From IMG/VR virus record IMGVR_UViG_3300045988_183361: 64,000 nucleotides of DNA. One strand, 5' to 3'. How positions within the stretch are numbered: position 1 is the first letter of the stretch; each line of letters opens with the position of its first letter. Shown here in pieces: positions 1 to 64,000 of this stretch. The position numbers and the translations under genes are program-made. Source of the DNA: a virus. The notes under the pieces are model-generated. The model was not told the origin of the DNA and ran no database searches. It was given only the letters and a program-made list of their open reading frames with translations.

Positions 1-645
1 ATCCATATCAAAAGTTACTGTTTTGCCTTTCTTTAACTGAAATAAATCATCTCTGTCATCCCTAAATCTAAATGGGAAATAATCATAACTTTCTATTTCA
101 TTCCTGATAAGATAATCTTTATTAAGCTTAAATGGCTTATCCCATATTTCCTTTACTGTTTTTATTATCATTTTCATATCATTTATTGAAAAGGTTATAC
201 TGCCATCAAAATACTTCATCTGTTTTGTAAGATAATCTATATAGCTTTCAGGAGTATCTTTAAATAATCCTGCATTTATAGCTTCTTTAACTTCATCTAC
301 TGTAAGAGGTAGATATGTATATCGTTTTACGGCTATTATATGTGTTATTCCGGTTACTATTGCTATTACAATTACGCCTATAATAGCAAAAGCAATTAAC
401 AGCATGAAAATTACGCCAAATAGCCATATAGCACCTATGACTGTTTCTATTAAAAATATTGTAAACTTACTGCTTACATCTTCTATATATGGATTTATTT
501 CTTTTCCATTATTTATGTATGGCAATATCAGATTTCCTATAATGGCAGATAAGGCAATGTATATCATAATTGCTCCGACTAATATTACTCCTGCACACTC
601 ATCTAAAAAAACTTTCCAAAATGATTTCTTTTTCTTAAATTTCAT
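1..645 (-). CDS. multi-pass membrane protein, upstream part runs off window start
   Basis: own translation of minus strand: ATG at 643-645 preceded by AAAGGAGATAAGTT SD; frame open to position 1; hydrophobic helices. Confidence 0.5.
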   Translation of the reverse strand, partial: MKFKKKKSFWKVFLDECAGVILVGAIMIYIALSAIIGNLILPYINNGKEINPYIEDVSSKFTIFLIETVIGAIWLFGVIFMLLIAFAIIGVIVIAIVTGITHIIAVKRYTYLPLTVDEVKEAINAGLFKDTPESYIDYLTKQMKYFDGSITFSINDMKMIIKTVKEIWDKPFKLNKDYLIRNEIESYDYFPFRFRDDRDDLFQLKKGKTVTFDMD

Positions 646-648
646 AAC

Positions 649-957
649 TTATCTCCTTTTTAGTATTGGTTTATATATTTTTAAATCTATCTCTTCTGTA
701 ATAAGAAATCCATTCTTATAAGACTCCTTATACTTAAGTGACTTTAAAAATGTTATCTGCTCTTCCCTTGATAACTGCTTCTTAAAGGTAATAATCTCAT
801 CATGGCTGCAATCAGTACATTGCTCAATAAGACTATATAGAAATGACTTCTCTTTTACTCTGTCAATTAAATCAATAGTTGATTTAAACAGCATTATTAC
901 CATAAAAGTTACAATAAACGAAAGTATAATAATCTTCATAAATAGTGTAAAATCCAC
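649..957 (-). CDS. small membrane protein, paralog of 1708..2223
   Basis: ORF track; N-terminal TM helix; shares ..LY..L....S.D....F....SR.EQI.FLKS.. and a KPIL tail with 1708..2223. Confidence 0.5.
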   Translation of the reverse strand: MDFTLFMKIIILSFIVTFMVIMLFKSTIDLIDRVKEKSFLYSLIEQCTDCSHDEIITFKKQLSREEQITFLKSLKYKESYKNGFLITEEIDLKIYKPILKRR

Positions 958-1040
958 ACTATTTTATATTTAAGTAGTGTAAATGTATTAACTTAAATTA
1001 AAGAAAAATCATTATATATTATAATTTTTTTATCATATTT

Positions 1041-1316
1041 TTAATAACCGCCATGCTGTTCAATATATTTCATTAATTCGGGCGAAAATAAACACAGTCC
1101 TCTTATCCCCTGCTTATCAAGCTTCTTTTTTATCTTCTCATATTTTTGCATGTTAAGGATCTTACCGGCCTTATTTACATAGAATGAATTATCAGAAGTA
1201 AAATTATTACAGTCTGATGTAAACCATTCCCCGGATTTATCTTTAAAAATATATCCCCAATATCCGGTTCGCTGTGCTATTTCTCTTGCCTCTTTCCTTG
1301 CTTCTTTAAATGTCAT
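1041..1316 (-). CDS. hypothetical protein
   Basis: ORF track; SD TAGGAGAAAATA before ATG. Confidence 0.5.
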   Translation of the reverse strand: MTFKEARKEAREIAQRTGYWGYIFKDKSGEWFTSDCNNFTSDNSFYVNKAGKILNMQKYEKIKKKLDKQGIRGLCLFSPELMKYIEQHGGY

Positions 1317-1499
1317 TATTTTTCTCCTAAAAAAGACATATCCAAATTCTTTATATCAGCTTCATACCCATTAGGAATATTCCTTAAGGTTATATTCGTA
1401 GATATTTCTTTTAATTTTGTCTGCTGTTTTTCATCCGGATGCCGCATTGACTCAAGAAACCCAACAGCATCATTTCCTGTAAGTTTCATATAAATTCTC
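1306..1499 (-). CDS. small hypothetical protein (about 59 aa, below ORF-track cutoff)
   Basis: own translation MKLTGNDAVGFLESMRHPDEKQQTKLKEIS...; GGAGAA SD; stop overlaps next start. Confidence 0.3.
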
Positions 1500-1707
1500 C
1501 ATACTCAGTTATCATATAAAATAGTCTTTATTGTCTTTTCTTAAAAATCTGCCTTTTACCTCATTAATATCAGCCATTTAGCCCATACTGGTATGTCAGA
1601 GCTACATATTATATAAACATAAAAAGATATAATAAGAGCTATAATAATGGTTATTCCTAATGCTGGTAATATACTTTTAATTTTCTTTATTCTGTAATTT
1701 TTCTGTT

Positions 1708-2223
1708 TCATAGTTTTATCTCCTTTCTAAGGATTGGTTCATACTCTGCTAATTCTTCATCATTCTCAATTAAAGGTACTTTCTGTATTACTGTCTTGGT
1801 TGTAATAACCTTATTACCGTTCTCATCAGTGGACTCTTCCTTTTCCGTTGATTCTACAGTTGTAATAACAGACTTTAGAAAAGCAATCTGTTCATTACGG
1901 CTCATATGTCTGAATTTCTTTAAATCATCCTGTGATATATCATCAAGCAAACAATCATAAAGAAGTTCTTTTTCATGTTCTTTCTCAAAAAATTTTGTAA
2001 AAGCTATCCATACAAGAGCCATTACACTGATTAATAAGGCTATCACAGTAGCTATAAAATTTTTAAAGCTTATATTAACAAGCGCTGGCAATGCTCCCAT
2101 AAGTAAAGACATAAATGCCTTATCTATAAGAGTCATATCGTATATGTTTGCAGTCACAAAATAAAAACTAAGCATAATCAATGAAACAACAAAGACTACA
2201 TTTACTAATATAGTTATAATCAT
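1708..2223 (-). CDS. membrane protein (3-4 TM), paralog of 649..957
   Basis: ORF track; hydrophobic N-terminal half; conserved C-terminal motif shared with 649..957. Confidence 0.55.
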   Translation of the reverse strand: MIITILVNVVFVVSLIMLSFYFVTANIYDMTLIDKAFMSLLMGALPALVNISFKNFIATVIALLISVMALVWIAFTKFFEKEHEKELLYDCLLDDISQDDLKKFRHMSRNEQIAFLKSVITTVESTEKEESTDENGNKVITTKTVIQKVPLIENDEELAEYEPILRKEIKL

Positions 2224-2326
2224 CTTTCTCTTTCCTTTCTGTTTTAATATATATTGTATTGTTTATTCTATTTTATAATGTTTTAGCCAGAAAACCCATG
2301 GTCTTTAGACCGTGGAATGAATGGCG

Positions 2327-3586
2327 TTAAATTACCAAGGTCTGTATCATTTCAGTTGACCTTGCCATTATGCGTTTACAATTACTCAATTTAGGTGTCT
2401 TGTATCCTTTTGGCATTGCCGAAAAATCAACCTTGTTACCATCTATATCCATGAGAACTGCATATCCAGTGGACATTCTACCCTTGATAAAATATTTGTT
2501 TCCAAAGTATCGAACTTTGTCAAATTTTCTAAAGCCACAAATCTTATCAGTGATAATAGGCTGTTCTGAACGAATCCCTTTTGTTTTTTGAAAATCACCA
2601 TCTGAAATGCATTTCTTTTTGTAAAGGTTGGATTTTACAGTAAATATATTGCCTTGTGTTGCAATCGTACAGGCATCATAATAATGTTCTTTGTCAATGC
2701 CAAGAAGCAAACGGTTAGCTTTTGTCACATATCCGAAGGTCTCAACTGCATCTGGATATAATTTAAAAAGCTGTTTACGAATAGAGTTCATCTGTGTGGC
2801 ATATTTAAGATTACCTTTAACTTTACCACTCAATTTGGGGTTAATTTTTCCACTATGTAAATCTTTATGACAGGTATGACACAGAGTAATTAGATTACTT
2901 TCTTCATCAGAACCCCCCTGACTACGAAATAAAATATGATGAACTTCTAACTTACTATCCTTATGTTTGCCTTTACAATATTGACAAGTATAATTATCTC
3001 GATTAAGAACCATCGCTTTGGTATTCTCAAACCCATAATTAATACCTTTCTGATAACCCCAATGTTTAATTTTAGGATTAGCAAGATTTGGATTTTTCAT
3101 AAGGTGAGTATCAAACTGACCTGTCTCAAATACCATTTCTGTAATCGGAAGAATAAATTTAATATATTTTATCTCTTTAACATGACTATGAAGCTTACTC
3201 TGCATCGTAGGGCTAAATCTATCATTCTTAATAGAATTAGCACGATTTAACCATCTTGCTTTTCTATAACGAGCTTTACGATTTCGTCTGTTTCTACGAT
3301 ACTTTGCTCTTTGTGTCATTTTGCCGGTAATGTCGTTTCTTATAACAACTTCCGACATATAGATAATATCTCCATTGTCTTTGCTTACAGAAGTGCCAAT
3401 AGTTCCGCTTCCGGTATCTACACCAAGAGTTAAGTCTTGAGTGTAATTTGTTGTTTCATAAGTCAATTTAATTGTAAATGGCTCACGTTTCTTAACTTTT
3501 GCTTTGCTTTGTTTAAGTAACAATCTTGCTATAGAGTTACTACAGGGCATTAGTGGTTTACCATCTTGTGAAATCACATAAACCAT
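2327..3586 (-). CDS. iscB: IscB RNA-guided nuclease (PLMP, RuvC-I, Arg-rich bridge helix, RuvC-II, HNH, RuvC-III)
   Basis: motifs read from translation: DGKPLMP; LGVDTGSGTIG; RAKYRRNRRNRKARYRKARW; FETGQFD; CQYC..HHI..N..LCHTCH; HYYDA; strong SD AAGGAGG. Confidence 0.85.
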   Translation of the reverse strand: MVYVISQDGKPLMPCSNSIARLLLKQSKAKVKKREPFTIKLTYETTNYTQDLTLGVDTGSGTIGTSVSKDNGDIIYMSEVVIRNDITGKMTQRAKYRRNRRNRKARYRKARWLNRANSIKNDRFSPTMQSKLHSHVKEIKYIKFILPITEMVFETGQFDTHLMKNPNLANPKIKHWGYQKGINYGFENTKAMVLNRDNYTCQYCKGKHKDSKLEVHHILFRSQGGSDEESNLITLCHTCHKDLHSGKINPKLSGKVKGNLKYATQMNSIRKQLFKLYPDAVETFGYVTKANRLLLGIDKEHYYDACTIATQGNIFTVKSNLYKKKCISDGDFQKTKGIRSEQPIITDKICGFRKFDKVRYFGNKYFIKGRMSTGYAVLMDIDGNKVDFSAMPKGYKTPKLSNCKRIMARSTEMIQTLVI

Positions 3587-3858
3587 AAATAAGTTCCTCC
3601 TTATAAATACTCTACTTAATAGTAGGTGATGCGTACTTTGTCGTACTGTTTACCATACGATTGTTCCGACTTCAACTCGACAATGATATAAAGGCTTTTA
3701 TGTACATATCACAAGGCTGTTCTTACTCTGACCTAACTTAAATATGTACGATAGAGCAACGGTCTGTTGCGTCAACCGAAGGTATCATAACCTAAATATC
3801 GTAGTATCCATTTCTGAATACTTAGTCTGGTGAACCATTTAACAGAAGCCCACTACCT
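3587..3858 (-). ncRNA. putative omega-RNA (guide-RNA scaffold) of the IscB element
   Basis: 272-nt non-coding stretch immediately 5' of iscB on the same strand, clearly GC-richer than its surroundings, multiple stable hairpins; matches the known IscB locus architecture. Confidence 0.5.
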
Positions 3859-4800
3859 TTAGGTGGTGGGTAGTTCACTTAATTCACCTGATTCTTTGTT
3901 AAATATAAATATATCTGAACTCAGATAATCTTCTTCTTCCTGAATACCAAATATCTTTAATGCCATTTGAATTTCTTCAGGAGTAAATTCATTGTATTTA
4001 CATATCAACAGAATATGTGCTGTAACAGGAACAATGTATAAATTTGTTTTCAGTTTCTCTGAAATATTCTTAAGCAAATTATTATTCAGAATTGCACTTG
4101 TGTTATAAAAGTCAATTATATTTTGAATTGCATATATTCCTTTAATACATTTGCTCTCAAACCCATCAGAATTACTTAGAGAAAATAATTCTTTCTTTGT
4201 TTTTTCATAATTATCATCATCTGCCAGTTGCGTCAAAAAATAATCACCTAATACACTGATAAAATATTTGTTGGAATATATTGAATGAATTGCAAGATTG
4301 TACAATTCGTTTTCATCAATTTTCAGTATGTCTCTCATATAGTTATTATCAATTACAAACATTGTACCTTCTGAATTTTCTTTAGGTATGATCACATTAT
4401 AAATTATTTCGAACTCATAAAATGGCCTATGAGGAATACCGCTTAAATCTTCCATATTGTCCGGCTTTTGTATTAATTGAGGTATAATATAGTGTTTTAT
4501 ATCATTTAAATTAATTTCTGGAGCTAAATTATTAAGTTTATATTCACTACCATTAGAATTTTTGTTTCTATAAAATGCTTCAGATATTGACAATGCAATT
4601 TCTTCTATTGACGAATTATTTAAATATTGTTTATATAATTGATTTAATTTAAATTCTAAGGGACACATAAACTGATTTTTAGAATGAAAAATAAGCTTAT
4701 CTGATGTGCAAACTATATCTGTTGGTGTAATATCTTCAATATTTTGAAGTAATTCGAATTTAAGATGTTTAAGAAAATCTTCGTAATTCATTTTTTGCAT
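3859..4800 (-). CDS. hypothetical protein
   Basis: ORF track; SD AAAGGAGAATTAATTAT; TGTCATAT box at 4837-4852. Confidence 0.6.
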   Translation of the reverse strand: MQKMNYEDFLKHLKFELLQNIEDITPTDIVCTSDKLIFHSKNQFMCPLEFKLNQLYKQYLNNSSIEEIALSISEAFYRNKNSNGSEYKLNNLAPEINLNDIKHYIIPQLIQKPDNMEDLSGIPHRPFYEFEIIYNVIIPKENSEGTMFVIDNNYMRDILKIDENELYNLAIHSIYSNKYFISVLGDYFLTQLADDDNYEKTKKELFSLSNSDGFESKCIKGIYAIQNIIDFYNTSAILNNNLLKNISEKLKTNLYIVPVTAHILLICKYNEFTPEEIQMALKIFGIQEEEDYLSSDIFIFNKESGELSELPTT

Positions 4801-4836
4801 ATAATTAATTCTCCTTTTATTTAGTTATATTTTTAA

Positions 4837-4852
4837 TATGACAGAAAAAATG
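4837..4852 (-). promoter_or_regulatory. TTTTTCTGTCATAT box (putative promoter core) for 3859..4800
   Basis: conserved box about 37 nt upstream of ATG, preceded by an AT hairpin and U-run. Confidence 0.5.
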
Positions 4853-4997
4853 AATTATTATTTTACATAAAATAATTGATGTGTGTTAAAATAAGACAGC
4901 AACTAAATGTAAATGCCTTTTATTTATTAAAATATCCCGTTTTTGTGTTTTTCTAAGCACTTTATTGGGTATACTATGCCTTCACTTGTAAAAAATA

Positions 4998-5373
4998 ATA
5001 ACAATATATTGTACGTTTATTGTTATATATTAGTTTAATATGTTAACTTTATTAACAATATATAGTTATTTAAGATTTATTAAAATATAGCTAAGATACA
5101 AAAATAATAACAATATATAGATATAAAATATGATTTAATATACATTAAAAATAACAACATTATGTTATAGAATAGAAAAATTTGTGTAATAAAATTAACA
5201 ATATATAGCTAAATATTTGATACATAAATGTAATAATGATAACAATATATAGTAATGTATTATCCGTTGCATAGCCAATAAAATGCCTTATATGTGTCAG
5301 AATAATACCATGATGTAGTTATCATATGCTGATTTAAGAGATAAAAAATGTTAATTTGATAACATATAATTGG
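4998..5373. repeat. iteron-like array: at least 5 direct copies of (A/T)TAACAATATATAG plus degenerate copies
   Basis: copies at about 4998, 5051, 5105, 5194, 5239 and variants at 5151 and 5358; spacing 45-55 bp; inside a 1.3-kb gene-free AT-rich region. Confidence 0.5.
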
Positions 5374-6081
5374 TAATATTAGCAATTATATATGGATTAA
5401 TTGGGTACAATAGACTGTATGATCAGTGAGAAAAATAAATATAACTGATTAATGGGATATAATTATTATTTACTAAAGTTAATTAATGGAATTACTGGAA
5501 ACATATATAGGAATGATAGAGTAAAGGAAATAGATCTAAGAGCAAATAAGAAAGAATTAGTGTATAAGAATGCAGCTATTGGAGATAGAAATGGGATTAT
5601 TGGGCTTACTAAGGCATTTGCAGGGCGAAGAATAGATTTACAGGAATCTAGTAATCATAATTTTTGTAATTATCATATATTATATATGAGGGAATTATAT
5701 TATTTATTAGTGTATTAAAGGCATTAATTGGGATAAATGAAGTGCTTGCTAGAGACAGGTAAGGAATTACCAGGGAAATAAACACAAAATGTATTAAGCT
5801 GATAAATGATATTGTATAAGGATATGACAATAATAGTTATACGCTTTTAATCCTTAATAATATTCTGGCGGTTATTATATTAAGTCTTAAAACGCTATTA
5901 AGGAATAATCAAATGTATTATATAAGGCTCTAATTTTTATATTTTAATAATAAAAAGCGTATCAATGGAAAAGAAAATAATAAAAAGGTTCTAAAAAAGG
6001 TGTATGACATATTACACTTAAAGGAAGTGTAATCATAAAAAAAATACAGCTACCTATTGATAACTGCATTTTATTTATATA

Positions 6082-7110
6082 TTACATAAAAGATTGTATA
6101 CTATATCCTTTCCGTCTGAAACGAACTCTAATCTTTTTTATTGCTTTTGATTCAATCTGTCTGATTCGTTCTCTGGATACATTCCATTCAGTACCTATAT
6201 CTTGTAAAGTTTTAACTTTTGAGCCATATCCCATTCTACCCTTAATTACATATAATTCTCTAGGAGTGAGACAATCTTCAACTTCTTTCCAAAGCAGTTC
6301 TTTCATTTCTTTTTGAATAATCGTATCTTCAACTTTAGGTTCAGGAGCTTCTATATAATCAGCCAAACATGAATCGTCATGGCCTTCATCACTTTGAATA
6401 GGTGCATCTAATGAAACCAATTCATTAAAACTCTGAATATGCACAAGCATTTCTTTAGTTAAAAGAGGATATCTTTGTTTTACTACATCATATAATTCAT
6501 CAATTGTAGGTTTTCTTTGAAGTTTATTAGTTAAATCCACAAATGTAGTCTTAACAAAAGAATCCTGTTCTCTTACATGTACAGGGAATCTAACTAATAA
6601 ATCATAATTGGCTAATTCTCTATATATACTCTGTCTAATCCAATGAGTTGCATAAGTTGAAAATGCATATCCTAATTTATAATCAAACATTTGTATAGCT
6701 CTGTATAACCCGAAAATACCGGCCTGACATAAATCATCCATTTCAAAACTTTGCGTTTTAGCTGTAACAGCTTTAGCAATACTGATGACTAAACGCATAT
6801 TAGATAAAATCAATTTTTCGGTTATTTCTTTTTTCTTTTTAGGATGTTTTTTTATCTCTTCAAATAATTTAAGAGTTTCATCTTTGGATAAAACCGGATA
6901 ATCAGCGAATGATTTAATATAATAAGTTATATTATTTTCTAATAATAGTTTCTCTTTTTCATTTAAAATCTCTTTATCATTTAAAATATCGGTATAATTA
7001 TCCTCTGATAAAATATTTATGTTTTCTATTGGTTTATTTGTATCAAATAATTCATCAATATATTCATCTTTATTGTTTTTTTTATTTAATAATAAATTCT
7101 TATCTGCCAT
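6082..7110 (-). CDS. sigma-70 family RNA polymerase sigma factor (regions 2 and 4 present)
   Basis: region 2-like YAFSTYATHWIRQSI; region 4.2 HTH LQDIGTEWNVSRERIRQIESKAIKKIR. Confidence 0.85.
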   Translation of the reverse strand: MADKNLLLNKKNNKDEYIDELFDTNKPIENINILSEDNYTDILNDKEILNEKEKLLLENNITYYIKSFADYPVLSKDETLKLFEEIKKHPKKKKEITEKLILSNMRLVISIAKAVTAKTQSFEMDDLCQAGIFGLYRAIQMFDYKLGYAFSTYATHWIRQSIYRELANYDLLVRFPVHVREQDSFVKTTFVDLTNKLQRKPTIDELYDVVKQRYPLLTKEMLVHIQSFNELVSLDAPIQSDEGHDDSCLADYIEAPEPKVEDTIIQKEMKELLWKEVEDCLTPRELYVIKGRMGYGSKVKTLQDIGTEWNVSRERIRQIESKAIKKIRVRFRRKGYSIQSFM

Positions 7111-7122
7111 AAAAATCTCCTC

Positions 7123-7518
7123 TTAACATTGATGTCCTAGCATTTTTAATTCATTATTTGCTTCTATTTTCATTGTACATATTCTACTAATTGCATTATA
7201 TGTAAATTTAGATTGCTCTTCAAAGGTTCCTAATATATCTCGTTTAATCATAAGCTCTTTACATTTATCTGAAGACTCTTTGTGTAATTTCATTTCTTTT
7301 ACCATTGAATCTAAAATAGAATGCATTGAGGAAAAATAGGTAAAATAATTTCCTACTTCACTCAATAAATTTCCTATTTCCAATAAATCTATTTCATCTG
7401 ATCTAGGAATTTCTTTCTTAAAATTAATTAAATACCATTCATATAAATCCGTTGAAGAAGCTTCAAGGATATCACTTATAGACTTATTTTTTAATTCATT
7501 ATTCATATTTGTTTCCAT
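7123..7518 (-). CDS. hypothetical protein, co-transcribed between CPBP protease and sigma factor
   Basis: ORF track; tight spacing to flanking genes. Confidence 0.5.
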   Translation of the reverse strand: METNMNNELKNKSISDILEASSTDLYEWYLINFKKEIPRSDEIDLLEIGNLLSEVGNYFTYFSSMHSILDSMVKEMKLHKESSDKCKELMIKRDILGTFEEQSKFTYNAISRICTMKIEANNELKMLGHQC

Positions 7519-7521
7519 AAA

Positions 7522-8433
7522 TTATTGCTCCTTAATTTCTATATTGATATTTTCAAAACACTTAATTACAAAATAAATTAAACTCATTATGCAGACTATT
7601 AAAATGCATACCTGTAAATATATATTTGTTATAAAAAACGTAAATGGTATTAATGCCACACAGTTTATTAGAATATGATATAAGCTGCTAAGTTTAATAC
7701 CATATTTATCTCTTACAGCACCTAACAAATATCCGCCAAAAGCATATATAGGGAATAAAATAAAATTAAAATGAATTATTCCAAATAAAACTGCTTGGAT
7801 TATATTTGCACATAATTTATTGTTGCTTGCTTTATATGCATAGCCATAAATTATATATCTAAAAGTCAATTCCTCAATAATAGGTGCCACAAAAGTTGCT
7901 ATTATTGTAGATATAATTGTTTTTATTCCTAAACTTCCATAATCAATATCTGATACATTTACAAAATGCATTTGAATTCCTGAAATAAGCTGCAATATTA
8001 CAGAAATTAATATGAAACAAAATGCAAAATTCCAATTTACTACTAATTTATTTTTCATAAACAAATCTTTTTTATAATTGTAAAATGAGCTTTTTATACA
8101 AATAAGGCACATAACAAACATTAATGTATATGTTGATATTGTGTAAATTAATCGAAATCCTTCATAATCTATTTTAGTTGAAATTCCTCCTGCATCATTC
8201 ATATACATATTTAATAGACTGTCTATAAATGTTGCAATAAACATTGAAAATAAAATTATAAAAACAGAAATAATAAATGGAATAAAAATCTTTATATACT
8301 GTTTTGATTTTGAAAAGAAAGAATTACTTTTCATTTTGTTTTTCACCATAAAATCCATATAAGAATTTAAATCATGCTTATTTTTTTTATTTCTTAATTC
8401 CTTAATATTACTGTTATTGTTACTAAGTATCAT
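7522..8433 (-). CDS. CPBP-family (CAAX/Abi) intramembrane metalloprotease
   Basis: multi-TM; IIEELTFRYIIYGY (EExxxR) and FGIIHFNF (FxxxH) motifs. Confidence 0.7.
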   Translation of the reverse strand: MILSNNNSNIKELRNKKNKHDLNSYMDFMVKNKMKSNSFFSKSKQYIKIFIPFIISVFIILFSMFIATFIDSLLNMYMNDAGGISTKIDYEGFRLIYTISTYTLMFVMCLICIKSSFYNYKKDLFMKNKLVVNWNFAFCFILISVILQLISGIQMHFVNVSDIDYGSLGIKTIISTIIATFVAPIIEELTFRYIIYGYAYKASNNKLCANIIQAVLFGIIHFNFILFPIYAFGGYLLGAVRDKYGIKLSSLYHILINCVALIPFTFFITNIYLQVCILIVCIMSLIYFVIKCFENINIEIKEQ

Positions 8434-8462
8434 ATATTTTCCTCCAACCTTTCTAATATATA

Positions 8463-8476
8463 TATGACAGATACAA
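8463..8476 (-). promoter_or_regulatory. CTGTCATAT box for the CPBP-hyp-sigma operon
   Basis: box preceded by terminator ACCGCTGTTTATTGCAGCGGT + U-run; 30 nt before ATG 8433. Confidence 0.5.
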
Positions 8477-8545
8477 TTTTAAAAATCTTTACATAAAAAA
8501 ATACCGCTGCAATAAACAGCGGTAAAACATAAAATAAATATTAAA

Positions 8546-10231
8546 TTAGCATTTGCGTACTATTGAAGGTGCTGACATATCAGGGTTAATGAATTTCTTG
8601 CATAAATGTTCAATTCCGGTTGTTGAATCAAGCCAATATAAATAATCCCCGTCATTATCTACCAGATATTCATTAATAGAATCAAGAACATCGTTTACTT
8701 CGGAAACAGTACATATAAATCTGTATGAAGACTTATTTTTCTTTAAAGGTTTAACAGACTTAACAATAATCTGATATACAGTTTCGTCATCTGAAGATCT
8801 AAAATCATCTACTTGAATTTTTCCTGATAAACATAATTTAGCATCATTAACAAGTAAGTCTCTAATATTTGCATAATCTTTAGAAAAACATACACCATTA
8901 ATAGAACCTGTTTTATCTTCTACCTCAAAAGTTACCCATTCGTATCCATTTCTATCCTTTCTTACAACAAGATTTTTAATTATACCAGATACATCGTTAA
9001 CTTCTGTTGAAATATCAGAAATGGGATCTGTATAAATATTATACTCATCAATTGGATGCCCTGTAATATAAACACCTAACACTTCTTTTTCATCATTTAG
9101 AATCTGACCTAAATCATCTTCTACATAATCAATATCTATATTTTCAAGATCATCTTCTAAGCTTTCTATAACTGTCTTAGCTGAATTGATACGTTTAATT
9201 ATGGAATCCTTAGTTGGCATCTTTTTTGAAGTAACTTGAAAGGAAATATTTTCTTCTGAAATTCTTTCCTTAAACTCATCAAGATCAATATAATCTTCCA
9301 CAAATTCAATAACTTTACTTGCGTTTTCAATAAACTTACTCTTCTCTCTGATTTTCTTAATTGTATCCTGAATTTCTTTCATACAAATCATATCTAATGA
9401 TATCATTGTTCTTGTATAACCAAGGCAATCGAAAGCACCTGCTTTAATTAAGGAACTTAATGCTTCTGCATTAATATTTGTTCGTTTGATAAAATCCTTA
9501 ATATCAGAATATTCTCCATTAACATTTCTATCTTCAATAATTTTAGCTGCTTCTGATCCAACATTCTTAATATTACTCAGACCATACAAAATGTTCCCAT
9601 CTACAACATCACAATGTAAATTTGAAGCATTAATGTCCGGAGGCAATACCTTTACTCCAAAATCAAGGGCATCACTAATATCATCAGCGACTTCATCAAT
9701 CTTATCAGTATGATTTATTACATTTGTAAGATAATAAGCCGGATAATAATACTTAAGAAAAGCAGTCCAATATGATGTAACAGCATAAGCAGTAGCATGT
9801 GACTTATTAAACGCATACTTAGCAAAGTCAACCATCGCATCCCAGATTTTATGAGCAATTTCTTCTGATATTCCATTTGCAATACAACCTGGTACTAATG
9901 CTTCATTTTCTTTTTTAGTATCAGCATTACCATATACAAAAGTGTGTCTTTCAGCATCAATCTCATCCTGATGTTTTTTTGACATAGCTCTACGGACTAA
10001 ATCAGAACGCCCCCATGTATATCCTGCTAAATCACGAACAATCTGCATTACCTGTTCCTGATAAACTATCTGTCCATAAGTAGTTGACAAAATTGGCTCT
10101 AATTGAGGACATAAATATTTAATCTTAGATGCATCCTTTTTACCTTCTATGAAATCAGGTATAAACTTTTCAGGACCAGGACGATATAAAGCATTCATTG
10201 CTATTAAATCTTCAATACCTGTTTTATTCAT
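8546..10231 (-). CDS. dnaE: DNA polymerase III alpha (DnaE-type), C-terminal part as an independent gene
   Basis: NALYRPGP, YGQIVYQEQVMQIV, fingers/OB-like regions; own TGTCATAA box, SD AAAGGAGAAA and ATG. Confidence 0.85.
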   Translation of the reverse strand: MNKTGIEDLIAMNALYRPGPEKFIPDFIEGKKDASKIKYLCPQLEPILSTTYGQIVYQEQVMQIVRDLAGYTWGRSDLVRRAMSKKHQDEIDAERHTFVYGNADTKKENEALVPGCIANGISEEIAHKIWDAMVDFAKYAFNKSHATAYAVTSYWTAFLKYYYPAYYLTNVINHTDKIDEVADDISDALDFGVKVLPPDINASNLHCDVVDGNILYGLSNIKNVGSEAAKIIEDRNVNGEYSDIKDFIKRTNINAEALSSLIKAGAFDCLGYTRTMISLDMICMKEIQDTIKKIREKSKFIENASKVIEFVEDYIDLDEFKERISEENISFQVTSKKMPTKDSIIKRINSAKTVIESLEDDLENIDIDYVEDDLGQILNDEKEVLGVYITGHPIDEYNIYTDPISDISTEVNDVSGIIKNLVVRKDRNGYEWVTFEVEDKTGSINGVCFSKDYANIRDLLVNDAKLCLSGKIQVDDFRSSDDETVYQIIVKSVKPLKKNKSSYRFICTVSEVNDVLDSINEYLVDNDGDYLYWLDSTTGIEHLCKKFINPDMSAPSIVRKC

Positions 10232-10267
10232 TTTAAATTTCTCCTTTCAATTCATAACTATATAATT

Positions 10268-10283
10268 TATGACAGAAAATTAA
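10268..10283 (-). promoter_or_regulatory. TTTTCTGTCATAA box for the dnaE C-terminal gene
   Basis: terminator, box, SD, ATG 10231. Confidence 0.5.
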
Positions 10284-10307
10284 AAAAAGCGTCCAATTTT
10301 GGACGCT
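10282..10307 (-). terminator. intrinsic terminator after gene 10318..10623
   Basis: GCGTCCAAAATTGGACGC hairpin followed by a U7 run on the minus strand. Confidence 0.6.
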
Positions 10308-10317
10308 TGCATGAATA

Positions 10318-10623
10318 TTAAAAAGAATACTTGTTACATATATTTTCTTTTATATAAGTGATCAAATTTTTAGCATAATCTATTCTGTCTTTTAATTTAT
10401 CAATATCATTAATATCATATGAAACATTACCAGTAATACTAATATAAAAATCATCTTTTATGGTTTTAATTTCAATATCATAATATGGAATCTTTGGAGT
10501 AAAAAAGAATCTTATGACTTTACCTGTTCTTGAATCTCTTCTTAATAGAATTTTATATGTTTTATTATCGTATTCATCTATTATCCATGGACCGGATTCA
10601 TATGTTCTAATAAAAGTTACCAT
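10318..10623 (-). CDS. hypothetical protein
   Basis: ORF track. Confidence 0.5.
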   Translation of the reverse strand: MVTFIRTYESGPWIIDEYDNKTYKILLRRDSRTGKVIRFFFTPKIPYYDIEIKTIKDDFYISITGNVSYDINDIDKLKDRIDYAKNLITYIKENICNKYSF

Positions 10624-11204
10624 TATCTTACTTCTTCCTCTCTGTTATCTTTATTAATTTCAGTATGAATTACATCTGGCATAATTTTATCTTCATCATC
10701 TTCTCCGCCTAAATCTAAATCAATATCTGATAGTTCATTTGTGTCAATATTGTTTGTTATATTACTAATATTAACACTTTTACAATTTTGAGTCATTGCC
10801 TTTATAACATCATCTATAGTTTTAGCATCTCTACCGATTCCGTCAAGATAAAAAGCAGCCGTTATCTGGGCGCAAAAATCTGCGATTATATGTCTATCAG
10901 TTGTTTCAGGGCAAAACTTAGGAACATTATAATATTCACAATCTCTATTGATTTGGGAACACGCAGCTATTGCAGCTTCATGTTTAATTCTCCGATTTTT
11001 ATCCATAGACTGAATAGCTTCTCGTAATTCTTCTCCCTTAAGTGTAGCATATTTAATTGGAGTTGAATAGTTTTGATGATAAACAATCTGTACATATTCT
11101 CCAAATGCGGCCATATTGTAATTTAACATATCTAAATCATTCTCTCTATATTCATTATCTGGCGAATTTATTGCATTTACTAATTCCTTAAATTCTTTAA
11201 TCAT
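10623..11204 (-). CDS. hypothetical protein (acidic C-terminus)
   Basis: ORF track; TGTCAT box at 11244. Confidence 0.5.
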   Translation of the reverse strand: MIKEFKELVNAINSPDNEYRENDLDMLNYNMAAFGEYVQIVYHQNYSTPIKYATLKGEELREAIQSMDKNRRIKHEAAIAACSQINRDCEYYNVPKFCPETTDRHIIADFCAQITAAFYLDGIGRDAKTIDDVIKAMTQNCKSVNISNITNNIDTNELSDIDLDLGGEDDEDKIMPDVIHTEINKDNREEEVR

Positions 11205-11303
11205 ATTTTTTACTCTCCTTCCATTTATTGTTATAATAAATAAATGACAGAAAAATAAAATAACAAGTACCCATTAATAGGTACTTGTTATTAAGCATTT
11301 GTT

Positions 11304-11750
11304 TTAATTTGAATCACTCTTATCATGTACAAAATATAATTTTTGTATTAATTCAGATTTTCTTTTTTCATACTGAAATAAATCATTACATTCACATGAT
11401 AAAAAACTTGCAGCAGAATCAATCTGTTTTACAATTTCCTTTACTATACAATCAATGATTTCCTTTGGTGATTCCAATAGTTTAATTAGGCCTAAATGCT
11501 CCCCTTCATGAATTATGAAAGCTGTATCTGGTGTCAAAACTAGCGTTGCTGTAGAGCCTTCAGAATCAAAATAACAGGATGCCGTATTATTGTTATAATA
11601 ATTAATGCACATATCTAATAAGTCATTTGGGACATCAGTTAAATATGAAGCGTTCACTCTACAATTTGTCTTTTCGAATTTAATATTACACCAACCATTT
11701 GTTAAAATTTCAATTATCATGATTTTCTCCTTAAATATAATTATAAGCAA
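11304..11750 (-). CDS. hypothetical protein
   Basis: ORF track; overlaps FEN stop, so operonic. Confidence 0.5.
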   Translation of the reverse strand: MLIIIFKEKIMIIEILTNGWCNIKFEKTNCRVNASYLTDVPNDLLDMCINYYNNNTASCYFDSEGSTATLVLTPDTAFIIHEGEHLGLIKLLESPKEIIDCIVKEIVKQIDSAASFLSCECNDLFQYEKRKSELIQKLYFVHDKSDSN

Positions 11751-12622
11751 ACAATGTTGCCATTTTTAAGTATACTTATAATACTGTTAAGTTCATACAA
11801 ACCTAATATCTGCTCACTAATTTCATTTAACATATTATCTGATACATTAGCGTTATAAGCATCAAGTTCTACATCTGTTTTTATTGTTGCTAAAATTTTT
11901 GACAACAAAATATTATCTTCACTATTTATTAAACAAGTTGAAATACTTTTTCCTTTAGACATATTAGATTCAATATCTGAAATATTCATATATATGTTAA
12001 ACAAATTTCCATACTTATGTATTAGTTTACTTGCAGTTTTAGGACCAATACCTGCAGCTCCAGGAATATTATCCGATTTATCTCCCATTAATGTTTTTAC
12101 ATCAATAAACTGTTTAGGAGTAACGAAATACTCATTCATAATTTCTACCGGAGTCCAAATATCTTCCGGGTTGTTTGGAACAACTAATGATACTAAATCA
12201 TTACATAATTGTAACAAATCATGATCTGCAGATATAATATTAACCTTATTTCCGGCTTTACTTTCAATAGTTGAAATTGTTCCTATAATATCATCTGCTT
12301 CATATCCTTCTTTTTCAATAACACATATATTCATTGTTTTAAGAATAGGAACAATAGCCTGTCTCTGAATCTTAAATTCTTCCGGTGCAGGATCTCTAGT
12401 TGCCTTATACCCGTTATACATTAAATGCCTGAAAGTTGGCTTTGCAGTATCAAACGCAACAATTAATTCATCAGGACTATACTTTTCTTTCATATATAGA
12501 ATTGTATTTAAAGCTCCTTTAATTGCATTAGTCGGAAATCCCTTTGAGGTTTTTAATTCTGGAACACCATAAAAAGATCTTCTGAGAATGTAATTCCCAT
12601 CAAAAATCATAATATTTTTCAT
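11741..12622 (-). CDS. FEN / 5'-3' exonuclease (Pol I N-terminal domain-like)
   Basis: VAFDTAKPTFRHLMYNGYKATR, EADDIIGT; start moved to ATG 12620-12622 (SD AAAGGAGAAAAATTA) because the TGTCATAA box at 12655 lies inside the longer ORF-track reading. Confidence 0.8.
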   Translation of the reverse strand: MKNIMIFDGNYILRRSFYGVPELKTSKGFPTNAIKGALNTILYMKEKYSPDELIVAFDTAKPTFRHLMYNGYKATRDPAPEEFKIQRQAIVPILKTMNICVIEKEGYEADDIIGTISTIESKAGNKVNIISADHDLLQLCNDLVSLVVPNNPEDIWTPVEIMNEYFVTPKQFIDVKTLMGDKSDNIPGAAGIGPKTASKLIHKYGNLFNIYMNISDIESNMSKGKSISTCLINSEDNILLSKILATIKTDVELDAYNANVSDNMLNEISEQILGLYELNSIISILKNGNIVCL

Positions 12623-12654
12623 TAATTTTTCTCCTTTATAATTTTTAATATATT

Positions 12655-12669
12655 TATGACAGAAAAAAA
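12655..12669 (-). promoter_or_regulatory. TTTTTTTCTGTCATAA box for the FEN gene
   Basis: preceded by GCGGGAGACUUAUGUUUCCUGC hairpin (G-U pairs) + U7. Confidence 0.5.
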
Positions 12670-12730
12670 GCAGGAAACATAAGTCTCCCGCTTTCAAAAA
12701 ATCTTATTTAGTTATGAAAAATCAAAATAT

Positions 12731-12988
12731 TCAATTTCTTTCACTTAAGAATTTTTCCACAGCATCTTCAACAGCTTCATATTCAGTAAGACCGTTACCT
12801 TCTGCGTAAGTATCATAAGCTGCTTCACCAATATCAATATAATCATTCTCAGTAATATCAGAATGATATTGAGACTGAATAATCTCTTTAGCTGTATTAA
12901 TCATCCATGTTGAAACAAATTCCTTATGAGCAGCATAAATTTCGTCATATGTTAATTTTATTTCCTTACCATTTCTTATTATTGTCAT
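12731..12988 (-). CDS. hypothetical protein
   Basis: ORF track; SD AAAGGAGAATAAGAC. Confidence 0.5.
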   Translation of the reverse strand: MTIIRNGKEIKLTYDEIYAAHKEFVSTWMINTAKEIIQSQYHSDITENDYIDIGEAAYDTYAEGNGLTEYEAVEDAVEKFLSERN

Positions 12989-13069
12989 GTCTTATTCTCC
13001 TTTAGTTGTTATTATTTTCATCAGAATTATCATATATGACACTTTCAATTATATTAATTGCTGTATTTG

Positions 13070-13126
13070 CATGAACTACTCACAACCGACTATTGTCGGA
13101 TGGAGTTTTCTTACAATTCTTCGATA
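13070..13126 (+). repeat. dispersed 57-nt hairpin repeat, copy 1
   Basis: ATGAACTACTCACAACCGACTATTGTCGGATGGAGTTTTCTTACAATTCTTCGATAA. Confidence 0.8.
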
Positions 13127-13158
13127 ATATTTAAAGTTTTCATAAAATTCCTTTCTTT

Positions 13159-13617
13159 TTACAATGTACTTTTTATAACCTTAACAGGTTCTAATCTGCC
13201 GTTTATAAATGAAGCAGTTCCTAATGTTTTATCAGTATTTTTAGAAGATTCAAAGAAATCATTTGCCATATCCTCATTTGAAAAATATGAATATTCTCCT
13301 GAATTGTCTCCGCAATCTGACTCATATCCTATCCAAACATAATAAAATGAAAATCTTTCAAGGTTATCACTGTCGTCAGGGATTGCTCCGTTCCAATCAT
13401 CATTTTCTTTTATATCTTCTTCTAATTCATATTTAAACTCGCTCATCATATTAGGATCGTCTAAATATACACATTTATGGTAATTATCAACTGCAATTGC
13501 GCATTTCTGTCCTAATGGATGCAGTAAATAATTCTTAGGCACTTCCAATAATGCTCCTATCATATCATTTACTGTTTCTAAGTTATTTTCCTTAATTTCA
13601 AATGCATTAGTTTTCAT
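13159..13617 (-). CDS. hypothetical protein
   Basis: ORF track; box at 13654. Confidence 0.5.
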   Translation of the reverse strand: MKTNAFEIKENNLETVNDMIGALLEVPKNYLLHPLGQKCAIAVDNYHKCVYLDDPNMMSEFKYELEEDIKENDDWNGAIPDDSDNLERFSFYYVWIGYESDCGDNSGEYSYFSNEDMANDFFESSKNTDKTLGTASFINGRLEPVKVIKSTL

Positions 13618-13701
13618 AATTTTATTCTCCTTTTTAAATTTTATAATAATACAATGACAGAAAAATAAAAAAACTGGCTACTAATAGTAACCAGTTTAAT
13701 T

Positions 13702-14691
13702 TTATAACTTTACAATTTTCTCATTAACTTCCATTCTAAATGTATTGATTTTGTCTATATCCGGCTCATCTGGCAATACAGAGTTTTTACATGCATTTTC
13801 AAACTTATTCTTGTATTCATCTACTATTTCAAAGAAATGTTTATTAGGGATTCCATTTTCATCAAGATATACACCATTTCTAATATCCATCAACAAATCA
13901 TGTTCTTTAATTCTTTTCGTTTGAATTTTCCCTTCAGAAACTAAATCAATTCCCATCATATACAATCTAAGTAAATGCATACTATGTTTTGCTATTTTAC
14001 CATGATTTAATGCATGTTCATTCCTTTTACTTGTTTTCCGGTAATCTCTTAAAGTGTTATTAAATTCTGAAAGCATTCCTGACAAATCTTCCATTGAACA
14101 CTGTGTTGCAATAATATTGCATTTGATTTTGCCGTCAACCAAATAAAAAGACACATTATTTTCATCTAAATTGTACTTATCGTTCATTTTCTTGGACATA
14201 TTATTAAGCACTCCAGAAATGTGTCTATTTAATTCTTCTTCCGTTAAAGCAGCGTTGGTCTTCTGCTGCATACGGTATAACTGTTGTAATGCATATTCAC
14301 TAAATGTATTAATACATCTATTCGATAAAAAAATATCTTTATTTTTTAATAAAAGCTCCCCAAATTCATTTTTATAAATATAATCATCTGTATCTAATCC
14401 TAAAAGTTCAATAGTGTTTGGATTGCATTTAGCTAATAAATCAATAATTTTGTCAAAACTATAAATAGTTGTATCTGTATTAACATCTACAAAATTTTCA
14501 AAATCATTACCTAACAAGATATCTTCTTTTCTTCTAACAGCAACTCCTCTTATATCAATATCGCTTTCTGGAAGATTTGTCCCATATGCTCTGCTACCAC
14601 CTAATCCAAGTATACAAATATTCTTATCTAAATTTTGATTTTCCTTTAAAAATGAATACTCAGGCATATTTAATATATTTTTATTTATCAT
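13702..14691 (-). CDS. nucleotidyltransferase-fold protein (PF10127/COG3541-like)
   Basis: ILGLGGSRAYGTNLPESDIDIRGV matches the GS-x5-G-x6-SDxD motif of pol-beta-superfamily NTases. Confidence 0.6.
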   Translation of the reverse strand: MINKNILNMPEYSFLKENQNLDKNICILGLGGSRAYGTNLPESDIDIRGVAVRRKEDILLGNDFENFVDVNTDTTIYSFDKIIDLLAKCNPNTIELLGLDTDDYIYKNEFGELLLKNKDIFLSNRCINTFSEYALQQLYRMQQKTNAALTEEELNRHISGVLNNMSKKMNDKYNLDENNVSFYLVDGKIKCNIIATQCSMEDLSGMLSEFNNTLRDYRKTSKRNEHALNHGKIAKHSMHLLRLYMMGIDLVSEGKIQTKRIKEHDLLMDIRNGVYLDENGIPNKHFFEIVDEYKNKFENACKNSVLPDEPDIDKINTFRMEVNEKIVKL

Positions 14692-14713
14692 ATTCTCTTC
14701 CCTATCCTTGTAA

Positions 14714-14769
14714 TTAAACTACCCACAACCGGCTATTGTCGGTTGGGGTTTTTTGCTTAATTGCGATAA
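14714..14769 (+). repeat. dispersed hairpin repeat, copy 2 (diverged, with compensatory stem changes)
   Basis: TTAAACTACCCACAACCGGCTATTGTCGGTTGGGGTTTTTTGCTTAATTGCGATAA. Confidence 0.7.
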
Positions 14770-14779
14770 TATCATTCTT

Positions 14780-15412
14780 TTATTTTCTAACAATAGCAGA
14801 AAAATCTACTGACTGTAAAATCTTAATGATATCTTCTACTTCAGGACTTCTCCATGCAGTCATAGCATAGGTATGAGCGTACTCATCGTAATGATAATGA
14901 TTTGCCTTTAGATGTTCAGCGGCTGCCTTTTCTGTTAAAAACATTGTGTTTTCATAAATTTTATCTCTATATGCATAACAGGTGAAAGTATATCTGCCAT
15001 AATTATGCTCATTCAACCAAGTCTTTAAATCATCAAGATCAGCTAAACATTCCTCATAATCATTATCTTCTTTTGATGTAACATAATATCCATCATATTC
15101 TTTTGAAATAACCCAAGAATCACCGTTTTCTTCAAATTCCTTATTAAAAAATACAATTGCATCATCAATATTATCAGCAACTTCTTCGACTGCCTCATTA
15201 TCTATTAATGTTACACCGTCTTCATATCCTTCTGGAACAATACACTTTTCTTTCCCCATAATAACCCAAAATCGAGGATCAGCTTGTCCTACATGGTCCT
15301 GTGTATTTAATTCATGCTGCAAATCAGACAAAAATTTGATTTCTTTATCTGTAATTTTATGTTTCTCTACTGTGTCTGGATGGTATTGTAAATGTTCATG
15401 AAATATTGCCAT
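14780..15412 (-). CDS. hypothetical protein
   Basis: ORF track. Confidence 0.5.
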   Translation of the reverse strand: MAIFHEHLQYHPDTVEKHKITDKEIKFLSDLQHELNTQDHVGQADPRFWVIMGKEKCIVPEGYEDGVTLIDNEAVEEVADNIDDAIVFFNKEFEENGDSWVISKEYDGYYVTSKEDNDYEECLADLDDLKTWLNEHNYGRYTFTCYAYRDKIYENTMFLTEKAAAEHLKANHYHYDEYAHTYAMTAWRSPEVEDIIKILQSVDFSAIVRK

Positions 15413-15439
15413 ATTTTTCTCCTTAAACTTTATTTATTT

Positions 15440-15676
15440 TTATTCAGTATAGTATTGGAATGCACAATCATACATTTGTTTCCCAGTTATCTGATCTGTG
15501 AATATAGGGCAATGCCAATCCTTATTAAATCCTGTTTCCTTACACCATTCATTAATAACTCTAGTAGTAATTGGTGTGACAAATACATATAAATCTGATT
15601 CATGGTGAAACATATCTTTTTCAGAATATCCAACCTCAATGAATCGTTGCATAAGAGTTTTATTATTTTTCTCCAT
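15440..15676 (-). CDS. hypothetical protein
   Basis: ORF track; box at 15715. Confidence 0.45.
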   Translation of the reverse strand: MEKNNKTLMQRFIEVGYSEKDMFHHESDLYVFVTPITTRVINEWCKETGFNKDWHCPIFTDQITGKQMYDCAFQYYTE

Positions 15677-15780
15677 AATATTGTTCTCCTTTATTTATTA
15701 TAATTTAAAAGAAATATGACAGAAAAAACGCACATCATAATGACATGCGTTTTAATACAAAATATTCAATTAACTATTCA

Positions 15781-16539
15781 CTATGAGCATAACTTCTTAA
15801 GGTTATTTCTCATACCGGCTGACTCAAACTGGAAAACATTCTTAGTTCTTCCTTTTGCATATACTTCTTTGTATACCTTATCAGCTTTAGGACCCTCTAA
15901 TGGAATATTCATTACATCAATTACTTCTCCTGTATCTCTCTGAATCATTCTGAGTGTGTCAGTAATAATTGTAAGAGTTTTTAATCCAAGAAAATCCATT
16001 TTTAATAATCCATTAGCTTCGCACTGAATCATGTCCATTTCTGTAGTTTTAATTCCCTTTTTTCCATCTCTAATAGGAATATAATCAGTAACATCATTAC
16101 TATCATAAATAATAACACCTGCGGCATGTTGTGCGTATGTCGTAAGCATACCTTCACAATGAGCTGCAATATTAAGAATAGAAATAGCATCTGGATTACT
16201 ATTATATTCATCCTTTAAGAAATCTAACAAAGAAATGCTGTCCTGAATATTAATGCCTAATTCATCAACCTTATTAGTATCTTTCATGCCAACAATATCT
16301 TCAAAATTAGTTGCTTTAGCAGGCACTTTCTTACGAATCTGATCTCCTAAAGATAAGAATTTCTTTTCATCATCATAAGCTTTCTTTCCATAATATCTTG
16401 CAGCATCTCTGATAGCACCTTTAGCCTGCTGTCTTGATTCTGTAATAATTCCAACAACAGCTTCACTACCATATTTAGCTCTTACATACTCAATTGTCTT
16501 TTCTCTTACTCCAAGAGCAAGATCACTATCGATATCCAA
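15781..16539 (-). CDS. dnaE: DnaE-type Pol III alpha, middle segment (exon 2 / palm-thumb)
   Basis: begins DIDSDLA (the PDxD DID.DF catalytic motif), ends FQFESAGMRNNLKKL; followed by its own terminator. Confidence 0.8.
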   Translation of the reverse strand: MDIDSDLALGVREKTIEYVRAKYGSEAVVGIITESRQQAKGAIRDAARYYGKKAYDDEKKFLSLGDQIRKKVPAKATNFEDIVGMKDTNKVDELGINIQDSISLLDFLKDEYNSNPDAISILNIAAHCEGMLTTYAQHAAGVIIYDSNDVTDYIPIRDGKKGIKTTEMDMIQCEANGLLKMDFLGLKTLTIITDTLRMIQRDTGEVIDVMNIPLEGPKADKVYKEVYAKGRTKNVFQFESAGMRNNLKKLCS

Positions 16540-17477
16540 ATATACCCCTACTTTCGTAGTACTTTAACACTTGTATAAGTGGGATTAGACTATATCTCAA
16601 TATAATATTGTTAATATTATATTTCAACGCACTTCCAACTGTAACCATTCTCAGTTGTACTCCTTAAAAAGGATAGTCGTTACACTTTAAAATAAATAAT
16701 ATTATATACGAACAATTTTTAAGTCATTCCATTTTAAATATTTATGCATTGAGGAATAACTTGCGTTATATTTTTCTTTAGCATATCGAGCTGCTGCTAA
16801 TATGCTTTCAAATCTATCAATTAATATATCTCCTTTATATAATTTACAACACTTATAATTTCTTACAGGAGACATAGTTTTATAACTATCATATAAATTG
16901 TCTTTTCTAGTACACCATTCTAAATTATTCACCTTACAATTTTGTTTATTTTTGTCTTTATGATTAACTTCTGGTAGATTATAAGGATTAGGAATAAAAT
17001 TCATCGCAACTAATCGATGCAATAAAAATTTTTTATTATCTAATCTTATCATCCTGTAATTCTTTTTACTATCTAAAAAAGGTTTAAGTTGTCGAATTTT
17101 CCCTTGTTTTATACTAAAAATCTTTCCATATGAAGTTATGTAATATTCGTGGTGATTTTTAATTTCTACTATTTTTTCACCTTTTTCAAGGAATGATGTA
17201 AAATTGATATAATCTATCATAAATATACACCTCCTTATTTATATAATATTATTTATAATCTTAGCACGGTATCGCCTGCTATCCTTCAATATCTTTTATA
17301 TAAAAATACGAGGACCGTAGGTTCTCTTACGAAGCTGCTTCGTCTATGGGTTAAGCTATATATCCTGTTGTGACACTTTATATAGCAGTCTTATTCAACT
17401 TCTACCGTTAGCACTTAATAATAAAATATTAAGCACACCTCTGAGTTAGAGTCCACGCTGAACGCCCAATATATTTA
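16540..17477 (-). ncRNA. group I intron interrupting dnaE, with HNH homing-endonuclease ORF
   Basis: about 940 nt inserted exactly between ..ERVSMP and DIDSD.. of the DnaE active site; GC-richer structured flanks at 17221-17477 and 16540-16701 around an internal ORF with its own SD. Confidence 0.6.
16702..17220 (-). CDS. HNH homing endonuclease (intron-encoded)
   Basis: NHKDKNKQNCKVNNLEWCTRKDN HNH-type motif; SD AAGGAGGTG; sits inside the intron. Confidence 0.8.
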   Translation of the reverse strand: MIDYINFTSFLEKGEKIVEIKNHHEYYITSYGKIFSIKQGKIRQLKPFLDSKKNYRMIRLDNKKFLLHRLVAMNFIPNPYNLPEVNHKDKNKQNCKVNNLEWCTRKDNLYDSYKTMSPVRNYKCCKLYKGDILIDRFESILAAARYAKEKYNASYSSMHKYLKWNDLKIVRI

Positions 17478-19270
17478 GGCATACTTACTCTTTCTGGATT
17501 TAAGAATCGTTCAAAAATCAGATTATACTTAAATGGATCAATTCCGGTAATACCAAGTAAATATGTAACCAATGAACCGGCACCTGAACCTCTTCCAATG
17601 CCTATTCCAATTCCGGTATTATAATTGTGAGTCTTAACATACTCTTTTGCACCTTCAATTGTTAAAGGTACTTCTGATAGTTTATCCATAGGCACTAATC
17701 CACAAATTCTTCCATATTCCAGAAAGTCCTTTACAATTAAATGATAATCGGCAAAGCCCATCTGAATGATAATATTAAGTTCGTATTCCATTCGTTTCTG
17801 ATGTTCTTCATCCCATCCTTTTCCGTTAGGATATCTCCAATTAATTCCCTTAATTGCTTCAGATCTTAATAATTCGTTTGAGTCCTTGTTCTTATCAAAT
17901 ACTGGATAATGATTAGATTTTTCTGGAATATAAGCACATCTTTTTCCAATTACATTTAAGTTATTGAGTGCTTCTGCAACCTGATCATCTGTTAATATAG
18001 CTGATAAGGCCTGAGCAAGTTCGTAAGGTGTTTTTACATATAACTCTTTATCTGATTCCGACTCACTTATCTTAATAAATCTTAAAAATTTAGCTACATT
18101 ACGCATATCAATACTTCTATCAGAATTATCTGCCATATGTGCATCATTAGCAGCAACTAATGGGATATTATGCTTCCTTGCTAACTGAGCTAACACAGGA
18201 TATGTTCTGCTTTCCATTTCAAGCCCATGATTCTGAACTTCAATGTAATAATTACCTGCTCCAAAAATTTCCTGATAAAAAAGCATTGTCTTTTCTGCTT
18301 CAGACATTAATTCTATTGGGCTTTTCTTTAATGATTCATAATGCTGTATCTTATTTTCATGATTAATATATTCCTCTACTTTAAGACTTATATCCTTTAA
18401 CTCGGCTTTCTTAGCATTAACTAATTTTCTGACATTAGGAATTTTATCTTTAGCTTCCAGAATTTTATTATTTATCTCCTCATATTCGTTAATCAGTTTA
18501 ATAAGCTCTGGATCATCATCATTTAAACACTTTCTTGCATCTCTTAATTTTCTTGAAATCTGTGTTCTTTCTGATTTAAGTTCCTTGGAATCACGAATAT
18601 TAATCAATTCATCTAAATCTGCCGATACCCTTTCAAATTCATCTTTAGCTGAAAGATATTCTTTATCATCAGGACTTATACAATCACGTATAACTAGCTC
18701 GTCTTTTTCAGTAGTATGCTGCTGTGCTTTTCTTTCTCTGTTAATCATTTTATCCAAAACATCATCTGATAATAATTGCAGAGCTGGTGCACCCGAAACG
18801 CAAGCAGAAGTTGCTATTATATCACCGTTAAAGTTATATTTCTTTAAATCTGATATTGTAATAACAGGCTTTCCCATTCTTTTTTCAGAAGCCTTAGAAT
18901 TTAACTTATCAATAATATGCTTGCCTCTTTCTGAAGTGGCTAACATAATCATATGGCCAATCTGCTCATTTATCTTAAATGGTGGCACTTCAATATAAGC
19001 CTCTACGCCATAAATGATATTAAAAGGATGTTCCTCAGTACTTATTTTCTTAGCGTAATCAATACATGTTTGCATTGCTGAAAATGATGCATGGTCCGTA
19101 ACAGCAAATTTAGTATATCCTGCATTAAATGCAGCATCTAAATAACTTTTAGGTTCATCTACGGCATCAAACAAAGAGCCTCCTGGATGGTTATGTTCAC
19201 ACACTGTAACTCCTGACTCAATAACCTTTTTTGTTAATTCTCCAATTTTTACATGTTCAAACATTGACAT
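17429..19270 (-). CDS. dnaE: DnaE-type Pol III alpha, N-terminal PHP + palm segment (exon 1; coding part probably ends near 17478, remainder is intron read-through)
   Basis: PHP motifs [20 protein letters not shown]; palm [34 protein letters not shown]. Confidence 0.85.
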
Positions 19271-19304
19271 TAAATTTCCTCCTTTATAAATTTTATAATT
19301 AATA

Positions 19305-19318
19305 CATGACAGAAAAAA
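19305..19318 (-). promoter_or_regulatory. TTTTTTCTGTCATG box for the dnaE N-terminal gene
   Basis: 35 nt upstream of ATG 19270. Confidence 0.45.
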
Positions 19319-19381
19319 TACACCAGTTGACTAATCTCAACTGGTGTATAAATACACATTATTTAATTGTTAATTATTTTA

Positions 19382-20533
19382 TTATTCTACCTTAACAACG
19401 TCTCCTCTATCTGATGTTTCAGTAATAACAATATACTTGATTTCCATATTGTCGTTTGCAAGAGCAATTCTTGTTACATTATCTTCCTTACTTGTATCGA
19501 CAATCCAATCATATCCTTCAACTGCAGACATTATCTTTGAATCAGTAATGATTTTATCAACATACTCTCCAATCATAATTCTGTCTTCAAGTCTGATAAA
19601 ATCAGCACTATTCCAACCAATTGAAACAGATTTAATATGTGAAGGGATATTAATACTATTGAGCCTCATTAATGTACCACCATTAAGAGCAATCATTTCT
19701 GCTTTAATATGATCCATTTCGATTAATTCCTTAGTATTAGTAATTGTATCTAAATGATAATCACAATTATTGCATTCATCATAATCTCCACAATCATTTT
19801 CGCAGTCATAACCACAATCACAATCAGGATTATAATAATTATTATCACATACCTGCTCTGTATATTCAATGACCCATGTAGGTACATTCATTGAATTTCT
19901 TACAGTAATGACATTATTTATTGGTGCATCAAGCATTAAATAACTTGAAATATAATTCTTTGCACCATCATAAACGATAATTTCAGCATTATCAAAATAT
20001 TCAGCGAAAATATCTTTTCCATTAAAATCCTTCTTTGTTTCAAAGTGTGTATAGGAAGTCTTTAGTATCACATATTTGTCACATACACCTATAACTTCCG
20101 GCATTGGAATTGAAACTGGAATAAGTTTCTTAAACTTATCCTCATCCGGCTTATAAGCAAATAAATCAATATAATCATCATGTTCTGTTGTGTTTTCTCT
20201 AGGTAATACAGATAATAAAAGCTTACCTGGAACAGATGTAACGATACTCTTAATTACCAGTGAACCCTGCTGTGTAGCAGCAACACCATCCTTAAGTAAA
20301 ATTCCGTCTTCTACTGAATATCCATCTGGAATATCTGGAATATTAGGATTGCTGATAAGTCTAAAAGCAATTGCGTTAGATGATGATATCATAACAGATA
20401 TATCCTCGTTTACTTCACCATTTTCTAAAAGACAAGCCGTTCCTACGCCATCGGTAACAGATGTAATTAAATACTGTCTGTTGTCAACCTTGTTTAATAC
20501 TGTTACATTTTCTAAAATTTTGTTTTCTCTCAT
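19382..20533 (-). CDS. hypothetical protein, paralog of 20666..21715, with Cys/Asp-rich insert
   Basis: shared NVTVLNKVD, SLVI.SI...V.G.L.LSV.PRE and IT/SETxDRGD C-terminus; CDNNYYNPDCDCGYDCENDCGDYDECNNCDYH insert. Confidence 0.55.
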   Translation of the reverse strand: MRENKILENVTVLNKVDNRQYLITSVTDGVGTACLLENGEVNEDISVMISSSNAIAFRLISNPNIPDIPDGYSVEDGILLKDGVAATQQGSLVIKSIVTSVPGKLLLSVLPRENTTEHDDYIDLFAYKPDEDKFKKLIPVSIPMPEVIGVCDKYVILKTSYTHFETKKDFNGKDIFAEYFDNAEIIVYDGAKNYISSYLMLDAPINNVITVRNSMNVPTWVIEYTEQVCDNNYYNPDCDCGYDCENDCGDYDECNNCDYHLDTITNTKELIEMDHIKAEMIALNGGTLMRLNSINIPSHIKSVSIGWNSADFIRLEDRIMIGEYVDKIITDSKIMSAVEGYDWIVDTSKEDNVTRIALANDNMEIKYIVITETSDRGDVVKVE

Positions 20534-20665
20534 AATGAAAAATCTCCTTTTTTTATTTTATTCAAATAAAATATGACAGAAAAATTAAAACAAAATAGGA
20601 TTAAAGCATATACATGCCTTAACCCTACTTTTTAAATTAATTATAGAGAATTCCGTTAATATCAA

Positions 20666-21715
20666 TTACTCTATGGTTATAATGTCTCCTCTATCTCTTG
20701 TTTCAGAAATAACAAGAGTCTTTATCTCCATAGTATTTGTATTAGCAAGAGAAATTCTTGTAACATGATCCTTAGATGTAATATCCACAATTACATTATA
20801 ACCTGCAAGCTCAGCAACTATCTTATCTGGGATCTTATATGTGATATCATTAATATACCACTTGCCTGAAGAAGCTTTAATCAGGCTTGCATTATATCCC
20901 TTTGAAATTGATTCTGGAACACTGTCAATTGCTGTTGTCTTATAAAGACTTAATGAATGACCTTCAGAAGCAACAAATCTTAATGTAATATAATCATCTT
21001 CCTTGATAACTCCGTCAGAATCGACTACTGTATCTGCTTCAATTGCGAAAATTGTTTCATTAGGTGCCTTAACAGAATCTACAGCCTTAATTGGCTCCGC
21101 AAAAGAAACATGATCAACAACTGCATCAGACATTACATCATATAACATGATTGCTGCAGCATCAAAGATATTATCTGTTTCAATAGTTCCATCTTCAAGC
21201 TTCTTATCCTTAGTATAAGTTCTTGAATATGTCATATATAACTGCATCTTATTCTCAGAAGAAGCAATGATTGTAACTTCTGGAATAGATCTTCTGATAA
21301 GCTTATTAAACTTATCTGACTCAACTGTATATGACATAATATCGAAATAACCTTCTCTTGGTTCTCTTGGTTCGACAGATAAAATAAGTCTTCCTGCAAC
21401 ACCTGCAATAATACTATTAATTACAAGTGAACCCTGTTCTGTAGCAGGGACTCCATTCTTAAGCAAAATTCCGTTTTTTACAGTATATCCAGTTGGAACA
21501 TCTGGAATATTAGGATCATCAATCAGCTTGTAAGCTATTGCATTATTAGCTGTAATTACTGCAGTAACCGAATCATCAAGTGAACCATCCTCCTTGATTA
21601 ACTTGGCTGTTCCTTTAATGGAATCACCTGAACCATCAACATTAATTACCTGGTAATTCTTACGGTCTACCTTGTTTAATACTGTTACATTAGTCTTAAT
21701 CTTGTTTATTCTCAT
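20666..21715 (-). CDS. hypothetical protein, paralog of 19382..20533
   Basis: as above. Confidence 0.55.
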   Translation of the reverse strand: MRINKIKTNVTVLNKVDRKNYQVINVDGSGDSIKGTAKLIKEDGSLDDSVTAVITANNAIAYKLIDDPNIPDVPTGYTVKNGILLKNGVPATEQGSLVINSIIAGVAGRLILSVEPREPREGYFDIMSYTVESDKFNKLIRRSIPEVTIIASSENKMQLYMTYSRTYTKDKKLEDGTIETDNIFDAAAIMLYDVMSDAVVDHVSFAEPIKAVDSVKAPNETIFAIEADTVVDSDGVIKEDDYITLRFVASEGHSLSLYKTTAIDSVPESISKGYNASLIKASSGKWYINDITYKIPDKIVAELAGYNVIVDITSKDHVTRISLANTNTMEIKTLVISETRDRGDIITIE

Positions 21716-21908
21716 GATTAAGTCCTCCTTTTGTTTTTTATTTAATACAAATTACATATGACAGAAAAATAAAAATAAACAAAAAATTGGACTTGTTTTT
21801 TCGCAAATCCTATTTTTATAATATCAAACAATATTGGCAAACCCCGAAGCTTCAGGCTTCGTGGGATAAGCCGATTTTTTATACTTTAAACAAAATTATA
21901 TTTTAGCT

Positions 21909-21917
21909 CTGTCATAT
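21909..21917 (+). promoter_or_regulatory. only plus-orientation copy of CTGTCATAT, inside the TnpB element 48 nt before the tnpB ATG
   Basis: GCTCTGTCATATTAAT, then SD GAAAGG and ATG 21965. Confidence 0.35.
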
Positions 21918-21964
21918 TAATTATAGGTTAAATCCTAAATTTTTATGAAAGGCCGGGCTTTAAT

Positions 21965-23314
21965 ATGGACATAAAATCAAGCTATGCAGTTGAAGTTAAG
22001 AATATTAACAAATTGTTCAATCCAACAATTAAAATTTATAATCAGGCTGTAACTTTTTGCATCCAGGTGTTTGAAAATGAGTGGTCTGTATTAAAAGATA
22101 TTAATGACTCAAAAATACAATGTGGTGTTGCAAGGAACTTAATTCATTCTACAAAGTCAAATAAAGCTAAGTATTCAGAGTTTGATAAATTGTTCCACAA
22201 AATGCCCAGCTATTGTACTACAGCAGTCATCAATGCATCTCTCGGTGTACTTAATTCTTATCATTCAAACTTACAGAACTGGTATGATGAAGGCTGCAAA
22301 GGTAATCGTCCTACATTGCAGATTCATACCAATAAATATCCAGTCTTTTATAAAGACAACATGTATAAGTGGGCTGATACAAAAAATGCCATACTGCTCA
22401 AGCTTTTTATAAACAATGACTGGCAGTGGGTAAAGCTGCGCTTAAAACATACTGATGTGCAAAGTATTAAAAAGCACAGTATCAATGCAAAAATTTCTGT
22501 GCCTACATTAGAGAAAAAGCATAAGAAATGGTTTCTGCGATTTGCGTTTGAAAGCAAAGCAATTTTAAATAAGACACCATTATCTAAGCAGAGAATCCTA
22601 GCCGTTGATCTGGGTATTAACACAGATGCTATCTGTTCAGTTATGGATTATTATGGAACTGTCCTTGCAAGATGTTTTATCAATCATGCAAGTGAAAAAG
22701 ACTATATTAAACATAATCTAAACAGGATAAAAAAGTATCAGGCTGCAGGGCAAAAAGATGTGGTCCGGAAGTTATGGAGTTTAGTTAAGAATTACAATAA
22801 TGAGCTTGCGTCAAAAACTGCTAATGCCATAGTGGATTATGCCAGACAATTAAATGTCGATGTTATAGTATTTGAACATCTGGATATGAAAGGCAGGAAG
22901 AGAGGATCCAAGCGCCAGTTATTACACATGTGGAATAAGAATACTATACAGAGAATTGTCACTCATAAGGCTCATTTATCAGGTATCCGCATCAGTCATA
23001 TATGTGCAAGGAACACAAGTAAGTTAGCATATGACGGTTCAGGATATGTACTAAGAGGAAAAGACGCAGGATTGCTTACATATGAACTTTGCAGATTCCA
23101 GACTGGCAAAATATATAACTGTGATTTATCTGCATCTTATAATATAGGAGCCAGATATTTTATTCGTGAAATCGAGAAATTATATACAGGGAAATCCATA
23201 TGTAAAAAAATAAACATATGGTCTGATATCCAGGCGAAAGTACCTGAATGTCAAAGAAGAACACAAAATACCCTTTCAACACTAAGAGCTATACATCAAT
23301 GTTTAGCAGTTTAG
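21965..23314 (+). CDS. tnpB: TnpB (OMEGA RuvC-like RNA-guided nuclease)
   Basis: RILAVDLGINTDA (RuvC-I), VIVFEHLDMKG (RuvC-II E), Cys zinc-finger, NCDLSASYNIGARYF (RuvC-III). Confidence 0.85.
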   Translation: MDIKSSYAVEVKNINKLFNPTIKIYNQAVTFCIQVFENEWSVLKDINDSKIQCGVARNLIHSTKSNKAKYSEFDKLFHKMPSYCTTAVINASLGVLNSYHSNLQNWYDEGCKGNRPTLQIHTNKYPVFYKDNMYKWADTKNAILLKLFINNDWQWVKLRLKHTDVQSIKKHSINAKISVPTLEKKHKKWFLRFAFESKAILNKTPLSKQRILAVDLGINTDAICSVMDYYGTVLARCFINHASEKDYIKHNLNRIKKYQAAGQKDVVRKLWSLVKNYNNELASKTANAIVDYARQLNVDVIVFEHLDMKGRKRGSKRQLLHMWNKNTIQRIVTHKAHLSGIRISHICARNTSKLAYDGSGYVLRGKDAGLLTYELCRFQTGKIYNCDLSASYNIGARYFIREIEKLYTGKSICKKINIWSDIQAKVPECQRRTQNTLSTLRAIHQCLAV

Positions 23315-23503
23315 TGTAAAAAGGGTATGGATTCAGTCGCCTTCAATATAAAAATTGATTGTATTTAGTTTTAATGTGGTATGTCAGAGCGTAAGTTCTG
23401 ATGCGCTAAGTTAAAACTGTATAAGATGGTGGATAAAATTATGCTGAGTACAAGGCATAAGTGAATCTCCGAATCTAAAGATTCGGAGTGTGTTCAATAA
23501 TTG
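23315..23503 (+). ncRNA. putative TnpB reRNA/omega-RNA and right-end region
   Basis: structured GC-richer region overlapping and following the tnpB 3' end, with RE hairpin. Confidence 0.4.
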
Positions 23504-24121
23504 TTAAAATTTATTTAAATTAATTGATTGCTGATATTTACTTCTTTTATCATTTATTTTATATGATTTTTGCTTTTCTGTATCATACTTTTTTGCCAAA
23601 GAATCTACATATTCATCAAAATCAGTTCTTAAATTCTGAGAATTATTATTAGCATAATCAGCTTTTTCTAATTCTTCATTTACAAGATCTGATAGTGATG
23701 TCTTAAGAACATGCTCCATTTTTTCCTTTTCAGTTTTTCTTTTTTCATTATTCTTACGAATTATATTACCGATAACTATTATCGCAATAACAATAACTAT
23801 AAAAATACCTATACAAATTAATATACCCTTAATCGGAATATTAGTTAAAACATCTGATACGCTATTTCCAATATTTTCTGTAGCTTCTGTAGTACTTTCC
23901 GAATCTGTTTGTGAAGTATTATATTCGGTTCTTAAAATTGAAATTAAAATAGAAAATATAAATCTTGAAAAAATCAAGATTGTCCCCACTATACAATTAC
24001 CAACTCCATTAGATACTCCTGACTCATCATCATTTAAAACCGATTTAAGTATATTAGAAAAACCTGTAGCAACAATGATAACCCCTAAGCAGCCTAAACA
24101 TGTGCTTATTACATTTAACAT
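23504..24121 (-). CDS. membrane protein (2-3 TM) with charged C-terminal tail
   Basis: ORF track; hydrophobic segments. Confidence 0.5.
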   Translation of the reverse strand: MLNVISTCLGCLGVIIVATGFSNILKSVLNDDESGVSNGVGNCIVGTILIFSRFIFSILISILRTEYNTSQTDSESTTEATENIGNSVSDVLTNIPIKGILICIGIFIVIVIAIIVIGNIIRKNNEKRKTEKEKMEHVLKTSLSDLVNEELEKADYANNNSQNLRTDFDEYVDSLAKKYDTEKQKSYKINDKRSKYQQSINLNKF

Positions 24122-24381
24122 AAAAACTCCTTACACTTAAATATACTCTAAAACTATAATTTAAAAATTAACTTAGAGTTTTAAAATAGCATTTTTAATA
24201 CTTCAATATCATCATATACAAATAAACATCGACTGAAATCCCATCTTCAGATATTTCACTGGCAACGGCATGTATTCCATCGATGAGCGTCTTATTTACT
24301 TCATTTTATTACTCAAAATACCAGCTATAATATGCCTTTATTATCAATCAACACTATCCCAAACACATTACACATCAATTA

Positions 24382-24549
24382 TTATTCATTTGCATAGTTC
24401 TCTACTGCAACTTCTGTCTGCTGTGTTTCAACATTCGTATTCTTAGCTGTATTTATAACACTATAGCCTACCACAAACATTATTGTACTAATCCAAATAA
24501 CAGCTATAATAACAATATAAATGCCATAATCATGCAAAAAATCTAACAT
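24382..24549 (-). CDS. small membrane protein (about 55 aa)
   Basis: own translation MLDFLHDYGIYIVIIAVIWISTIMFVVGYSV...; SD AAGAGGGA. Confidence 0.35.
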   Translation of the reverse strand: MLDFLHDYGIYIVIIAVIWISTIMFVVGYSVINTAKNTNVETQQTEVAVENYANE

Positions 24550-24696
24550 AAACTGTCCCTCTTATTTTATTTCTTTTTCTCTAATCTTTATTATTAAAAT
24601 CCTGCCTTTTACAGGTAAGCAATATGCTTAGGTTGAGTTTCACTATTTACTTTTATTGAAAAACAATAAAGGAAAATGTTAAAGCTGAATAATAAA

Positions 24697-24810
24697 TTAT
24701 TCTGCCTTATTATTTTTCTTCTTGTTTTCTTCCTTTTCCTTTAAAAGACTATTCTCCATCTTTACAAAAATTGATTTCTTCTTGCCAAAAGGCTTTGCTG
24801 TAATTCCCAT
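24697..24810 (-). CDS. small basic protein (about 37 aa)
   Basis: own translation MGITAKPFGKKKSIFVKMENSLLKEKEENKKKNNKAE; SD AAGAAAGGA; TGTCATAT box at 24858. Confidence 0.3.
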   Translation of the reverse strand: MGITAKPFGKKKSIFVKMENSLLKEKEENKKKNNKAE

Positions 24811-24931
24811 TTGTTAAATCCTTTCTTAATTAAAATATTTTTTAAAGACATTTAATATATGACAGATTTAATTACTCATTTTTTTACATAAAAAAAAGAG
24901 GTGTTTTTTGCCACCTCTTTTTTAAAATAAT

Positions 24932-25495
24932 TTAAAAATATTTCGAATAAAATAAATCAACCTGATGATACAAATATTGCAAATCCTTATCATTAGTTAT
25001 TAAGAAATCATATTCCTTTGAATTTTTATATGCATCAAATTCCTCTCTTTCACTCTCCAAGCGTATTCGCAAAGTATCAGGATTATCTCCTCTTAGAAGT
25101 CCTCTTTTAATTATTTTATCCTCAGCCAAATCAACATATACGCAAATTAAATTAAACAAATTATGCTTATTATGCTCTTTTAACCATTTAACGCCATCTG
25201 GATTTATAATGTATACACATGTATTTGATGGCAAAGCTTCTAATGCAGCACAATATTCTATTCCAGTTTTATCATTTTTTGTATAAGCAATGATTGTTTT
25301 TTCTTTTAAAATATTGCTCATTTCTTCCTTTGAAATAAATATATGTTCTACACCATTTGTCTCATATTCTCTTTTTGGTCTGGTTGTCATTGAAACAACT
25401 GAAGGAATTCCATATTTTTCATTTAATACTTTTGCGACTGTATCTTTGCCACTTGATGTCTTTCCTATAACTGCAATTATTGTCTTTTTATCCAT
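24932..25495 (-). CDS. guanylate kinase-like nucleoside monophosphate kinase
   Basis: P-loop AVIGKTSSGKDT; TTRPKREYETNGVEHIFIS resembles the guanylate kinase signature. Confidence 0.7.
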   Translation of the reverse strand: MDKKTIIAVIGKTSSGKDTVAKVLNEKYGIPSVVSMTTRPKREYETNGVEHIFISKEEMSNILKEKTIIAYTKNDKTGIEYCAALEALPSNTCVYIINPDGVKWLKEHNKHNLFNLICVYVDLAEDKIIKRGLLRGDNPDTLRIRLESEREEFDAYKNSKEYDFLITNDKDLQYLYHQVDLFYSKYF

Positions 25496-25510
25496 ATTAA
25501 AAATCTCCTA

Positions 25511-25566
25511 ATGAACTACTCACAACCGACTATTGTCGGATGGAATTTTCTTACAATTCTTCGATA
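25511..25566 (+). repeat. dispersed hairpin repeat, copy 3
   Basis: near-identical to copy 1; abuts the SD of the guanylate kinase gene. Confidence 0.8.
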
Positions 25567-25568
25567 AC

Positions 25569-25717
25569 TAATGCCATAAGCAATTATATAATTCATCAAT
25601 GCGATTCTGGCATCTGTCAGCTTCTAATTCATTACCGGATTCCGAATACTGGTCCCTTTTAATTTCCCAATTTTGAATTTCTTTTTTTATTCTTGTATAT
25701 TTACCATTTTCTTTCAT
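25569..25717 (-). CDS. small hypothetical protein (about 49 aa)
   Basis: own translation MKENGKYTRIKKEIQNWEIKRDQ...; SD AAAGGAGTTAATAT; box at 25753. Confidence 0.4.
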
Positions 25718-25814
25718 ATATTAACTCCTTTTATCTTAAAATTTATTAAATATATGACAGAAAAAAAGTCCCATTTAATTAAATGGGACTAAAAATTATT
25801 TTTATGAATTAATG

Positions 25815-26069
25815 CTATTTATCATCCATATTTTCATTAATATTATCAATATTAATGACATCATTTTTATCAGCTATTATTATATAAGATGATATTATTT
25901 TTGCAATAAATAAAGCATTAACTACAATTAAAATAACTCCTGGGATTATGTTATCAAAGTGCTTAATAACATCAAAAGCAATATCAGGAATGAACATAAA
26001 AGCTTCAATTATACAAGAAAATATTACACTATCTATTCCTTTTCTTATGCCTACTATATATTTATCCAT
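25815..26069 (-). CDS. small membrane protein (holin-like size)
   Basis: start taken at ATG 26067-26069 with SD AAAAAAGGAGAACATC; two hydrophobic helices. Confidence 0.5.
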   Translation of the reverse strand: MDKYIVGIRKGIDSVIFSCIIEAFMFIPDIAFDVIKHFDNIIPGVILIVVNALFIAKIISSYIIIADKNDVINIDNINENMDDK

Positions 26070-26095
26070 GATGTTCTCCTTTTTTTCTTTCCATA

Positions 26096-26992
26096 CTAAA
26101 TTACTGCACATTGCAAATTTAACCGGTTTATTATACTTACTACATGCTCCTTACATTTTTCAATTAAAATACATTTCCTTTTTTTATTAAGACATGCTTC
26201 TCCTGTAACGCCACTACCCGCAAATTGATCTAAAACTAATTCACCAGGTAAAGTAAAATATTCTAACAACTGTTCAAATAAAGCAACTGGTTTTTCTGTC
26301 TGAACATTCTTTAATTTATTAGGAATGGCCTGCACATTAAATTCAGTAGGCAGCATTCCATTAGCTCCACTCATAAATCTGGTAGGTACTCCATTTATAA
26401 CGCCTCTTTGCTTATCTGGTCTTAATGCTCTTGGCTTACCTTTACTAAAAATCATTATGTCTTCTGTATTTTTAGCTTTTCTGCCTGTATTACTTACAAA
26501 TGTACCTTTTTTCCATGCAACTTTTGCATAATACTTAAATCCTGCCTGTTCTGCCATCTTCTTAATCTCATACAAATAATCAAAATTATTTTCATTTTCT
26601 GCAGGTAAAATTTCTACTAAGAAACTACCTTCCTTTAATACCCTAGCTTTTTCCATAAAATCTGATAAGGTATACTTAAAACAATCATACTGGGCTAAAT
26701 GTCTTGTACCACCATTATTAGATTTCTTATCATCCCATGGATGATCAGTAATTATGCAATCCATAGATTCACTTTCAAAAACAGATAAATCTCTTCCATC
26801 GCCTTCAATAAGAACTACATCATCTGTTACATATAGTCCTTTTGATAGTTTCTTAAATTCTTTACCTAAATTTTCATAAATTCTTGCTCTGACTGACTCT
26901 TTTGGATATGAGGGATTAACAGCATATGCTTCTTTTAGTGTAAACTGCTTTCCTGGTTTAAAAGCCGCTAACAGATTTGATAAAACACTCAT
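26096..26992 (-). CDS. orphan DNA methyltransferase, beta-class (N6-A or N4-C)
   Basis: catalytic motif IITDHPW precedes SAM-binding motif LDQFAGSGVTG (beta-class order); no adjacent restriction endonuclease. Confidence 0.75.
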   Translation of the reverse strand: MSVLSNLLAAFKPGKQFTLKEAYAVNPSYPKESVRARIYENLGKEFKKLSKGLYVTDDVVLIEGDGRDLSVFESESMDCIITDHPWDDKKSNNGGTRHLAQYDCFKYTLSDFMEKARVLKEGSFLVEILPAENENNFDYLYEIKKMAEQAGFKYYAKVAWKKGTFVSNTGRKAKNTEDIMIFSKGKPRALRPDKQRGVINGVPTRFMSGANGMLPTEFNVQAIPNKLKNVQTEKPVALFEQLLEYFTLPGELVLDQFAGSGVTGEACLNKKRKCILIEKCKEHVVSIINRLNLQCAVI

Positions 26993-27005
26993 AATATATT
27001 CTCCT

Positions 27006-27890
27006 TTATTTTGTTTGATAAAGAAGATATGACAGAAAATTATTTACATTAGAATGTGAACTGTTATTTCTTATTACTAAAATATTTCTGATAACAATTA
27101 TGAAAAATATAATACTCATTACGATTAGACAAATATTTTGTAACATAACAGGCATAAAAGAGTACAATACACTACTTGCATTAACTCCAATATGAATTAA
27201 AATAGAGGACAATAAATTATCTGTTTTTATATATACATAGGCTAATATAATACCGAAAATAAATGCATAAGTGCTTTGAATAATATTAAAATGTACTAAT
27301 CCAAAAACGAAAGCTGATATATAAATTGAGCTTACATCTGGTTTCTTAAAGAATTTGTTTTGCTTTATTATTTTTGTAATACCGTATCTAAATATTAATT
27401 CTTCAACAACTGGCGTAATAACACCTGTTATTAAGAGTACTTGAAGCCAATTTCCGGTTACAGCAACATTCATCAAAGAATTATATGAATTAGAAACCAA
27501 ATTATTAGGTAAGGAATCTATTACCACAGAAGCTAAAAAATTCATAATAATGCCTGTTAAAATAAATGTCTTGACATCTTTTAATGATAATTTTGAAATA
27601 AATATGATTGATTTATTAACTTTATATTCTTTAAGCATAACAAACCCAAGTATTATAATATCGGAAACAAATAATGCAGGCATAATTAATTCACTGAGCA
27701 TACTAAGATAACTATATGAAAGTAAATTACCTGTTTCTATACATACATATAAATTATCATACCATTGTGAATCAGAAAACAATTTAAAAATAAATACGCC
27801 CAATGTACATACAATTTGAGTAATAAGAAAGGCAAATACTATTCCAATAATCTTTGTAATTTGTTTAATCATTATTTTGTTGACCTCCAA
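27006..27890 (-). CDS. CPBP-family (CAAX/Abi) intramembrane metalloprotease, second copy
   Basis: VVEELIFRYGITK and FVFGLVHFN motifs; multi-TM. Confidence 0.7.
   Translation of the reverse strand: MEVNKIMIKQITKIIGIVFAFLITQIVCTLGVFIFKLFSDSQWYDNLYVCIETGNLLSYSYLSMLSELIMPALFVSDIIILGFVMLKEYKVNKSIIFISKLSLKDVKTFILTGIIMNFLASVVIDSLPNNLVSNSYNSLMNVAVTGNWLQVLLITGVITPVVEELIFRYGITKIIKQNKFFKKPDVSSIYISAFVFGLVHFNIIQSTYAFIFGIILAYVYIKTDNLLSSILIHIGVNASSVLYSFMPVMLQNICLIVMSIIFFIIVIRNILVIRNNSSHSNVNNFLSYLLYQTK
27028..27041 (-). promoter_or_regulatory. TTTTCTGTCATAT box with extended leader shared with the box at 31011
   Basis: TTTGATAAAGAAGATATGACAGAAAA versus TTTGATAAAGAAAATATGACAGAAAA; upstream of the MTase gene. 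Confidence 0.5.
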
Positions 27891-28055
27891 ATTGCTTTGT
27901 TTTTATTTTGATATGATTTTTTAATTTTTATTAAGTCCATTATTATAATTCTTTCCTAAAAAAGTTTATATGTATTAATATGACAGAGTGAAACAAAAAA
28001 AATAGCAGGAATTAACCTGCTATTTTTTATTATATTCAATTGTATTAAATATTGA

Positions 28056-30977
28056 TTAAGATACTGACTTCTTATTTTTAGGCTTAGTACTATATGCAGC
28101 AGCAATTTTTTTTGTATCAATTTTTGCAAGTGCTGATGAATTCTTCTTAGCTTTGGCAGGAGAAGATGTATGAGAATTAGCTCTTACCTTTTTAATCTTA
28201 GCATCCTGTTCTCTTAACTTAGCTGCTTCCTTTAATGCCTTGTTTGGATCAATAGGAACATAATTAGTATTAGTTACATCAAATACTTCCTTAAGGAATG
28301 TGTTATATATTTCTCCATGTTCCTTATCTGAATAACAAACATATTGACCTGTTATAAATAATTCATCCTTTGCTCTGGTTAAAGAAACAAACAATAATCT
28401 TCTCATTTCCTCAATTTCTTTTTCATGATTAACTTTATTACGGATGCTATGCAAATGCTTGCTATCATACTTTGTAACACTGTTAAATATAACCGGCCAT
28501 TCAAGTCCTTTTGATGAGTGAGCTGTTGTAAGTACAACACCTTCGTAAGTCTGTTCCATTTTCTTGCAGCAATTAGTTCCAAATACTTTAAAATCCTGAA
28601 TATACTCTAACTCAGACTGTAAATCCTCATTTGCATATACCAAATCTAAGAAATATTCATAGATTTCATCTCCTTCATCTCCCTTAAGTGCGTCAAGCAT
28701 ATTATGGAAAATTTGTCTCTGAGACGGAATCGCTATCATATCCATATTCATAAACTGCTGCTTTAGTTTAGAGATTTCATCATTAATATCATTAAATGAT
28801 AAAAGATTTAATATTTCTCCATTATATTTCGCAGCCAGATAATCTAAATAAAGCTTATCTGCTTCAGGCTGATAAAATGCATCAGCTAAAGATAATGCAG
28901 CTTTAACCTTTCCGTTTTCAGCTAATGGCATTGGATTCATCATAACCCAAGGAATATTTGCTTTTGATAATGCGGCCCCAATAGAAACAAGTTCAGCCTT
29001 TGTATATGTAAGCACTGCAATGTCTTCTGGAATATGTTCGTTTAAATCCAACATCTCTTTAATTGTATCTACAATATACTCAATTTCTTCATCTTTGCTA
29101 TAAAAGCCCTTTACTGTTACAGGTGCACCATGATCCTTACATGGATTCATAGCTTTAATAAGTCTTTCCTTATTAAGTGCTTCTATATCAGTTGCAACCT
29201 TAAGTATTTCAGGAGTACTTCTTCTATTAACTGATAAATTAATATCTATACCTTTTATGCCTAACTTATCGAAGAAATGAATCATGTTTTCCGGAGATGT
29301 ATGTCTGAACCCATAAATACTCTGAGAATCATCACCTACAACCATTAAAGACTCAAAACATTTACAATTACATAGCTCCTTTATTGTATCCATCTGAATA
29401 TCATTAGAATCCTGAAACTCATCTACTATAATATGCTTAAAACCTAATCTTTCTAAATAACCCGGATGCGCATTGATAATGTTAAACATCATTGGTTCCT
29501 GATCAGCAAATGTAATAAGTGAATCTTCAAGTAGCTGTTTCTGGTATTCAGAATATAAATCTATTAACTGTGTAACAGCAATACCAGTGCCCATAAATCT
29601 TGAATAACCTTTATCTCTTAAAAGTTCTGTAAGCTGATTATTTGCATCTGGAAGTGTAATATCAACATGTTCAGTTTTAATCAACTCAAAGCATTTTTCA
29701 GCACAAGCTAATGCACCTCTTAAGTTCGGTGTATCTGTCATAAAGTTCAAGTAATCGATTCCGTTAATATGATTATCAGTTAATAATTGAGTAATAATCT
29801 TACGATTTCTTACATCATCAATTACAACAGGAGGATTTGTAAATCCCAATTCCTTATACTCAAATTTAACAATATTATAAGCAAAACTATTAAAAGTCAT
29901 TGCCTGAATATCGTCAGGACTTACAGAAAGTCCATAAGTTAAACACTTACTTGCGATCCTTGTTTTCATTTCTGCTGCACCTGCGTCTGTAAATGTTATA
30001 AATAACATTTCTTCCGGCTTGACACCTTCAACAAACATTTGTGCTCCTCTTTCAGTAACACATTCTGTTTTACCTGCACCGGCTGTAGCAATTACCCTTG
30101 CAATTCCTTTTCTAAAATCAACTATCTGCTGCTGTTCGTCTGATAAAATAATTTTGTCTCTCTTCTTAAGCGTTTTCTTTTCGAAATGTGCAGGAGTTTT
30201 TGTATAATGGCAAAGCATATTATAAGAACATGTTTTACAATCATCTTCTGTACACTGAATATGCCCCTGCTCAGATAAATTAATCTGCTTAATATAATCT
30301 AATTCTTCTCCACAAAGACTATCTTTACCCCATTCAACTTCTTTTTCAAATGAAACAACATTACCGCCGTAGCCTGAAAAGAAATCAGCATCAGTCATAC
30401 TTTTAGAAGTATCTGTGCTTTTTCTTAAGTAATAATAAGATCCTTTAATAATCTTTTTTTCACCTGGTTTAAGTAATGATTTTGCATATAAATATAATGC
30501 ATATATTTCCGGACACTTTAAAACAGATAAATCCTGTTTCTTGCCTGAGACAGTTACCACGGGCTTTGAAGCAAAAAACTTGATTGCTTCAATTTCATTT
30601 TTATTAACAGAAACAGCATCAGGTCTAATATGAATTGCGTAATCCTGACTTACAGGAATATCCTTAGCATCAACTTCAACTTCAAGTTTTCTTTTTTCGC
30701 AAGACGCATATCTTGTAAGAATTTCTGTAAGACGCTTAATTCTTCCTTCATTAGTTTCCGCAGGTAAATTATTCTCTTCAACACCTTCAGACACTAAATC
30801 ATGAAATTCATTAATCTGAAACTCACCTTTTAAATAACCCATAATAATCTGCTTAATAATAATAGCATTATCATAATTGTCATTTTTCTTTGTAGTAACT
30901 TCAATTTCCTTTTTTAAGTTCTTCATAAGACGACAATGATATTTGCCTCTTAACTCTTCTGATTTTAATACTTTCAT
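28056..30977 (-). CDS. UvrD/Rep-family SF1 helicase with N-terminal Cas4/PD-(D/E)xK-like nuclease region
   Basis: Walker A ATAGAGKTE, DEFQDSNDIQ, TAHSSKGLEWPVIF; N-terminal 280 aa with Cys cluster CTEDDCKTCSYNMLC. Confidence 0.7.
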   Translation of the reverse strand: MKVLKSEELRGKYHCRLMKNLKKEIEVTTKKNDNYDNAIIIKQIIMGYLKGEFQINEFHDLVSEGVEENNLPAETNEGRIKRLTEILTRYASCEKRKLEVEVDAKDIPVSQDYAIHIRPDAVSVNKNEIEAIKFFASKPVVTVSGKKQDLSVLKCPEIYALYLYAKSLLKPGEKKIIKGSYYYLRKSTDTSKSMTDADFFSGYGGNVVSFEKEVEWGKDSLCGEELDYIKQINLSEQGHIQCTEDDCKTCSYNMLCHYTKTPAHFEKKTLKKRDKIILSDEQQQIVDFRKGIARVIATAGAGKTECVTERGAQMFVEGVKPEEMLFITFTDAGAAEMKTRIASKCLTYGLSVSPDDIQAMTFNSFAYNIVKFEYKELGFTNPPVVIDDVRNRKIITQLLTDNHINGIDYLNFMTDTPNLRGALACAEKCFELIKTEHVDITLPDANNQLTELLRDKGYSRFMGTGIAVTQLIDLYSEYQKQLLEDSLITFADQEPMMFNIINAHPGYLERLGFKHIIVDEFQDSNDIQMDTIKELCNCKCFESLMVVGDDSQSIYGFRHTSPENMIHFFDKLGIKGIDINLSVNRRSTPEILKVATDIEALNKERLIKAMNPCKDHGAPVTVKGFYSKDEEIEYIVDTIKEMLDLNEHIPEDIAVLTYTKAELVSIGAALSKANIPWVMMNPMPLAENGKVKAALSLADAFYQPEADKLYLDYLAAKYNGEILNLLSFNDINDEISKLKQQFMNMDMIAIPSQRQIFHNMLDALKGDEGDEIYEYFLDLVYANEDLQSELEYIQDFKVFGTNCCKKMEQTYEGVVLTTAHSSKGLEWPVIFNSVTKYDSKHLHSIRNKVNHEKEIEEMRRLLFVSLTRAKDELFITGQYVCYSDKEHGEIYNTFLKEVFDVTNTNYVPIDPNKALKEAAKLREQDAKIKKVRANSHTSSPAKAKKNSSALAKIDTKKIAAAYSTKPKNKKSVS

Positions 30978-31010
30978 AAAATATCTCCTTTATTATTTTG
31001 ATAAAGAAAA

Positions 31011-31025
31011 TATGACAGAAAAAAT
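31011..31025 (-). promoter_or_regulatory. TTTTTTCTGTCATAT box for the helicase-nuclease gene
   Basis: leader near-identical to that of the MTase gene. Confidence 0.5.
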
Positions 31026-31202
31026 ATTCAAGAGTAACAATAATTCCATCTTGGAATTTAATATCAATATTCACAGCGCTTCTTATTTAATTAACTTAGC
31101 TTTAAATTAGTTTCTTTATGCGATATTGCTTTATTTTCAAGGCCTTTATTATAAAAAGGACAGGCTGATTATACTTCAACCTGTCCTTAAAATTATATAT
31201 TT

Positions 31203-32777
31203 TTACTTAGTAGAATTCTTTTCTGACTTAGACACTTTCTCAGGAACATTCTTTACAGTTACCTTAATCTCCGGGTCAACATCTTCTGGAATGCCTGTAA
31301 AGTTCACATTCTTTGTTGTCTTGGCATCATATGTATTAGCCTTCATTACTTCTGTAAGGTCAAAACCAGTTGTTTCCTTAACAGATTCAATTGTCTTTGC
31401 AAGTACTGATGGTACATTACTGCTAAATGAACCTACTCCGGTTTCACCATTACCACTGTCAATAATAGTTACCTTATCAATGGCTTCTAATGGCTTTGCA
31501 ATAGCTCCTGCCATCTCTGGAAGTACTTTGATAATCATTTCAGTCATGGCAGCCTTACCATACTTAGCCATTGCATCTGCTTTCTTCTCCATAGCTTCAG
31601 CTTCAGCTAATCCTTTTGCCTTAATACTTTCAGCATCAGCAACACCTTTTGCCTTAATACTCTCTGCTTCTGCAAAGCCCTGTGCCTTTACTGCTTCAGC
31701 TTCCTGTTCCTTAGCAAATCTGTCTGCTTCTGCCTGTGATTTCTTAGCTTCAGCCTGCTTCTGAATTTCAAACTGCTTTGCTTCTGCTTCCTTCTGTCTC
31801 TGATAAAGTTCTGCATCTGCCTTTTGCTGTGCTGCATACTTTTCAGCTTCGGCCTGCTTACGGATATCAGCATCAAGTGTTTTTTCCTTAACAGTGATTT
31901 CCTTTTCTCTTAATTCAATTTCCTTTTCCTGCTTTGCAATATTAGCATTGGCAGTAGTGATTTCAATTGTCTTTCTCTGTTCCTGCTGCTGGATTTCATA
32001 TGCCGCATCAGCTTCAGCCTTCTTAACATCTGCTGCTCTCTTTAATTCCTGCTTCTTAATCTCAAGTTCATTATTTCTTTCTGCAATAGCTGTCTCAGCT
32101 TCAATTCTTGCATCATTAGCCTGCTTTTCAGCATTAGCCTTTGCAACTGCAATATCTCTTTCTGATTCTGCTCTTGATATCTGTGCTGACTTACTGATAC
32201 TTACAACCCTGTCAATACCAAGGTTTTCAATAACATTACCTTCATCTGTAACATTCTGAACATTAAAGCTTACAATTTCAAGACCCATTCTTTCCATATC
32301 AGGAGCAGCATTCTCCTGTACCTTTTCAGCAAATAACTTTCTGTCCTGTACAATATCCTCAAGCTTCATCTGTCCTATAATTTCACGGACATTACCTTCA
32401 AGTACATCTACAACTGATTCTCTGATATAATCTGAATTTTTATTAAGGAAGTTACTTGCAGCCTTTCCAAGCATTTCAGGTGATGAACCAATCTTAATCT
32501 TTACAGCAGAATCAATATTAACATTAATATACTCATTTGTTGGTACTGATTCCTTTGTCTTTACATCAACAGAAATCATCTTTAAATCAAGCTTATCTAC
32601 TCTCTGTAAAAATGGTATCTTAAGTGATGACCTTCCGATAACATACTTAGGTGTCTTTCTAAGTCCTGATACAATAAGTGCCTTGTCTGTCGGAGCCTTA
32701 ATATAACTTGCAAATAATAATGCAATTAATACTACAACCACCGCTACTACAATTCCAATCGTTACTTCAATTCCCAT
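31203..32777 (-). CDS. flotillin / SPFH (band 7) domain protein with long coiled-coil
   Basis: N-terminal TM, SPFH-like region, extended A/E/K/Q-rich coiled-coil typical of FloT/YuaG. Confidence 0.8.
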   Translation of the reverse strand: MGIEVTIGIVVAVVVVLIALLFASYIKAPTDKALIVSGLRKTPKYVIGRSSLKIPFLQRVDKLDLKMISVDVKTKESVPTNEYINVNIDSAVKIKIGSSPEMLGKAASNFLNKNSDYIRESVVDVLEGNVREIIGQMKLEDIVQDRKLFAEKVQENAAPDMERMGLEIVSFNVQNVTDEGNVIENLGIDRVVSISKSAQISRAESERDIAVAKANAEKQANDARIEAETAIAERNNELEIKKQELKRAADVKKAEADAAYEIQQQEQRKTIEITTANANIAKQEKEIELREKEITVKEKTLDADIRKQAEAEKYAAQQKADAELYQRQKEAEAKQFEIQKQAEAKKSQAEADRFAKEQEAEAVKAQGFAEAESIKAKGVADAESIKAKGLAEAEAMEKKADAMAKYGKAAMTEMIIKVLPEMAGAIAKPLEAIDKVTIIDSGNGETGVGSFSSNVPSVLAKTIESVKETTGFDLTEVMKANTYDAKTTKNVNFTGIPEDVDPEIKVTVKNVPEKVSKSEKNSTK

Positions 32778-32811
32778 AAATTTTATTCCTTTCTTTTAGT
32801 AAAAATAAGCA

Positions 32812-32868
32812 TGAACTACTCACAAACGACATTAGTCGGATGGAGCTTTCTTGCTTGATTGCGATAAA
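32812..32868 (+). repeat. dispersed hairpin repeat, copy 4
   Basis: ATGAACTACTCACAAACGACATTAGTCGGATGGAGCTTTCTTGCTTGATTGCGATAA; in the flotillin leader. Confidence 0.75.
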
Positions 32869-32994
32869 CATCTTTTAAATTATTTTGTTTACGCCAGTCA
32901 TTAGTAATATGACAGATATTTAATTTATTTTTTTTACATAAAAAATGGCTATGTTTTCACATAGCCATTCAGGAGGGAGGTTTAAAATTTATTG

Positions 32995-33420
32995 TCAAGC
33001 ATACAGTGCAAACGTATGCTTATGAGTCAAACTTTTTGCTGCCGCAATATCTCTTTGAATAAATTCTTTGTTAATTCTTTTTTCGTAAGACTTAACAATA
33101 TTCTGGAAATTATGTAAACAGCTTTCAATTGATGACTGCAATTCTGAATATACGCAGTCATTTTTCATGTCAATATTATCAGAATTAATAAAAATACTAA
33201 CAACATTGCAATCTGGTTCAGGCATTCCGTCATCTGTATAATAGCAATCGCTACCCATAAAAAGCACATATTTACCTTCACCAAACACTAATTTTTTATC
33301 CATATAAATGTAAGATTCATCTTCATCTATATAGACCTCTGTTTCTCCAATTGATTCATCAAACATATTATTTTCAAATATATCAATGTCTTCTTCTTTT
33401 ATATCAAATAAATCTAACAT
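32995..33420 (-). CDS. hypothetical protein
   Basis: start moved to ATG 33418-33420 with SD AAAAGGAGGACAT. Confidence 0.5.
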   Translation of the reverse strand: MLDLFDIKEEDIDIFENNMFDESIGETEVYIDEDESYIYMDKKLVFGEGKYVLFMGSDCYYTDDGMPEPDCNVVSIFINSDNIDMKNDCVYSELQSSIESCLHNFQNIVKSYEKRINKEFIQRDIAAAKSLTHKHTFALYA

Positions 33421-33530
33421 ACTGTATGTCCTCCTTTTAAATTGATTTATCTTATATATGACTGAAAAATAAAATAAGATAAACAAAAAATGCATTTCTA
33501 TTTATTAATATAGAAATGCATTTAACACAA

Positions 33531-34469
33531 TTAAATATATTCAATTTTTAATTCTTCAGTTTTGAGCCATGCATTCATGATTTTGTTATATAATTCTTTA
33601 AGTCTCTTTATTTCTTTTTTCGTTAAATGAACAACATTAACTAACATTTTATTTGAAGAACCTGCTAATTTATTCAAGATAACCTGTTTATCTTTAATTA
33701 GATAAACAATTCGTGTACAAGCCAAATTTACTGCACAATCTGGATTTTCCTGAATCAAATCATTGAATGTAAATCTTGAGTTAATGCCATTTTTTTTAAT
33801 TAACCAAACGGCTTCAAGAGTTTCATCAAATTTTACATTTAAAGCTTTCTTATCTGTACTATAAACATAATCCTTTTCTGCAACACAATTATCCGGTATA
33901 TCAATTATAGACGGTTCATATTGCAAACAATCTATTATAGAACCATTTTTATCAAATATATTTAATGGATAATCCTGAATTCCTATTAATTTTAAGTCTT
34001 CAGATGTAAATATATTTTTGATAGGATTGTCAATGGCTTTAGATTTTTCTTCATTAGAATTATTATTTTTAACAGATAACTTTCCTGAAGAATCTATAGA
34101 AACAATACCCCAAGATGATTTATTATCTGCTTCTTCTAATGCGTAGTTTGACTTATCTCCAGGACATAACTCAGCAAGCCAATTTAATGTCTGTCCATAA
34201 TTTAGCCCTGTTTTTAATTGGACCAGTTTAATTACATTCCAACTTTCTCCACAAGCAAAGCAATGGATTCCCTTAAAATGCTTTTTTGAATCCACATATA
34301 TACTTGCTGAACCAAAATGTTTATCATTATGAAACGGACATAAAATTTCTCGTTTATTCCCAGTAACTATATCCGTTCCTGCAGTAGCATTTGAAATTTT
34401 AATATTAAGCTTGTTTATAACATCTAGCATATTAATGCTATCTACAATAGCTTGTCTATCATATCTCAT
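33531..34469 (-). CDS. primase-type CHC2 zinc-finger protein
   Basis: CPFHNDKHFGSASIYVDSKKHFKGIHCFACGESWNVI matches the DnaG CHC2 zinc-finger. Confidence 0.6.
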   Translation of the reverse strand: MRYDRQAIVDSINMLDVINKLNIKISNATAGTDIVTGNKREILCPFHNDKHFGSASIYVDSKKHFKGIHCFACGESWNVIKLVQLKTGLNYGQTLNWLAELCPGDKSNYALEEADNKSSWGIVSIDSSGKLSVKNNNSNEEKSKAIDNPIKNIFTSEDLKLIGIQDYPLNIFDKNGSIIDCLQYEPSIIDIPDNCVAEKDYVYSTDKKALNVKFDETLEAVWLIKKNGINSRFTFNDLIQENPDCAVNLACTRIVYLIKDKQVILNKLAGSSNKMLVNVVHLTKKEIKRLKELYNKIMNAWLKTEELKIEYI

Positions 34470-34738
34470 GCAACTGCCTCCACAACAACTTCATTACCTT
34501 CAATATGCGCATTGCTGCAATATCCGCCAATTGCTTTAAGGGATTCGACAACCAGATCCTTTGTAGCATATAAATGATCTCCAGGAGCTAAATAAAAAAC
34601 ATTTTCTTCACTGTTTATTAATTCAATGCCTTCTGATGAAGAAACATTTTTGCATACATATGGATAATTATCCTCCTTATTTTTGTTAACTTCTACTGCT
34701 AAAGCCTTTCTCCATGGCGTAAAATCGAATTTATTCAT
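34466..34738 (-). CDS. hypothetical protein
   Basis: ORF track; SD AAAGGAGGAAT. Confidence 0.5.
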   Translation of the reverse strand: MNKFDFTPWRKALAVEVNKNKEDNYPYVCKNVSSSEGIELINSEENVFYLAPGDHLYATKDLVVESLKAIGGYCSNAHIEGNEVVVEAVA

Positions 34739-34823
34739 AACAAATTCCTCCTTTAAATTTTTGATATAAAGGATATGACAGAAAAAAAATCATTAATGAA
34801 AGGAGATTCTAAATTCATGATGA

Positions 34824-34860
34824 TATAACAAAAGCAGGAGATGCTTGCTTATCTCCTGCT
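34824..34860 (-). terminator. intrinsic terminator
   Basis: AGCAGGAGATAAGCAAGCATCTCCTGCT hairpin followed by U-run on minus strand. Confidence 0.55.
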
Positions 34861-34885
34861 AAAATATTAATTTCTAAATTATTTT

Positions 34886-34942
34886 ATGAACTATTCACAA
34901 TTGACTATTGTCGAATAGAGTTTTCCTGCTATTCTTCGATAA
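34886..34942 (+). repeat. dispersed hairpin repeat, copy 5
   Basis: ATGAACTATTCACAATTGACTATTGTCGAATAGAG... with stem covariation (TTGAC/GTCGA). Confidence 0.75.
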
Positions 34943-34988
34943 TTGATTTTTCCTTTTTAATTGAATGTTTTATATATGACATAAAATA

Positions 34989-35423
34989 TCATTTAATCAA
35001 AATTCTAATCAAATTAGAATCTGCATCTGCTACAAAATTTTCTATTAAAACTATTTTTATAATGTTGCTTTTGTTATCCACGAATGTATATGTTAATACT
35101 GGATTTTCTAATACTGATTTATCCAGATCATAATATTTAATTAGTAAATTTCTTAACTTATCATAATTCATTATGAATTTATCTTTGTGATCATTTTGAA
35201 TAATATGAACCTTCTTATCTTTAGCATTAAATCTTATTCTGTCTTCCGAAATTGTAAATGCAGAAATTCCATTGTATATATTAAAATTATAACTAAAAAT
35301 ATATTCGTAATTAATTTCTGAAATGAAATTATTGATTATCTGGTTTAATTCATATCTAATTTTTTGTCTTGACACTTGTTTTTGTTTTGTTTTTCTCATA
35401 ATTTTAAACATAAAGTCCTCCAT
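34989..35423 (-). CDS. hypothetical protein
   Basis: ORF track; box at 35450. Confidence 0.5.
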   Translation of the reverse strand: MEDFMFKIMRKTKQKQVSRQKIRYELNQIINNFISEINYEYIFSYNFNIYNGISAFTISEDRIRFNAKDKKVHIIQNDHKDKFIMNYDKLRNLLIKYYDLDKSVLENPVLTYTFVDNKSNIIKIVLIENFVADADSNLIRILIK

Positions 35424-35513
35424 AATTAAAAAATATATTATATTTTTAATATGACAGAGGAAATAAAAAAACTGTCAGGAATCGTCCTGACAGTTTAATT
35501 ATAAAATAATAAA

Positions 35514-38048
35514 CTATAATTCTAATTCGTCATCAAATATTCTATTTTCCTTATGTTCTACTTTAGATAAATTCTTTAAATCTAATTCATCTGCTGCCTT
35601 TACTGTTACTTTTTCTAATTCCTTATTTGCAACAGGATTATCTAATTTTTCAGATTTACCGCAAAATTCATTAGAAATATAATCAAGGTCATACGATGAT
35701 ACTACCTTTGCATTCTCTTTTAGACCTTCTTTTTGAACATCTAGTGGATATAATGAGAACACTGTATCAGCCTCTTTTATATCAGTTGTAAGCTCTCCGC
35801 AGCCTTCGGCATATAAATCAAATAATTGTTTCATATCTGGAATAGCGTTATTTAATATATATCCTAATTCAACTGATGTCTGTTTATTTAAATCATTTGA
35901 AACAACATTCTGCCCTAAATTTAAACTGCCTACATGATCAATCCAATATGTCGCATCGTTTTCTACATCATAAACACATGGAGTTGCCATGGTTGATGCT
36001 GCATTTATTTTAATTGGATGCTCAATCTGTGATATTTCGAACTGTTTTCCAAGGAAAATAACAGATCGTTCATCTTTAGTAAAATCAATAACCTCATCAT
36101 AATCATCATATTCAGCATCATGATCCCTATGACATGCTTTTCTTGTATCCATATACTCACCTAAAGAACCCTCTTTTTCCATTTCAATAAATTTAAGTCC
36201 TTCAGCTTTATTAAATGGCACTGAGAATCCATGAATTTCTACAACAGCATATTTAATACCGGCATCTTTCATAGCTTTTTTATCTAATAAAACCATTTCA
36301 GTAGCACCATTTGGGGCATCTGTGTAATCGCCACTATGTACACCAAATTTTCCGGATTTTAAATTATAATAATACAGGGTATCAACTGTTATGTTTTTAT
36401 CATTATAAAACTTAACACTTAAATCAATGTCCCCTCTTACTTCATGTCCATTATTATCCTTATAATTTTTCCAGTATATTCCATAAGCTAATAAGTTTTT
36501 ATTCTGATCACCTGATAATCTACTATATGGAGGAATAATATTACCTGCAGAACAATCTCTCATATCTCTTAAAGGAATTTTAATATCTTCTAATTTAGGG
36601 TCAATATATACTTTACCCAACTGTTTTGTATCTGAAATGTTATGAACAATAGTCTGTCTAATAATATTTCTTATATTATTCATTTGAGCATCTGAAAGAT
36701 GTAACGGTTTATTGTCTGAAACTAATAATTTTCCATTTTTATTCTTATAAATTCTATTCTCATGTTCTTTATTTCTTAATTCAAACGAATTATACATAGT
36801 AAGCATTGACTGCACAGGAACATTACAATACATAATTTTGTTTGCAATTGAAGTTAAAGCTAAACCATTGCCTTCTTTTGCTGCTTCATCAACATACTGA
36901 ATATAATGCTGAACAAAATACCCAGGGAAATTATCCGCAAGCTTATTAAATTTTTGTACATTTTCAAATGATGAAACTTTAATAAGATTATCTATCGCTT
37001 TTTCAAACTGTCTTGGGACTGGAATAATATCCTTACCATTTTCATCCTTTTTTATTTTATTAGCAAGATTATCAAATGCCTTTACTACTCTTTCAGGACC
37101 AGTATGTGAATCAATTCTATTCATTAATCTCTTATATAATCCTTCATCCTTCCAGATATCATAGTAAAGATTTGGACAGTTATTTAACATATCCTTTATT
37201 AACCTTTTGTCTGAATTGGTTAACTTATATTTAACTTTGCCGTTCTTATTTGAAACTGTTTTCTTAGTATTTAATGATATATCATTAACTTTGTTTCCAA
37301 AATTCTGATTTGAAAGTTCTGCTGCAAATCTTAATACATCTTTAGAATCCTTTATCATATTAACTGCTGAATTTCTTGCACCCAGTTTATATAATAGACT
37401 AGCTGTTTTAACTAAATTTTCTTTACTCTGATAAGGTATCTCGGTTGAAACAATTTGGTCAATTTTAAATGGATATTCACGAAAATATGTTTCAACATCT
37501 TTCAAGTTTTCTTCATTCATACCTTTTGGCGCATGAATTCTGTTTATCATTAATTCATCTAATTCTTTTATATTTGTATTATTAATTACCTTTAATTTGT
37601 CAGGGAAGTTTTCCAATAATGGGAGCCTGTCAACTTTTTCCTCAGTTACAGAATCTCTTATCATTTGTGCTATCGTTTTACATCTTTCATCATCTGTCTG
37701 GGAAAATGTATAATATAATAACGAATTAATATATAATGCTTCCTCAGATTTATCCATGACTTCTTCCGGGAAATTAGGATAGAATAACTCAACAGAATTA
37801 AATTCATCAATCCCTTTATATTCTTTAATAATATCTGTCAAATCATTATATACCTCACATATTTCCTGTGCAGGCAATTTAGCTAATGCAGATATAGCAT
37901 CCGTGCTTAATGTATAACCATAACTTTCCAAATTTCTATTGACTGATAAAGCCATATTAATGTTTTCATATTCAATATCAATGGGATTTTGTGGGATTGA
38001 AAACTTAGATAGATTGTTAAATAAAATAGAATTAATAGATTTGTTCAT
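35514..38048 (-). CDS. large hypothetical protein with C-terminal TerD-like domain
   Basis: RGDIDLSVKFYNDKN...GVHSGDYTDAPNGATEMVLLD resembles the TerD Ca-binding domain; N-terminal 500 aa unassigned. Confidence 0.45.
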   Translation of the reverse strand: MNKSINSILFNNLSKFSIPQNPIDIEYENINMALSVNRNLESYGYTLSTDAISALAKLPAQEICEVYNDLTDIIKEYKGIDEFNSVELFYPNFPEEVMDKSEEALYINSLLYYTFSQTDDERCKTIAQMIRDSVTEEKVDRLPLLENFPDKLKVINNTNIKELDELMINRIHAPKGMNEENLKDVETYFREYPFKIDQIVSTEIPYQSKENLVKTASLLYKLGARNSAVNMIKDSKDVLRFAAELSNQNFGNKVNDISLNTKKTVSNKNGKVKYKLTNSDKRLIKDMLNNCPNLYYDIWKDEGLYKRLMNRIDSHTGPERVVKAFDNLANKIKKDENGKDIIPVPRQFEKAIDNLIKVSSFENVQKFNKLADNFPGYFVQHYIQYVDEAAKEGNGLALTSIANKIMYCNVPVQSMLTMYNSFELRNKEHENRIYKNKNGKLLVSDNKPLHLSDAQMNNIRNIIRQTIVHNISDTKQLGKVYIDPKLEDIKIPLRDMRDCSAGNIIPPYSRLSGDQNKNLLAYGIYWKNYKDNNGHEVRGDIDLSVKFYNDKNITVDTLYYYNLKSGKFGVHSGDYTDAPNGATEMVLLDKKAMKDAGIKYAVVEIHGFSVPFNKAEGLKFIEMEKEGSLGEYMDTRKACHRDHDAEYDDYDEVIDFTKDERSVIFLGKQFEISQIEHPIKINAASTMATPCVYDVENDATYWIDHVGSLNLGQNVVSNDLNKQTSVELGYILNNAIPDMKQLFDLYAEGCGELTTDIKEADTVFSLYPLDVQKEGLKENAKVVSSYDLDYISNEFCGKSEKLDNPVANKELEKVTVKAADELDLKNLSKVEHKENRIFDDELEL

Positions 38049-38188
38049 AATATAACCTCCAAAAAAATAAACACAATAGTTCTTACAAAAAAAGTCTTAA
38101 TATCATAGTTTATTTACTATGACATTAAGACTCAAATAATATAATAATCAGCGTTAAACAAAAAAAATAATTTTTCATAATTTAGAAT

Positions 38189-38454
38189 AAAAGTAGGATG
38201 TTTAGCATAAATATTATTATATATTTTTTTATATTTTAATACATCAGCATATAGCAAAAGGATTTATGATTATAACAAGTTTATTCTTTATTTAATCCCG
38301 CAGGATATCTCAAAAGAAAACCTGATATAATCATACTTACTATTTGAGTATTAAAAAGTAGGATGCTATATATATTATGCCTTAAAATATAAATCTGAGT
38401 CAGCTTACAACAAATATAATAACCAAATTGTTTTTTATTTTAAAAAGTAGGATG
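38189..38454 (+). repeat. three direct copies of AAAAGTAGGATG(T/C)T in the leader region of the 844-aa gene
   Basis: copies at 38189, 38354, 38443, each followed by an AT-rich TA-n-ATA tract. Confidence 0.4.
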
Positions 38455-38533
38455 TTGTAAATAATACTCAAAATACTCCATTAATTTGAAAGCATATATA
38501 ATATGACAGAAATAAAAAATAATATGATGATTT

Positions 38534-39628
38534 TTACTCATCAATTACATTTTTTATATTTTTTTCAATAAAGGGTGAAATGTCGTCTTCTCCCTTAAGT
38601 CTTTTTCTGATTAAAGTTTCTAATTTATCTTTATATTCCGAGTGCTCTTCTATATATAATTTAGCATTTGCTCTGCCCTGCCATCTTAAACTAGAATCTT
38701 CTGCATCTGTAAACCAAGCTCCAGTTTTATTGATAAATCCATGTTCAACAGCTAAATCAATTATTTCACCATTCTTGTCTATACCTTTACCAAATGAAAT
38801 TTCAAATGTTGCCTCCTTAAATGGAGGAGCTATTTTATTTTTAACTACCTTTGCTTTTGTTCTGTTAGCAACAATAGCTCCGCCTTCCTTAATTGACTCA
38901 ATTCTTCGTACATCAATTCTTACAGAAGAGTAAAACTTTAATGCTCGTCCCCCAGTTGTTGTTTCTGGGTTGCCAAACATAATTCCAACCTTTTCTCTTA
39001 ACTGATTAATAAAAATAACTGAACAATTACTTTTACTTACAACGGGAGTCAGTTTCCTTAAAGCCTGCGACATAAGTCTTGCTTGTAATCCAACATGTGA
39101 ATCCCCCATTTCTCCATCAATTTCTGCCTTAGGTACAAGAGCTGCTACAGAATCTATTACAACCAAATCTAAAGCTCCGGATCTTACCATTGTTTCTGCT
39201 ATTTCTAAAGCCTGTTCTCCGCTGTCTGGCTGTGAAATATATAAATTATTTATATCCACACCTAAATTAGAAGCATAAACAGGGTCTAATGCATGTTCAG
39301 CATCAATAAACCCGGCAATTCCACCATTTTTTTGTATTTCTGCAATCATATGCAAGGTTAAAGTTGTTTTACCACTTGATTCCGGGCCAAATACTTCTAT
39401 AATTCTTCCTTTTGGAATTCCTCCGCCTAAAGCCTGATCCAGTGCTAAGGAACCTGATGAAAATGTTTCAACATTTAATTTCTTTGTATCACCTAATTTA
39501 AAGACAGAACCTTTGCCATAGGTCTTTTCAATTTCTAACATTGCAGCATCAAGTGCTTTTAATTTGTCATTTGAAATTGATTCGTTACCCTGTGTTTCGG
39601 TATTAATATTCTTTGGTGGTCTTCCCAT
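38534..39628 (-). CDS. recA: RecA recombinase
   Basis: [32 protein letters not shown] and downstream RecA core motifs. Confidence 0.9.
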
Positions 39629-39666
39629 ATTTAATTCCTCCTAAAAAATAATTTATACATTGATAT

Positions 39667-39674
39667 ATATGACA
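39667..39674 (-). promoter_or_regulatory. CTGTCATAT box for recA
   Basis: 39 nt upstream of ATG 39628. Confidence 0.45.
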
Positions 39675-39718
39675 GTTTTTGTTGAACAATTTTTTACATA
39701 AATTAATTTAATTTATAT

Positions 39719-40210
39719 TTAAGAGACATTTTGTTTAAGCAACTCTTCTCTCTTTTTATCTAAATAGACTACACCAACAGCATATGAAGCCCAGATATCT
39801 TTTTTAAAGCCATAAAACCATCCCGGATTCTTTTTAGTTCCTACAATTCCAAATCTATCTATTAATGCTTGCCTTATATTCGCATCCTTTGCTCTTGAAT
39901 CATGGCAAATAAATTGTTTTTCTTCTATTCTGTATATTTGCGTCCATTTAATATTTCTGCTTTCAGTTACTTGAATGAATCTGCCAATCCATACACATGT
40001 ATCAAATACAGTTTTTCCTACTGCCATACCATATGAAGCTATCATTTCTATTGCTAAAATATCAAAATCAATTTTATTCATTAATTTTAATAATTCATTA
40101 TTATCTAATAATCCTTTGTCCAATATATGATAATTACTATCTAATAATGAATAAGCCGATTTAACATCTCCTGGATCTATTGCTAATATAATCTGTCTAT
40201 TATTTTCCAT
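39719..40210 (-). CDS. RuvC-like Holliday junction resolvase
   Basis: ILAIDPGDVKSAYSLL resembles the RuvC N-terminal catalytic motif; adjacent to recA. Confidence 0.6.
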   Translation of the reverse strand: MENNRQIILAIDPGDVKSAYSLLDSNYHILDKGLLDNNELLKLMNKIDFDILAIEMIASYGMAVGKTVFDTCVWIGRFIQVTESRNIKWTQIYRIEEKQFICHDSRAKDANIRQALIDRFGIVGTKKNPGWFYGFKKDIWASYAVGVVYLDKKREELLKQNVS

Positions 40211-40340
40211 ATTTTTCCTCCAATATATAAAACTTTATATTAAAAATATGACAGCTTAAAAAGAAAAATAAGACAATCTCAAATCAATGAAATTGCCTTA
40301 TTTATTAAAATATTTAGTTGTTGTGTTGTGTATTCAGATA

Positions 40341-42113
40341 TTAATAATCAATATCATCGAAAATAATCTGTGGAGTTGTTACGCCATTCCATATATTTTC
40401 ACTTAATCTTCCATATAAAGTTAAAACAGTTGGTTCTCCAAGCTTTTCAAATTTTTCAACTAACCCGCCAAAATTAATTGCGTTAGCCTGATTATTAAAG
40501 AGTTTTAAAACCTTTTTTTCAGCACCCAAAAGCTGATAATATACACCTTTTCTTAGTTCTGTCATATAAGAAATTTTATATCTTGGCTCTTCAAATCCTT
40601 TGCCAAAGATATAATTATGAAAGGCTTCCTGCTCTTCCTTTACCTGCTCTACTGTAATATCGTAATCATAATACTTGTAATTGAACTCTTTTGGCTTTTC
40701 TCCTGCAGCTTCATGTATAGCTTCAATAAACTTATCCATATTTTCAGCTTTAACTTCTGAAATACCTGCTGCATACGGATGTCCTCCATAATTACCCATA
40801 TACTGCTTAACCTGATCTAATAATAACTTCATATTAACATTTGCCCCTTCAATTTCTGGTGCTCTTGCAGAACCTTTATAGGCGGTACCATTATTTATTG
40901 GAGCAAATACAATAACAGAAGTATTGTATTCTTCCTGTAACTTACCGGCAATTAAGCCAATAACTCCCGGATGTATTTCTCCTTCCTTACCACATATAAC
41001 AATAGGATAGTCATTTTCCATATGAGCTTCCTCTATACGCTGTTTTAAAACAGGTAAAAGGTCATTAGTATATGCCTTTCTTCTTTCGTTTGCTTCTACT
41101 AGAACCTTTGCTTTTGCAATTGCTGTAACAAAGTCGTTGTCATTCTGAAGGAAAAGGTCTACTACCTGATTAGAACCAAAAGTTTCCAGTCTTGAAATAG
41201 CGTTAATGGTAGGACTTATTAAATAAGCTAAATCATCAGTTGTTACAACAGTTTCAAGATCAGGTTTAAGGCCTACAAGTAAGCAGAACATTCCGGTTGT
41301 ACGTCCAGAATTCTGTGTTAATGTAAATAACCCGTTCTTGAGTATTAAATAATTATCATATCCATATACTCCATTAATATTTTCAATTAAATTAACACTA
41401 TCACCAACAGTTGCGATAGCAGCAAGACCATTTATCTTATCTATTGTTTCATCTTTGATATACCATTCTGGCAAATTTAATTGCTTAATATGCTGAGCAA
41501 ATTTATATACAAGCCCTGCACCACAATAATCTGAGAATTTTGCACCACAATCAACTGCATGAGGATCAATAATTACATCTGCAGGTGGCAATATTTTTTT
41601 ATTGGTTTCGTCAGTAACTGGAAGGTGATGATCTAAAATAAGAACACTCCAACCTAATTCTTTTGCCTTTGTTATTGCGTCAAGAGCTGCGATACCATTA
41701 TCTACAGTTATTAACAATCCTGTATCATAATTTTTTATAACTGGTAAACCATGAATTGATATTTCATTACATAAATATTCTACAATATTTGCAGAAGCTC
41801 CATATCCATCTAATTCTCTATCTGGTATATACCATTTTACATCTGAGAATTTAAGGTCTAACAACATAAGATTTAATTCAGATGTTGAACATATTCCATC
41901 GGTATCATAATCTCCTATTATTCTAACTGGCTTATATTTAAATAAACTAAGTAAATTAAACGCCTTGTCAAAATCGGAAATTTTGTAATATTCAGATGTT
42001 TCTCTACCATTATTAAAATCAGCAAAATATTTATTTGCTTTTTCAATAAAATTTACCTCATCAGTATTTTTCTTCTTCCATGTTATACACATATAATTTG
42101 TTCTCCTTTTCAA
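40341..42113 (-). CDS. RecJ-like DHH-family ssDNA exonuclease
   Basis: IIGDYDTDGICS (DHH motif I), ILDHH (DHH motif III). Confidence 0.7.
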   Translation of the reverse strand: MKRRTNYMCITWKKKNTDEVNFIEKANKYFADFNNGRETSEYYKISDFDKAFNLLSLFKYKPVRIIGDYDTDGICSTSELNLMLLDLKFSDVKWYIPDRELDGYGASANIVEYLCNEISIHGLPVIKNYDTGLLITVDNGIAALDAITKAKELGWSVLILDHHLPVTDETNKKILPPADVIIDPHAVDCGAKFSDYCGAGLVYKFAQHIKQLNLPEWYIKDETIDKINGLAAIATVGDSVNLIENINGVYGYDNYLILKNGLFTLTQNSGRTTGMFCLLVGLKPDLETVVTTDDLAYLISPTINAISRLETFGSNQVVDLFLQNDNDFVTAIAKAKVLVEANERRKAYTNDLLPVLKQRIEEAHMENDYPIVICGKEGEIHPGVIGLIAGKLQEEYNTSVIVFAPINNGTAYKGSARAPEIEGANVNMKLLLDQVKQYMGNYGGHPYAAGISEVKAENMDKFIEAIHEAAGEKPKEFNYKYYDYDITVEQVKEEQEAFHNYIFGKGFEEPRYKISYMTELRKGVYYQLLGAEKKVLKLFNNQANAINFGGLVEKFEKLGEPTVLTLYGRLSENIWNGVTTPQIIFDDIDY

Positions 42114-42197
42114 TATTATTTAACAAATTAATGACAGAAAAATAAAATAAAAAGCATACATTATATTGTTTTATGCAATACAATGTATGCTTCTGAA

Positions 42198-42584
42198 TCA
42201 TAAATAGAAAAACAACCCTGAATAATAATACTTAGGAAGTTTATCTATCTCTTTACAAATTTGAATAATTCTTTCATCCACTAAGAAAGAATATTGTTTT
42301 ACTCTTCTTACATCAGATTTAAAATAATGTACATCATTTATAAATCCTATAAGAATAGTAAAGAATATAACATAAGACAAAATACTTATTATACTTAATA
42401 TAATATGTATTAAACCTGTAGTTAATAAATTCAAATTTGTAAAAATAGAAATTAACAAAGTTACACATAACTTTGTCTGCTGCATAGCTGTATATTTTTC
42501 AATATCACGCCAATAAGTTGTATAACCTGCAGCAACAGAGTTATATTTCTTTAAGAAAAAATGATTTAATATATTTTTATTCAT
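42198..42584 (-). CDS. small membrane protein
   Basis: ORF track; two hydrophobic helices. Confidence 0.5.
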   Translation of the reverse strand: MNKNILNHFFLKKYNSVAAGYTTYWRDIEKYTAMQQTKLCVTLLISIFTNLNLLTTGLIHIILSIISILSYVIFFTILIGFINDVHYFKSDVRRVKQYSFLVDERIIQICKEIDKLPKYYYSGLFFYL

Positions 42585-42990
42585 TATTTCTTCTCCTTTA
42601 TTAATTATATTCTGATAGATATATGACAGAAAAATTAATAGGAGTATGTATATAATTTTTATTCCCTTATTACAATAAATGATAAAGTAATTTTTAGACT
42701 TAATTTAATTAATATGAAAATATCAAATTTATTAATAATAGAGTATGGAGTTTTACTATAATTTTTGTAAAATTACATTTTAGAAAACAAATAATTACTA
42801 AAATATAAATCAGCTTATTAATAGATTAATTTATATATCAAAAATATTCAAAAATATAATTCTGGGTGCTGTTGATATTTTTAAAATTTATAAAAATAAT
42901 ATATGAAATGATTCATTTGATTTTAGGGTAACTTTAATAAGAATACCGTGTATACGCCATTCCAAATTCTAAAATATTGATATTATTTTT

Positions 42991-44757
42991 TTATAAATCA
43001 AATACTAGCCTGTAATTTGGATTAAGAGCAATACTTACGTCATTATGACTTAAGCTATGTTTATCCATAAATCCGCAGGCATCAAGTTTAAAGATGATAT
43101 CGTCAACATCATCTTTCCATAATCCCCATTTTTTGTCCTGATAATATATTTTTTCAAATGAATTAAAAAAGCTTGAATTTAAAATAAATTCCTTTATCTT
43201 CTTTCTAAGTATTCTATATTTGTTTGTATGTTTTTTTATTGTATCTAACTTTTCTTTATATTTTTTTACAAGCTTTTGTTTGTCTATTATGGGATTCCTC
43301 CGTGTAGCGCCAACAATTTTTCTTTTATTAATTTCTTTGATATTATTTTTTATCTGTTCAAGTCTGTCAGCATCTTCAGTAAGCTTTCGTGAAATTACAT
43401 TTGAAGATACATGCAATTCTTTCATTATTTCCTTATATGTTTTACCCATTGCATATAATTCTACAATTTTATTATATTTAAATTCTCTTCGTTTTTTGTT
43501 TCTTTCTACCTGTTCTTTTTTCTTTAACTTTTCTTCCATTCTATAGCCTTCAAGATTTTTAAGACCATATTCTCTTCTTGCTGTAAGTGGATCCAACCCT
43601 AACCCTTTTATGAAGGTCGTTGTTTTAAATTTACACCAATTCACATTATTAACATTATTAAAATCTTTGAATGTAAATAGTTCTAATTCATCAATTGATA
43701 ATGGCTCTGAAGTTTTCTTTGTCAGCTTCAGCATTTCCTTTTTTGCAGTTTCATCATCATATGCTGCTCTCAAAGTATTGTATGCGTAATATGCAAAATC
43801 TAATTTATCAACATACTTAGGAACAGCATCCTTAGCAAAATTATTAAGGAATTCTATTCTGTTTATTAAATTATCCTGTAAATATGAAGGAAGGTTTAAT
43901 TTATTGCTGCTTTTGCTGTCTGAATCTTCATAGTTTACAATATCATGCAATCTGTCATTATTCTTTATAAAATATAAAGGGTGTAATGTGTTATATAAAT
44001 CATGTACAGTTGTTTTATTCTTATTAATAAATAATAATGTTGGAGTCTCAAAATTTATTGCATCATAAGTTCCAGGTACACGAATTAAAGAGTCACATTT
44101 TACTGACTCTTTGTCTACTTCAGGGAAACCTAATGAAATTCCATTCATGTCTATTTGTTTATTTATAACCTGTAATAATACCTTTCCTACCAGATTATAT
44201 TTCCACAAGAGATCCTTTGATAATTCTTCAATGCCATATATTAATTCAACTTCATTATATATAGCGTTAATAATATTAGGCTTTGGGGCATCTCCTAAAA
44301 TATAATCATAGTTATTGAGGAAATATTGAATATTGTTTTTATAATCTTCTTCTGGCCATATTATTCTTACACATATAGCTTTTAGACAGAATATGTTCTT
44401 TTCACACCTAGCCATTCGCTTTTGTATTCTACTATGTGGTGTTTTACCAGTACTATACCCTGAAGTAGAAAAACCTATTTCAATTTTGTCATAGAATTCT
44501 TTATCTGAAACAACAGATGTCTTTAATGGGTTAATGCACATATATCTATTATATTCTTCGTTTAAATAATCTTTATTGAGATTAGAAAGCACATCTTTTG
44601 CATTAGACCTAAAAACTGCTGTCTTAGATGAATCATTAACATTTAATGCAACAAATTGATAATGGCATTGATACTGCTCATTTTCTTGTTCTGTTATAAA
44701 TTTAATAGCCCTCTTCTCATTTTTATCTGCACAATTTAAAAATTTCTGTTTTGTCAT
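42991..44757 (-). CDS. hypothetical protein with sigma-70 region-4-like HTH (possible replication or regulatory protein)
   Basis: YAMGKTYKEIMKELHVSSNVISRKL HTH-like segment; lysine-rich C-terminus. Confidence 0.45.
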   Translation of the reverse strand: MTKQKFLNCADKNEKRAIKFITEQENEQYQCHYQFVALNVNDSSKTAVFRSNAKDVLSNLNKDYLNEEYNRYMCINPLKTSVVSDKEFYDKIEIGFSTSGYSTGKTPHSRIQKRMARCEKNIFCLKAICVRIIWPEEDYKNNIQYFLNNYDYILGDAPKPNIINAIYNEVELIYGIEELSKDLLWKYNLVGKVLLQVINKQIDMNGISLGFPEVDKESVKCDSLIRVPGTYDAINFETPTLLFINKNKTTVHDLYNTLHPLYFIKNNDRLHDIVNYEDSDSKSSNKLNLPSYLQDNLINRIEFLNNFAKDAVPKYVDKLDFAYYAYNTLRAAYDDETAKKEMLKLTKKTSEPLSIDELELFTFKDFNNVNNVNWCKFKTTTFIKGLGLDPLTARREYGLKNLEGYRMEEKLKKKEQVERNKKRREFKYNKIVELYAMGKTYKEIMKELHVSSNVISRKLTEDADRLEQIKNNIKEINKRKIVGATRRNPIIDKQKLVKKYKEKLDTIKKHTNKYRILRKKIKEFILNSSFFNSFEKIYYQDKKWGLWKDDVDDIIFKLDACGFMDKHSLSHNDVSIALNPNYRLVFDL

Positions 44758-44927
44758 AAAATACCTCGTAGTGAAAATTCTTATATTATATTTATGACAG
44801 ACAAAAAAAAATTTTTTCTTGCATAAAAAAATAGTGCCATTTTTGGCACTATTAGACTGTAGACAAAATCCGAGGCAAAAACCTCAGATTTTTCTCATTT
44901 GTTCCTATTTTTATCATTAACGCATTA

Positions 44928-45737
44928 TCAATTATCGCCCATAACTATCAGCTCATAACAATCTTCCTCTGTTTTTGACTGATATATATTAAACATGTTG
45001 CAAATAGGATAATACTCTGAATTAAATTTATCAAAGTTGGTAATAAGTTCATTACATGTGATGAAATTATAGTTATTATTTATTCTGCTTGTCTTCGTTA
45101 GAGAATAAATACTATCTTTTATCTGCTTATCGTAGTCCAAAAGAGAACCTTTTCCAAAATCAACTATACACATGGTATTTATTATATGATTAGATTCATT
45201 AGCAGCATTTCCAAAAGCCAAAACATAGTCTTTTATCTCATCAATCTCTTTTGTTTCTTCTCTTTTCCATGAATCATGTCTCTCAGCGTTACAGAACACA
45301 ATCACATCTATGCCATGATTATGCGCTATACCCGCTAGATTTTTTAGCATTAATGTATTTTTATCCGCATTTTCACTGTCTAAAATTACATTTCTCAAAA
45401 TCATGTCATTCTTTTGTTTATTTTTTAACATAGCATTATTAAATATATCCATACTGAGATACTTAAGATAACAGGAATCATTTATGGCTTTAGCTACAGA
45501 ATCCATAGATATTGAACTCTTTTCTTCAAGTGAAAGAGTATCTTCCTCTAATTCTGAACTTGAAGAATTATCAGCACATTCATATCTTTTGCAGAAATCA
45601 TTATACTCATTTATCCATTCAATCGGAATTTCTTTTCCAGCGGCAATAAATCGTCTAATCGCCGATTTAAGTTCCTTTATTCTTTTTAATTCCCATATAT
45701 AGCGTGGTATTATCCCTATTGGTGGTTTCTTTGTCAT
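44928..45737 (-). CDS. hypothetical protein
   Basis: ORF track. Confidence 0.5.
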   Translation of the reverse strand: MTKKPPIGIIPRYIWELKRIKELKSAIRRFIAAGKEIPIEWINEYNDFCKRYECADNSSSSELEEDTLSLEEKSSISMDSVAKAINDSCYLKYLSMDIFNNAMLKNKQKNDMILRNVILDSENADKNTLMLKNLAGIAHNHGIDVIVFCNAERHDSWKREETKEIDEIKDYVLAFGNAANESNHIINTMCIVDFGKGSLLDYDKQIKDSIYSLTKTSRINNNYNFITCNELITNFDKFNSEYYPICNMFNIYQSKTEEDCYELIVMGDN

Positions 45738-45859
45738 ATATTCCTCCTGATTAATATTTTATTAATATCATTGCCATCACTGAATTGTTCGACACAAATT
45801 TCTGTTTTTTTTCTTCCCTCTCATAGTGCTATTTCTGGTACTATTAAGTTTTAAATATA

Positions 45860-47785
45860 TCAGCGATTATTTGAAAACGACATATGATTGTTCAAATGTT
45901 TTAAATATGGAGTAAGATATACTTTACGTTCATGATATATTTCTGGGACACATAAGTACATTTGTTTTTTTGCTCTTGTAATAGCAACATAGAATACTCT
46001 TAGATTTTCCTGTCTTTCTTCTTCAGCCATGCTCATAGCATTAAATCCTGGGTAAACTCCTGTAACACAATCAAGTACAAATACATATTCCCATTCCAAA
46101 CCTTTTGCTGAATGTACTGTTGAAATAACCAAGCCCTTTTCTTCATCTTTGTTATCCATCCCTAAAGTTAAATTATCAAGAAAAGCGTTTAAAGATTTGT
46201 GATGATTAAACACTGTACATAATTCATACAACTGTTTTAAAATATTTTTATCATCATCTAATTTATCCTGTTCATTTATTTTTTGCTCTTCATTTAATTT
46301 AGCATTTTCCAATAATTCTTTTCTTTGTTCAATATAATATTCATTTATTTTTAGCACAAGATCAGGGATACTTAACTTGTTCCTATAATACTTGATTCTA
46401 AAATTCAAAATTGTATTATGCAATTTTTCCATGTCTTGATGAAATTTTTTTGTTGGATATTCATGCAGCAAGAAATCTTTTTCTGTTACATGTTCTACAA
46501 TATTTCTTGCATATGTATCACCAATTCCATATATTAATTGTAATATTCTAAACCACGCTAATGTGTCAATTGGATTAGCAATAACTCTTAAATAGGCTAA
46601 GATATCCTGGACAGCTTCTCTTTCAAAAAATTTAGGTCCTCCAACTTTTTTGTACGGAATATTATTATTCATTAACAATGTTTCCAATATAGCTGAATCT
46701 CTGGAATACTTCTCTAGCACTGCTATATCCTTATATGGGACATTTTTATTATGCAGCTTAATTATTCTATTTAAAATGCAGGTTGCCTCTTCTGCCTGAT
46801 TTTGAAGGCTTATGACTTCAGGCATAGTTCCTTGTTTATTATTACTTATCATATTCTTAGGATATCCAAAATTAGCATACCGGTTCATAACTGAATTTGC
46901 TAAATTAAGTATTTCTGTAGTGGAACGATAATTCTTTTCAAGTTTTATTACTTTGCAATTTTTATGCTTTTTAGGGAAATTAATAAAGTTAGACACATTG
47001 CTTCCTCTGAAAGCATAGATGCTTTGATAATCATCTCCTACAACTGCTAGATTCTCATATTTCTGAGCCATTTTAAATATAATTCTTTCCTGCAGATTAT
47101 TGGTATCTTGATACTCATCTACCATAATATATTTATAACTGCTTGAAATTTGATTTCTGACAGCTTTATTATCTAATAATTCGTTAAAGTATATTAACAA
47201 ATCATCATAATCTACCAGATTATTTTCCTTTTTATAATTTTTGTATTTTTCAAACAGCTCCGTATATATATATGATAAAAATGCCAAGTTACTATCTTTA
47301 AGCCCAATAACTGTTTCTAATGGTAAATCTTGATTAATTGACATGCTAAATATTTTGGCAATTTCAGATACAGAGAAGCCGCTTTTTATTTTATATTTTT
47401 CTGGATTTTCAGCTATAAGAAGTTTAATTGTATTTACAACATCGCTCTCAGAAAGTATAGTAAAGTTTTTTCTTAGACCAACTAAAACCCCATATATCCT
47501 TAACATTTTGGCACAAAAAGAATGATATGTACATGCAGTAATTTTATTGCATCTTTCATCTAATATTTGTGCAGCTCTTTCACTCATTTCATTAGCTGCC
47601 TTATTAGTGAATGTTAAAAGCAGAATACTCTGAGGTGGAATTCCATTTTCTATCATATATGCAACTCTATGTATTAATGTTGCTGTTTTACCTGTACCTG
47701 CTCCTGCAATAATAAGTAATGGCCCATCAATTGTTGTAGCAGCTTCATATTGCTGCTCATTTAAAACAGCTTTATAATCAATCAT
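45860..47785 (-). CDS. UvrD/PcrA-type SF1 DNA helicase
   Basis: GPLLIIAGAGTGKT, DEYQDTN, TVHSAKGLEWEYVFV. Confidence 0.85.
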   Translation of the reverse strand: MIDYKAVLNEQQYEAATTIDGPLLIIAGAGTGKTATLIHRVAYMIENGIPPQSILLLTFTNKAANEMSERAAQILDERCNKITACTYHSFCAKMLRIYGVLVGLRKNFTILSESDVVNTIKLLIAENPEKYKIKSGFSVSEIAKIFSMSINQDLPLETVIGLKDSNLAFLSYIYTELFEKYKNYKKENNLVDYDDLLIYFNELLDNKAVRNQISSSYKYIMVDEYQDTNNLQERIIFKMAQKYENLAVVGDDYQSIYAFRGSNVSNFINFPKKHKNCKVIKLEKNYRSTTEILNLANSVMNRYANFGYPKNMISNNKQGTMPEVISLQNQAEEATCILNRIIKLHNKNVPYKDIAVLEKYSRDSAILETLLMNNNIPYKKVGGPKFFEREAVQDILAYLRVIANPIDTLAWFRILQLIYGIGDTYARNIVEHVTEKDFLLHEYPTKKFHQDMEKLHNTILNFRIKYYRNKLSIPDLVLKINEYYIEQRKELLENAKLNEEQKINEQDKLDDDKNILKQLYELCTVFNHHKSLNAFLDNLTLGMDNKDEEKGLVISTVHSAKGLEWEYVFVLDCVTGVYPGFNAMSMAEEERQENLRVFYVAITRAKKQMYLCVPEIYHERKVYLTPYLKHLNNHMSFSNNR

Positions 47786-47817
47786 AAATTATTACAATCC
47801 TTTCCATTATTAAATTT

Positions 47818-47874
47818 ATGAACTACTCGCAACTGACTATTGTCGGATGTAGTTTTCTTGCTATTCTTCGATAA
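47818..47874 (+). repeat. dispersed hairpin repeat, copy 6
   Basis: ATGAACTACTCGCAACTGACTATTGTCGGATGTAG...; in the uvrD leader. Confidence 0.8.
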
Positions 47875-47890
47875 AATCTTTTATTTAAAA

Positions 47891-47898
47891 TATGACAG
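47891..47898 (-). promoter_or_regulatory. CTGTCATAT box upstream of hairpin-repeat copy 6 and uvrD
   Basis: order on minus strand: terminator, box, repeat, SD, ATG 47785. Confidence 0.45.
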
Positions 47899-47935
47899 AT
47901 TTATAGTGGATTTTTCTTACATAAAAAAGAGAAGC

Positions 47936-48679
47936 TTATTGCTCCTCTTTTTCAACTCTTATTTCAACAATTTCACCTTTGAAATAATCATTAACAAATT
48001 CAATATTACCTGAATGTATTACTTTATTATCCAATAATGGAGTATCTACAATAAATTCTATTACAGATCCATTTGGATTCTGCCTATGCGTTAGTTTATC
48101 TGTATGTTCATCAGATTTAGCTTCAGCAAAAATACAGGGGATAATAGTTCCGTTTTCTAAAACCACATCAATTTTTTTACCTATAGTCTTTGTATAAAAT
48201 GAACCTACTGCTATACAATATCTATCATTTACCATTCTAAGACCAGTATTAACATCTGTATAAGCTTCATTATTCTGCATATCAAATTGCTTAGATGTTT
48301 TATCTGTAATTGTTCTATAATCCATAAAGGATTTGAAATGGCAATTATCAGGAGTATCATATAATTCATATTCAGATAAATAAATATTAGGAATATCGTT
48401 TTTATCCGAATCGGATTCTAAATCTGAATTATCTTCATTAACTTCAACTTCTTCAATTGTTTGACAATTAACATCATCATCTAATGAATTGTCTGATATT
48501 TTCTTTTGAATTGTTGTAAAAAAAGCTGATTGATTAGGCTTTATTGTATGGTTTGTAAAATTAGAACATTTTTTGTTTTCAGCCGCATACACATATGGCT
48601 TAAAATTACATAAGCAAATACACAGTGAAAATAAAAATAAACTTAAATTAACATTGAATTGTTTTAAAAATTTTTTCAT
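47936..48679 (-). CDS. secreted or lipo-protein (signal peptide)
   Basis: N-terminal hydrophobic signal-like segment. Confidence 0.5.
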   Translation of the reverse strand: MKKFLKQFNVNLSLFLFSLCICLCNFKPYVYAAENKKCSNFTNHTIKPNQSAFFTTIQKKISDNSLDDDVNCQTIEEVEVNEDNSDLESDSDKNDIPNIYLSEYELYDTPDNCHFKSFMDYRTITDKTSKQFDMQNNEAYTDVNTGLRMVNDRYCIAVGSFYTKTIGKKIDVVLENGTIIPCIFAEAKSDEHTDKLTHRQNPNGSVIEFIVDTPLLDNKVIHSGNIEFVNDYFKGEIVEIRVEKEEQ

Positions 48680-48784
48680 AATGTTTCTCCATTAATATAT
48701 TGTTCATTATATATATGACAGAGAAAAAAAGTCTTTATGCGATTAAACATAAAGACTTTTACAATAGTTTGATAAAGTAAAGTA

Positions 48785-49405
48785 TTATCTGGATATATCT
48801 TCTTCCATATTTTTTATATTTAATTGTTTATTTTGTGTCTTTTGAATAGATTTAATAATTTTAATTCTATCATCTGGGGACAAGCTTTGTGACAATTCAG
48901 CAAGCTTTTTAAAAGAACAATACTCCTGACCGTTAATTATCATAATATCTCCTTTTTCAATATATCCTTCATCCTCTTTTAATAAATCGAATACATTACT
49001 GTTTATATTTTGTTTTATTTCAGATTTATTATTATTTAAATTATCATCTTTATTAACAGCTTCAGAATCAATTTTATTATTCCATTGTGAACTTATATTG
49101 ATTTCATCATCATTAATTGTATAGATCACAGTACCTTCATTATCTTCAAATATTACTTTTTCCCAAAATAATCCACAATCAAAATCATTTACTATAATAT
49201 TCAGTTCTTCATCTAAAAATCTTGTGTCGCTATCATATTCATCTGCTGCATCTCCTAAAATTTCAGCTTCTGAACATTCAAAGTATTCTTCATCTTGAGT
49301 TTCAGAATCACTAATATTTATTAAAACAGATTGATTATTTTTAAGTTTTATTTCCATATATTCAGGAATATTCATATAGTTATTTGCATAACATTTTATT
49401 TTCAT
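48785..49405 (-). CDS. acidic hypothetical protein
   Basis: ORF track. Confidence 0.5.
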   Translation of the reverse strand: MKIKCYANNYMNIPEYMEIKLKNNQSVLINISDSETQDEEYFECSEAEILGDAADEYDSDTRFLDEELNIIVNDFDCGLFWEKVIFEDNEGTVIYTINDDEINISSQWNNKIDSEAVNKDDNLNNNKSEIKQNINSNVFDLLKEDEGYIEKGDIMIINGQEYCSFKKLAELSQSLSPDDRIKIIKSIQKTQNKQLNIKNMEEDISR

Positions 49406-49427
49406 ACGGCCTCCTAAAAAATTGGTT

Positions 49428-50747
49428 TTAATGAGTAATAATATTAGATAATGCAGTCATAATTTCTTCATTATTTTCTATTATTTGGTTTTTATCAAAA
49501 CCAATTATATACTGAACATAAAAATTATAAAGTACATCATAACTGATTTTGTAATCTAAAATTGACTTATCATTAATAACAGGGGCAAAATTATATTCTA
49601 TGCATAATTGCAATGACTTTAAATTTGCATATTTACCTTTAATAGCCTTTGAAATATCATTAATCCATAAAACATTATGTCCTGCTTCAAATTGATTCAT
49701 ACGCAAAGCTGTATATTCAATTTGGAATAATGACTTCTGTTCTTCAGCGGTAAATAATCTTTCAGGCTCAGCATACAATTTTTTAATATTTATAATATTA
49801 TTTGACATAAATTCAAGAATATTACAAATAATTCCACTACCAGTTATTGCTGTTACATTATCAATAGACGATGCTAAAATAGCGTGTTCCTTTAATTTTC
49901 CCTCTGGAATATCAATCAAAAGATTATTTGCTACAGAATTCATTTCTTTTGTTAATGTTTTTTTTATCTGTTTAATAATTTTTGCCTCAAAATATGTCGC
50001 TTTTATCATACTAAGTTCCTTAATATGATATTTTTCATATAATTCCACACCTAATATTTTTTGTAAATTATGTTTTGCTTCTATATCAGGGACAATAATG
50101 GTTTTGTTTTCATCAGTCTTTATATATAAAGAATATCTGAACACAGAAAAAGGGATACTTTTTATTGAACTGTAATTTTTATATATATTTGTTCTTTCAT
50201 TTAAAAAATTTGTTATATTATTTAATTCATCTTCTGTAAGATTTGATTTTTTCTCATTAACACTATAATGAGCTAAGAAATCTCTTATTGTATTTCCTCC
50301 ATAAATTTCAGTGCCGTTATGATTTTTTATGACATTACCGGCATTAATAATTTTGTCAGGAGTCATAAAATAATTTAAATCTAATCCTTTTAATTTAAAT
50401 ACCAAACCCTTATAAATCATTCCATAAGCTAAATCGGCTAATTCGATAATAGAGCGTGTAGGTAAATTTTCAATATTTAATTTAACAACATCATCATATT
50501 TAAATAAATTAATAAGTGCATTCTTTTTTGCATTATATCCATTTTGTAAATTATAAATATGTAATGGTGATAATTCTAATATATGCCTGCCGCACATATA
50601 TCCATACATTGTTTTATAAAAAATATCACATTTGTTATAATCATATTTAAATGCTTTTAAAATTTCTTTAGGATATTTCCTATTTGCTCTTTTTTTTACA
50701 TTATTGTTTTTATTACTATTTTCTTTAAATTCAACTTTTGTTATCAT
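49428..50747 (-). CDS. hypothetical protein
   Basis: ORF track; box at 50811. Confidence 0.5.
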   Translation of the reverse strand: MITKVEFKENSNKNNNVKKRANRKYPKEILKAFKYDYNKCDIFYKTMYGYMCGRHILELSPLHIYNLQNGYNAKKNALINLFKYDDVVKLNIENLPTRSIIELADLAYGMIYKGLVFKLKGLDLNYFMTPDKIINAGNVIKNHNGTEIYGGNTIRDFLAHYSVNEKKSNLTEDELNNITNFLNERTNIYKNYSSIKSIPFSVFRYSLYIKTDENKTIIVPDIEAKHNLQKILGVELYEKYHIKELSMIKATYFEAKIIKQIKKTLTKEMNSVANNLLIDIPEGKLKEHAILASSIDNVTAITGSGIICNILEFMSNNIINIKKLYAEPERLFTAEEQKSLFQIEYTALRMNQFEAGHNVLWINDISKAIKGKYANLKSLQLCIEYNFAPVINDKSILDYKISYDVLYNFYVQYIIGFDKNQIIENNEEIMTALSNIITH

Positions 50748-50873
50748 ATAAATCCTCCAAAATATATTAATCTTATATTGTTTGATAGAAAATTAATTCT
50801 ATATAATATATATGACAGAACAAAATAAAAAACAGGGCAATATATACCCTGTTTTAAATCATTAATTTGCATC

Positions 50874-51233
50874 CTAAATATTCATTTCTAAATATTTTTC
50901 TTGTTCATCATTTAATGCATCATATATTTCCGTAGAAGGAATTACTTCACAATTCATTAAACTATTATGATATGATTTTTCAGAAACATCATGACGTAAA
51001 TGATCAATAGGAACTCTTAGATTCCACATTTTTATTGCTTCATCTTTAGTCTTACCCATTCCACCGCTGGCTCCACAGCCTCCTTTTGCGTAATCGCAAG
51101 TAATCTTAAAGCCATTAGTTTTAATAGGGATAATACTCATTGAGTCCCACTTTCTACAAAATGGACATCTTTTGAGTCCTACCTTATTTGTTTTATTTAT
51201 TGCATTTGTTGACACTGTTGCTGTTGTTACCAT
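50874..51233 (-). CDS. Lar-like restriction-alleviation zinc-ribbon protein
   Basis: LKRCPFCRKW...TCDYAKGGCGASGGMGKTKDEAIKMWNLRV matches the CPFCG...C..C..EAI..WN.R pattern of the Lar family. Confidence 0.45.
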   Translation of the reverse strand: MVTTATVSTNAINKTNKVGLKRCPFCRKWDSMSIIPIKTNGFKITCDYAKGGCGASGGMGKTKDEAIKMWNLRVPIDHLRHDVSEKSYHNSLMNCEVIPSTEIYDALNDEQEKYLEMNI

Positions 51234-51263
51234 TATTGTATTCTCCTTTTTTCTAGTTGTTTT

Positions 51264-51776
51264 TTAAATTGATGAATTCGAAGAAGTAATTGTATGTTCA
51301 ATATTTTCAATTCTTATATTATCATCAAATAATTTTTCTATTGGTGATTTGTCCTTATCGGAAATCAAATTATATTTATTAGCAATTCTTGGCATCATTC
51401 TATGTAAATCTTCAAGTTTAAAACTTCCGTAAAAACTCAGAAAATTCTCACGATTCATACTATAATTGCTATCAGAGTTTTTATAAAATTGATTTATTTC
51501 TCTTCTTAAAGCTTCTTGTATTATACTTGGAAGCTCTGATACACATGTATGACGGTCTACTATACCTGCATCATACCAGTTATACTTTTCTAAATCAGCC
51601 TTAGAAATAATAGTTTTGGATAATAAAAATCCAAATGCAGTTATTCTTTCTGACTTTTCAGATTCATGCTTCTTTATAATGATATCTTTAGCTTCATTAA
51701 AATTTTGAAAAGCTATTGGCTCAATTGAATCCGGGATTTCCTCTATCGTATCTTTTAAAGCATAATATTTATACAT
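51264..51776 (-). CDS. hypothetical protein
   Basis: ORF track. Confidence 0.45.
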   Translation of the reverse strand: MYKYYALKDTIEEIPDSIEPIAFQNFNEAKDIIIKKHESEKSERITAFGFLLSKTIISKADLEKYNWYDAGIVDRHTCVSELPSIIQEALRREINQFYKNSDSNYSMNRENFLSFYGSFKLEDLHRMMPRIANKYNLISDKDKSPIEKLFDDNIRIENIEHTITSSNSSI

Positions 51777-51788
51777 AAAATTACCTCC

Positions 51789-52004
51789 TTAAGATGCCAA
51801 TACAGTTGCATCAATAATATCGATTACTTTTCTCAATCCATCATTATATGTTTTGCTTCCGCAAATAATATTAATAATAGAATCCTGAGTTCTGTTATCA
51901 TTTAATACACAAAAATCATCTGCTATTACCATTAATTGTTGTGCATCTGTAATTGGCATTAATATTTTTCTGTCACCTATCATTTTTTGATATCTCTTCT
52001 TCAT
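51789..52004 (-). CDS. hypothetical protein
   Basis: ORF track; box at 52042. Confidence 0.45.
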   Translation of the reverse strand: MKKRYQKMIGDRKILMPITDAQQLMVIADDFCVLNDNRTQDSIINIICGSKTYNDGLRKVIDIIDATVLAS

Positions 52005-52119
52005 AATTTTTCTCCTTTGGCTTTGTTATCATATATATTGAATGACAGAAATATAAAATAAGATAAAAAATATGATACTGTTTCTTAAATTAAAATCTTA
52101 AATGCTGTGATTGTTTAAA

Positions 52120-52734
52120 TTAGTGTTTAGAAAACCATTCTATCCATTTACTTGTGTCTTGTAATTCTATGAATTTACTAGAATATTTTACGCAATCATA
52201 GTGTCCTATTGTGATTAGCGCATAAATAATAAAATTATTTTCATCGTTATTAATTTTGCAATTATAAGATATATTTCTTTTATTCTTTTCTAAGCAAAAG
52301 AATTTATTGTATATTTTTGTTTCATGATTAATTGACTGTAATACAACAACAATAATTTTATTATTTTTTTTAATACACATAAGATTTTTATTAAATAATT
52401 TTGATTCATATAATGAATAGACATTTTCTCCATCTCTAATTGTTCTATAGAAATATTTTTTTCGTTCATAATAACTTTCTTCCTGATCAATAATATAAAA
52501 ATCACTTGATTGAAAATTAAAAACGAATAATCTGTTTTTATCTGAAAATAAATTATAATAATTATTGTTATATGCAAGTGTTCCACTTAAATCAATTTTG
52601 TTATTTTCAGAAAGTCTTGAATTTTGTATTATATGCTTTTTGTTTTCTTGTATGATATCTGGGAATTTTAATTCATATGAATACAGTCCATTTTCTTTTT
52701 TGGTATTTTCAATACATGGTACATTAATAAACAT
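52120..52734 (-). CDS. hypothetical protein
   Basis: ORF track; box at 52779. Confidence 0.45.
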   Translation of the reverse strand: MFINVPCIENTKKENGLYSYELKFPDIIQENKKHIIQNSRLSENNKIDLSGTLAYNNNYYNLFSDKNRLFVFNFQSSDFYIIDQEESYYERKKYFYRTIRDGENVYSLYESKLFNKNLMCIKKNNKIIVVVLQSINHETKIYNKFFCLEKNKRNISYNCKINNDENNFIIYALITIGHYDCVKYSSKFIELQDTSKWIEWFSKH

Positions 52735-52847
52735 AATATCTATTTAACTCCTTAAATTAAAATCTTAATTAATAAATATATGACAGTTAAAAAATATTTT
52801 TTGAAAAACAATATAAAAAACAGCCATCAAATGATGACTGTTTTTGC

Positions 52848-53495
52848 TTAAGATTTTTTATTTTTAGCTTTTTTAATTATGCTCCAATCCTCTTCTGTGA
52901 AATATGGATACATATCATAGACTGCAAATTCTCCATCTTTTTTAGAAATTGTATATTCTAAAACAATATGAAGTCCATGACAGTCAAAAGGAATATCATA
53001 ATTTGTACCTTTTACAATTCCTTTTCCTATAACCGTATTAGATACTATATCTATAACTAAACGATTATGTCTTCTGTCGTTGTAATAAATATCTCTATCC
53101 TCACACCAGTTCTGAATTTTAGAAATAATAGAAGTATTATTTGAAGCAATTAAAACTCTCTCTAATGCTTCAGATGCACTTTCTAATGAATCAAACCATG
53201 TAGGATGGAAGGTACCATTCTTAGCGCCTTTAATTCCTTTCTTTTCTTTTGTAGCTTCAGAAATTTTATTTATAGCCCATGAAATTTCTGGAGCTATATG
53301 TTGTAGCACATGAGGAGTATGTTCCTCAACATAATCATTTGCTCCTGATCTGGTTTCAACCAAATCATTAGCTTCGAAATTGAAAAGATATTCTTCTGCA
53401 TCATAAAATTTTTCGATATATGATGCTACATTAAAAAAATCCTTTTTATATGTGCCAGCCTTTTTGTCTGACATAATTTCATTTAATTCTGCCAT
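52848..53495 (-). CDS. hypothetical protein
   Basis: start moved to ATG 53493-53495 with SD GAAAGGAACG. Confidence 0.5.
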   Translation of the reverse strand: MAELNEIMSDKKAGTYKKDFFNVASYIEKFYDAEEYLFNFEANDLVETRSGANDYVEEHTPHVLQHIAPEISWAINKISEATKEKKGIKGAKNGTFHPTWFDSLESASEALERVLIASNNTSIISKIQNWCEDRDIYYNDRRHNRLVIDIVSNTVIGKGIVKGTNYDIPFDCHGLHIVLEYTISKKDGEFAVYDMYPYFTEEDWSIIKKAKNKKS

Positions 53496-53527
53496 AGTGC
53501 AGCGTTCCTTTCTTCGCAATGTGCGAA

Positions 53528-53573
53528 CAAAAAAAGCTACCCTAAAAAGTCTATAAAGACATTTTAAGGTAGC
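53528..53573 (-). terminator. intrinsic terminator after 53604..53984
   Basis: 17-bp imperfect hairpin GCTACCTTAAAATGTCT...AGACTTTTTAGGGTAGC followed by U7 on minus strand. Confidence 0.6.
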
Positions 53574-53603
53574 TAAACAAATAGTTCTAATTTTCAAAAT
53601 TAT

Positions 53604-53984
53604 TTAATCTGGATTATATGGATATTCTATAAAGAATTCATATTCCGGATTGTCGCTCATTAAGCGGGCAATATTTTCTGCTTTGGATACATAATATGTA
53701 TGTCTGTTATCCAACCCATCCTTTTCATTAAGCATTTCGCACTTAGCTCGTGTAACAATCTTATGAAACTGATTCCCGGATAAATCTACAATTATTTCGT
53801 TATCTCTATAGAAATAATCAATATTCTTTTTTTCAAGAATTTTGTTAATATAAGGAATTAATTCTTCTTTTGCCTTCTTAAAATGTCTCATATATAAGAC
53901 TCCCTTCTTGGAGTTATTCTCCATTAAATTTATTGATAAAAAATATATGACAGAAAAAACAGTATATGTTAAAGATTTATCCAA
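53604..53984 (-). CDS. hypothetical protein
   Basis: ORF track. Confidence 0.5.
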
Positions 53985-56310
53985 ACTGTTGTCTTTTTAT
54001 TAAAATATTATTATATATTTCATCCCAGTATTTATTTATAGCATCAATTTCTTGTTGATCAGTTAATGCGTTCTTATCGATAATAACATCATCAAGACTT
54101 TTTATAACAGTATTAGCAGTTTTATAATCTGAAATATTAGTATTCTCAGCTTCTTTTAAAGCATCATATGCTTTTTTGTAACAAAAACTGGCCTTTTCAT
54201 AATTAGGAAAATCGATTTGAAAAAAATCTTTTTTACCAGAATTATAATTACATTTTTTCCCTTCCCAGTCAATATAATGCTCATAAATAGTTTCAGGTTT
54301 CTCAAATTCCTTATTATCTAAATTCTGGTGCAAATATTCATTAAACTGCTTCCATATTTCTCCACATATTGCTGAACCATTATCAAAATTTTTAGGAATA
54401 TCATATCCGGTCCATATACATGTTGTGTAATATGGTGTATATGCACATAGCCAAGAGTCCTTGTTATCATTCGTTGTTCCAGTTTTTCCTGCACAAATCT
54501 GATTATCTATTTGATAATTTTTGACGTATCCTTCTGTAAAATTTGAAATTAAACAATCTGTCATCATATAAGCGGTGCCTTTTTTATATACTTGAATATC
54601 TTCTTTATTTTGATATATTTCTTCATTTTGACGCAACATATGTTTGATGCATGTATTATTATTGTATTTACCATTATTAGCTAATGCATTGTATGCTTTA
54701 GTCATGTTTTCTACTGTTACACCATTTGTAAAACCACCTATGGCAATTGCAGCATTATTATTATCTTCATATGAAATATTATAAAAGTGCATTTTATTTA
54801 AATACTCTAAACAATTATTTATTCCAACATTCATTAATGTTTTAACAGCCGTTGTATTGACTGATTGTAATAAAGCTGTTCTTACTGAAATATTGCCTCT
54901 GTAATATCCATCATGATTTTTAGGCTGATATTTACCCTCAAGTGGAGAATCCAAAATCATAGATGATGGATGATAGTCTAAAATATCAAAAGCCGGAGCA
55001 TAATCTAATATTGGTTTAATGGAAGAGCCTGGTTGTCTAGGAGATTGATATGCTCTATTTATATATTCATTATCTTCTTGTCCACCTATAATTGCTCTAA
55101 CATATCCAGTTTCATTATCAATACACATGGATGATGTTTGAAGAAGATGCCGCCCATCCTCGGATAAGCTGTTATCATATTGTGATAAAACATTTTTTGA
55201 AATTTGTAATAGCTCAAGCTGCTTATCTTTATCTATTGAAGTATATATCCTGTATCCTCCAGTTAATATTTCTTCTTTGTACTTAGAGTATATTTTATTA
55301 TATTGATTAATATAATCTTGCTCATCTTCTGAAGAATCAAAAAGGTATTTAAAATTAAATCCATTTATTTCCATAAGATATTCAATAGAACATTTAAGTG
55401 TATATGAAAATTCATAAGATGTTGGTAAATCAGATGTTTCTTTATATAAAATTAAATCAAGAGGATCTTCTAATGCTTCATTGTATTGTTTTTCTGTAAT
55501 TATTTTCTGATTATACATTGTATTAAGGACTTGATTTCTTTTACATATTGCTAATTCATAATTTGTTTCAGGATTATATTTTGTAGGGGCATTTGAAATA
55601 CCTATTAACATTGCGGCCTGAGATATTGTTACATCAGATGCATCACATCCAAAATAATATTTACAAGCTGCCTGAATTCCGTAACAATTGCTGCCGTAGA
55701 AATTAGAGTTTAAATACATTTCAAGTATTTGTTCTTTAGAATATGACTTTTCCATTTCAAGTGATGCTATCATTTCAGTAAGTTTTCTATCTATTGTTTT
55801 GTCTGAATTTTTTATAACAATATTTTTTACAACTTGTTGTGTGATTGTACTGCCGCCCTGAGTTATTTTCCCTTTATTCTTTATATAAGCCAAAGAAGCT
55901 CGTAACAATGCTTTAGCATCAATACCTTTATGAATATAGAAATTCTTATCTTCCACAGCAATATATCCTTGTATTATATAATCACTGACATCGCTGATAT
56001 TAACATATTCATAAGAGCCGTTAATATTAGCTGCCATTAATGTGCCATCATCATAATAAAAATATGTATTCAGTTCTTTATTAAATTCATTTTGGTTCAT
56101 ATTTTGTAATGACTCATATGCATTTTCCTGTGCCAATTTGAATTTACTGTAAAATTTAATATAAAATACTGATAATGATATTAAAGATAATAATATGACT
56201 ATCATAATAATCAATATAAAAATTTTAAATATGGTTAAAAGATGATTTTTCTGTTTTTTTAGTGGAATATTTTTATCATCATTATAAAGTGGTTGTTTTT
56301 TAGAACTCAT
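53977..56310 (-). CDS. class A penicillin-binding protein (GT51 transglycosylase + transpeptidase)
   Basis: N-terminal [14 protein letters not shown] (GT51), [11 protein letters not shown] (SxxK), KTGTT (KTG). Confidence 0.8.
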
Positions 56311-56344
56311 AATTTTTCTCCTTTATATTTATTTACACAATAAA

Positions 56345-56358
56345 TATGACAGAGAATA
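56345..56358 (-). promoter_or_regulatory. TTCTCTGTCATAT box for the PBP gene
   Basis: preceded by terminator AAAGCTCTCACCTTAATGGTGGGAGCTTT + U-run. Confidence 0.5.
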
Positions 56359-56588
56359 ACAAAAAGCTCCCACCATTAAGGTGAGAGCTTTAATCAAAGT
56401 TGCTAGTAGAATTGTAAAATTCTATTAAAGTGTATTTTTACAACAAAATTACCGGCTTTAACAAAAGTGCTAGTCTTTGAGGAGGCATATATGTATGCCT
56501 AATATATACCGACAATATTTTATCACATTGTAAATTATAATACAATATTGATTTAATTATTATATGACAGATTTTTGACTGCAAATTT

Positions 56589-57722
56589 TTACATAATTTT
56601 ATTTTTGCCTGTTCTTTTAGCTTTATATAAATTTTTATCTGCTGCATCAAATAAATCATGAACGGTATTATTTTTTTTATATTCTGTTATTCCTCCAGAG
56701 AAAGTAAATTGCTGCGGAATATTCTCATATTTAATATTGTTGAATTTAATTCTGATATCGTTAATTATATTATACGCCTCAGTATATTCATAATCTGCAA
56801 ATAATATTCCGAATTCTTCACCTCCATATCTGGCGACAAAAATATTTGATTGGTTAATATTTTGAAGTTCCTTAGCTAAATTAATTAAAACAGTATTTCC
56901 AAATTCATGTCCATATGTATCGTTAACTGATTTAAAATCATCTATATCTATTATACAAAAATAAAGTTTTTTCTTATATGATATCCATTTCTTTGTTGTA
57001 TTAAAAAGAGACCTATAATTATCTAATCGAGTTAATCCATCTTGTGAAATTTCTTTTAATAATTGCGCATTTCTATTTTCAGATAAAACCAGTTTAAGTT
57101 CTTTTTCTTTCTCATATTTAATAACAAGTCTCGAATAAATATATGCAAATATTGTTATGATACATGATAAAAACATATATATTAAATAATTTGATGGTAA
57201 CTTATTTAATTCAGAGATTGATGATAATGAAATTGTAATAATTTCAAATTGACTTATCAAAAATAATTGCCAATTAACCTTGTTACTACCATATACAATA
57301 CACATAAAAATTGGGCAGGCTATTAATGTATATAATACCGGATAATTATAATGAATGATAATTGAAACCACTATAATTAAAGTTAAAATATACAAAGGCA
57401 TGGCTTCATATATTTCTGGTATAATATTATCTTGATATTTTCTTATGATTTGTCTACCGGTAAACCATATTATTAAATTAGATGTAGTAGGTGTAAATAC
57501 ATTCAATATAATATAAGATAATATATTTATTGTTTGTTTTTCTATTATTATATGTATTGGTATAAATAATAATTCAAAAACAAATATTGTGATTATTATA
57601 AGAAGGTTAATAGCCATTATTTTATTTTGAAATTTATTATACAAATATGCGTATAAACTGGTTTGTTTTTCTGTATGCTCTATTGTATTATCTTGTATTT
57701 TAATTTTTTCTATTGTTTTCAT
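56589..57722 (-). CDS. membrane-anchored GGDEF diguanylate cyclase
   Basis: 5-6 TM N-terminus; RYGGEEFGILF active-site motif. Confidence 0.8.
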   Translation of the reverse strand: MKTIEKIKIQDNTIEHTEKQTSLYAYLYNKFQNKIMAINLLIIITIFVFELLFIPIHIIIEKQTINILSYIILNVFTPTTSNLIIWFTGRQIIRKYQDNIIPEIYEAMPLYILTLIIVVSIIIHYNYPVLYTLIACPIFMCIVYGSNKVNWQLFLISQFEIITISLSSISELNKLPSNYLIYMFLSCIITIFAYIYSRLVIKYEKEKELKLVLSENRNAQLLKEISQDGLTRLDNYRSLFNTTKKWISYKKKLYFCIIDIDDFKSVNDTYGHEFGNTVLINLAKELQNINQSNIFVARYGGEEFGILFADYEYTEAYNIINDIRIKFNNIKYENIPQQFTFSGGITEYKKNNTVHDLFDAADKNLYKAKRTGKNKIM

Positions 57723-57862
57723 AATAATATTTATTAATCACTGAATCCCTTATCTTCAGATAAGGGAAGAAGCAATTCTCCTTTCTGCCATATTGCATCT
57801 TTTTGTTTCTAATATATGAGCATTTTACAAAGTTATTATCATTTTTTTTATTAAATCTAACA

Positions 57863-59077
57863 TTACTCTGTTGCATCATAAAATTCTTTCTCTGGATACA
57901 ATTCGTTTAAATTTTCTGCTAAATCTATTTCTTCAAGTAAAGCATTATAATTCATTTTAATTTTTTCAGATTTAATTAAACTTAACATAGCATCTGCAAT
58001 TACAGGATCAAATTGAGTACCTTTACCCTTTTCAAGCTCATTAACTACAATTATTGAATCTAAATGTTTCCTATATACTCTGTCACTTGTCATTGCGTCA
58101 AAGGCATCTGCTACAGAAATAATTCTTGCAATATAAGGTATTTGTTCTCCCTTTAAGCCATCTGGGTATCCTTTTCCGTCATATCTTTCATGATGATATT
58201 TTGCTCCTAAATCAATGTCCTTAAGCATTGACATATCTTTTAAGATATTTCCGCCTATTACTGTGTGGTTCTTCATTACTTGGTACTCTTCATTTGTTAA
58301 TTTTCCTGGTTTGTTTAATATGCTATCCGGAATTCCTAGTTTTCCTATATCATGCAATAGTGCTATTGAATGAATATCTTCAATCTCATTTTTATTCATT
58401 CCTAATTTATATGCTAATAAGGCTGTATAATCTGCTACTCTGGTTGAATGGCCTTTGGTGTAATTATCTCTGGCATCGATAATATTTGCTATAGTTGTAA
58501 CTGTTTGGAGAGACATTTTATTAATTTGTTCTATTTGATTTATTATTGTTTGTGTATTTTGCAAATTTAGGTCTGTATTTCTTTTATAAAACTTTGAAAC
58601 AATATATGCTGCTGCAAAGCATAAAATAATTATTGCAAGTTGAATCTCCATGTCTTTGCCACCTGATTTATCAATTTTATTATATGTCTTAATAAATATT
58701 GCTGTAATATTCAACACTGTCGAAAATAACCCGGTTACTATAATTAAAGTTGGATCATAATATAAAATTAAAAGCAGGATAATTGGGAATATATAAGTAA
58801 AACATAAAACAGTATTTCCTGTAAATAAGGTAAATGTATACATTATTAAAAACGAGAATGTTACAAAATATTTTAAAAATAGCCAGTTTTTATTATAAAT
58901 AAAAACCAACCACCCTGTTAAATTCGGGATACTAATTAATATAGCAAATATTGCAAAATATGGTGGTGATATAGCATGTTTTAACATTTCACCAAAATAA
59001 ATGCCTAATAGTGTTATTGTTATTACTGACCAACCACATAAAAGTGATGTATTTAATCTTTCTTGTTCTCTATCCAT
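57863..59077 (-). CDS. membrane-anchored HD-GYP c-di-GMP phosphodiesterase
   Basis: multi-TM N-terminus; LHDIGK (HD) and HHERYDGKGYP (GYP) motifs. Confidence 0.8.
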   Translation of the reverse strand: MDREQERLNTSLLCGWSVITITLLGIYFGEMLKHAISPPYFAIFAILISIPNLTGWLVFIYNKNWLFLKYFVTFSFLIMYTFTLFTGNTVLCFTYIFPIILLLILYYDPTLIIVTGLFSTVLNITAIFIKTYNKIDKSGGKDMEIQLAIIILCFAAAYIVSKFYKRNTDLNLQNTQTIINQIEQINKMSLQTVTTIANIIDARDNYTKGHSTRVADYTALLAYKLGMNKNEIEDIHSIALLHDIGKLGIPDSILNKPGKLTNEEYQVMKNHTVIGGNILKDMSMLKDIDLGAKYHHERYDGKGYPDGLKGEQIPYIARIISVADAFDAMTSDRVYRKHLDSIIVVNELEKGKGTQFDPVIADAMLSLIKSEKIKMNYNALLEEIDLAENLNELYPEKEFYDATE

Positions 59078-59117
59078 AGGTCCTCCTTATAGTCAAAAAA
59101 AGTTATATTAATATATA

Positions 59118-59131
59118 TATGACAGATAATA
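59118..59131 (-). promoter_or_regulatory. CTGTCATATAT box for the HD-GYP gene (probably also GGDEF)
   Basis: 40 nt upstream of ATG 59077, SD AAGGAGG; no box between HD-GYP and GGDEF. Confidence 0.5.
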
Positions 59132-59295
59132 TTAAAAAAAGAGTTCAACGTGACTAAGTAAGATCATGCTTACCGTTACCGCTGAACCCTTTTTATAAAA
59201 AATATAATTAGCTCCTTTATTTTTAGCTAATAATAATATGACAGAATTAAAATAAATAAAGCGTAGAATAATTAATTCTACGCTTTACACAATCA

Positions 59296-59439
59296 TTATT
59301 TATTAATTTTTTTCTGATGTAAATTATTTATAAAAGTGATTGCCTCAGGAGGCAATGGAGAAAATCTATATACTTTTTTCATTTCTTCTTCGCAGCATAT
59401 ACCTGCTCGTTTTAATTCATATATATTTTTCTTTTTCAT
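59296..59439 (-). CDS. small hypothetical protein (about 47 aa)
   Basis: own translation MKKKNIYELKRAGICCEEEMKK...; SD GGAGGAAATTTT; followed by a terminator and a TGTCATAT box. Confidence 0.3.
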   Translation of the reverse strand: MKKKNIYELKRAGICCEEEMKKVYRFSPLPPEAITFINNLHQKKINK

Positions 59440-59451
59440 AAAATTTCCTCC

Positions 59452-64000: not shown

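Follow-up and report, generated by a model that had tools for sequence, protein, structure and literature searches.

A bifunctional class A penicillin-binding protein gene on a giant, putatively conjugative plasmid-like element of the human gut

Class A penicillin-binding proteins (PBPs) belong to the core machinery that builds the bacterial wall, and antibiotics target them. What is the gene for one doing on a piece of DNA that is catalogued as a virus? The stretch that we analyzed (64 kb, hereafter referred to as the window) belongs to an element of which a 95-kb fragment is listed in IMG/VR as a predicted virus, and it carries on its minus strand an ATG-initiated open reading frame (56310 to 53977; coding sequence at 53977..56310) for a class A PBP of 777 aa. 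The answer that we favor, with moderate confidence, is that this is a functional enzyme, long resident and selected on a giant conjugative plasmid-like gut element, where it would act as an extra peptidoglycan synthase.

Architecture, conservation, and ancestry of the PBP

A Pfam search of the protein returned the two domains expected of a class A PBP, Transgly (PF00912) at residues 98-265 (E 1.2e-56) and Transpeptidase (PF00905) at residues 396-627 (E 1.8e-22), both far over their curated cut-offs. The chain can be laid out as a cytoplasmic tail (residues 1-23), a transmembrane segment (~24-52), the GT51 domain (~98-265), a linker, the transpeptidase domain (~396-627), and a C-terminal region (675-776), where the segment at ~24-52 is the one hydrophobic segment of the protein and represents a single N-terminal membrane anchor. 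The GT51 peptidoglycan glycosyltransferase domain (55516..56019, minus strand; aa 98-265) contains the catalytic residues E120 and E179 and all five motifs: motif 1, of the EDxxFxxHxG type, at residue 120 (which includes E120), GGSTITQQ at 152, RKLTE at 175 (RKxxE179), a KxxILxxYxN-type motif at 192, and KRNQVL at 257. Inspection of the DD-transpeptidase (penicillin-binding) domain (54430..55125, minus strand; aa 396-627) revealed S429-S-I-K432 and K609-T-G as well as the SxN motif that the preliminary description had left to be checked, which is present as S483-V-N485. The protein matched the NCBIfam model TIGR02074 (PBP_1a_fam) with 476 bits against a cut-off of 508.75, covering model positions 3-535 of 535; a score slightly under the cut-off with a full-length match points to divergence rather than to the loss of a domain.

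The predicted structure is in line with this assignment. The AlphaFold2 model (mean pLDDT 86.7) displays a long helix at residues 17-69, and its best Foldseek matches in the PDB were all class A PBPs (3dwk, 2olv, and 2olu, all S. aureus PBP2, followed by 3udf and 3vma; E 1e-36 to 1e-31 for the top matches), the fold being that of S. aureus PBP2, A. baumannii PBP1a, and E. coli PBP1b. The C-terminal extension (53980..54288, minus strand; aa 675-777) was modeled at a pLDDT of 82-93 as a β-hairpin and a three-helix bundle. With both domains, a single transmembrane anchor, a class A fold, and an intact catalytic Glu and Ser, the protein is what the preliminary description took it for: a full-length, bifunctional class A PBP and not a lysin.

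Domain order, motifs, and fold are shared with chromosomal class A PBPs such as S. aureus PBP2, B. subtilis PBP1/PonA, and the Lachnospiraceae-type enzymes. The window PBP differs from these in being shorter (777 aa), with its compact helical C-terminal domain standing in place of the long tails of the 1040- to 1170-aa chromosomal homologs, and in being plasmid-borne, preceded by an element-specific promoter-like motif (see below), and placed in a separate clade.

The GT51 motifs were invariant in 48 aligned relatives, and the catalytic motifs as a whole were unchanged in every element-borne and plasmid-borne relative. Judged by its codon differences, purifying selection acts on the gene: A close variant differed at 16 synonymous versus 6 non-synonymous codons, and comparison with a 62% relative yielded a pN of 0.25 versus a pS of 0.76. 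Exact copies of the protein were present in 301 collection blocks, their contigs measuring up to 463 kb, and the reading frame was intact and identical across hundreds of samples.

The element PBPs, i.e., the window protein together with P0002-P0007 (48-66% identity, on diverged sister elements), form a separate clade. Their closest chromosomal relatives are Lachnospiraceae-type PBPs of 1040-1170 aa that are 41-46% identical, the nearest of which (P0009) lies amid his genes, alaS, mecA, and a D-Ala-D-Ala carboxypeptidase gene. The window gene has a GC content of 27.4% and a codon usage typical of the element, versus 35% GC at the locus of the chromosomal homolog. A recent capture from the host, which the preliminary description had raised for checking, is not borne out, because the chromosomal relatives are distant, the element PBPs form their own clade with an element-like composition, and the gene shows purifying selection, co-inherited neighbors, and a promoter-like motif of the element's own. 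We also considered a block capture of GGDEF-EAL and PBP genes from a chromosome and rejected it, since the c-di-GMP proteins of L020 and the chromosomal locus L016 are only ~31% identical. Monophyly of plasmid-borne PBPs was rejected as well, as those of the plasmids pCLJ and pJFP838A fall outside the window PBP clade.

Upstream signals and co-inherited neighbors

The gene is preceded by a Shine-Dalgarno sequence, AAAGGAG (56318..56324, minus strand), 7 nt before its ATG, a type of motif found in front of 43 of the 59 window genes. Farther upstream, 33 nt from the start codon, lies a promoter-like motif, (T)CTGTCATAT (56344..56352, minus strand). The window contains 28 copies of CTGTCATAT compared to 0.82 expected, 26 of them on the coding strand and mostly 25-45 nt before start codons, including those of RecA, helicases, and other element genes. 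The motif is kept upstream of the PBP in the relatives L013 and L015 and was not found upstream of the PBPs in other PBP-bearing IMG/VR groups. We infer that the gene is expressed, and that it would be transcribed from the element's own type of promoter.

An intrinsic-terminator-like hairpin (56363..56391, minus strand; a 12-bp stem with 6 G-C pairs, followed by a T-run) separates this promoter-like motif from an upstream unit (56392..56570, minus strand), in which a second CTGTCATAT at 56562-56570 precedes a highly structured untranslated segment of ~170 nt ending at the terminator. Its fold z-score is −4.9, and an equal layout in L013 gave −5.4; the unit is possibly a small RNA or a leader. 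Rfam matched no family, at gathering or permissive thresholds, in the 278-nt intergenic gap before the PBP gene, where we saw just the terminator and the structured unit; a c-di-GMP or other riboswitch was rejected accordingly.

Beyond the gap, two genes for membrane-bound c-di-GMP enzymes lie on the same strand: a diguanylate cyclase of 377 aa (56589..57722) whose GGDEF domain has an intact GGEEF motif, and an HD-GYP phosphodiesterase of 404 aa (57863..59077) with intact HD and GYP motifs and its own CTGTCATAT at 59117-59125. The HD-GYP, GGDEF, and PBP proteins have co-diverged from their L013 counterparts, at 58, 57, and 62% identity, respectively, with the GGDEF ortholog in an equivalent position; by these comparisons, the two c-di-GMP genes are co-inherited with the PBP. 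Still farther upstream of the PBP lies the gene for the most conserved neighbor, a PARP-catalytic-domain protein of 428 aa (59452..60738, minus strand; 77% identity to the L013 ortholog), a landmark of synteny with the PBP module on one side and the conjugation genes on the other.

The carrier element and its counterparts

Approximately 95 kb of the element, which spans at least 460 kb, was accessible as the window and its flanks, and this region bears the hallmarks of a conjugative plasmid. In all variants, a 401-aa Mob_Pre (MobV) relaxase is encoded ~2-3 kb past the window end. Just past the window end lies the gene for a 982-aa VirD4-type coupling protein (T4CP) with T4SS-DNA_transf, TrwB_AAD_bind, and TraG-D_C domains, whose best plasmid matches are annotated as “VirD4-like, CD1115 family”; of 1844 matching plasmids, 1191 are predicted to be conjugative. 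PrgI and a VirB4-like ATPase are encoded directly upstream of the T4CP in a 73%-related element (L058) and were seen in this relative only, the matching region of the window's own element showing just the end of a 1260-aa ORF. ParA is present in the relative L013, and the strand bias and GC skew of the window resemble those of one replichore.

The preliminary description had placed the PBP on a phage-like mobile element. The mobile element stands, whereas its phage-like nature is not supported: A relaxase and a T4CP adjoin, and PHROG and Pfam searches of the window ORFs and ~20 kb of flanks (~95 kb of at least 460 kb) gave no family for a capsid, portal, terminase, or tail. A jumbo or mega phage, with the PBP as an auxiliary gene that preserves the wall while a long infection runs or that prevents superinfection, seems to us an unlikely carrier. 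Such a carrier would fit the listing of the 95-kb fragment in IMG/VR, the PHROG matches among the window genes (PolIII alpha, helicase, sigma factor, and HNH), the many small orphan ORFs, the split PolIII alpha, the IscB/HNH elements, and the few phage records with PBP-like genes, e.g., Microcystis phage MaAM05 (29.6%). Against it speak the lack of virion or packaging families in the ~95 kb, the conjugation genes next to the window, the T4SS ATPase and PrgI of the sister element, the ParA of a relative, and the nearest architectural matches, which are plasmids. Size also argues against a phage: Other element proteins reside on contigs of 698-831 kb (none above 1 Mb, with mis-assembly possible in the largest), and the longest, at 812-831 kb, are larger than any reported phage genome, the maximum being 735 kb (PMC7162821). 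Long contigs of the element include scaffold_2 of ENA ERZ28615789 (812 kb), scaffold_1 of ERZ28661269 (463 kb), and scaffold_1 of ERZ28636903 (338 kb). The Jug phages are likewise giant, from the human gut, and of similar size, with 27-30% GC, but identity with them was rejected by Shine-Dalgarno usage, gene content, and host, as Jugs have TerL, MCP, RpoC, and Bacteroides hosts (PMC12880540).

The carrier contigs, at 28-29% GC, all came from human gut metagenome assemblies, and the element was found in hundreds of samples. It was not found in GTDB representative genomes, where the sole match was an unrelated Brachyspira PBP (27%), and a nucleotide search against known phages and plasmids returned just IS/TnpB region matches (a fecal contig, 98%). 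Strong Shine-Dalgarno use together with “Lachnospira” labels (two bin or cluster labels) suggests a Firmicutes host, which is probably Lachnospira. On the evidence available, the gene content of the carrier fits a giant, plasmid-like, conjugative element from Firmicutes of the human gut better than a phage, and its family would comprise low-GC, conjugative, extrachromosomal elements of at least 0.46 Mb, with contigs of up to 0.83 Mb.

Class A PBPs on giant Gram-positive plasmids are already known (pCLJ, pJFP838A, Bt407, and Inocles), and the window PBP adds a further case. PBPs occur on 626 PLSDB plasmids, among them C. botulinum/sporogenes plasmids of the pCLJ/pCLK type (240-274 kb) and C. 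perfringens pJFP838A (404 kb), which encode PBP1A-family proteins. Our literature search returned nothing relevant on phage-encoded or huge-phage PBPs or on the PBPs of pCLJ and pJFP838A. The latter are class A PBPs of 858-917 aa with all motifs, 38-39% identical to the window PBP over up to 89% of the query, that of pCLJ being alignable as far as residue 742. The surroundings of these PBP genes resemble those in the window. Nearby, pCLJ encodes a sigma-70 factor, an HD-GYP protein, and a fragment of PolIII alpha labeled “OB-fold,” and pJFP838A encodes LCP, signal peptidase, and exonuclease; two more window proteins, DnaE and the one of 844 aa, also have homologs on pJFP838A. Besides the clade of their PBPs, these plasmids differ from the element in host and size and lack the CTGTCATAT motif and the HD-GYP/GGDEF/PBP trio. 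Among the Bacillales, the 502-kb B. thuringiensis Bt407 plasmid NC_018878.1 shares a PBP (37.9%), DnaE (31.8%), and a PARP/WGR protein (29.5%), and plasmids of Jeotgalibacillus (603 kb) and Aneurinibacillus (722 kb) combine a PBP with a PARP-like gene as the window does, although identities are low, few genes were compared, and the hosts differ.

A parallel in gene inventory is provided by the Inocles, giant (245-395 kb), IS-bearing, replichore-organized extrachromosomal elements of human-associated Firmicutes with 24-32% GC (PMC12340149). Every Inocle taxon retains a “bifunctional transglycosylase” that combines a transmembrane segment with Transgly and transpeptidase domains (Kiguchi et al., Nat Commun 2025), and its gene is accompanied by PolIII alpha, an exonuclease, a helicase, and an RpoS-like sigma factor (PMC12340149). 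By description, the window PBP shares this N-terminal helix and domain arrangement, and the window inventory (PBP, PolIII alpha, exonuclease, helicase, and sigma factor) mirrors the conserved Inocle set. Inocles are, however, oral, hosted by Streptococcus, “rare in feces,” and described without conjugation genes (PMC12340149), whereas the element studied here comes from the gut, with Lachnospira labels, conjugation genes, and contigs of up to 0.8 Mb; moreover, no match to PF13814, the replication-relaxation domain of the ~454-aa Inocle marker InoC, was found in the accessible region. Two other giant gut elements were considered and rejected. Hodor megaplasmids are also conjugative and carry surface modules but have 44-47% GC and MOBH relaxases, versus the low GC and MobV relaxase of our element (PMC12934698). 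The 627-kb E. eligens megaplasmid (NC_012780) carries metabolic genes and has no similarity to the window.

Possible roles of the PBP and their significance

In the host membrane, the GT51 domain would polymerize lipid II into glycan strands and the transpeptidase domain would cross-link stem peptides. Most likely, the protein would work as an additional peptidoglycan synthase and either supplement the wall synthesis of the host or redirect it, as part of an envelope-directed cargo beside the membrane-bound c-di-GMP enzymes, and we infer some benefit to host or element. The preliminary description had proposed that the PBP could remodel host peptidoglycan, which remains the most plausible reading of its general role; its more specific suggestions of superinfection exclusion, sporulation or biofilm effects, and beta-lactam tolerance are speculation.

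The last of these can be set against a known precedent. In mecA/PBP2a on SCCmec, a mobile element brings an additional PBP that works beside the host enzymes, and the window PBP might, by analogy, be a mobile low-affinity class A enzyme for beta-lactam tolerance. A second, diverged PBP would suit this idea, as it is brought by a conjugative element that is very common in samples of the human gut, a site of likely antibiotic exposure. We nevertheless consider the idea improbable: The active-site motifs are canonical, no resistance genes lie near the PBP, and both the age of the gene within the lineage and its conservation among diverged elements are unlike the outcome of recent antibiotic selection. 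PBP2a differs as well in being a class B, transpeptidase-only, low-affinity enzyme that was recently antibiotic-selected, whereas the window PBP is a bifunctional class A enzyme.

A role in conjugation itself, where the PBP would rebuild or strengthen the peptidoglycan that surrounds the T4SS channel or the mating junction, is suggested by the location of the PBP module: The genes for the relaxase, the T4CP, and the T4SS are ~10-15 kb away, with conserved synteny through the PARP-like gene. The known T4SSs of Gram-positive bacteria, however, employ hydrolases of peptidoglycan rather than synthases. In addition, the PBPs of pCLJ and pJFP838A adjoin FtsEX-like, LCP, and signal peptidase genes rather than T4SS genes, and Inocles retain their PBP though described without conjugation genes (PMC12340149). 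We consider this role unlikely.

It is very unlikely that the sequence is the chromosome of an unbinned small-genome bacterium with the PBP as its housekeeping synthase. The window does encode proteins of cellular type (RecA, RecJ, PcrA/UvrD, a DnaG-like primase, a sigma-70 factor, and PolIII alpha), and contigs reach 0.8 Mb, but there are zero tRNAs in the 64-kb window, more than half of the ORFs lack a family, GTDB representatives do not contain the sequence despite its presence in hundreds of samples, and conjugation genes, a split PolIII alpha, and IS and IscB elements are present. A decaying, functionless relic, to which the sub-threshold TIGR02074 score might point, is strongly disfavored by the intact ORF that is identical in hundreds of samples, the fully conserved motifs, the purifying selection, and the gene's own promoter-like motif and ribosome-binding site.

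Returning to the extra synthase on a conjugative plasmid-like element, we tentatively entertain a broader possibility: that PBP, HD-GYP, and GGDEF constitute a conserved envelope and lifestyle control module of 0.5- to 0.8-Mb conjugative gut elements, a family that we did not find described and that is very prevalent in humans, with a transcription program of its own (a sigma factor, encoded at 6082-7110 in the window, and invariant CTGTCATAT promoters), which reshapes the wall and the c-di-GMP state of its Lachnospiraceae host. If so, these elements would correspond in the gut to the oral Inocles or form a group that is sister to them. The gut example joins an emerging pattern of giant Gram-positive plasmids with their own PBP (Inocles, pCLJ-type plasmids, pJFP838A, and Bt407). 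An abundant commensal lineage may have part of its wall synthesis encoded on plasmids and open to transfer, with possible consequences for wall architecture, for stress or beta-lactam tolerance, and for host-microbe signaling via peptidoglycan fragments.

The penicillin-binding protein and its ancestry

The open reading frame (ORF) that runs from 56310 to 53977 on the minus strand encodes a 777-aa bifunctional class A penicillin-binding protein (PBP), as the preliminary description had proposed for this position, and domains, motifs, membrane anchor, and fold all bear this out. Pfam assigned a Transgly (GT51) domain to residues 98 to 265 (E = 1.2e-56) and a Transpeptidase domain to residues 396 to 627 (E = 1.8e-22), while the top NCBIfam model, TIGR02074 (PBP1A subfamily), matched over its full length with a score just below the cut-off (476 versus 508.75 bits). 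All diagnostic GT51 motifs are present, namely, the catalytic E120, GGSTITQQ152, and RKLTE (E179), as are those of the transpeptidase: S429-SIK432, K609-TG, and the SxN motif, found as S483-VN. A single hydrophobic anchor spans approximately residues 24 to 52, and a ribosome-binding site (AAAGGAG) lies 7 nt 5′ of the ATG. An AlphaFold2 model built with 26 homologues as input was confident (pLDDT 86.7, pTM 0.74) and placed a β-hairpin and a three-helix bundle in the last 100 residues. The top Foldseek matches of this model in the PDB were all class A PBPs (E = 1e-36 to 1e-29; Staphylococcus aureus PBP2, Acinetobacter baumannii PBP1a, Escherichia coli PBP1b, and Haemophilus influenzae PBP1a), in agreement with a sequence search of the PDB. 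We also considered whether the protein could be a lytic transglycosylase or an esterase, or lack its catalytic Ser or Glu, and found that none of these applies.

The closest relatives (P0002-P0007; 48 to 66% identity) reside on element-like contigs of up to ~310 kb and form, together with the window PBP, a separate clade in the tree. The sister clade (P0016, P0017, and others; 41 to 43% identity) likewise has element-like contexts: in one member, the PBP gene is immediately preceded by a GGDEF-EAL gene, and in another, a split NrdD and a release factor are encoded in the vicinity. The first clearly chromosomal homologue, the 1041-aa P0009, is flanked by his genes, alaS, mecA, and a D,D-carboxypeptidase gene, and is only 41 to 46% identical. 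The PBP gene has a GC content of 27.4%, with GC3 and codon usage typical of the element, compared to 35% GC at the chromosomal homologue's locus. Recent capture from a host, which the preliminary description had raised, thus finds no support in the clade, the composition, or the distance to the chromosomal homologue, and on sequence grounds we conclude that the gene is not such a capture. Within the lineage, a 99% variant differed by 16 synonymous versus 6 nonsynonymous codons, comparison with a 62% relative yielded a pN of 0.25 and a pS of 0.76, and the catalytic motifs were invariant in an alignment of 48 relatives.

Gene neighborhood and a recurrent promoter-like motif

The order HD-GYP, GGDEF, PBP is kept in a lineage with protein identities to the window of 58, 57, and 62%, respectively, and the three genes are therefore co-inherited. 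In both c-di-GMP enzymes, the motifs are intact (GGEEF; HD...GYP), and each protein has several transmembrane segments. The most conserved gene of the neighborhood encodes a PARP-catalytic-domain protein (59452-60738, minus strand), which is 77% identical between lineages whose PBPs share 62% and occurs on >1000 contigs; giant plasmids from Bacillus, Paenibacillus, Butyrivibrio, Variovorax, and Vibrio repeatedly carry homologues with a WGR/PARP annotation.

The window contains 28 copies of an invariant nine-base motif, (T)CTGTCATAT, versus 0.82 expected, with 26 of the copies on the coding strand, mostly 25 to 45 nt 5′ of start codons and often just past a terminator (for example, at 56344-56352, 39667-39675, 31010-31018, and 59117-59125 on the minus strand and at 21909-21917 on the plus strand). 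Genes preceded by it include that of the PBP, at a distance of 33 nt, and those of RecA, a helicase, the methyltransferase, and HD-GYP, and some sites have an extra TATGTAAA box ~20 nt further upstream. Upstream of the PBP gene, the motif is kept in the 62% and 52% relatives and is absent from the other PBP-bearing IMG/VR groups. We infer that CTGTCATAT probably marks the −10 region of promoters specific to the element, and its own sigma-70-family factor (6082-7110) may serve them.

Between the GGDEF stop codon and the promoter-like motif of the PBP gene lie a second CTGTCATAT, a highly structured segment of ~170 nt (56392-56570, minus strand), and a strong intrinsic terminator. The fold z-score of this unit was −4.9 in the window and −5.4 at 9789-9960 of L013, the locus of the 62% relative, where the layout is identical. 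Rfam returned no family for the region, c-di-GMP riboswitches included, and the unit, apparently noncoding, could encode a small RNA or serve as a leader. Directly 3′ of the PBP gene are two small orphans (52848-53597 and 53604-53891, both minus strand). The 95-aa orphan has its own promoter-like motif at 53945-53953, within the 3′ end of the PBP gene, and the second displays a weak, subthreshold match to the bacterial CdiA-CT RNase A domain (E = 4.6e-5).

Gene content, distribution, and identity of the carrier

The window has a GC content of 28 to 29%, nearly all genes on the minus strand, a strongly negative GC skew throughout, and no tRNA genes. More than half of its ORFs belong to no family, and the recognizable ones make up a replication, recombination, and envelope set: a split PolIII α, RecA, RecJ, two UvrD/PcrA helicases, a DnaG-type primase, and a 5′-3′ exonuclease, along with a sigma-70 factor, an N6/N4 methyltransferase, Lar, GGDEF, HD-GYP, the PARP-domain protein, and IscB and TnpB elements. 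Envelope-related genes, all on the minus strand, encode a flotillin/SPFH protein (31203-32777) and two CAAX (Rce1-like) membrane proteases (27006-27890 and 7522-8433). PolIII α occupies at least three separate ORFs (17429-19270, 15781-16539, and 8546-10231, all minus strand). Other variants encode the first two as a single undivided 849-aa ORF, so the ~900-bp insert is polymorphic; it holds a 172-aa ORF (16702-17220) and resembles an intron or a homing endonuclease. The C-terminal finger/HHH/OB part is a gene of its own 5.5 kb away, as on plasmid pCLJ.

Elsewhere in the window, a 419-aa RRXRR+HNH, IscB-like protein (2327-3586, minus strand) adjoins a HEARO RNA (3665-3878, minus strand; RF02033, 109.8 bits), and the two are an IscB/ω-RNA-type pair. 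An 844-aa orphan (35514-38048, minus strand; phrog_33734) has distant homologues labeled "TerD family" or "RING finger", which occur on pJFP838A, a B. mycoides plasmid, and Variovorax, Vibrio, and Streptomyces megaplasmids, as well as in a group of PBP-bearing IMG/VR contigs whose PBPs share 31% identity with ours.

The identical PBP was found in 301 blocks of a public assembly collection, always in the same neighborhood, on human gut metagenome contigs of up to 463 kb. Other proteins of the element occurred in hundreds of human gut assemblies and on contigs of 586 to 831 kb, none exceeding 1 Mb; a 95-kb fragment is listed in IMG/VR. The element was not found among GTDB species representatives, and nucleotide matches to isolated phages or PLSDB plasmids were limited to an IS. 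Variants differ by insertions: an IS200/IS605 unit (TnpA+TnpB; 62487-63743 and 63757-63996, minus strand) is present here and missing from variants L003 and L006, another variant has an inserted trio of tyrosine recombinases and DUF6262 (L056, 11603-16045), and one further variant carries an IS3 element. The element is therefore actively remodeled by such insertions. A Shine-Dalgarno motif precedes 73% of the window genes, one copy of a PolIII fragment was binned as Lachnospira pectinoschiza, and near-identical TnpA copies are labeled Lachnospira sp., which is no more than suggestive of a Lachnospira host.

The preliminary description had called the carrier phage-like, and this was not supported: PHROG and Pfam matches of the window and ~20 kb of flanks included no capsid, portal, terminase, or tail families, and conjugation genes are adjacent. 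The sequence past the right end of the window decided the question: there, every variant encodes a relaxase of the Mob_Pre (MobV) type, a NERD protein, and a VirD4-type coupling protein of 982 aa (L055-L057, positions 1-7000), the last broken into two ORFs in one variant. Among plasmids, the coupling protein matches proteins labeled "VirD4-like, CD1115 family" on conjugative plasmids of Firmicutes, and its relatives with 73% and 70% identity share contigs of 295 kb and 150 kb with the diverged PBPs. In the 73% relative (L058, 2658-16423), the coupling protein is preceded by PrgI (VirB3-like) and a VirB4-like ATPase of 856 aa, in the order PrgI, VirB4-like ATPase, two further ORFs, coupling protein, relaxase, and PARP-like gene; a ParA gene is present in another relative (L013). 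From these genes in the flank and the relatives, we regard the carrier as plasmid-like, conjugative, and giant rather than as a phage, with the PrgI and VirB4-like ATPase taken from one relative and ParA from another.

Related giant elements and proposed function

Class A PBP homologues were detected by tblastn on 626 PLSDB plasmid records. The best matches were Clostridium botulinum/sporogenes toxin plasmids (240 to 274 kb; 38% identity over residues 53 to 742), followed by C. perfringens pJFP838A (404 kb) and B. thuringiensis Bt407 (502 kb). The PBP gene of pCLJ adjoins FtsE/FtsX-like genes, with a sigma-70 factor, an "OB-fold" PolIII fragment, and an HD-GYP protein near; that of pJFP838A adjoins genes for LCP, signal peptidase I, and exonuclease proteins, and the 52% relative of the window PBP likewise has LCP and exonuclease genes near. 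Bt407 and the window have the PBP, DnaE, and a PARP/WGR protein in common.

The most relevant comparison is with the Inocles, giant oral extrachromosomal elements of 245 to 395 kb and 24 to 32% GC, which our element strongly resembles. Only two annotated envelope genes are shared by every Inocle taxon, one of them for a protein with transmembrane, transglycosylase, and transpeptidase parts, and the Inocles also carry PolIII α, an exonuclease, a helicase, and an RpoS-like sigma factor (PMC12340149, 2025). The Inocles are oral, have Streptococcus hosts, and are rare in feces (PMC12340149); their InoC marker was not found within the accessible region of our element. Jug phages, Hodor megaplasmids, and the E. 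eligens megaplasmid were each considered as the identity of the carrier and excluded, and the huge-phage literature that we searched did not mention PBPs. IMG/VR holds 33 PBP-encoding loci, several on human-microbiome contigs of 143 to 295 kb with cellular-type neighbors. A separate group of large contigs predicted as viral, L036-L041 and L049 (human microbiome; 171 to 244 kb, GC ~33.5%), encode an 812-aa class A PBP (31% identity) beside a Rib/Ig-like surface protein, a pentapeptide-repeat protein, a nonspecific endonuclease, and a ClpB-like ATPase, and could be Inocle-type elements filed as viruses.

The data establish an intact, selected class A PBP gene, equipped with a promoter-like motif and a ribosome-binding site, on a conjugative giant element. 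Going by established knowledge of class A PBPs, the protein would insert into the membrane of the host so that its catalytic domains face outward, polymerize lipid II via E120/E179, and cross-link stem peptides via S429, whereby host wall synthesis would be supplemented or redirected. The simplest reading would be extra or repair-type wall synthesis that is good for the host and hence for the plasmid, which fits the recurrence of the PBP with other envelope genes on giant Gram-positive plasmids. Roles in β-lactam tolerance, conjugation, or phage/plasmid exclusion are possible but unsupported.

Beyond the coordinates of the PBP, the most interesting aspect is the carrier, apparently a giant conjugative element that is very prevalent in the human gut and has a promoter signature of its own. 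No description of it was found in the literature searched, and it may represent a very prevalent giant extrachromosomal element that was previously undescribed.

What the first reader, a model, noticed from the sequence alone, without database searches (positions are those of the whole stretch)
56353..56570. Transcription unit with promoter box and terminator but no ORF: small-RNA candidate
The box at 56563-56570 is followed on the minus strand by about 170 nt containing a stable hairpin (AGGCATACATATATGCCT) and only a 16-codon ORF without an SD. It is then closed by the strong terminator AAAGCTCTCACCTTAATGGTGGGAGCTTT + U-run (56370-56400). Elsewhere the box is followed by an SD-led ORF every time.
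Basis: seen in the sequence. Interest (0 to 1): 0.5.

Follow-up and report, generated by a model that had tools for sequence, protein, structure and literature searches.

The report
Candidate small RNA in a giant gut phage
Between a c-di-GMP synthase gene and a cell-wall synthase gene of a very large uncultivated human-gut phage-like element lies a promoter-to-terminator unit of about 200 bases with no credible protein, most likely a non-coding RNA; related elements keep the same layout, but neither the transcript nor its target has been shown.

Summary
The box CTGTCATAT (56570-56562, minus strand) is one of 30 sense-strand copies in 64 kb, against about 2 expected. It reads as an extended -10 promoter, with a start predicted at 56554. 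A strong terminator closes the unit (stem 56391-56363). Between them lie about 198 nt with no SD-led or conserved ORF and no Rfam match.

Two corrections:
- The terminator sits about 8 nt from the stated coordinates.
- "Every other box has an SD-led ORF" is wrong. 59244 is a second orphan unit, 38509 opens 450 nt with no ORF above 41 codons, and 32915, 47898 and 27986 have 105-130 nt leaders.

The unit follows the GGDEF stop codon directly and shares the only terminator of the HD-GYP/GGDEF operon. The PBP1A gene downstream has its own complete promoter.

Two relative lineages (GGDEF about 57% identical) keep the same order: stop, upstream element, box, structured RNA, terminator, box, PBP. Their RNA has five compensatory pairs and is more conserved than synonymous sites. 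It is not detectably homologous to the window's RNA.

Best reading: a 3'-UTR-embedded, independently promoted non-coding RNA, possibly pairing with ribosome-binding sites through an exposed CCUCC. This mechanism is weakly supported. It is a new member of a known kind, of moderate interest.

The parts
56589..56594 (-). Upstream promoter element ATGTAA (class A: TTTTTTATGTAA, exactly 18 nt before the box). Here it is formed by the last Met codon and the stop codon of the GGDEF gene.
   Evidence: All 8 class-A sites of the window (4837, 8463, 24858, 32908, 39668, 44793, 47891, 56563) have ATG(T/C)AA exactly 18 nt before CTGTCATA. Relatives carry TTTTATGYCG at 17-18 nt.
56562..56570 (-). Promoter box CTGTCATAT. 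It reads as an extended -10: TGT followed by CATATW.
   Evidence: Among the 30 sense-strand copies, all but the intragenic 2873 lie in non-coding DNA ahead of a gene or orphan unit. The logo of those 29 has T at -1, an invariant CTGTCATA, T at +8, T at +15 (26/29) and A/G at +16 (27/29). The one plus-strand gene of the region (21965-23314) has a plus-strand box.
56554..56554 (-). Predicted transcription start (A preceded by T), 7 nt after the box.
   Evidence: Inferred from the conserved T(+15)/R(+16) in the logo. The finding's site has T at 56555 and A at 56554. Not measured.
56525..56548 (-). 5' hairpin AUAUUGUA / UACAAUGU with an 8-nt loop.
   Evidence: Present in the MFE and centroid folds.
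56483..56500 (-). Central hairpin AGGCAUA-CAUA-UAUGCCU. An alternative pairing is GGUAUAUAU / AUAUAUGCC.
56479..56485 (-). C-rich motif CCUCCUC. CCUCAAAG (56482-56475) is unpaired, in an internal loop of the central domain.
   Evidence: The fold leaves CCUCAAAG unpaired. CCTCC occurs only 8 times on the sense strand of the 64 kb.
56438..56488 (-). 16-codon ORF (MPPQRLALLLKPVILL) with no SD. Its ATG lies in the 3' arm of the hairpin. Judged non-coding.
   Evidence: There is no counterpart in the relatives' RNAs. The only change in the L001/L013 allele is non-synonymous (Leu to Ser, 56442 T>C).
56455..56474 (-). Direct repeat, copy 1: ACTAGCACTTTTGTTAAAGC.
   Evidence: (D1), read.
56387..56407 (-). 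Direct repeat, copy 2: ACTAGCAACTTTGATTAAAGC. It runs into the terminator stem. CAAAGACUAG / CUAGCAACUUUG can form a long-range helix.
56353..56391 (-). Intrinsic terminator with a 12-bp stem (6 G-C), a 5-nt loop and the tail TTTTTGTTATT. It is shared with the HD-GYP/GGDEF operon.
   Evidence: No other terminator-like site lies on the minus strand between 59125 and 56391.
56344..56352 (-). Second box CTGTCATAT: the PBP1A gene's own promoter. T/G at +15/+16 (56337/56336), SD AAAGGAG at 56324-56318, ATG at 56310.
   Evidence: box-to-ATG distance 34 nt; most boxes fall within 29-48 nt.

Best explanation
The unit is a real, independently promoted, terminator-closed non-coding RNA of about 198 nt (56554 to about 56357, minus strand). 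It is nested in the 3'UTR of the HD-GYP/GGDEF (c-di-GMP) operon of a very large phage-like element from the human gut.

Shown:
- a complete match to the element's own promoter type;
- a strong intrinsic terminator;
- no credible ORF;
- a separate full promoter for the next gene;
- the same promoter-RNA-terminator layout in the other two GGDEF lineages (one search lists only three 90%-identity clusters above about 40% identity), where the RNA carries compensatory changes and evolves more slowly than synonymous sites.

Inferred:
- The RNA accumulates as a discrete species. The same sequence also exists as the tail of the operon mRNA, as in 3'UTR sRNAs that have their own promoter.
- It acts as RNA.
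- My preferred mechanism is base pairing in trans through the exposed C-rich stretch (CCUCCUC / CCUCAAAG), which mimics the 16S anti-SD, onto GGAGG-type ribosome-binding sites of phage or host mRNAs, lowering their translation.

Probabilities:
- discrete non-coding transcript: about 0.7;
- RNA-level function of any kind: about 0.5;
- the anti-SD pairing mechanism specifically: about 0.2-0.25.
For: Promoter:
- The box is 17-fold over-represented, strand-matched to genes, and lies 29-48 nt before most start codons.
- The logo gives TGT+CATATW plus a Y/R start 7 nt later.
- The finding's site also has the class-A upstream element at the exact 18-nt spacing.
- The window encodes an RpoD-like sigma factor.

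Terminator.

Operon context: there is no terminator between the HD-GYP promoter (59125) and 56391.

No coding potential. Gene callers left the gap empty in 5 further assemblies.

PBP has its own promoter.

Relatives:
- L005, L015, L026, L027-29 and L006-8 all have GGDEF stop, upstream element, box, RNA of about 140 nt, terminator, box, PBP.
- Of 32 pairs, 97.5% of cells are paired, against 28-43% when partners are slid. Five pairs show compensatory change.
- RNA body identity between L005 and L006 is 0.69, against 0.45 at four-fold sites of GGDEF.

C-rich loop:
- CCTCC is rare on the sense strand, 8 in 64 kb.
- It is unpaired in the fold.
- CACCUCC sits in the hairpin-2 loop of three relative lineages.
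- The window's seed region pairs better with the 55 translation-initiation regions of the window than shuffled seeds do: mean -13.0 against -10.2 +/- 1.1 kcal/mol, with 1 of 100 shuffles as good.

Fold: the whole-unit z-score is -4.4 and the body alone -2.2.
Against: - No expression data exist.
- The covariance model of the relatives' RNA does not find the window's RNA; only the terminator aligns, at 15 bits. Local alignment is no better than shuffles. The conservation argument is therefore by position and architecture, not homology.
- Within the window's lineage there are two alleles. SNP density in the RNA is 1.5-2%, against 1.0-1.3% in the flanking genes, so no extra constraint is visible.
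- The central U of CCUCC is A in L026 and G in L027-29. That is hard to reconcile with a strict anti-SD seed.
- No specific target was found. There is no extended complementarity in the window beyond shuffle level. The better pairing with TIRs follows trivially from containing CCUCC.
- Structure in the body is only moderate: 6 of 200 shuffles fold as well.
Confidence: 0.5

Rival explanations
1. The upstream box is a distal (class A) promoter of the PBP1A gene. The 200-nt RNA is then its leader, and the terminator is a leaky or regulated attenuator. The short RNA would be a by-product of premature termination (a 5'UTR-derived species), and PBP would have two promoters used at different times of infection.
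For: - In the closest PBP lineage (L003, PBP 67% identical), the PBP gene is driven by a class-A promoter with a 120-nt structured leader and no intervening terminator.
- In the giant phage 201phi2-1, 8 of 11 sRNAs arise by premature termination in 5'UTRs (PMC11512511).
- Terminator-then-promoter junctions occur between most genes here, so read-through may be common.
Against: - A complete proximal promoter lies between the terminator and the PBP gene.
- The terminator is strong, and I saw no alternative antiterminator pairing in the folds and repeat scan; this was not scanned for specifically.
- The unit is found only where GGDEF precedes PBP. It is absent from the four PBP lineages without GGDEF (L003, L004, L009, L010), so it travels with GGDEF rather than with PBP.
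- The L003 leader is not significantly similar to the window RNA (p about 0.25).
Confidence: 0.2
2. The stretch is simply the 3'UTR and terminator of the HD-GYP/GGDEF operon. The box fires weakly or not at all, or yields an RNA without function, and the sequence between box and terminator is a spacer.
For: - The GGDEF gene has no terminator of its own, so this stretch is necessarily its 3'UTR.
- The upstream element ATGTAA is formed by the conserved KIM-stop end of GGDEF and could be there for coding reasons.
- The window-type RNA shows no excess conservation and no homology to the relatives' RNA.
Against: - A chance full box in 200 nt is very unlikely; about 2 are expected in 128 kb of both strands.
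- The relatives keep a box plus a separate upstream element at the right spacing.
- Their RNA body is conserved above synonymous sites and has compensatory pairs outside the terminator: helix 2 has 2 compensatory pairs and 100% of cells paired.
- A 140-200-nt spacer is kept in all lineages, although other gene junctions are far shorter: the terminator tail abuts the next box and the ATG follows within 29-48 nt.
Confidence: 0.2
3. The unit encodes a small protein: the 16-codon hydrophobic ORF, or a type I toxin-like peptide.
For: An ATG ORF of 16 codons with a hydrophobic product exists.
Against: - It has no SD, and its ATG is buried in the hairpin arm.
- No equivalent ORF exists in any relative. 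The only shared reading frame there (TTG, MAFNNLLL...) has no SD and is broken by indels.
- The single substitution within the lineage is non-synonymous.
- There is no antisense promoter box.
Confidence: 0.03
4. It is a riboswitch or other ligand- or protein-sensing cis element, for example one sensing c-di-GMP, given the flanking HD-GYP and GGDEF genes.
For: Only the location, between c-di-GMP turnover genes and a cell-wall gene, and a terminator at its 3' end.
Against: - No Rfam family reaches even E = 0.01 in 56200-56700. The weak hits are terminator look-alikes, and no GEMM-I/II or other riboswitch scores near its threshold.
- A promoter lies between the terminator and the PBP gene.
- The sequence is not conserved between lineages.
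Confidence: 0.04

Closest known systems
sRNAs of giant and jumbo phages defined by a start site followed closely by a termination site (201phi2-1, phiKZ; PMC11512511)
   Same: A short promoter-to-terminator unit without a CDS in a very large phage genome. It is conserved by genomic position next to homologous genes in related phages, and its function is unknown.
   Different: Those were defined by ONT-cappable-seq; here nothing is measured. The host group (Pseudomonas against probably Clostridia/Lachnospiraceae), the promoter type and the sequences differ. Most of those arise in 5'UTRs, whereas this one sits in a 3'UTR.
3'UTR-embedded sRNAs with their own promoter that share the mRNA's terminator (for example DapZ and MicL of enterobacteria; from general knowledge)
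   Same: The promoter lies at the very end of the upstream CDS, overlapping its stop codon. The sRNA and the operon mRNA share one intrinsic terminator.
   Different: Those are Hfq-dependent enterobacterial chromosomal sRNAs with mapped seeds and targets. No chaperone, seed or target is known here, and there is no sequence relation.
C-rich anti-SD sRNAs of Firmicutes (RsaE/RoxS, LhrC; from general knowledge)
   Same: An unpaired C-rich motif that could pair with GGAGG ribosome-binding sites. The relatives carry CACCUCC, identical to the core of the 16S 3' end, in a hairpin loop, plus CU-rich linkers.
   Different: No Rfam match to those families. The window RNA has a single motif rather than several. 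The central base of the motif varies (U/A/G) among the relatives.
Lambda-encoded Hfq-dependent sRNAs (PreS/LPR1, LPR2; bioRxiv 10.1101/2024.10.31.621285) and classical phage RNAs (OOP, 6S of lambda)
   Same: Phage-encoded regulatory RNAs that act on host or phage mRNAs by base pairing.
   Different: No sequence or structural relation. The phage type and host are different, and those have experimentally shown targets.

Membership tests
Any Rfam 15 family | Covariance-model score at or above the family's gathering threshold | tested here: not met
   The whole window at the gathering threshold gives only HEARO at 3665-3878. For 56200-56700 at E up to 10, the best hit is Thr_leader at 24.7 bits against a threshold of 55, and it aligns only the terminator.
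c-di-GMP riboswitches (GEMM-I, c-di-GMP-II) | Match to the aptamer covariance model | tested here: not met
   Neither family appears among the 19 matches with E up to 10 in 56200-56700.
Independently transcribed bacterial or phage sRNA (generic class) | Own promoter | tested here: met
   Full match to the element-wide promoter motif, including the upstream element at 18 nt and T/A at +15/+16. This is a prediction only, not a mapped start.
Independently transcribed bacterial or phage sRNA (generic class) | Intrinsic terminator at the 3' end | tested here: met
   12-bp stem with 6 G-C and a T-run; 1 site found against 0.2 expected.
Independently transcribed bacterial or phage sRNA (generic class) | No conserved or SD-led ORF | tested here: met
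Independently transcribed bacterial or phage sRNA (generic class) | Conserved sequence or structure with covariation in relatives | tested here: inconclusive
   The relatives' RNA at the same position has 5 compensatory pairs and is conserved above synonymous sites. The window RNA is not detectably homologous to it, and its own variants differ by at most 4 SNPs.
Independently transcribed bacterial or phage sRNA (generic class) | Discrete transcript of the predicted size | not testable with these tools
   No expression data are accessible.
3'UTR-embedded sRNA with its own promoter | Same strand as the upstream CDS and directly downstream of it, sharing the mRNA's terminator | tested here: met
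   The box starts 18 nt after the GGDEF stop. No terminator lies between 59125 and 56391 on the minus strand.
Anti-SD / C-rich seed sRNA (RsaE/RoxS-like mode of action) | Invariant unpaired C-rich seed complementary to SD sequences | tested here: inconclusive
   CCUCC is present and unpaired and pairs with TIRs better than shuffles. However, the equivalent motif in the relatives varies at its central base, U/A/G. There is no Rfam match to RsaE or RoxS.
Type I toxin-antitoxin | SD-led hydrophobic peptide gene plus an overlapping antisense RNA | tested here: not met
   The ORF has only 16 codons and no SD, is not conserved, and has no box on the opposite strand.
Transcription attenuator or leader of the downstream gene | Terminator directly precedes the regulated gene, with a competing antiterminator structure | tested here: not met
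   A complete promoter separates the terminator from the PBP gene. No antiterminator pairing was noticed in the folds and repeat scan; no dedicated scan was run. Not excluded experimentally.

The most novel reading that the evidence does not exclude
A giant gut phage makes a dedicated RNA whose exposed loop copies the 3' end of 16S rRNA. The relatives carry (GAU)CACCUCC and the window carries GCCUCCUC. The RNA would be co-expressed from the tail of a c-di-GMP operon. It would titrate strong GGAGG Shine-Dalgarno sites of host or early-phage mRNAs and bias translation toward the phage's own weaker AAAGGAGAA-type sites. That would be an RNA-based translational take-over device, and the first functional sRNA family described for this huge-phage lineage.
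Probability: 0.08. Interest if true: 0.7.

Novelty: new member of a known kind. Interest (0 to 1): 0.38.

Why it matters
Regulatory RNAs of phages are little explored. They are essentially unknown for the very large uncultivated phage-like elements of the human gut.

This element is widespread: the exact GGDEF protein is indexed in 403 blocks of the assembly collection, on contigs up to 463 kb read here and 777 kb listed. It carries host-like c-di-GMP and peptidoglycan genes.

A conserved promoter-RNA-terminator unit wedged between those genes gives a concrete, cheap target for metatranscriptome mapping. The element-wide promoter motif (TGTCATAT with a start 7 nt later) allows all its transcription units, including several other ORF-less ones, to be predicted from sequence alone.

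Tried and rejected
- Rfam at the gathering and permissive thresholds gave nothing relevant.
- IMG/VR by protein, by alignment and by exact DNA returned only the same 95-kb UViG. The pattern of the relatives' loop motif was absent from IMG/VR and from GTDB genomes.
- GTDB genomes searched by the GGDEF alignment returned only distant bacterial GGDEFs.
- GenBank phages gave no relative by DNA, and for the PBP protein only hits at 40% identity or less.
- The covariance model from the relatives, run against the window with default filters and with filters off, gave no real hit at the locus.
- Local alignment of the window RNA to the relatives' RNAs, and to the L003 PBP leader, was not above shuffles.
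- A search for a covarying partner of the variable loop base in 4 kb of flanks found none. The tri-allelic columns upstream of HD-GYP were alignment artefacts.
- A search for extended complementarity of the RNA within the window found nothing beyond chance.
- Bacterial and phage GGDEF homologues at about 36% identity (L035, L037) have no such unit, no HD-GYP/PBP synteny and no box.
- A literature search for the box sequence gave nothing relevant.
- One search printed a mis-registered comparison for L001 and L013. Only its result that L030-L034 are identical to the window is used.

Full report
**What is in the sequence**

On the minus strand the GGDEF gene (57722-56589) ends with ATG TAA at 56594-56589. 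Eighteen bases later comes CTGTCATAT (56570-56562). About 170 nt of non-coding sequence follow. They hold the hairpin AGGCATA-CATA-TATGCCT (56500-56483), which is immediately followed by CCTC.

An intrinsic terminator comes next: stem 56391-56363 (12 bp, 6 G-C, 5-nt loop) with a T-rich tail to about 56353. A second CTGTCATAT follows at 56352-56344, then the SD AAAGGAG (56324-56318) and the ATG of a PBP1A gene at 56310.

The terminator is about 8 nt from the stated coordinates.

**Context**

- The window is 28% G+C, and almost all genes are on the minus strand.
- It encodes a split DnaE, RecA, RecJ, two UvrD-type helicases, a primase-like protein, a methyltransferase, PARP, TnpB and IscB with its HEARO RNA. 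It also encodes an RpoD-like sigma factor, an HD-GYP protein, a GGDEF protein and PBP1A.
- It has no tRNA.
- It is 99% identical to the IMG/VR contig IMGVR_UViG_3300029581_000240.
- It has no close relative among GTDB species genomes or GenBank phages.
- The exact GGDEF protein is indexed in 403 blocks of the assembly collection. Contigs up to 463 kb were read here, and contigs up to 777 kb are listed for the cluster.
- I treat it as a very large, uncultivated phage-like element of the human gut. The nearest cellular PBP and GGDEF homologues are from Eubacterium, Lachnospiraceae and other Clostridia.

**The box is the element's promoter**

- CTGTCATA occurs 33 times against 1.9 expected, 30 of them on the coding strand.
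- Apart from the intragenic copy at 2873, the sense-strand copies lie in non-coding DNA ahead of a gene or an orphan unit. They usually come directly after the T-run of the previous terminator and 29-48 nt before an SD-led start codon.
- The one plus-strand gene of the region has a plus-strand box.
- The logo of those 29 sites is T-CTGTCATAT, with T at +10, T at +15 (26/29) and A/G at +16 (27/29).
- I read this as an extended -10 element (TGT plus CATATW) with a pyrimidine/purine start 7 nt downstream. This is an inference. It fits the sigma-70-family gene in the window.
- Eight sites, including the finding's, also carry TTTTTTATGTAA exactly 18 nt upstream of the box.
- The same box is used in related elements (L003, L004, L005, L006, L010, L015), but not in bacterial or more distant phage loci.
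- For the finding, the predicted start is A 56554 and the RNA is about 198 nt.

**The claim of uniqueness is wrong**

- Box 59244 is followed by about 110 nt holding AAAGGAG without a canonical start, then a long hairpin with T7, and then the next box (59125).
- Box 38509, directly after the recA stop, opens about 450 nt with no ORF above 41 codons. That stretch holds three copies of CATCCTACTTTT.
- Boxes 32915 and 47898 have leaders of 105-130 nt that share a segment of about 55 nt.

ORF-less or long-leader units are therefore a recurrent feature of this genome.

**Not free-standing**

No terminator-like site lies on the minus strand between the HD-GYP promoter (59125) and 56391. The 200-nt stretch is therefore also the 3'UTR of an HD-GYP/GGDEF operon, and the unit shares that operon's terminator. 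The PBP gene has a complete promoter of its own, with T/G at +15/+16 and 34 nt to the ATG.

**Coding potential and known families**

No sense-strand ORF in the unit has an SD. Gene callers left the gap empty in five further assemblies. Rfam gives nothing: the best hit is 24.7 bits against a threshold of 55 and aligns only the terminator, and no riboswitch or known sRNA appears. The whole unit folds with z = -4.4, and the body without the terminator with z = -2.2.

**Relatives**

Above about 40% identity, the 5.8-billion-protein collection returns only three 90%-identity clusters of this GGDEF protein (plus a truncated window-type cluster). These are the window type, an L005/L015/L026/L027 type and an L006 type; the latter two are both about 57% identical to the window's.

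In all of them the order is HD-GYP, GGDEF, a gap of 230-280 nt, then PBP. The gap holds an upstream element (TTTTATGYCG) at 17-18 nt, a box (CTGTCATAT or CTGTTATAT) with T/G at +15/+16, an RNA of about 140 nt, a terminator, a second box, an SD and the PBP start.

PBP lineages without GGDEF (L003, L004, L009, L010) lack the unit.

The relatives' RNA has a 5' hairpin starting at +1, a 10-12-bp stem closing a loop of about 20-30 nt, a CU-rich linker (UUUCUCUUUA) and the terminator.

- On five distinct sequences, 97.5% of pair cells are standard pairs, against 28-43% when the partners are slid.
- Five pairs change on both sides, two of them in the non-terminator helix 2.
- RNA-body identity between L005 and L006 is 0.69, against 0.45 at four-fold degenerate sites of the adjacent GGDEF gene.

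That RNA is under selection as a structured RNA.

**Limits of the comparison**

- The covariance model built from the relatives does not find the window's RNA. Only the terminator aligns, at 15 bits with filters off.
- Local alignments are no better than dinucleotide shuffles.
- The same holds for the 120-nt PBP leader of L003, the closest PBP lineage.
- The window's allele is identical in six other assemblies. The second allele (L001, L013) differs at 3-4 positions of the RNA, a density of 1.5-2% against 1.0-1.3% in the flanking genes.

The window's RNA is thus supported by position and architecture, not by demonstrable homology or covariation.

**Mechanism**

The only shared sequence feature is a C-rich motif in the 3' part of the central loop.

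- The window has GCCUCCUCAAAGAC.
- L005, L015 and L006 have CACCUCCGAAA(G)UAGA. In L006 the stretch GAUCACCUCC equals the 3' end of 16S rRNA (from general knowledge).
- CCTCC is rare on the sense strand, 8 in 64 kb, and CCUCAAAG is unpaired in the predicted fold.
- The seed region pairs with the 55 translation-initiation regions of the window better than shuffled seeds: -13.0 against -10.2 +/- 1.1 kcal/mol, with 1 of 100 shuffles as good.

This suggests an anti-SD pairing RNA, but three observations argue against it:

- The central U is A in L026 and G in L027-29.
- No covarying partner was found nearby.
- No specific target with extended complementarity exists in the window.

I therefore commit to [quoted passage not shown]. 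Trans pairing to ribosome-binding sites is the most likely mode, but it is only weakly supported.

**Rivals**

- A distal PBP promoter with a leader terminator. Premature-termination sRNAs are the majority class in the giant phage 201phi2-1 (PMC11512511).
- A functionless 3'UTR spacer.
- A small protein.
- A riboswitch.

Evidence and refutation tests for each are given in the Rival explanations section.

**Novelty**

Phage-encoded sRNAs are known, including promoter-to-terminator units in giant phages and sRNAs acting on host mRNAs (PMC11512511; bioRxiv 10.1101/2024.10.31.621285). This is a new, unvalidated member of that kind, in a lineage for which nothing is known. It matches no Rfam family.

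Interest is moderate. The more striking facts are genome-wide: the invariant promoter, several ORF-less units, and c-di-GMP and peptidoglycan genes in a very large gut element.

Noticed in passing
window 59126-59244 (-): A second orphan unit. The box CTGTCATAT is followed by AAAGGAG without a canonical start codon, then a long hairpin GGGTTCAGCG...CGTTGAACTC with T7, and then immediately the next box (59125), which drives the HD-GYP gene. The L005-type relatives have no such unit at the equivalent place.
   Followed up: partly
window 38050-38509 (-): A box lies directly after the recA stop codon. About 450 nt follow with no ORF above 41 codons, holding three copies of CATCCTACTTTT(T)A. Then comes a hairpin with a T-run, then the SD and ATG of an 844-aa gene that has no box of its own. 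This is a candidate long non-coding RNA or leader.
   Followed up: no
window 32785-32915 (-) and 47786-47898 (-): Two class-A promoters are followed by leaders of 105-130 nt. The leaders share a segment of about 55 nt (TTTATCG..AGCAAGAAA.CT.CATCCGAC.A..GTC..TTG.GAGTAGTTCA) ahead of unrelated genes, one flotillin-like and one UvrD. There is no Rfam match. This is possibly a shared cis-regulatory RNA or operator.
   Followed up: partly
whole window; sigma gene 6082-7110 (-): There is an element-wide promoter, T-CTGTCATAT, with T/R at +15/+16. It has 30 sense-strand copies and two classes, one of which carries TTTTTTATGTAA exactly 18 nt upstream. The window also encodes an RpoD-like sigma-70 family protein. 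The box is conserved in related contigs.
   Followed up: partly
window 29735-29742 (+) and 40559-40566 (+): Two boxes lie on the opposite strand inside the UvrD-like gene and the RecJ gene. They could be antisense promoters or chance copies; about 2 are expected by chance.
   Followed up: no
window 2327-3878 (-): An IscB-type ORF (RRXRR + HNH) lies next to its HEARO/omega RNA (109.8 bits). The pair sits next to DNA polymerase III alpha, which is encoded in separate pieces (17429-19270, 8546-10231).
   Followed up: no
window 62381-63805: A TnpB (OrfB_IS605) gene lies here. Its DNA is 98% identical to the contig MT835844, 'Bacteriophage sp.', from human faeces. That was the only GenBank phage hit for the 20 kb searched.
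   Followed up: no
window 57723-57862 (-): A 140-nt gap separates HD-GYP from GGDEF. The GGDEF ATG has no SD within 20 nt. An AAAGGAG lies 55 nt upstream, followed by the hairpin CCCTTATC-TGAA-GATAAGGG. In the relatives the two genes overlap by 4 nt.
   Followed up: no
L026:2619-2779, L027:2619-2774 (relatives' RNA): The loop motif CACC-N-CCGAAAUAGA is otherwise invariant, but its central base is U, A or G in closely related alleles. These are two independent changes at the same position.
   Followed up: partly
window 53977-60738 (-): A cluster of host-like signalling and envelope genes sits in a phage-like element: PARP-domain protein, HD-GYP, GGDEF and PBP1A. The exact proteins recur in hundreds of gut assemblies, on contigs of 0.2-0.8 Mb.
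   Followed up: partly
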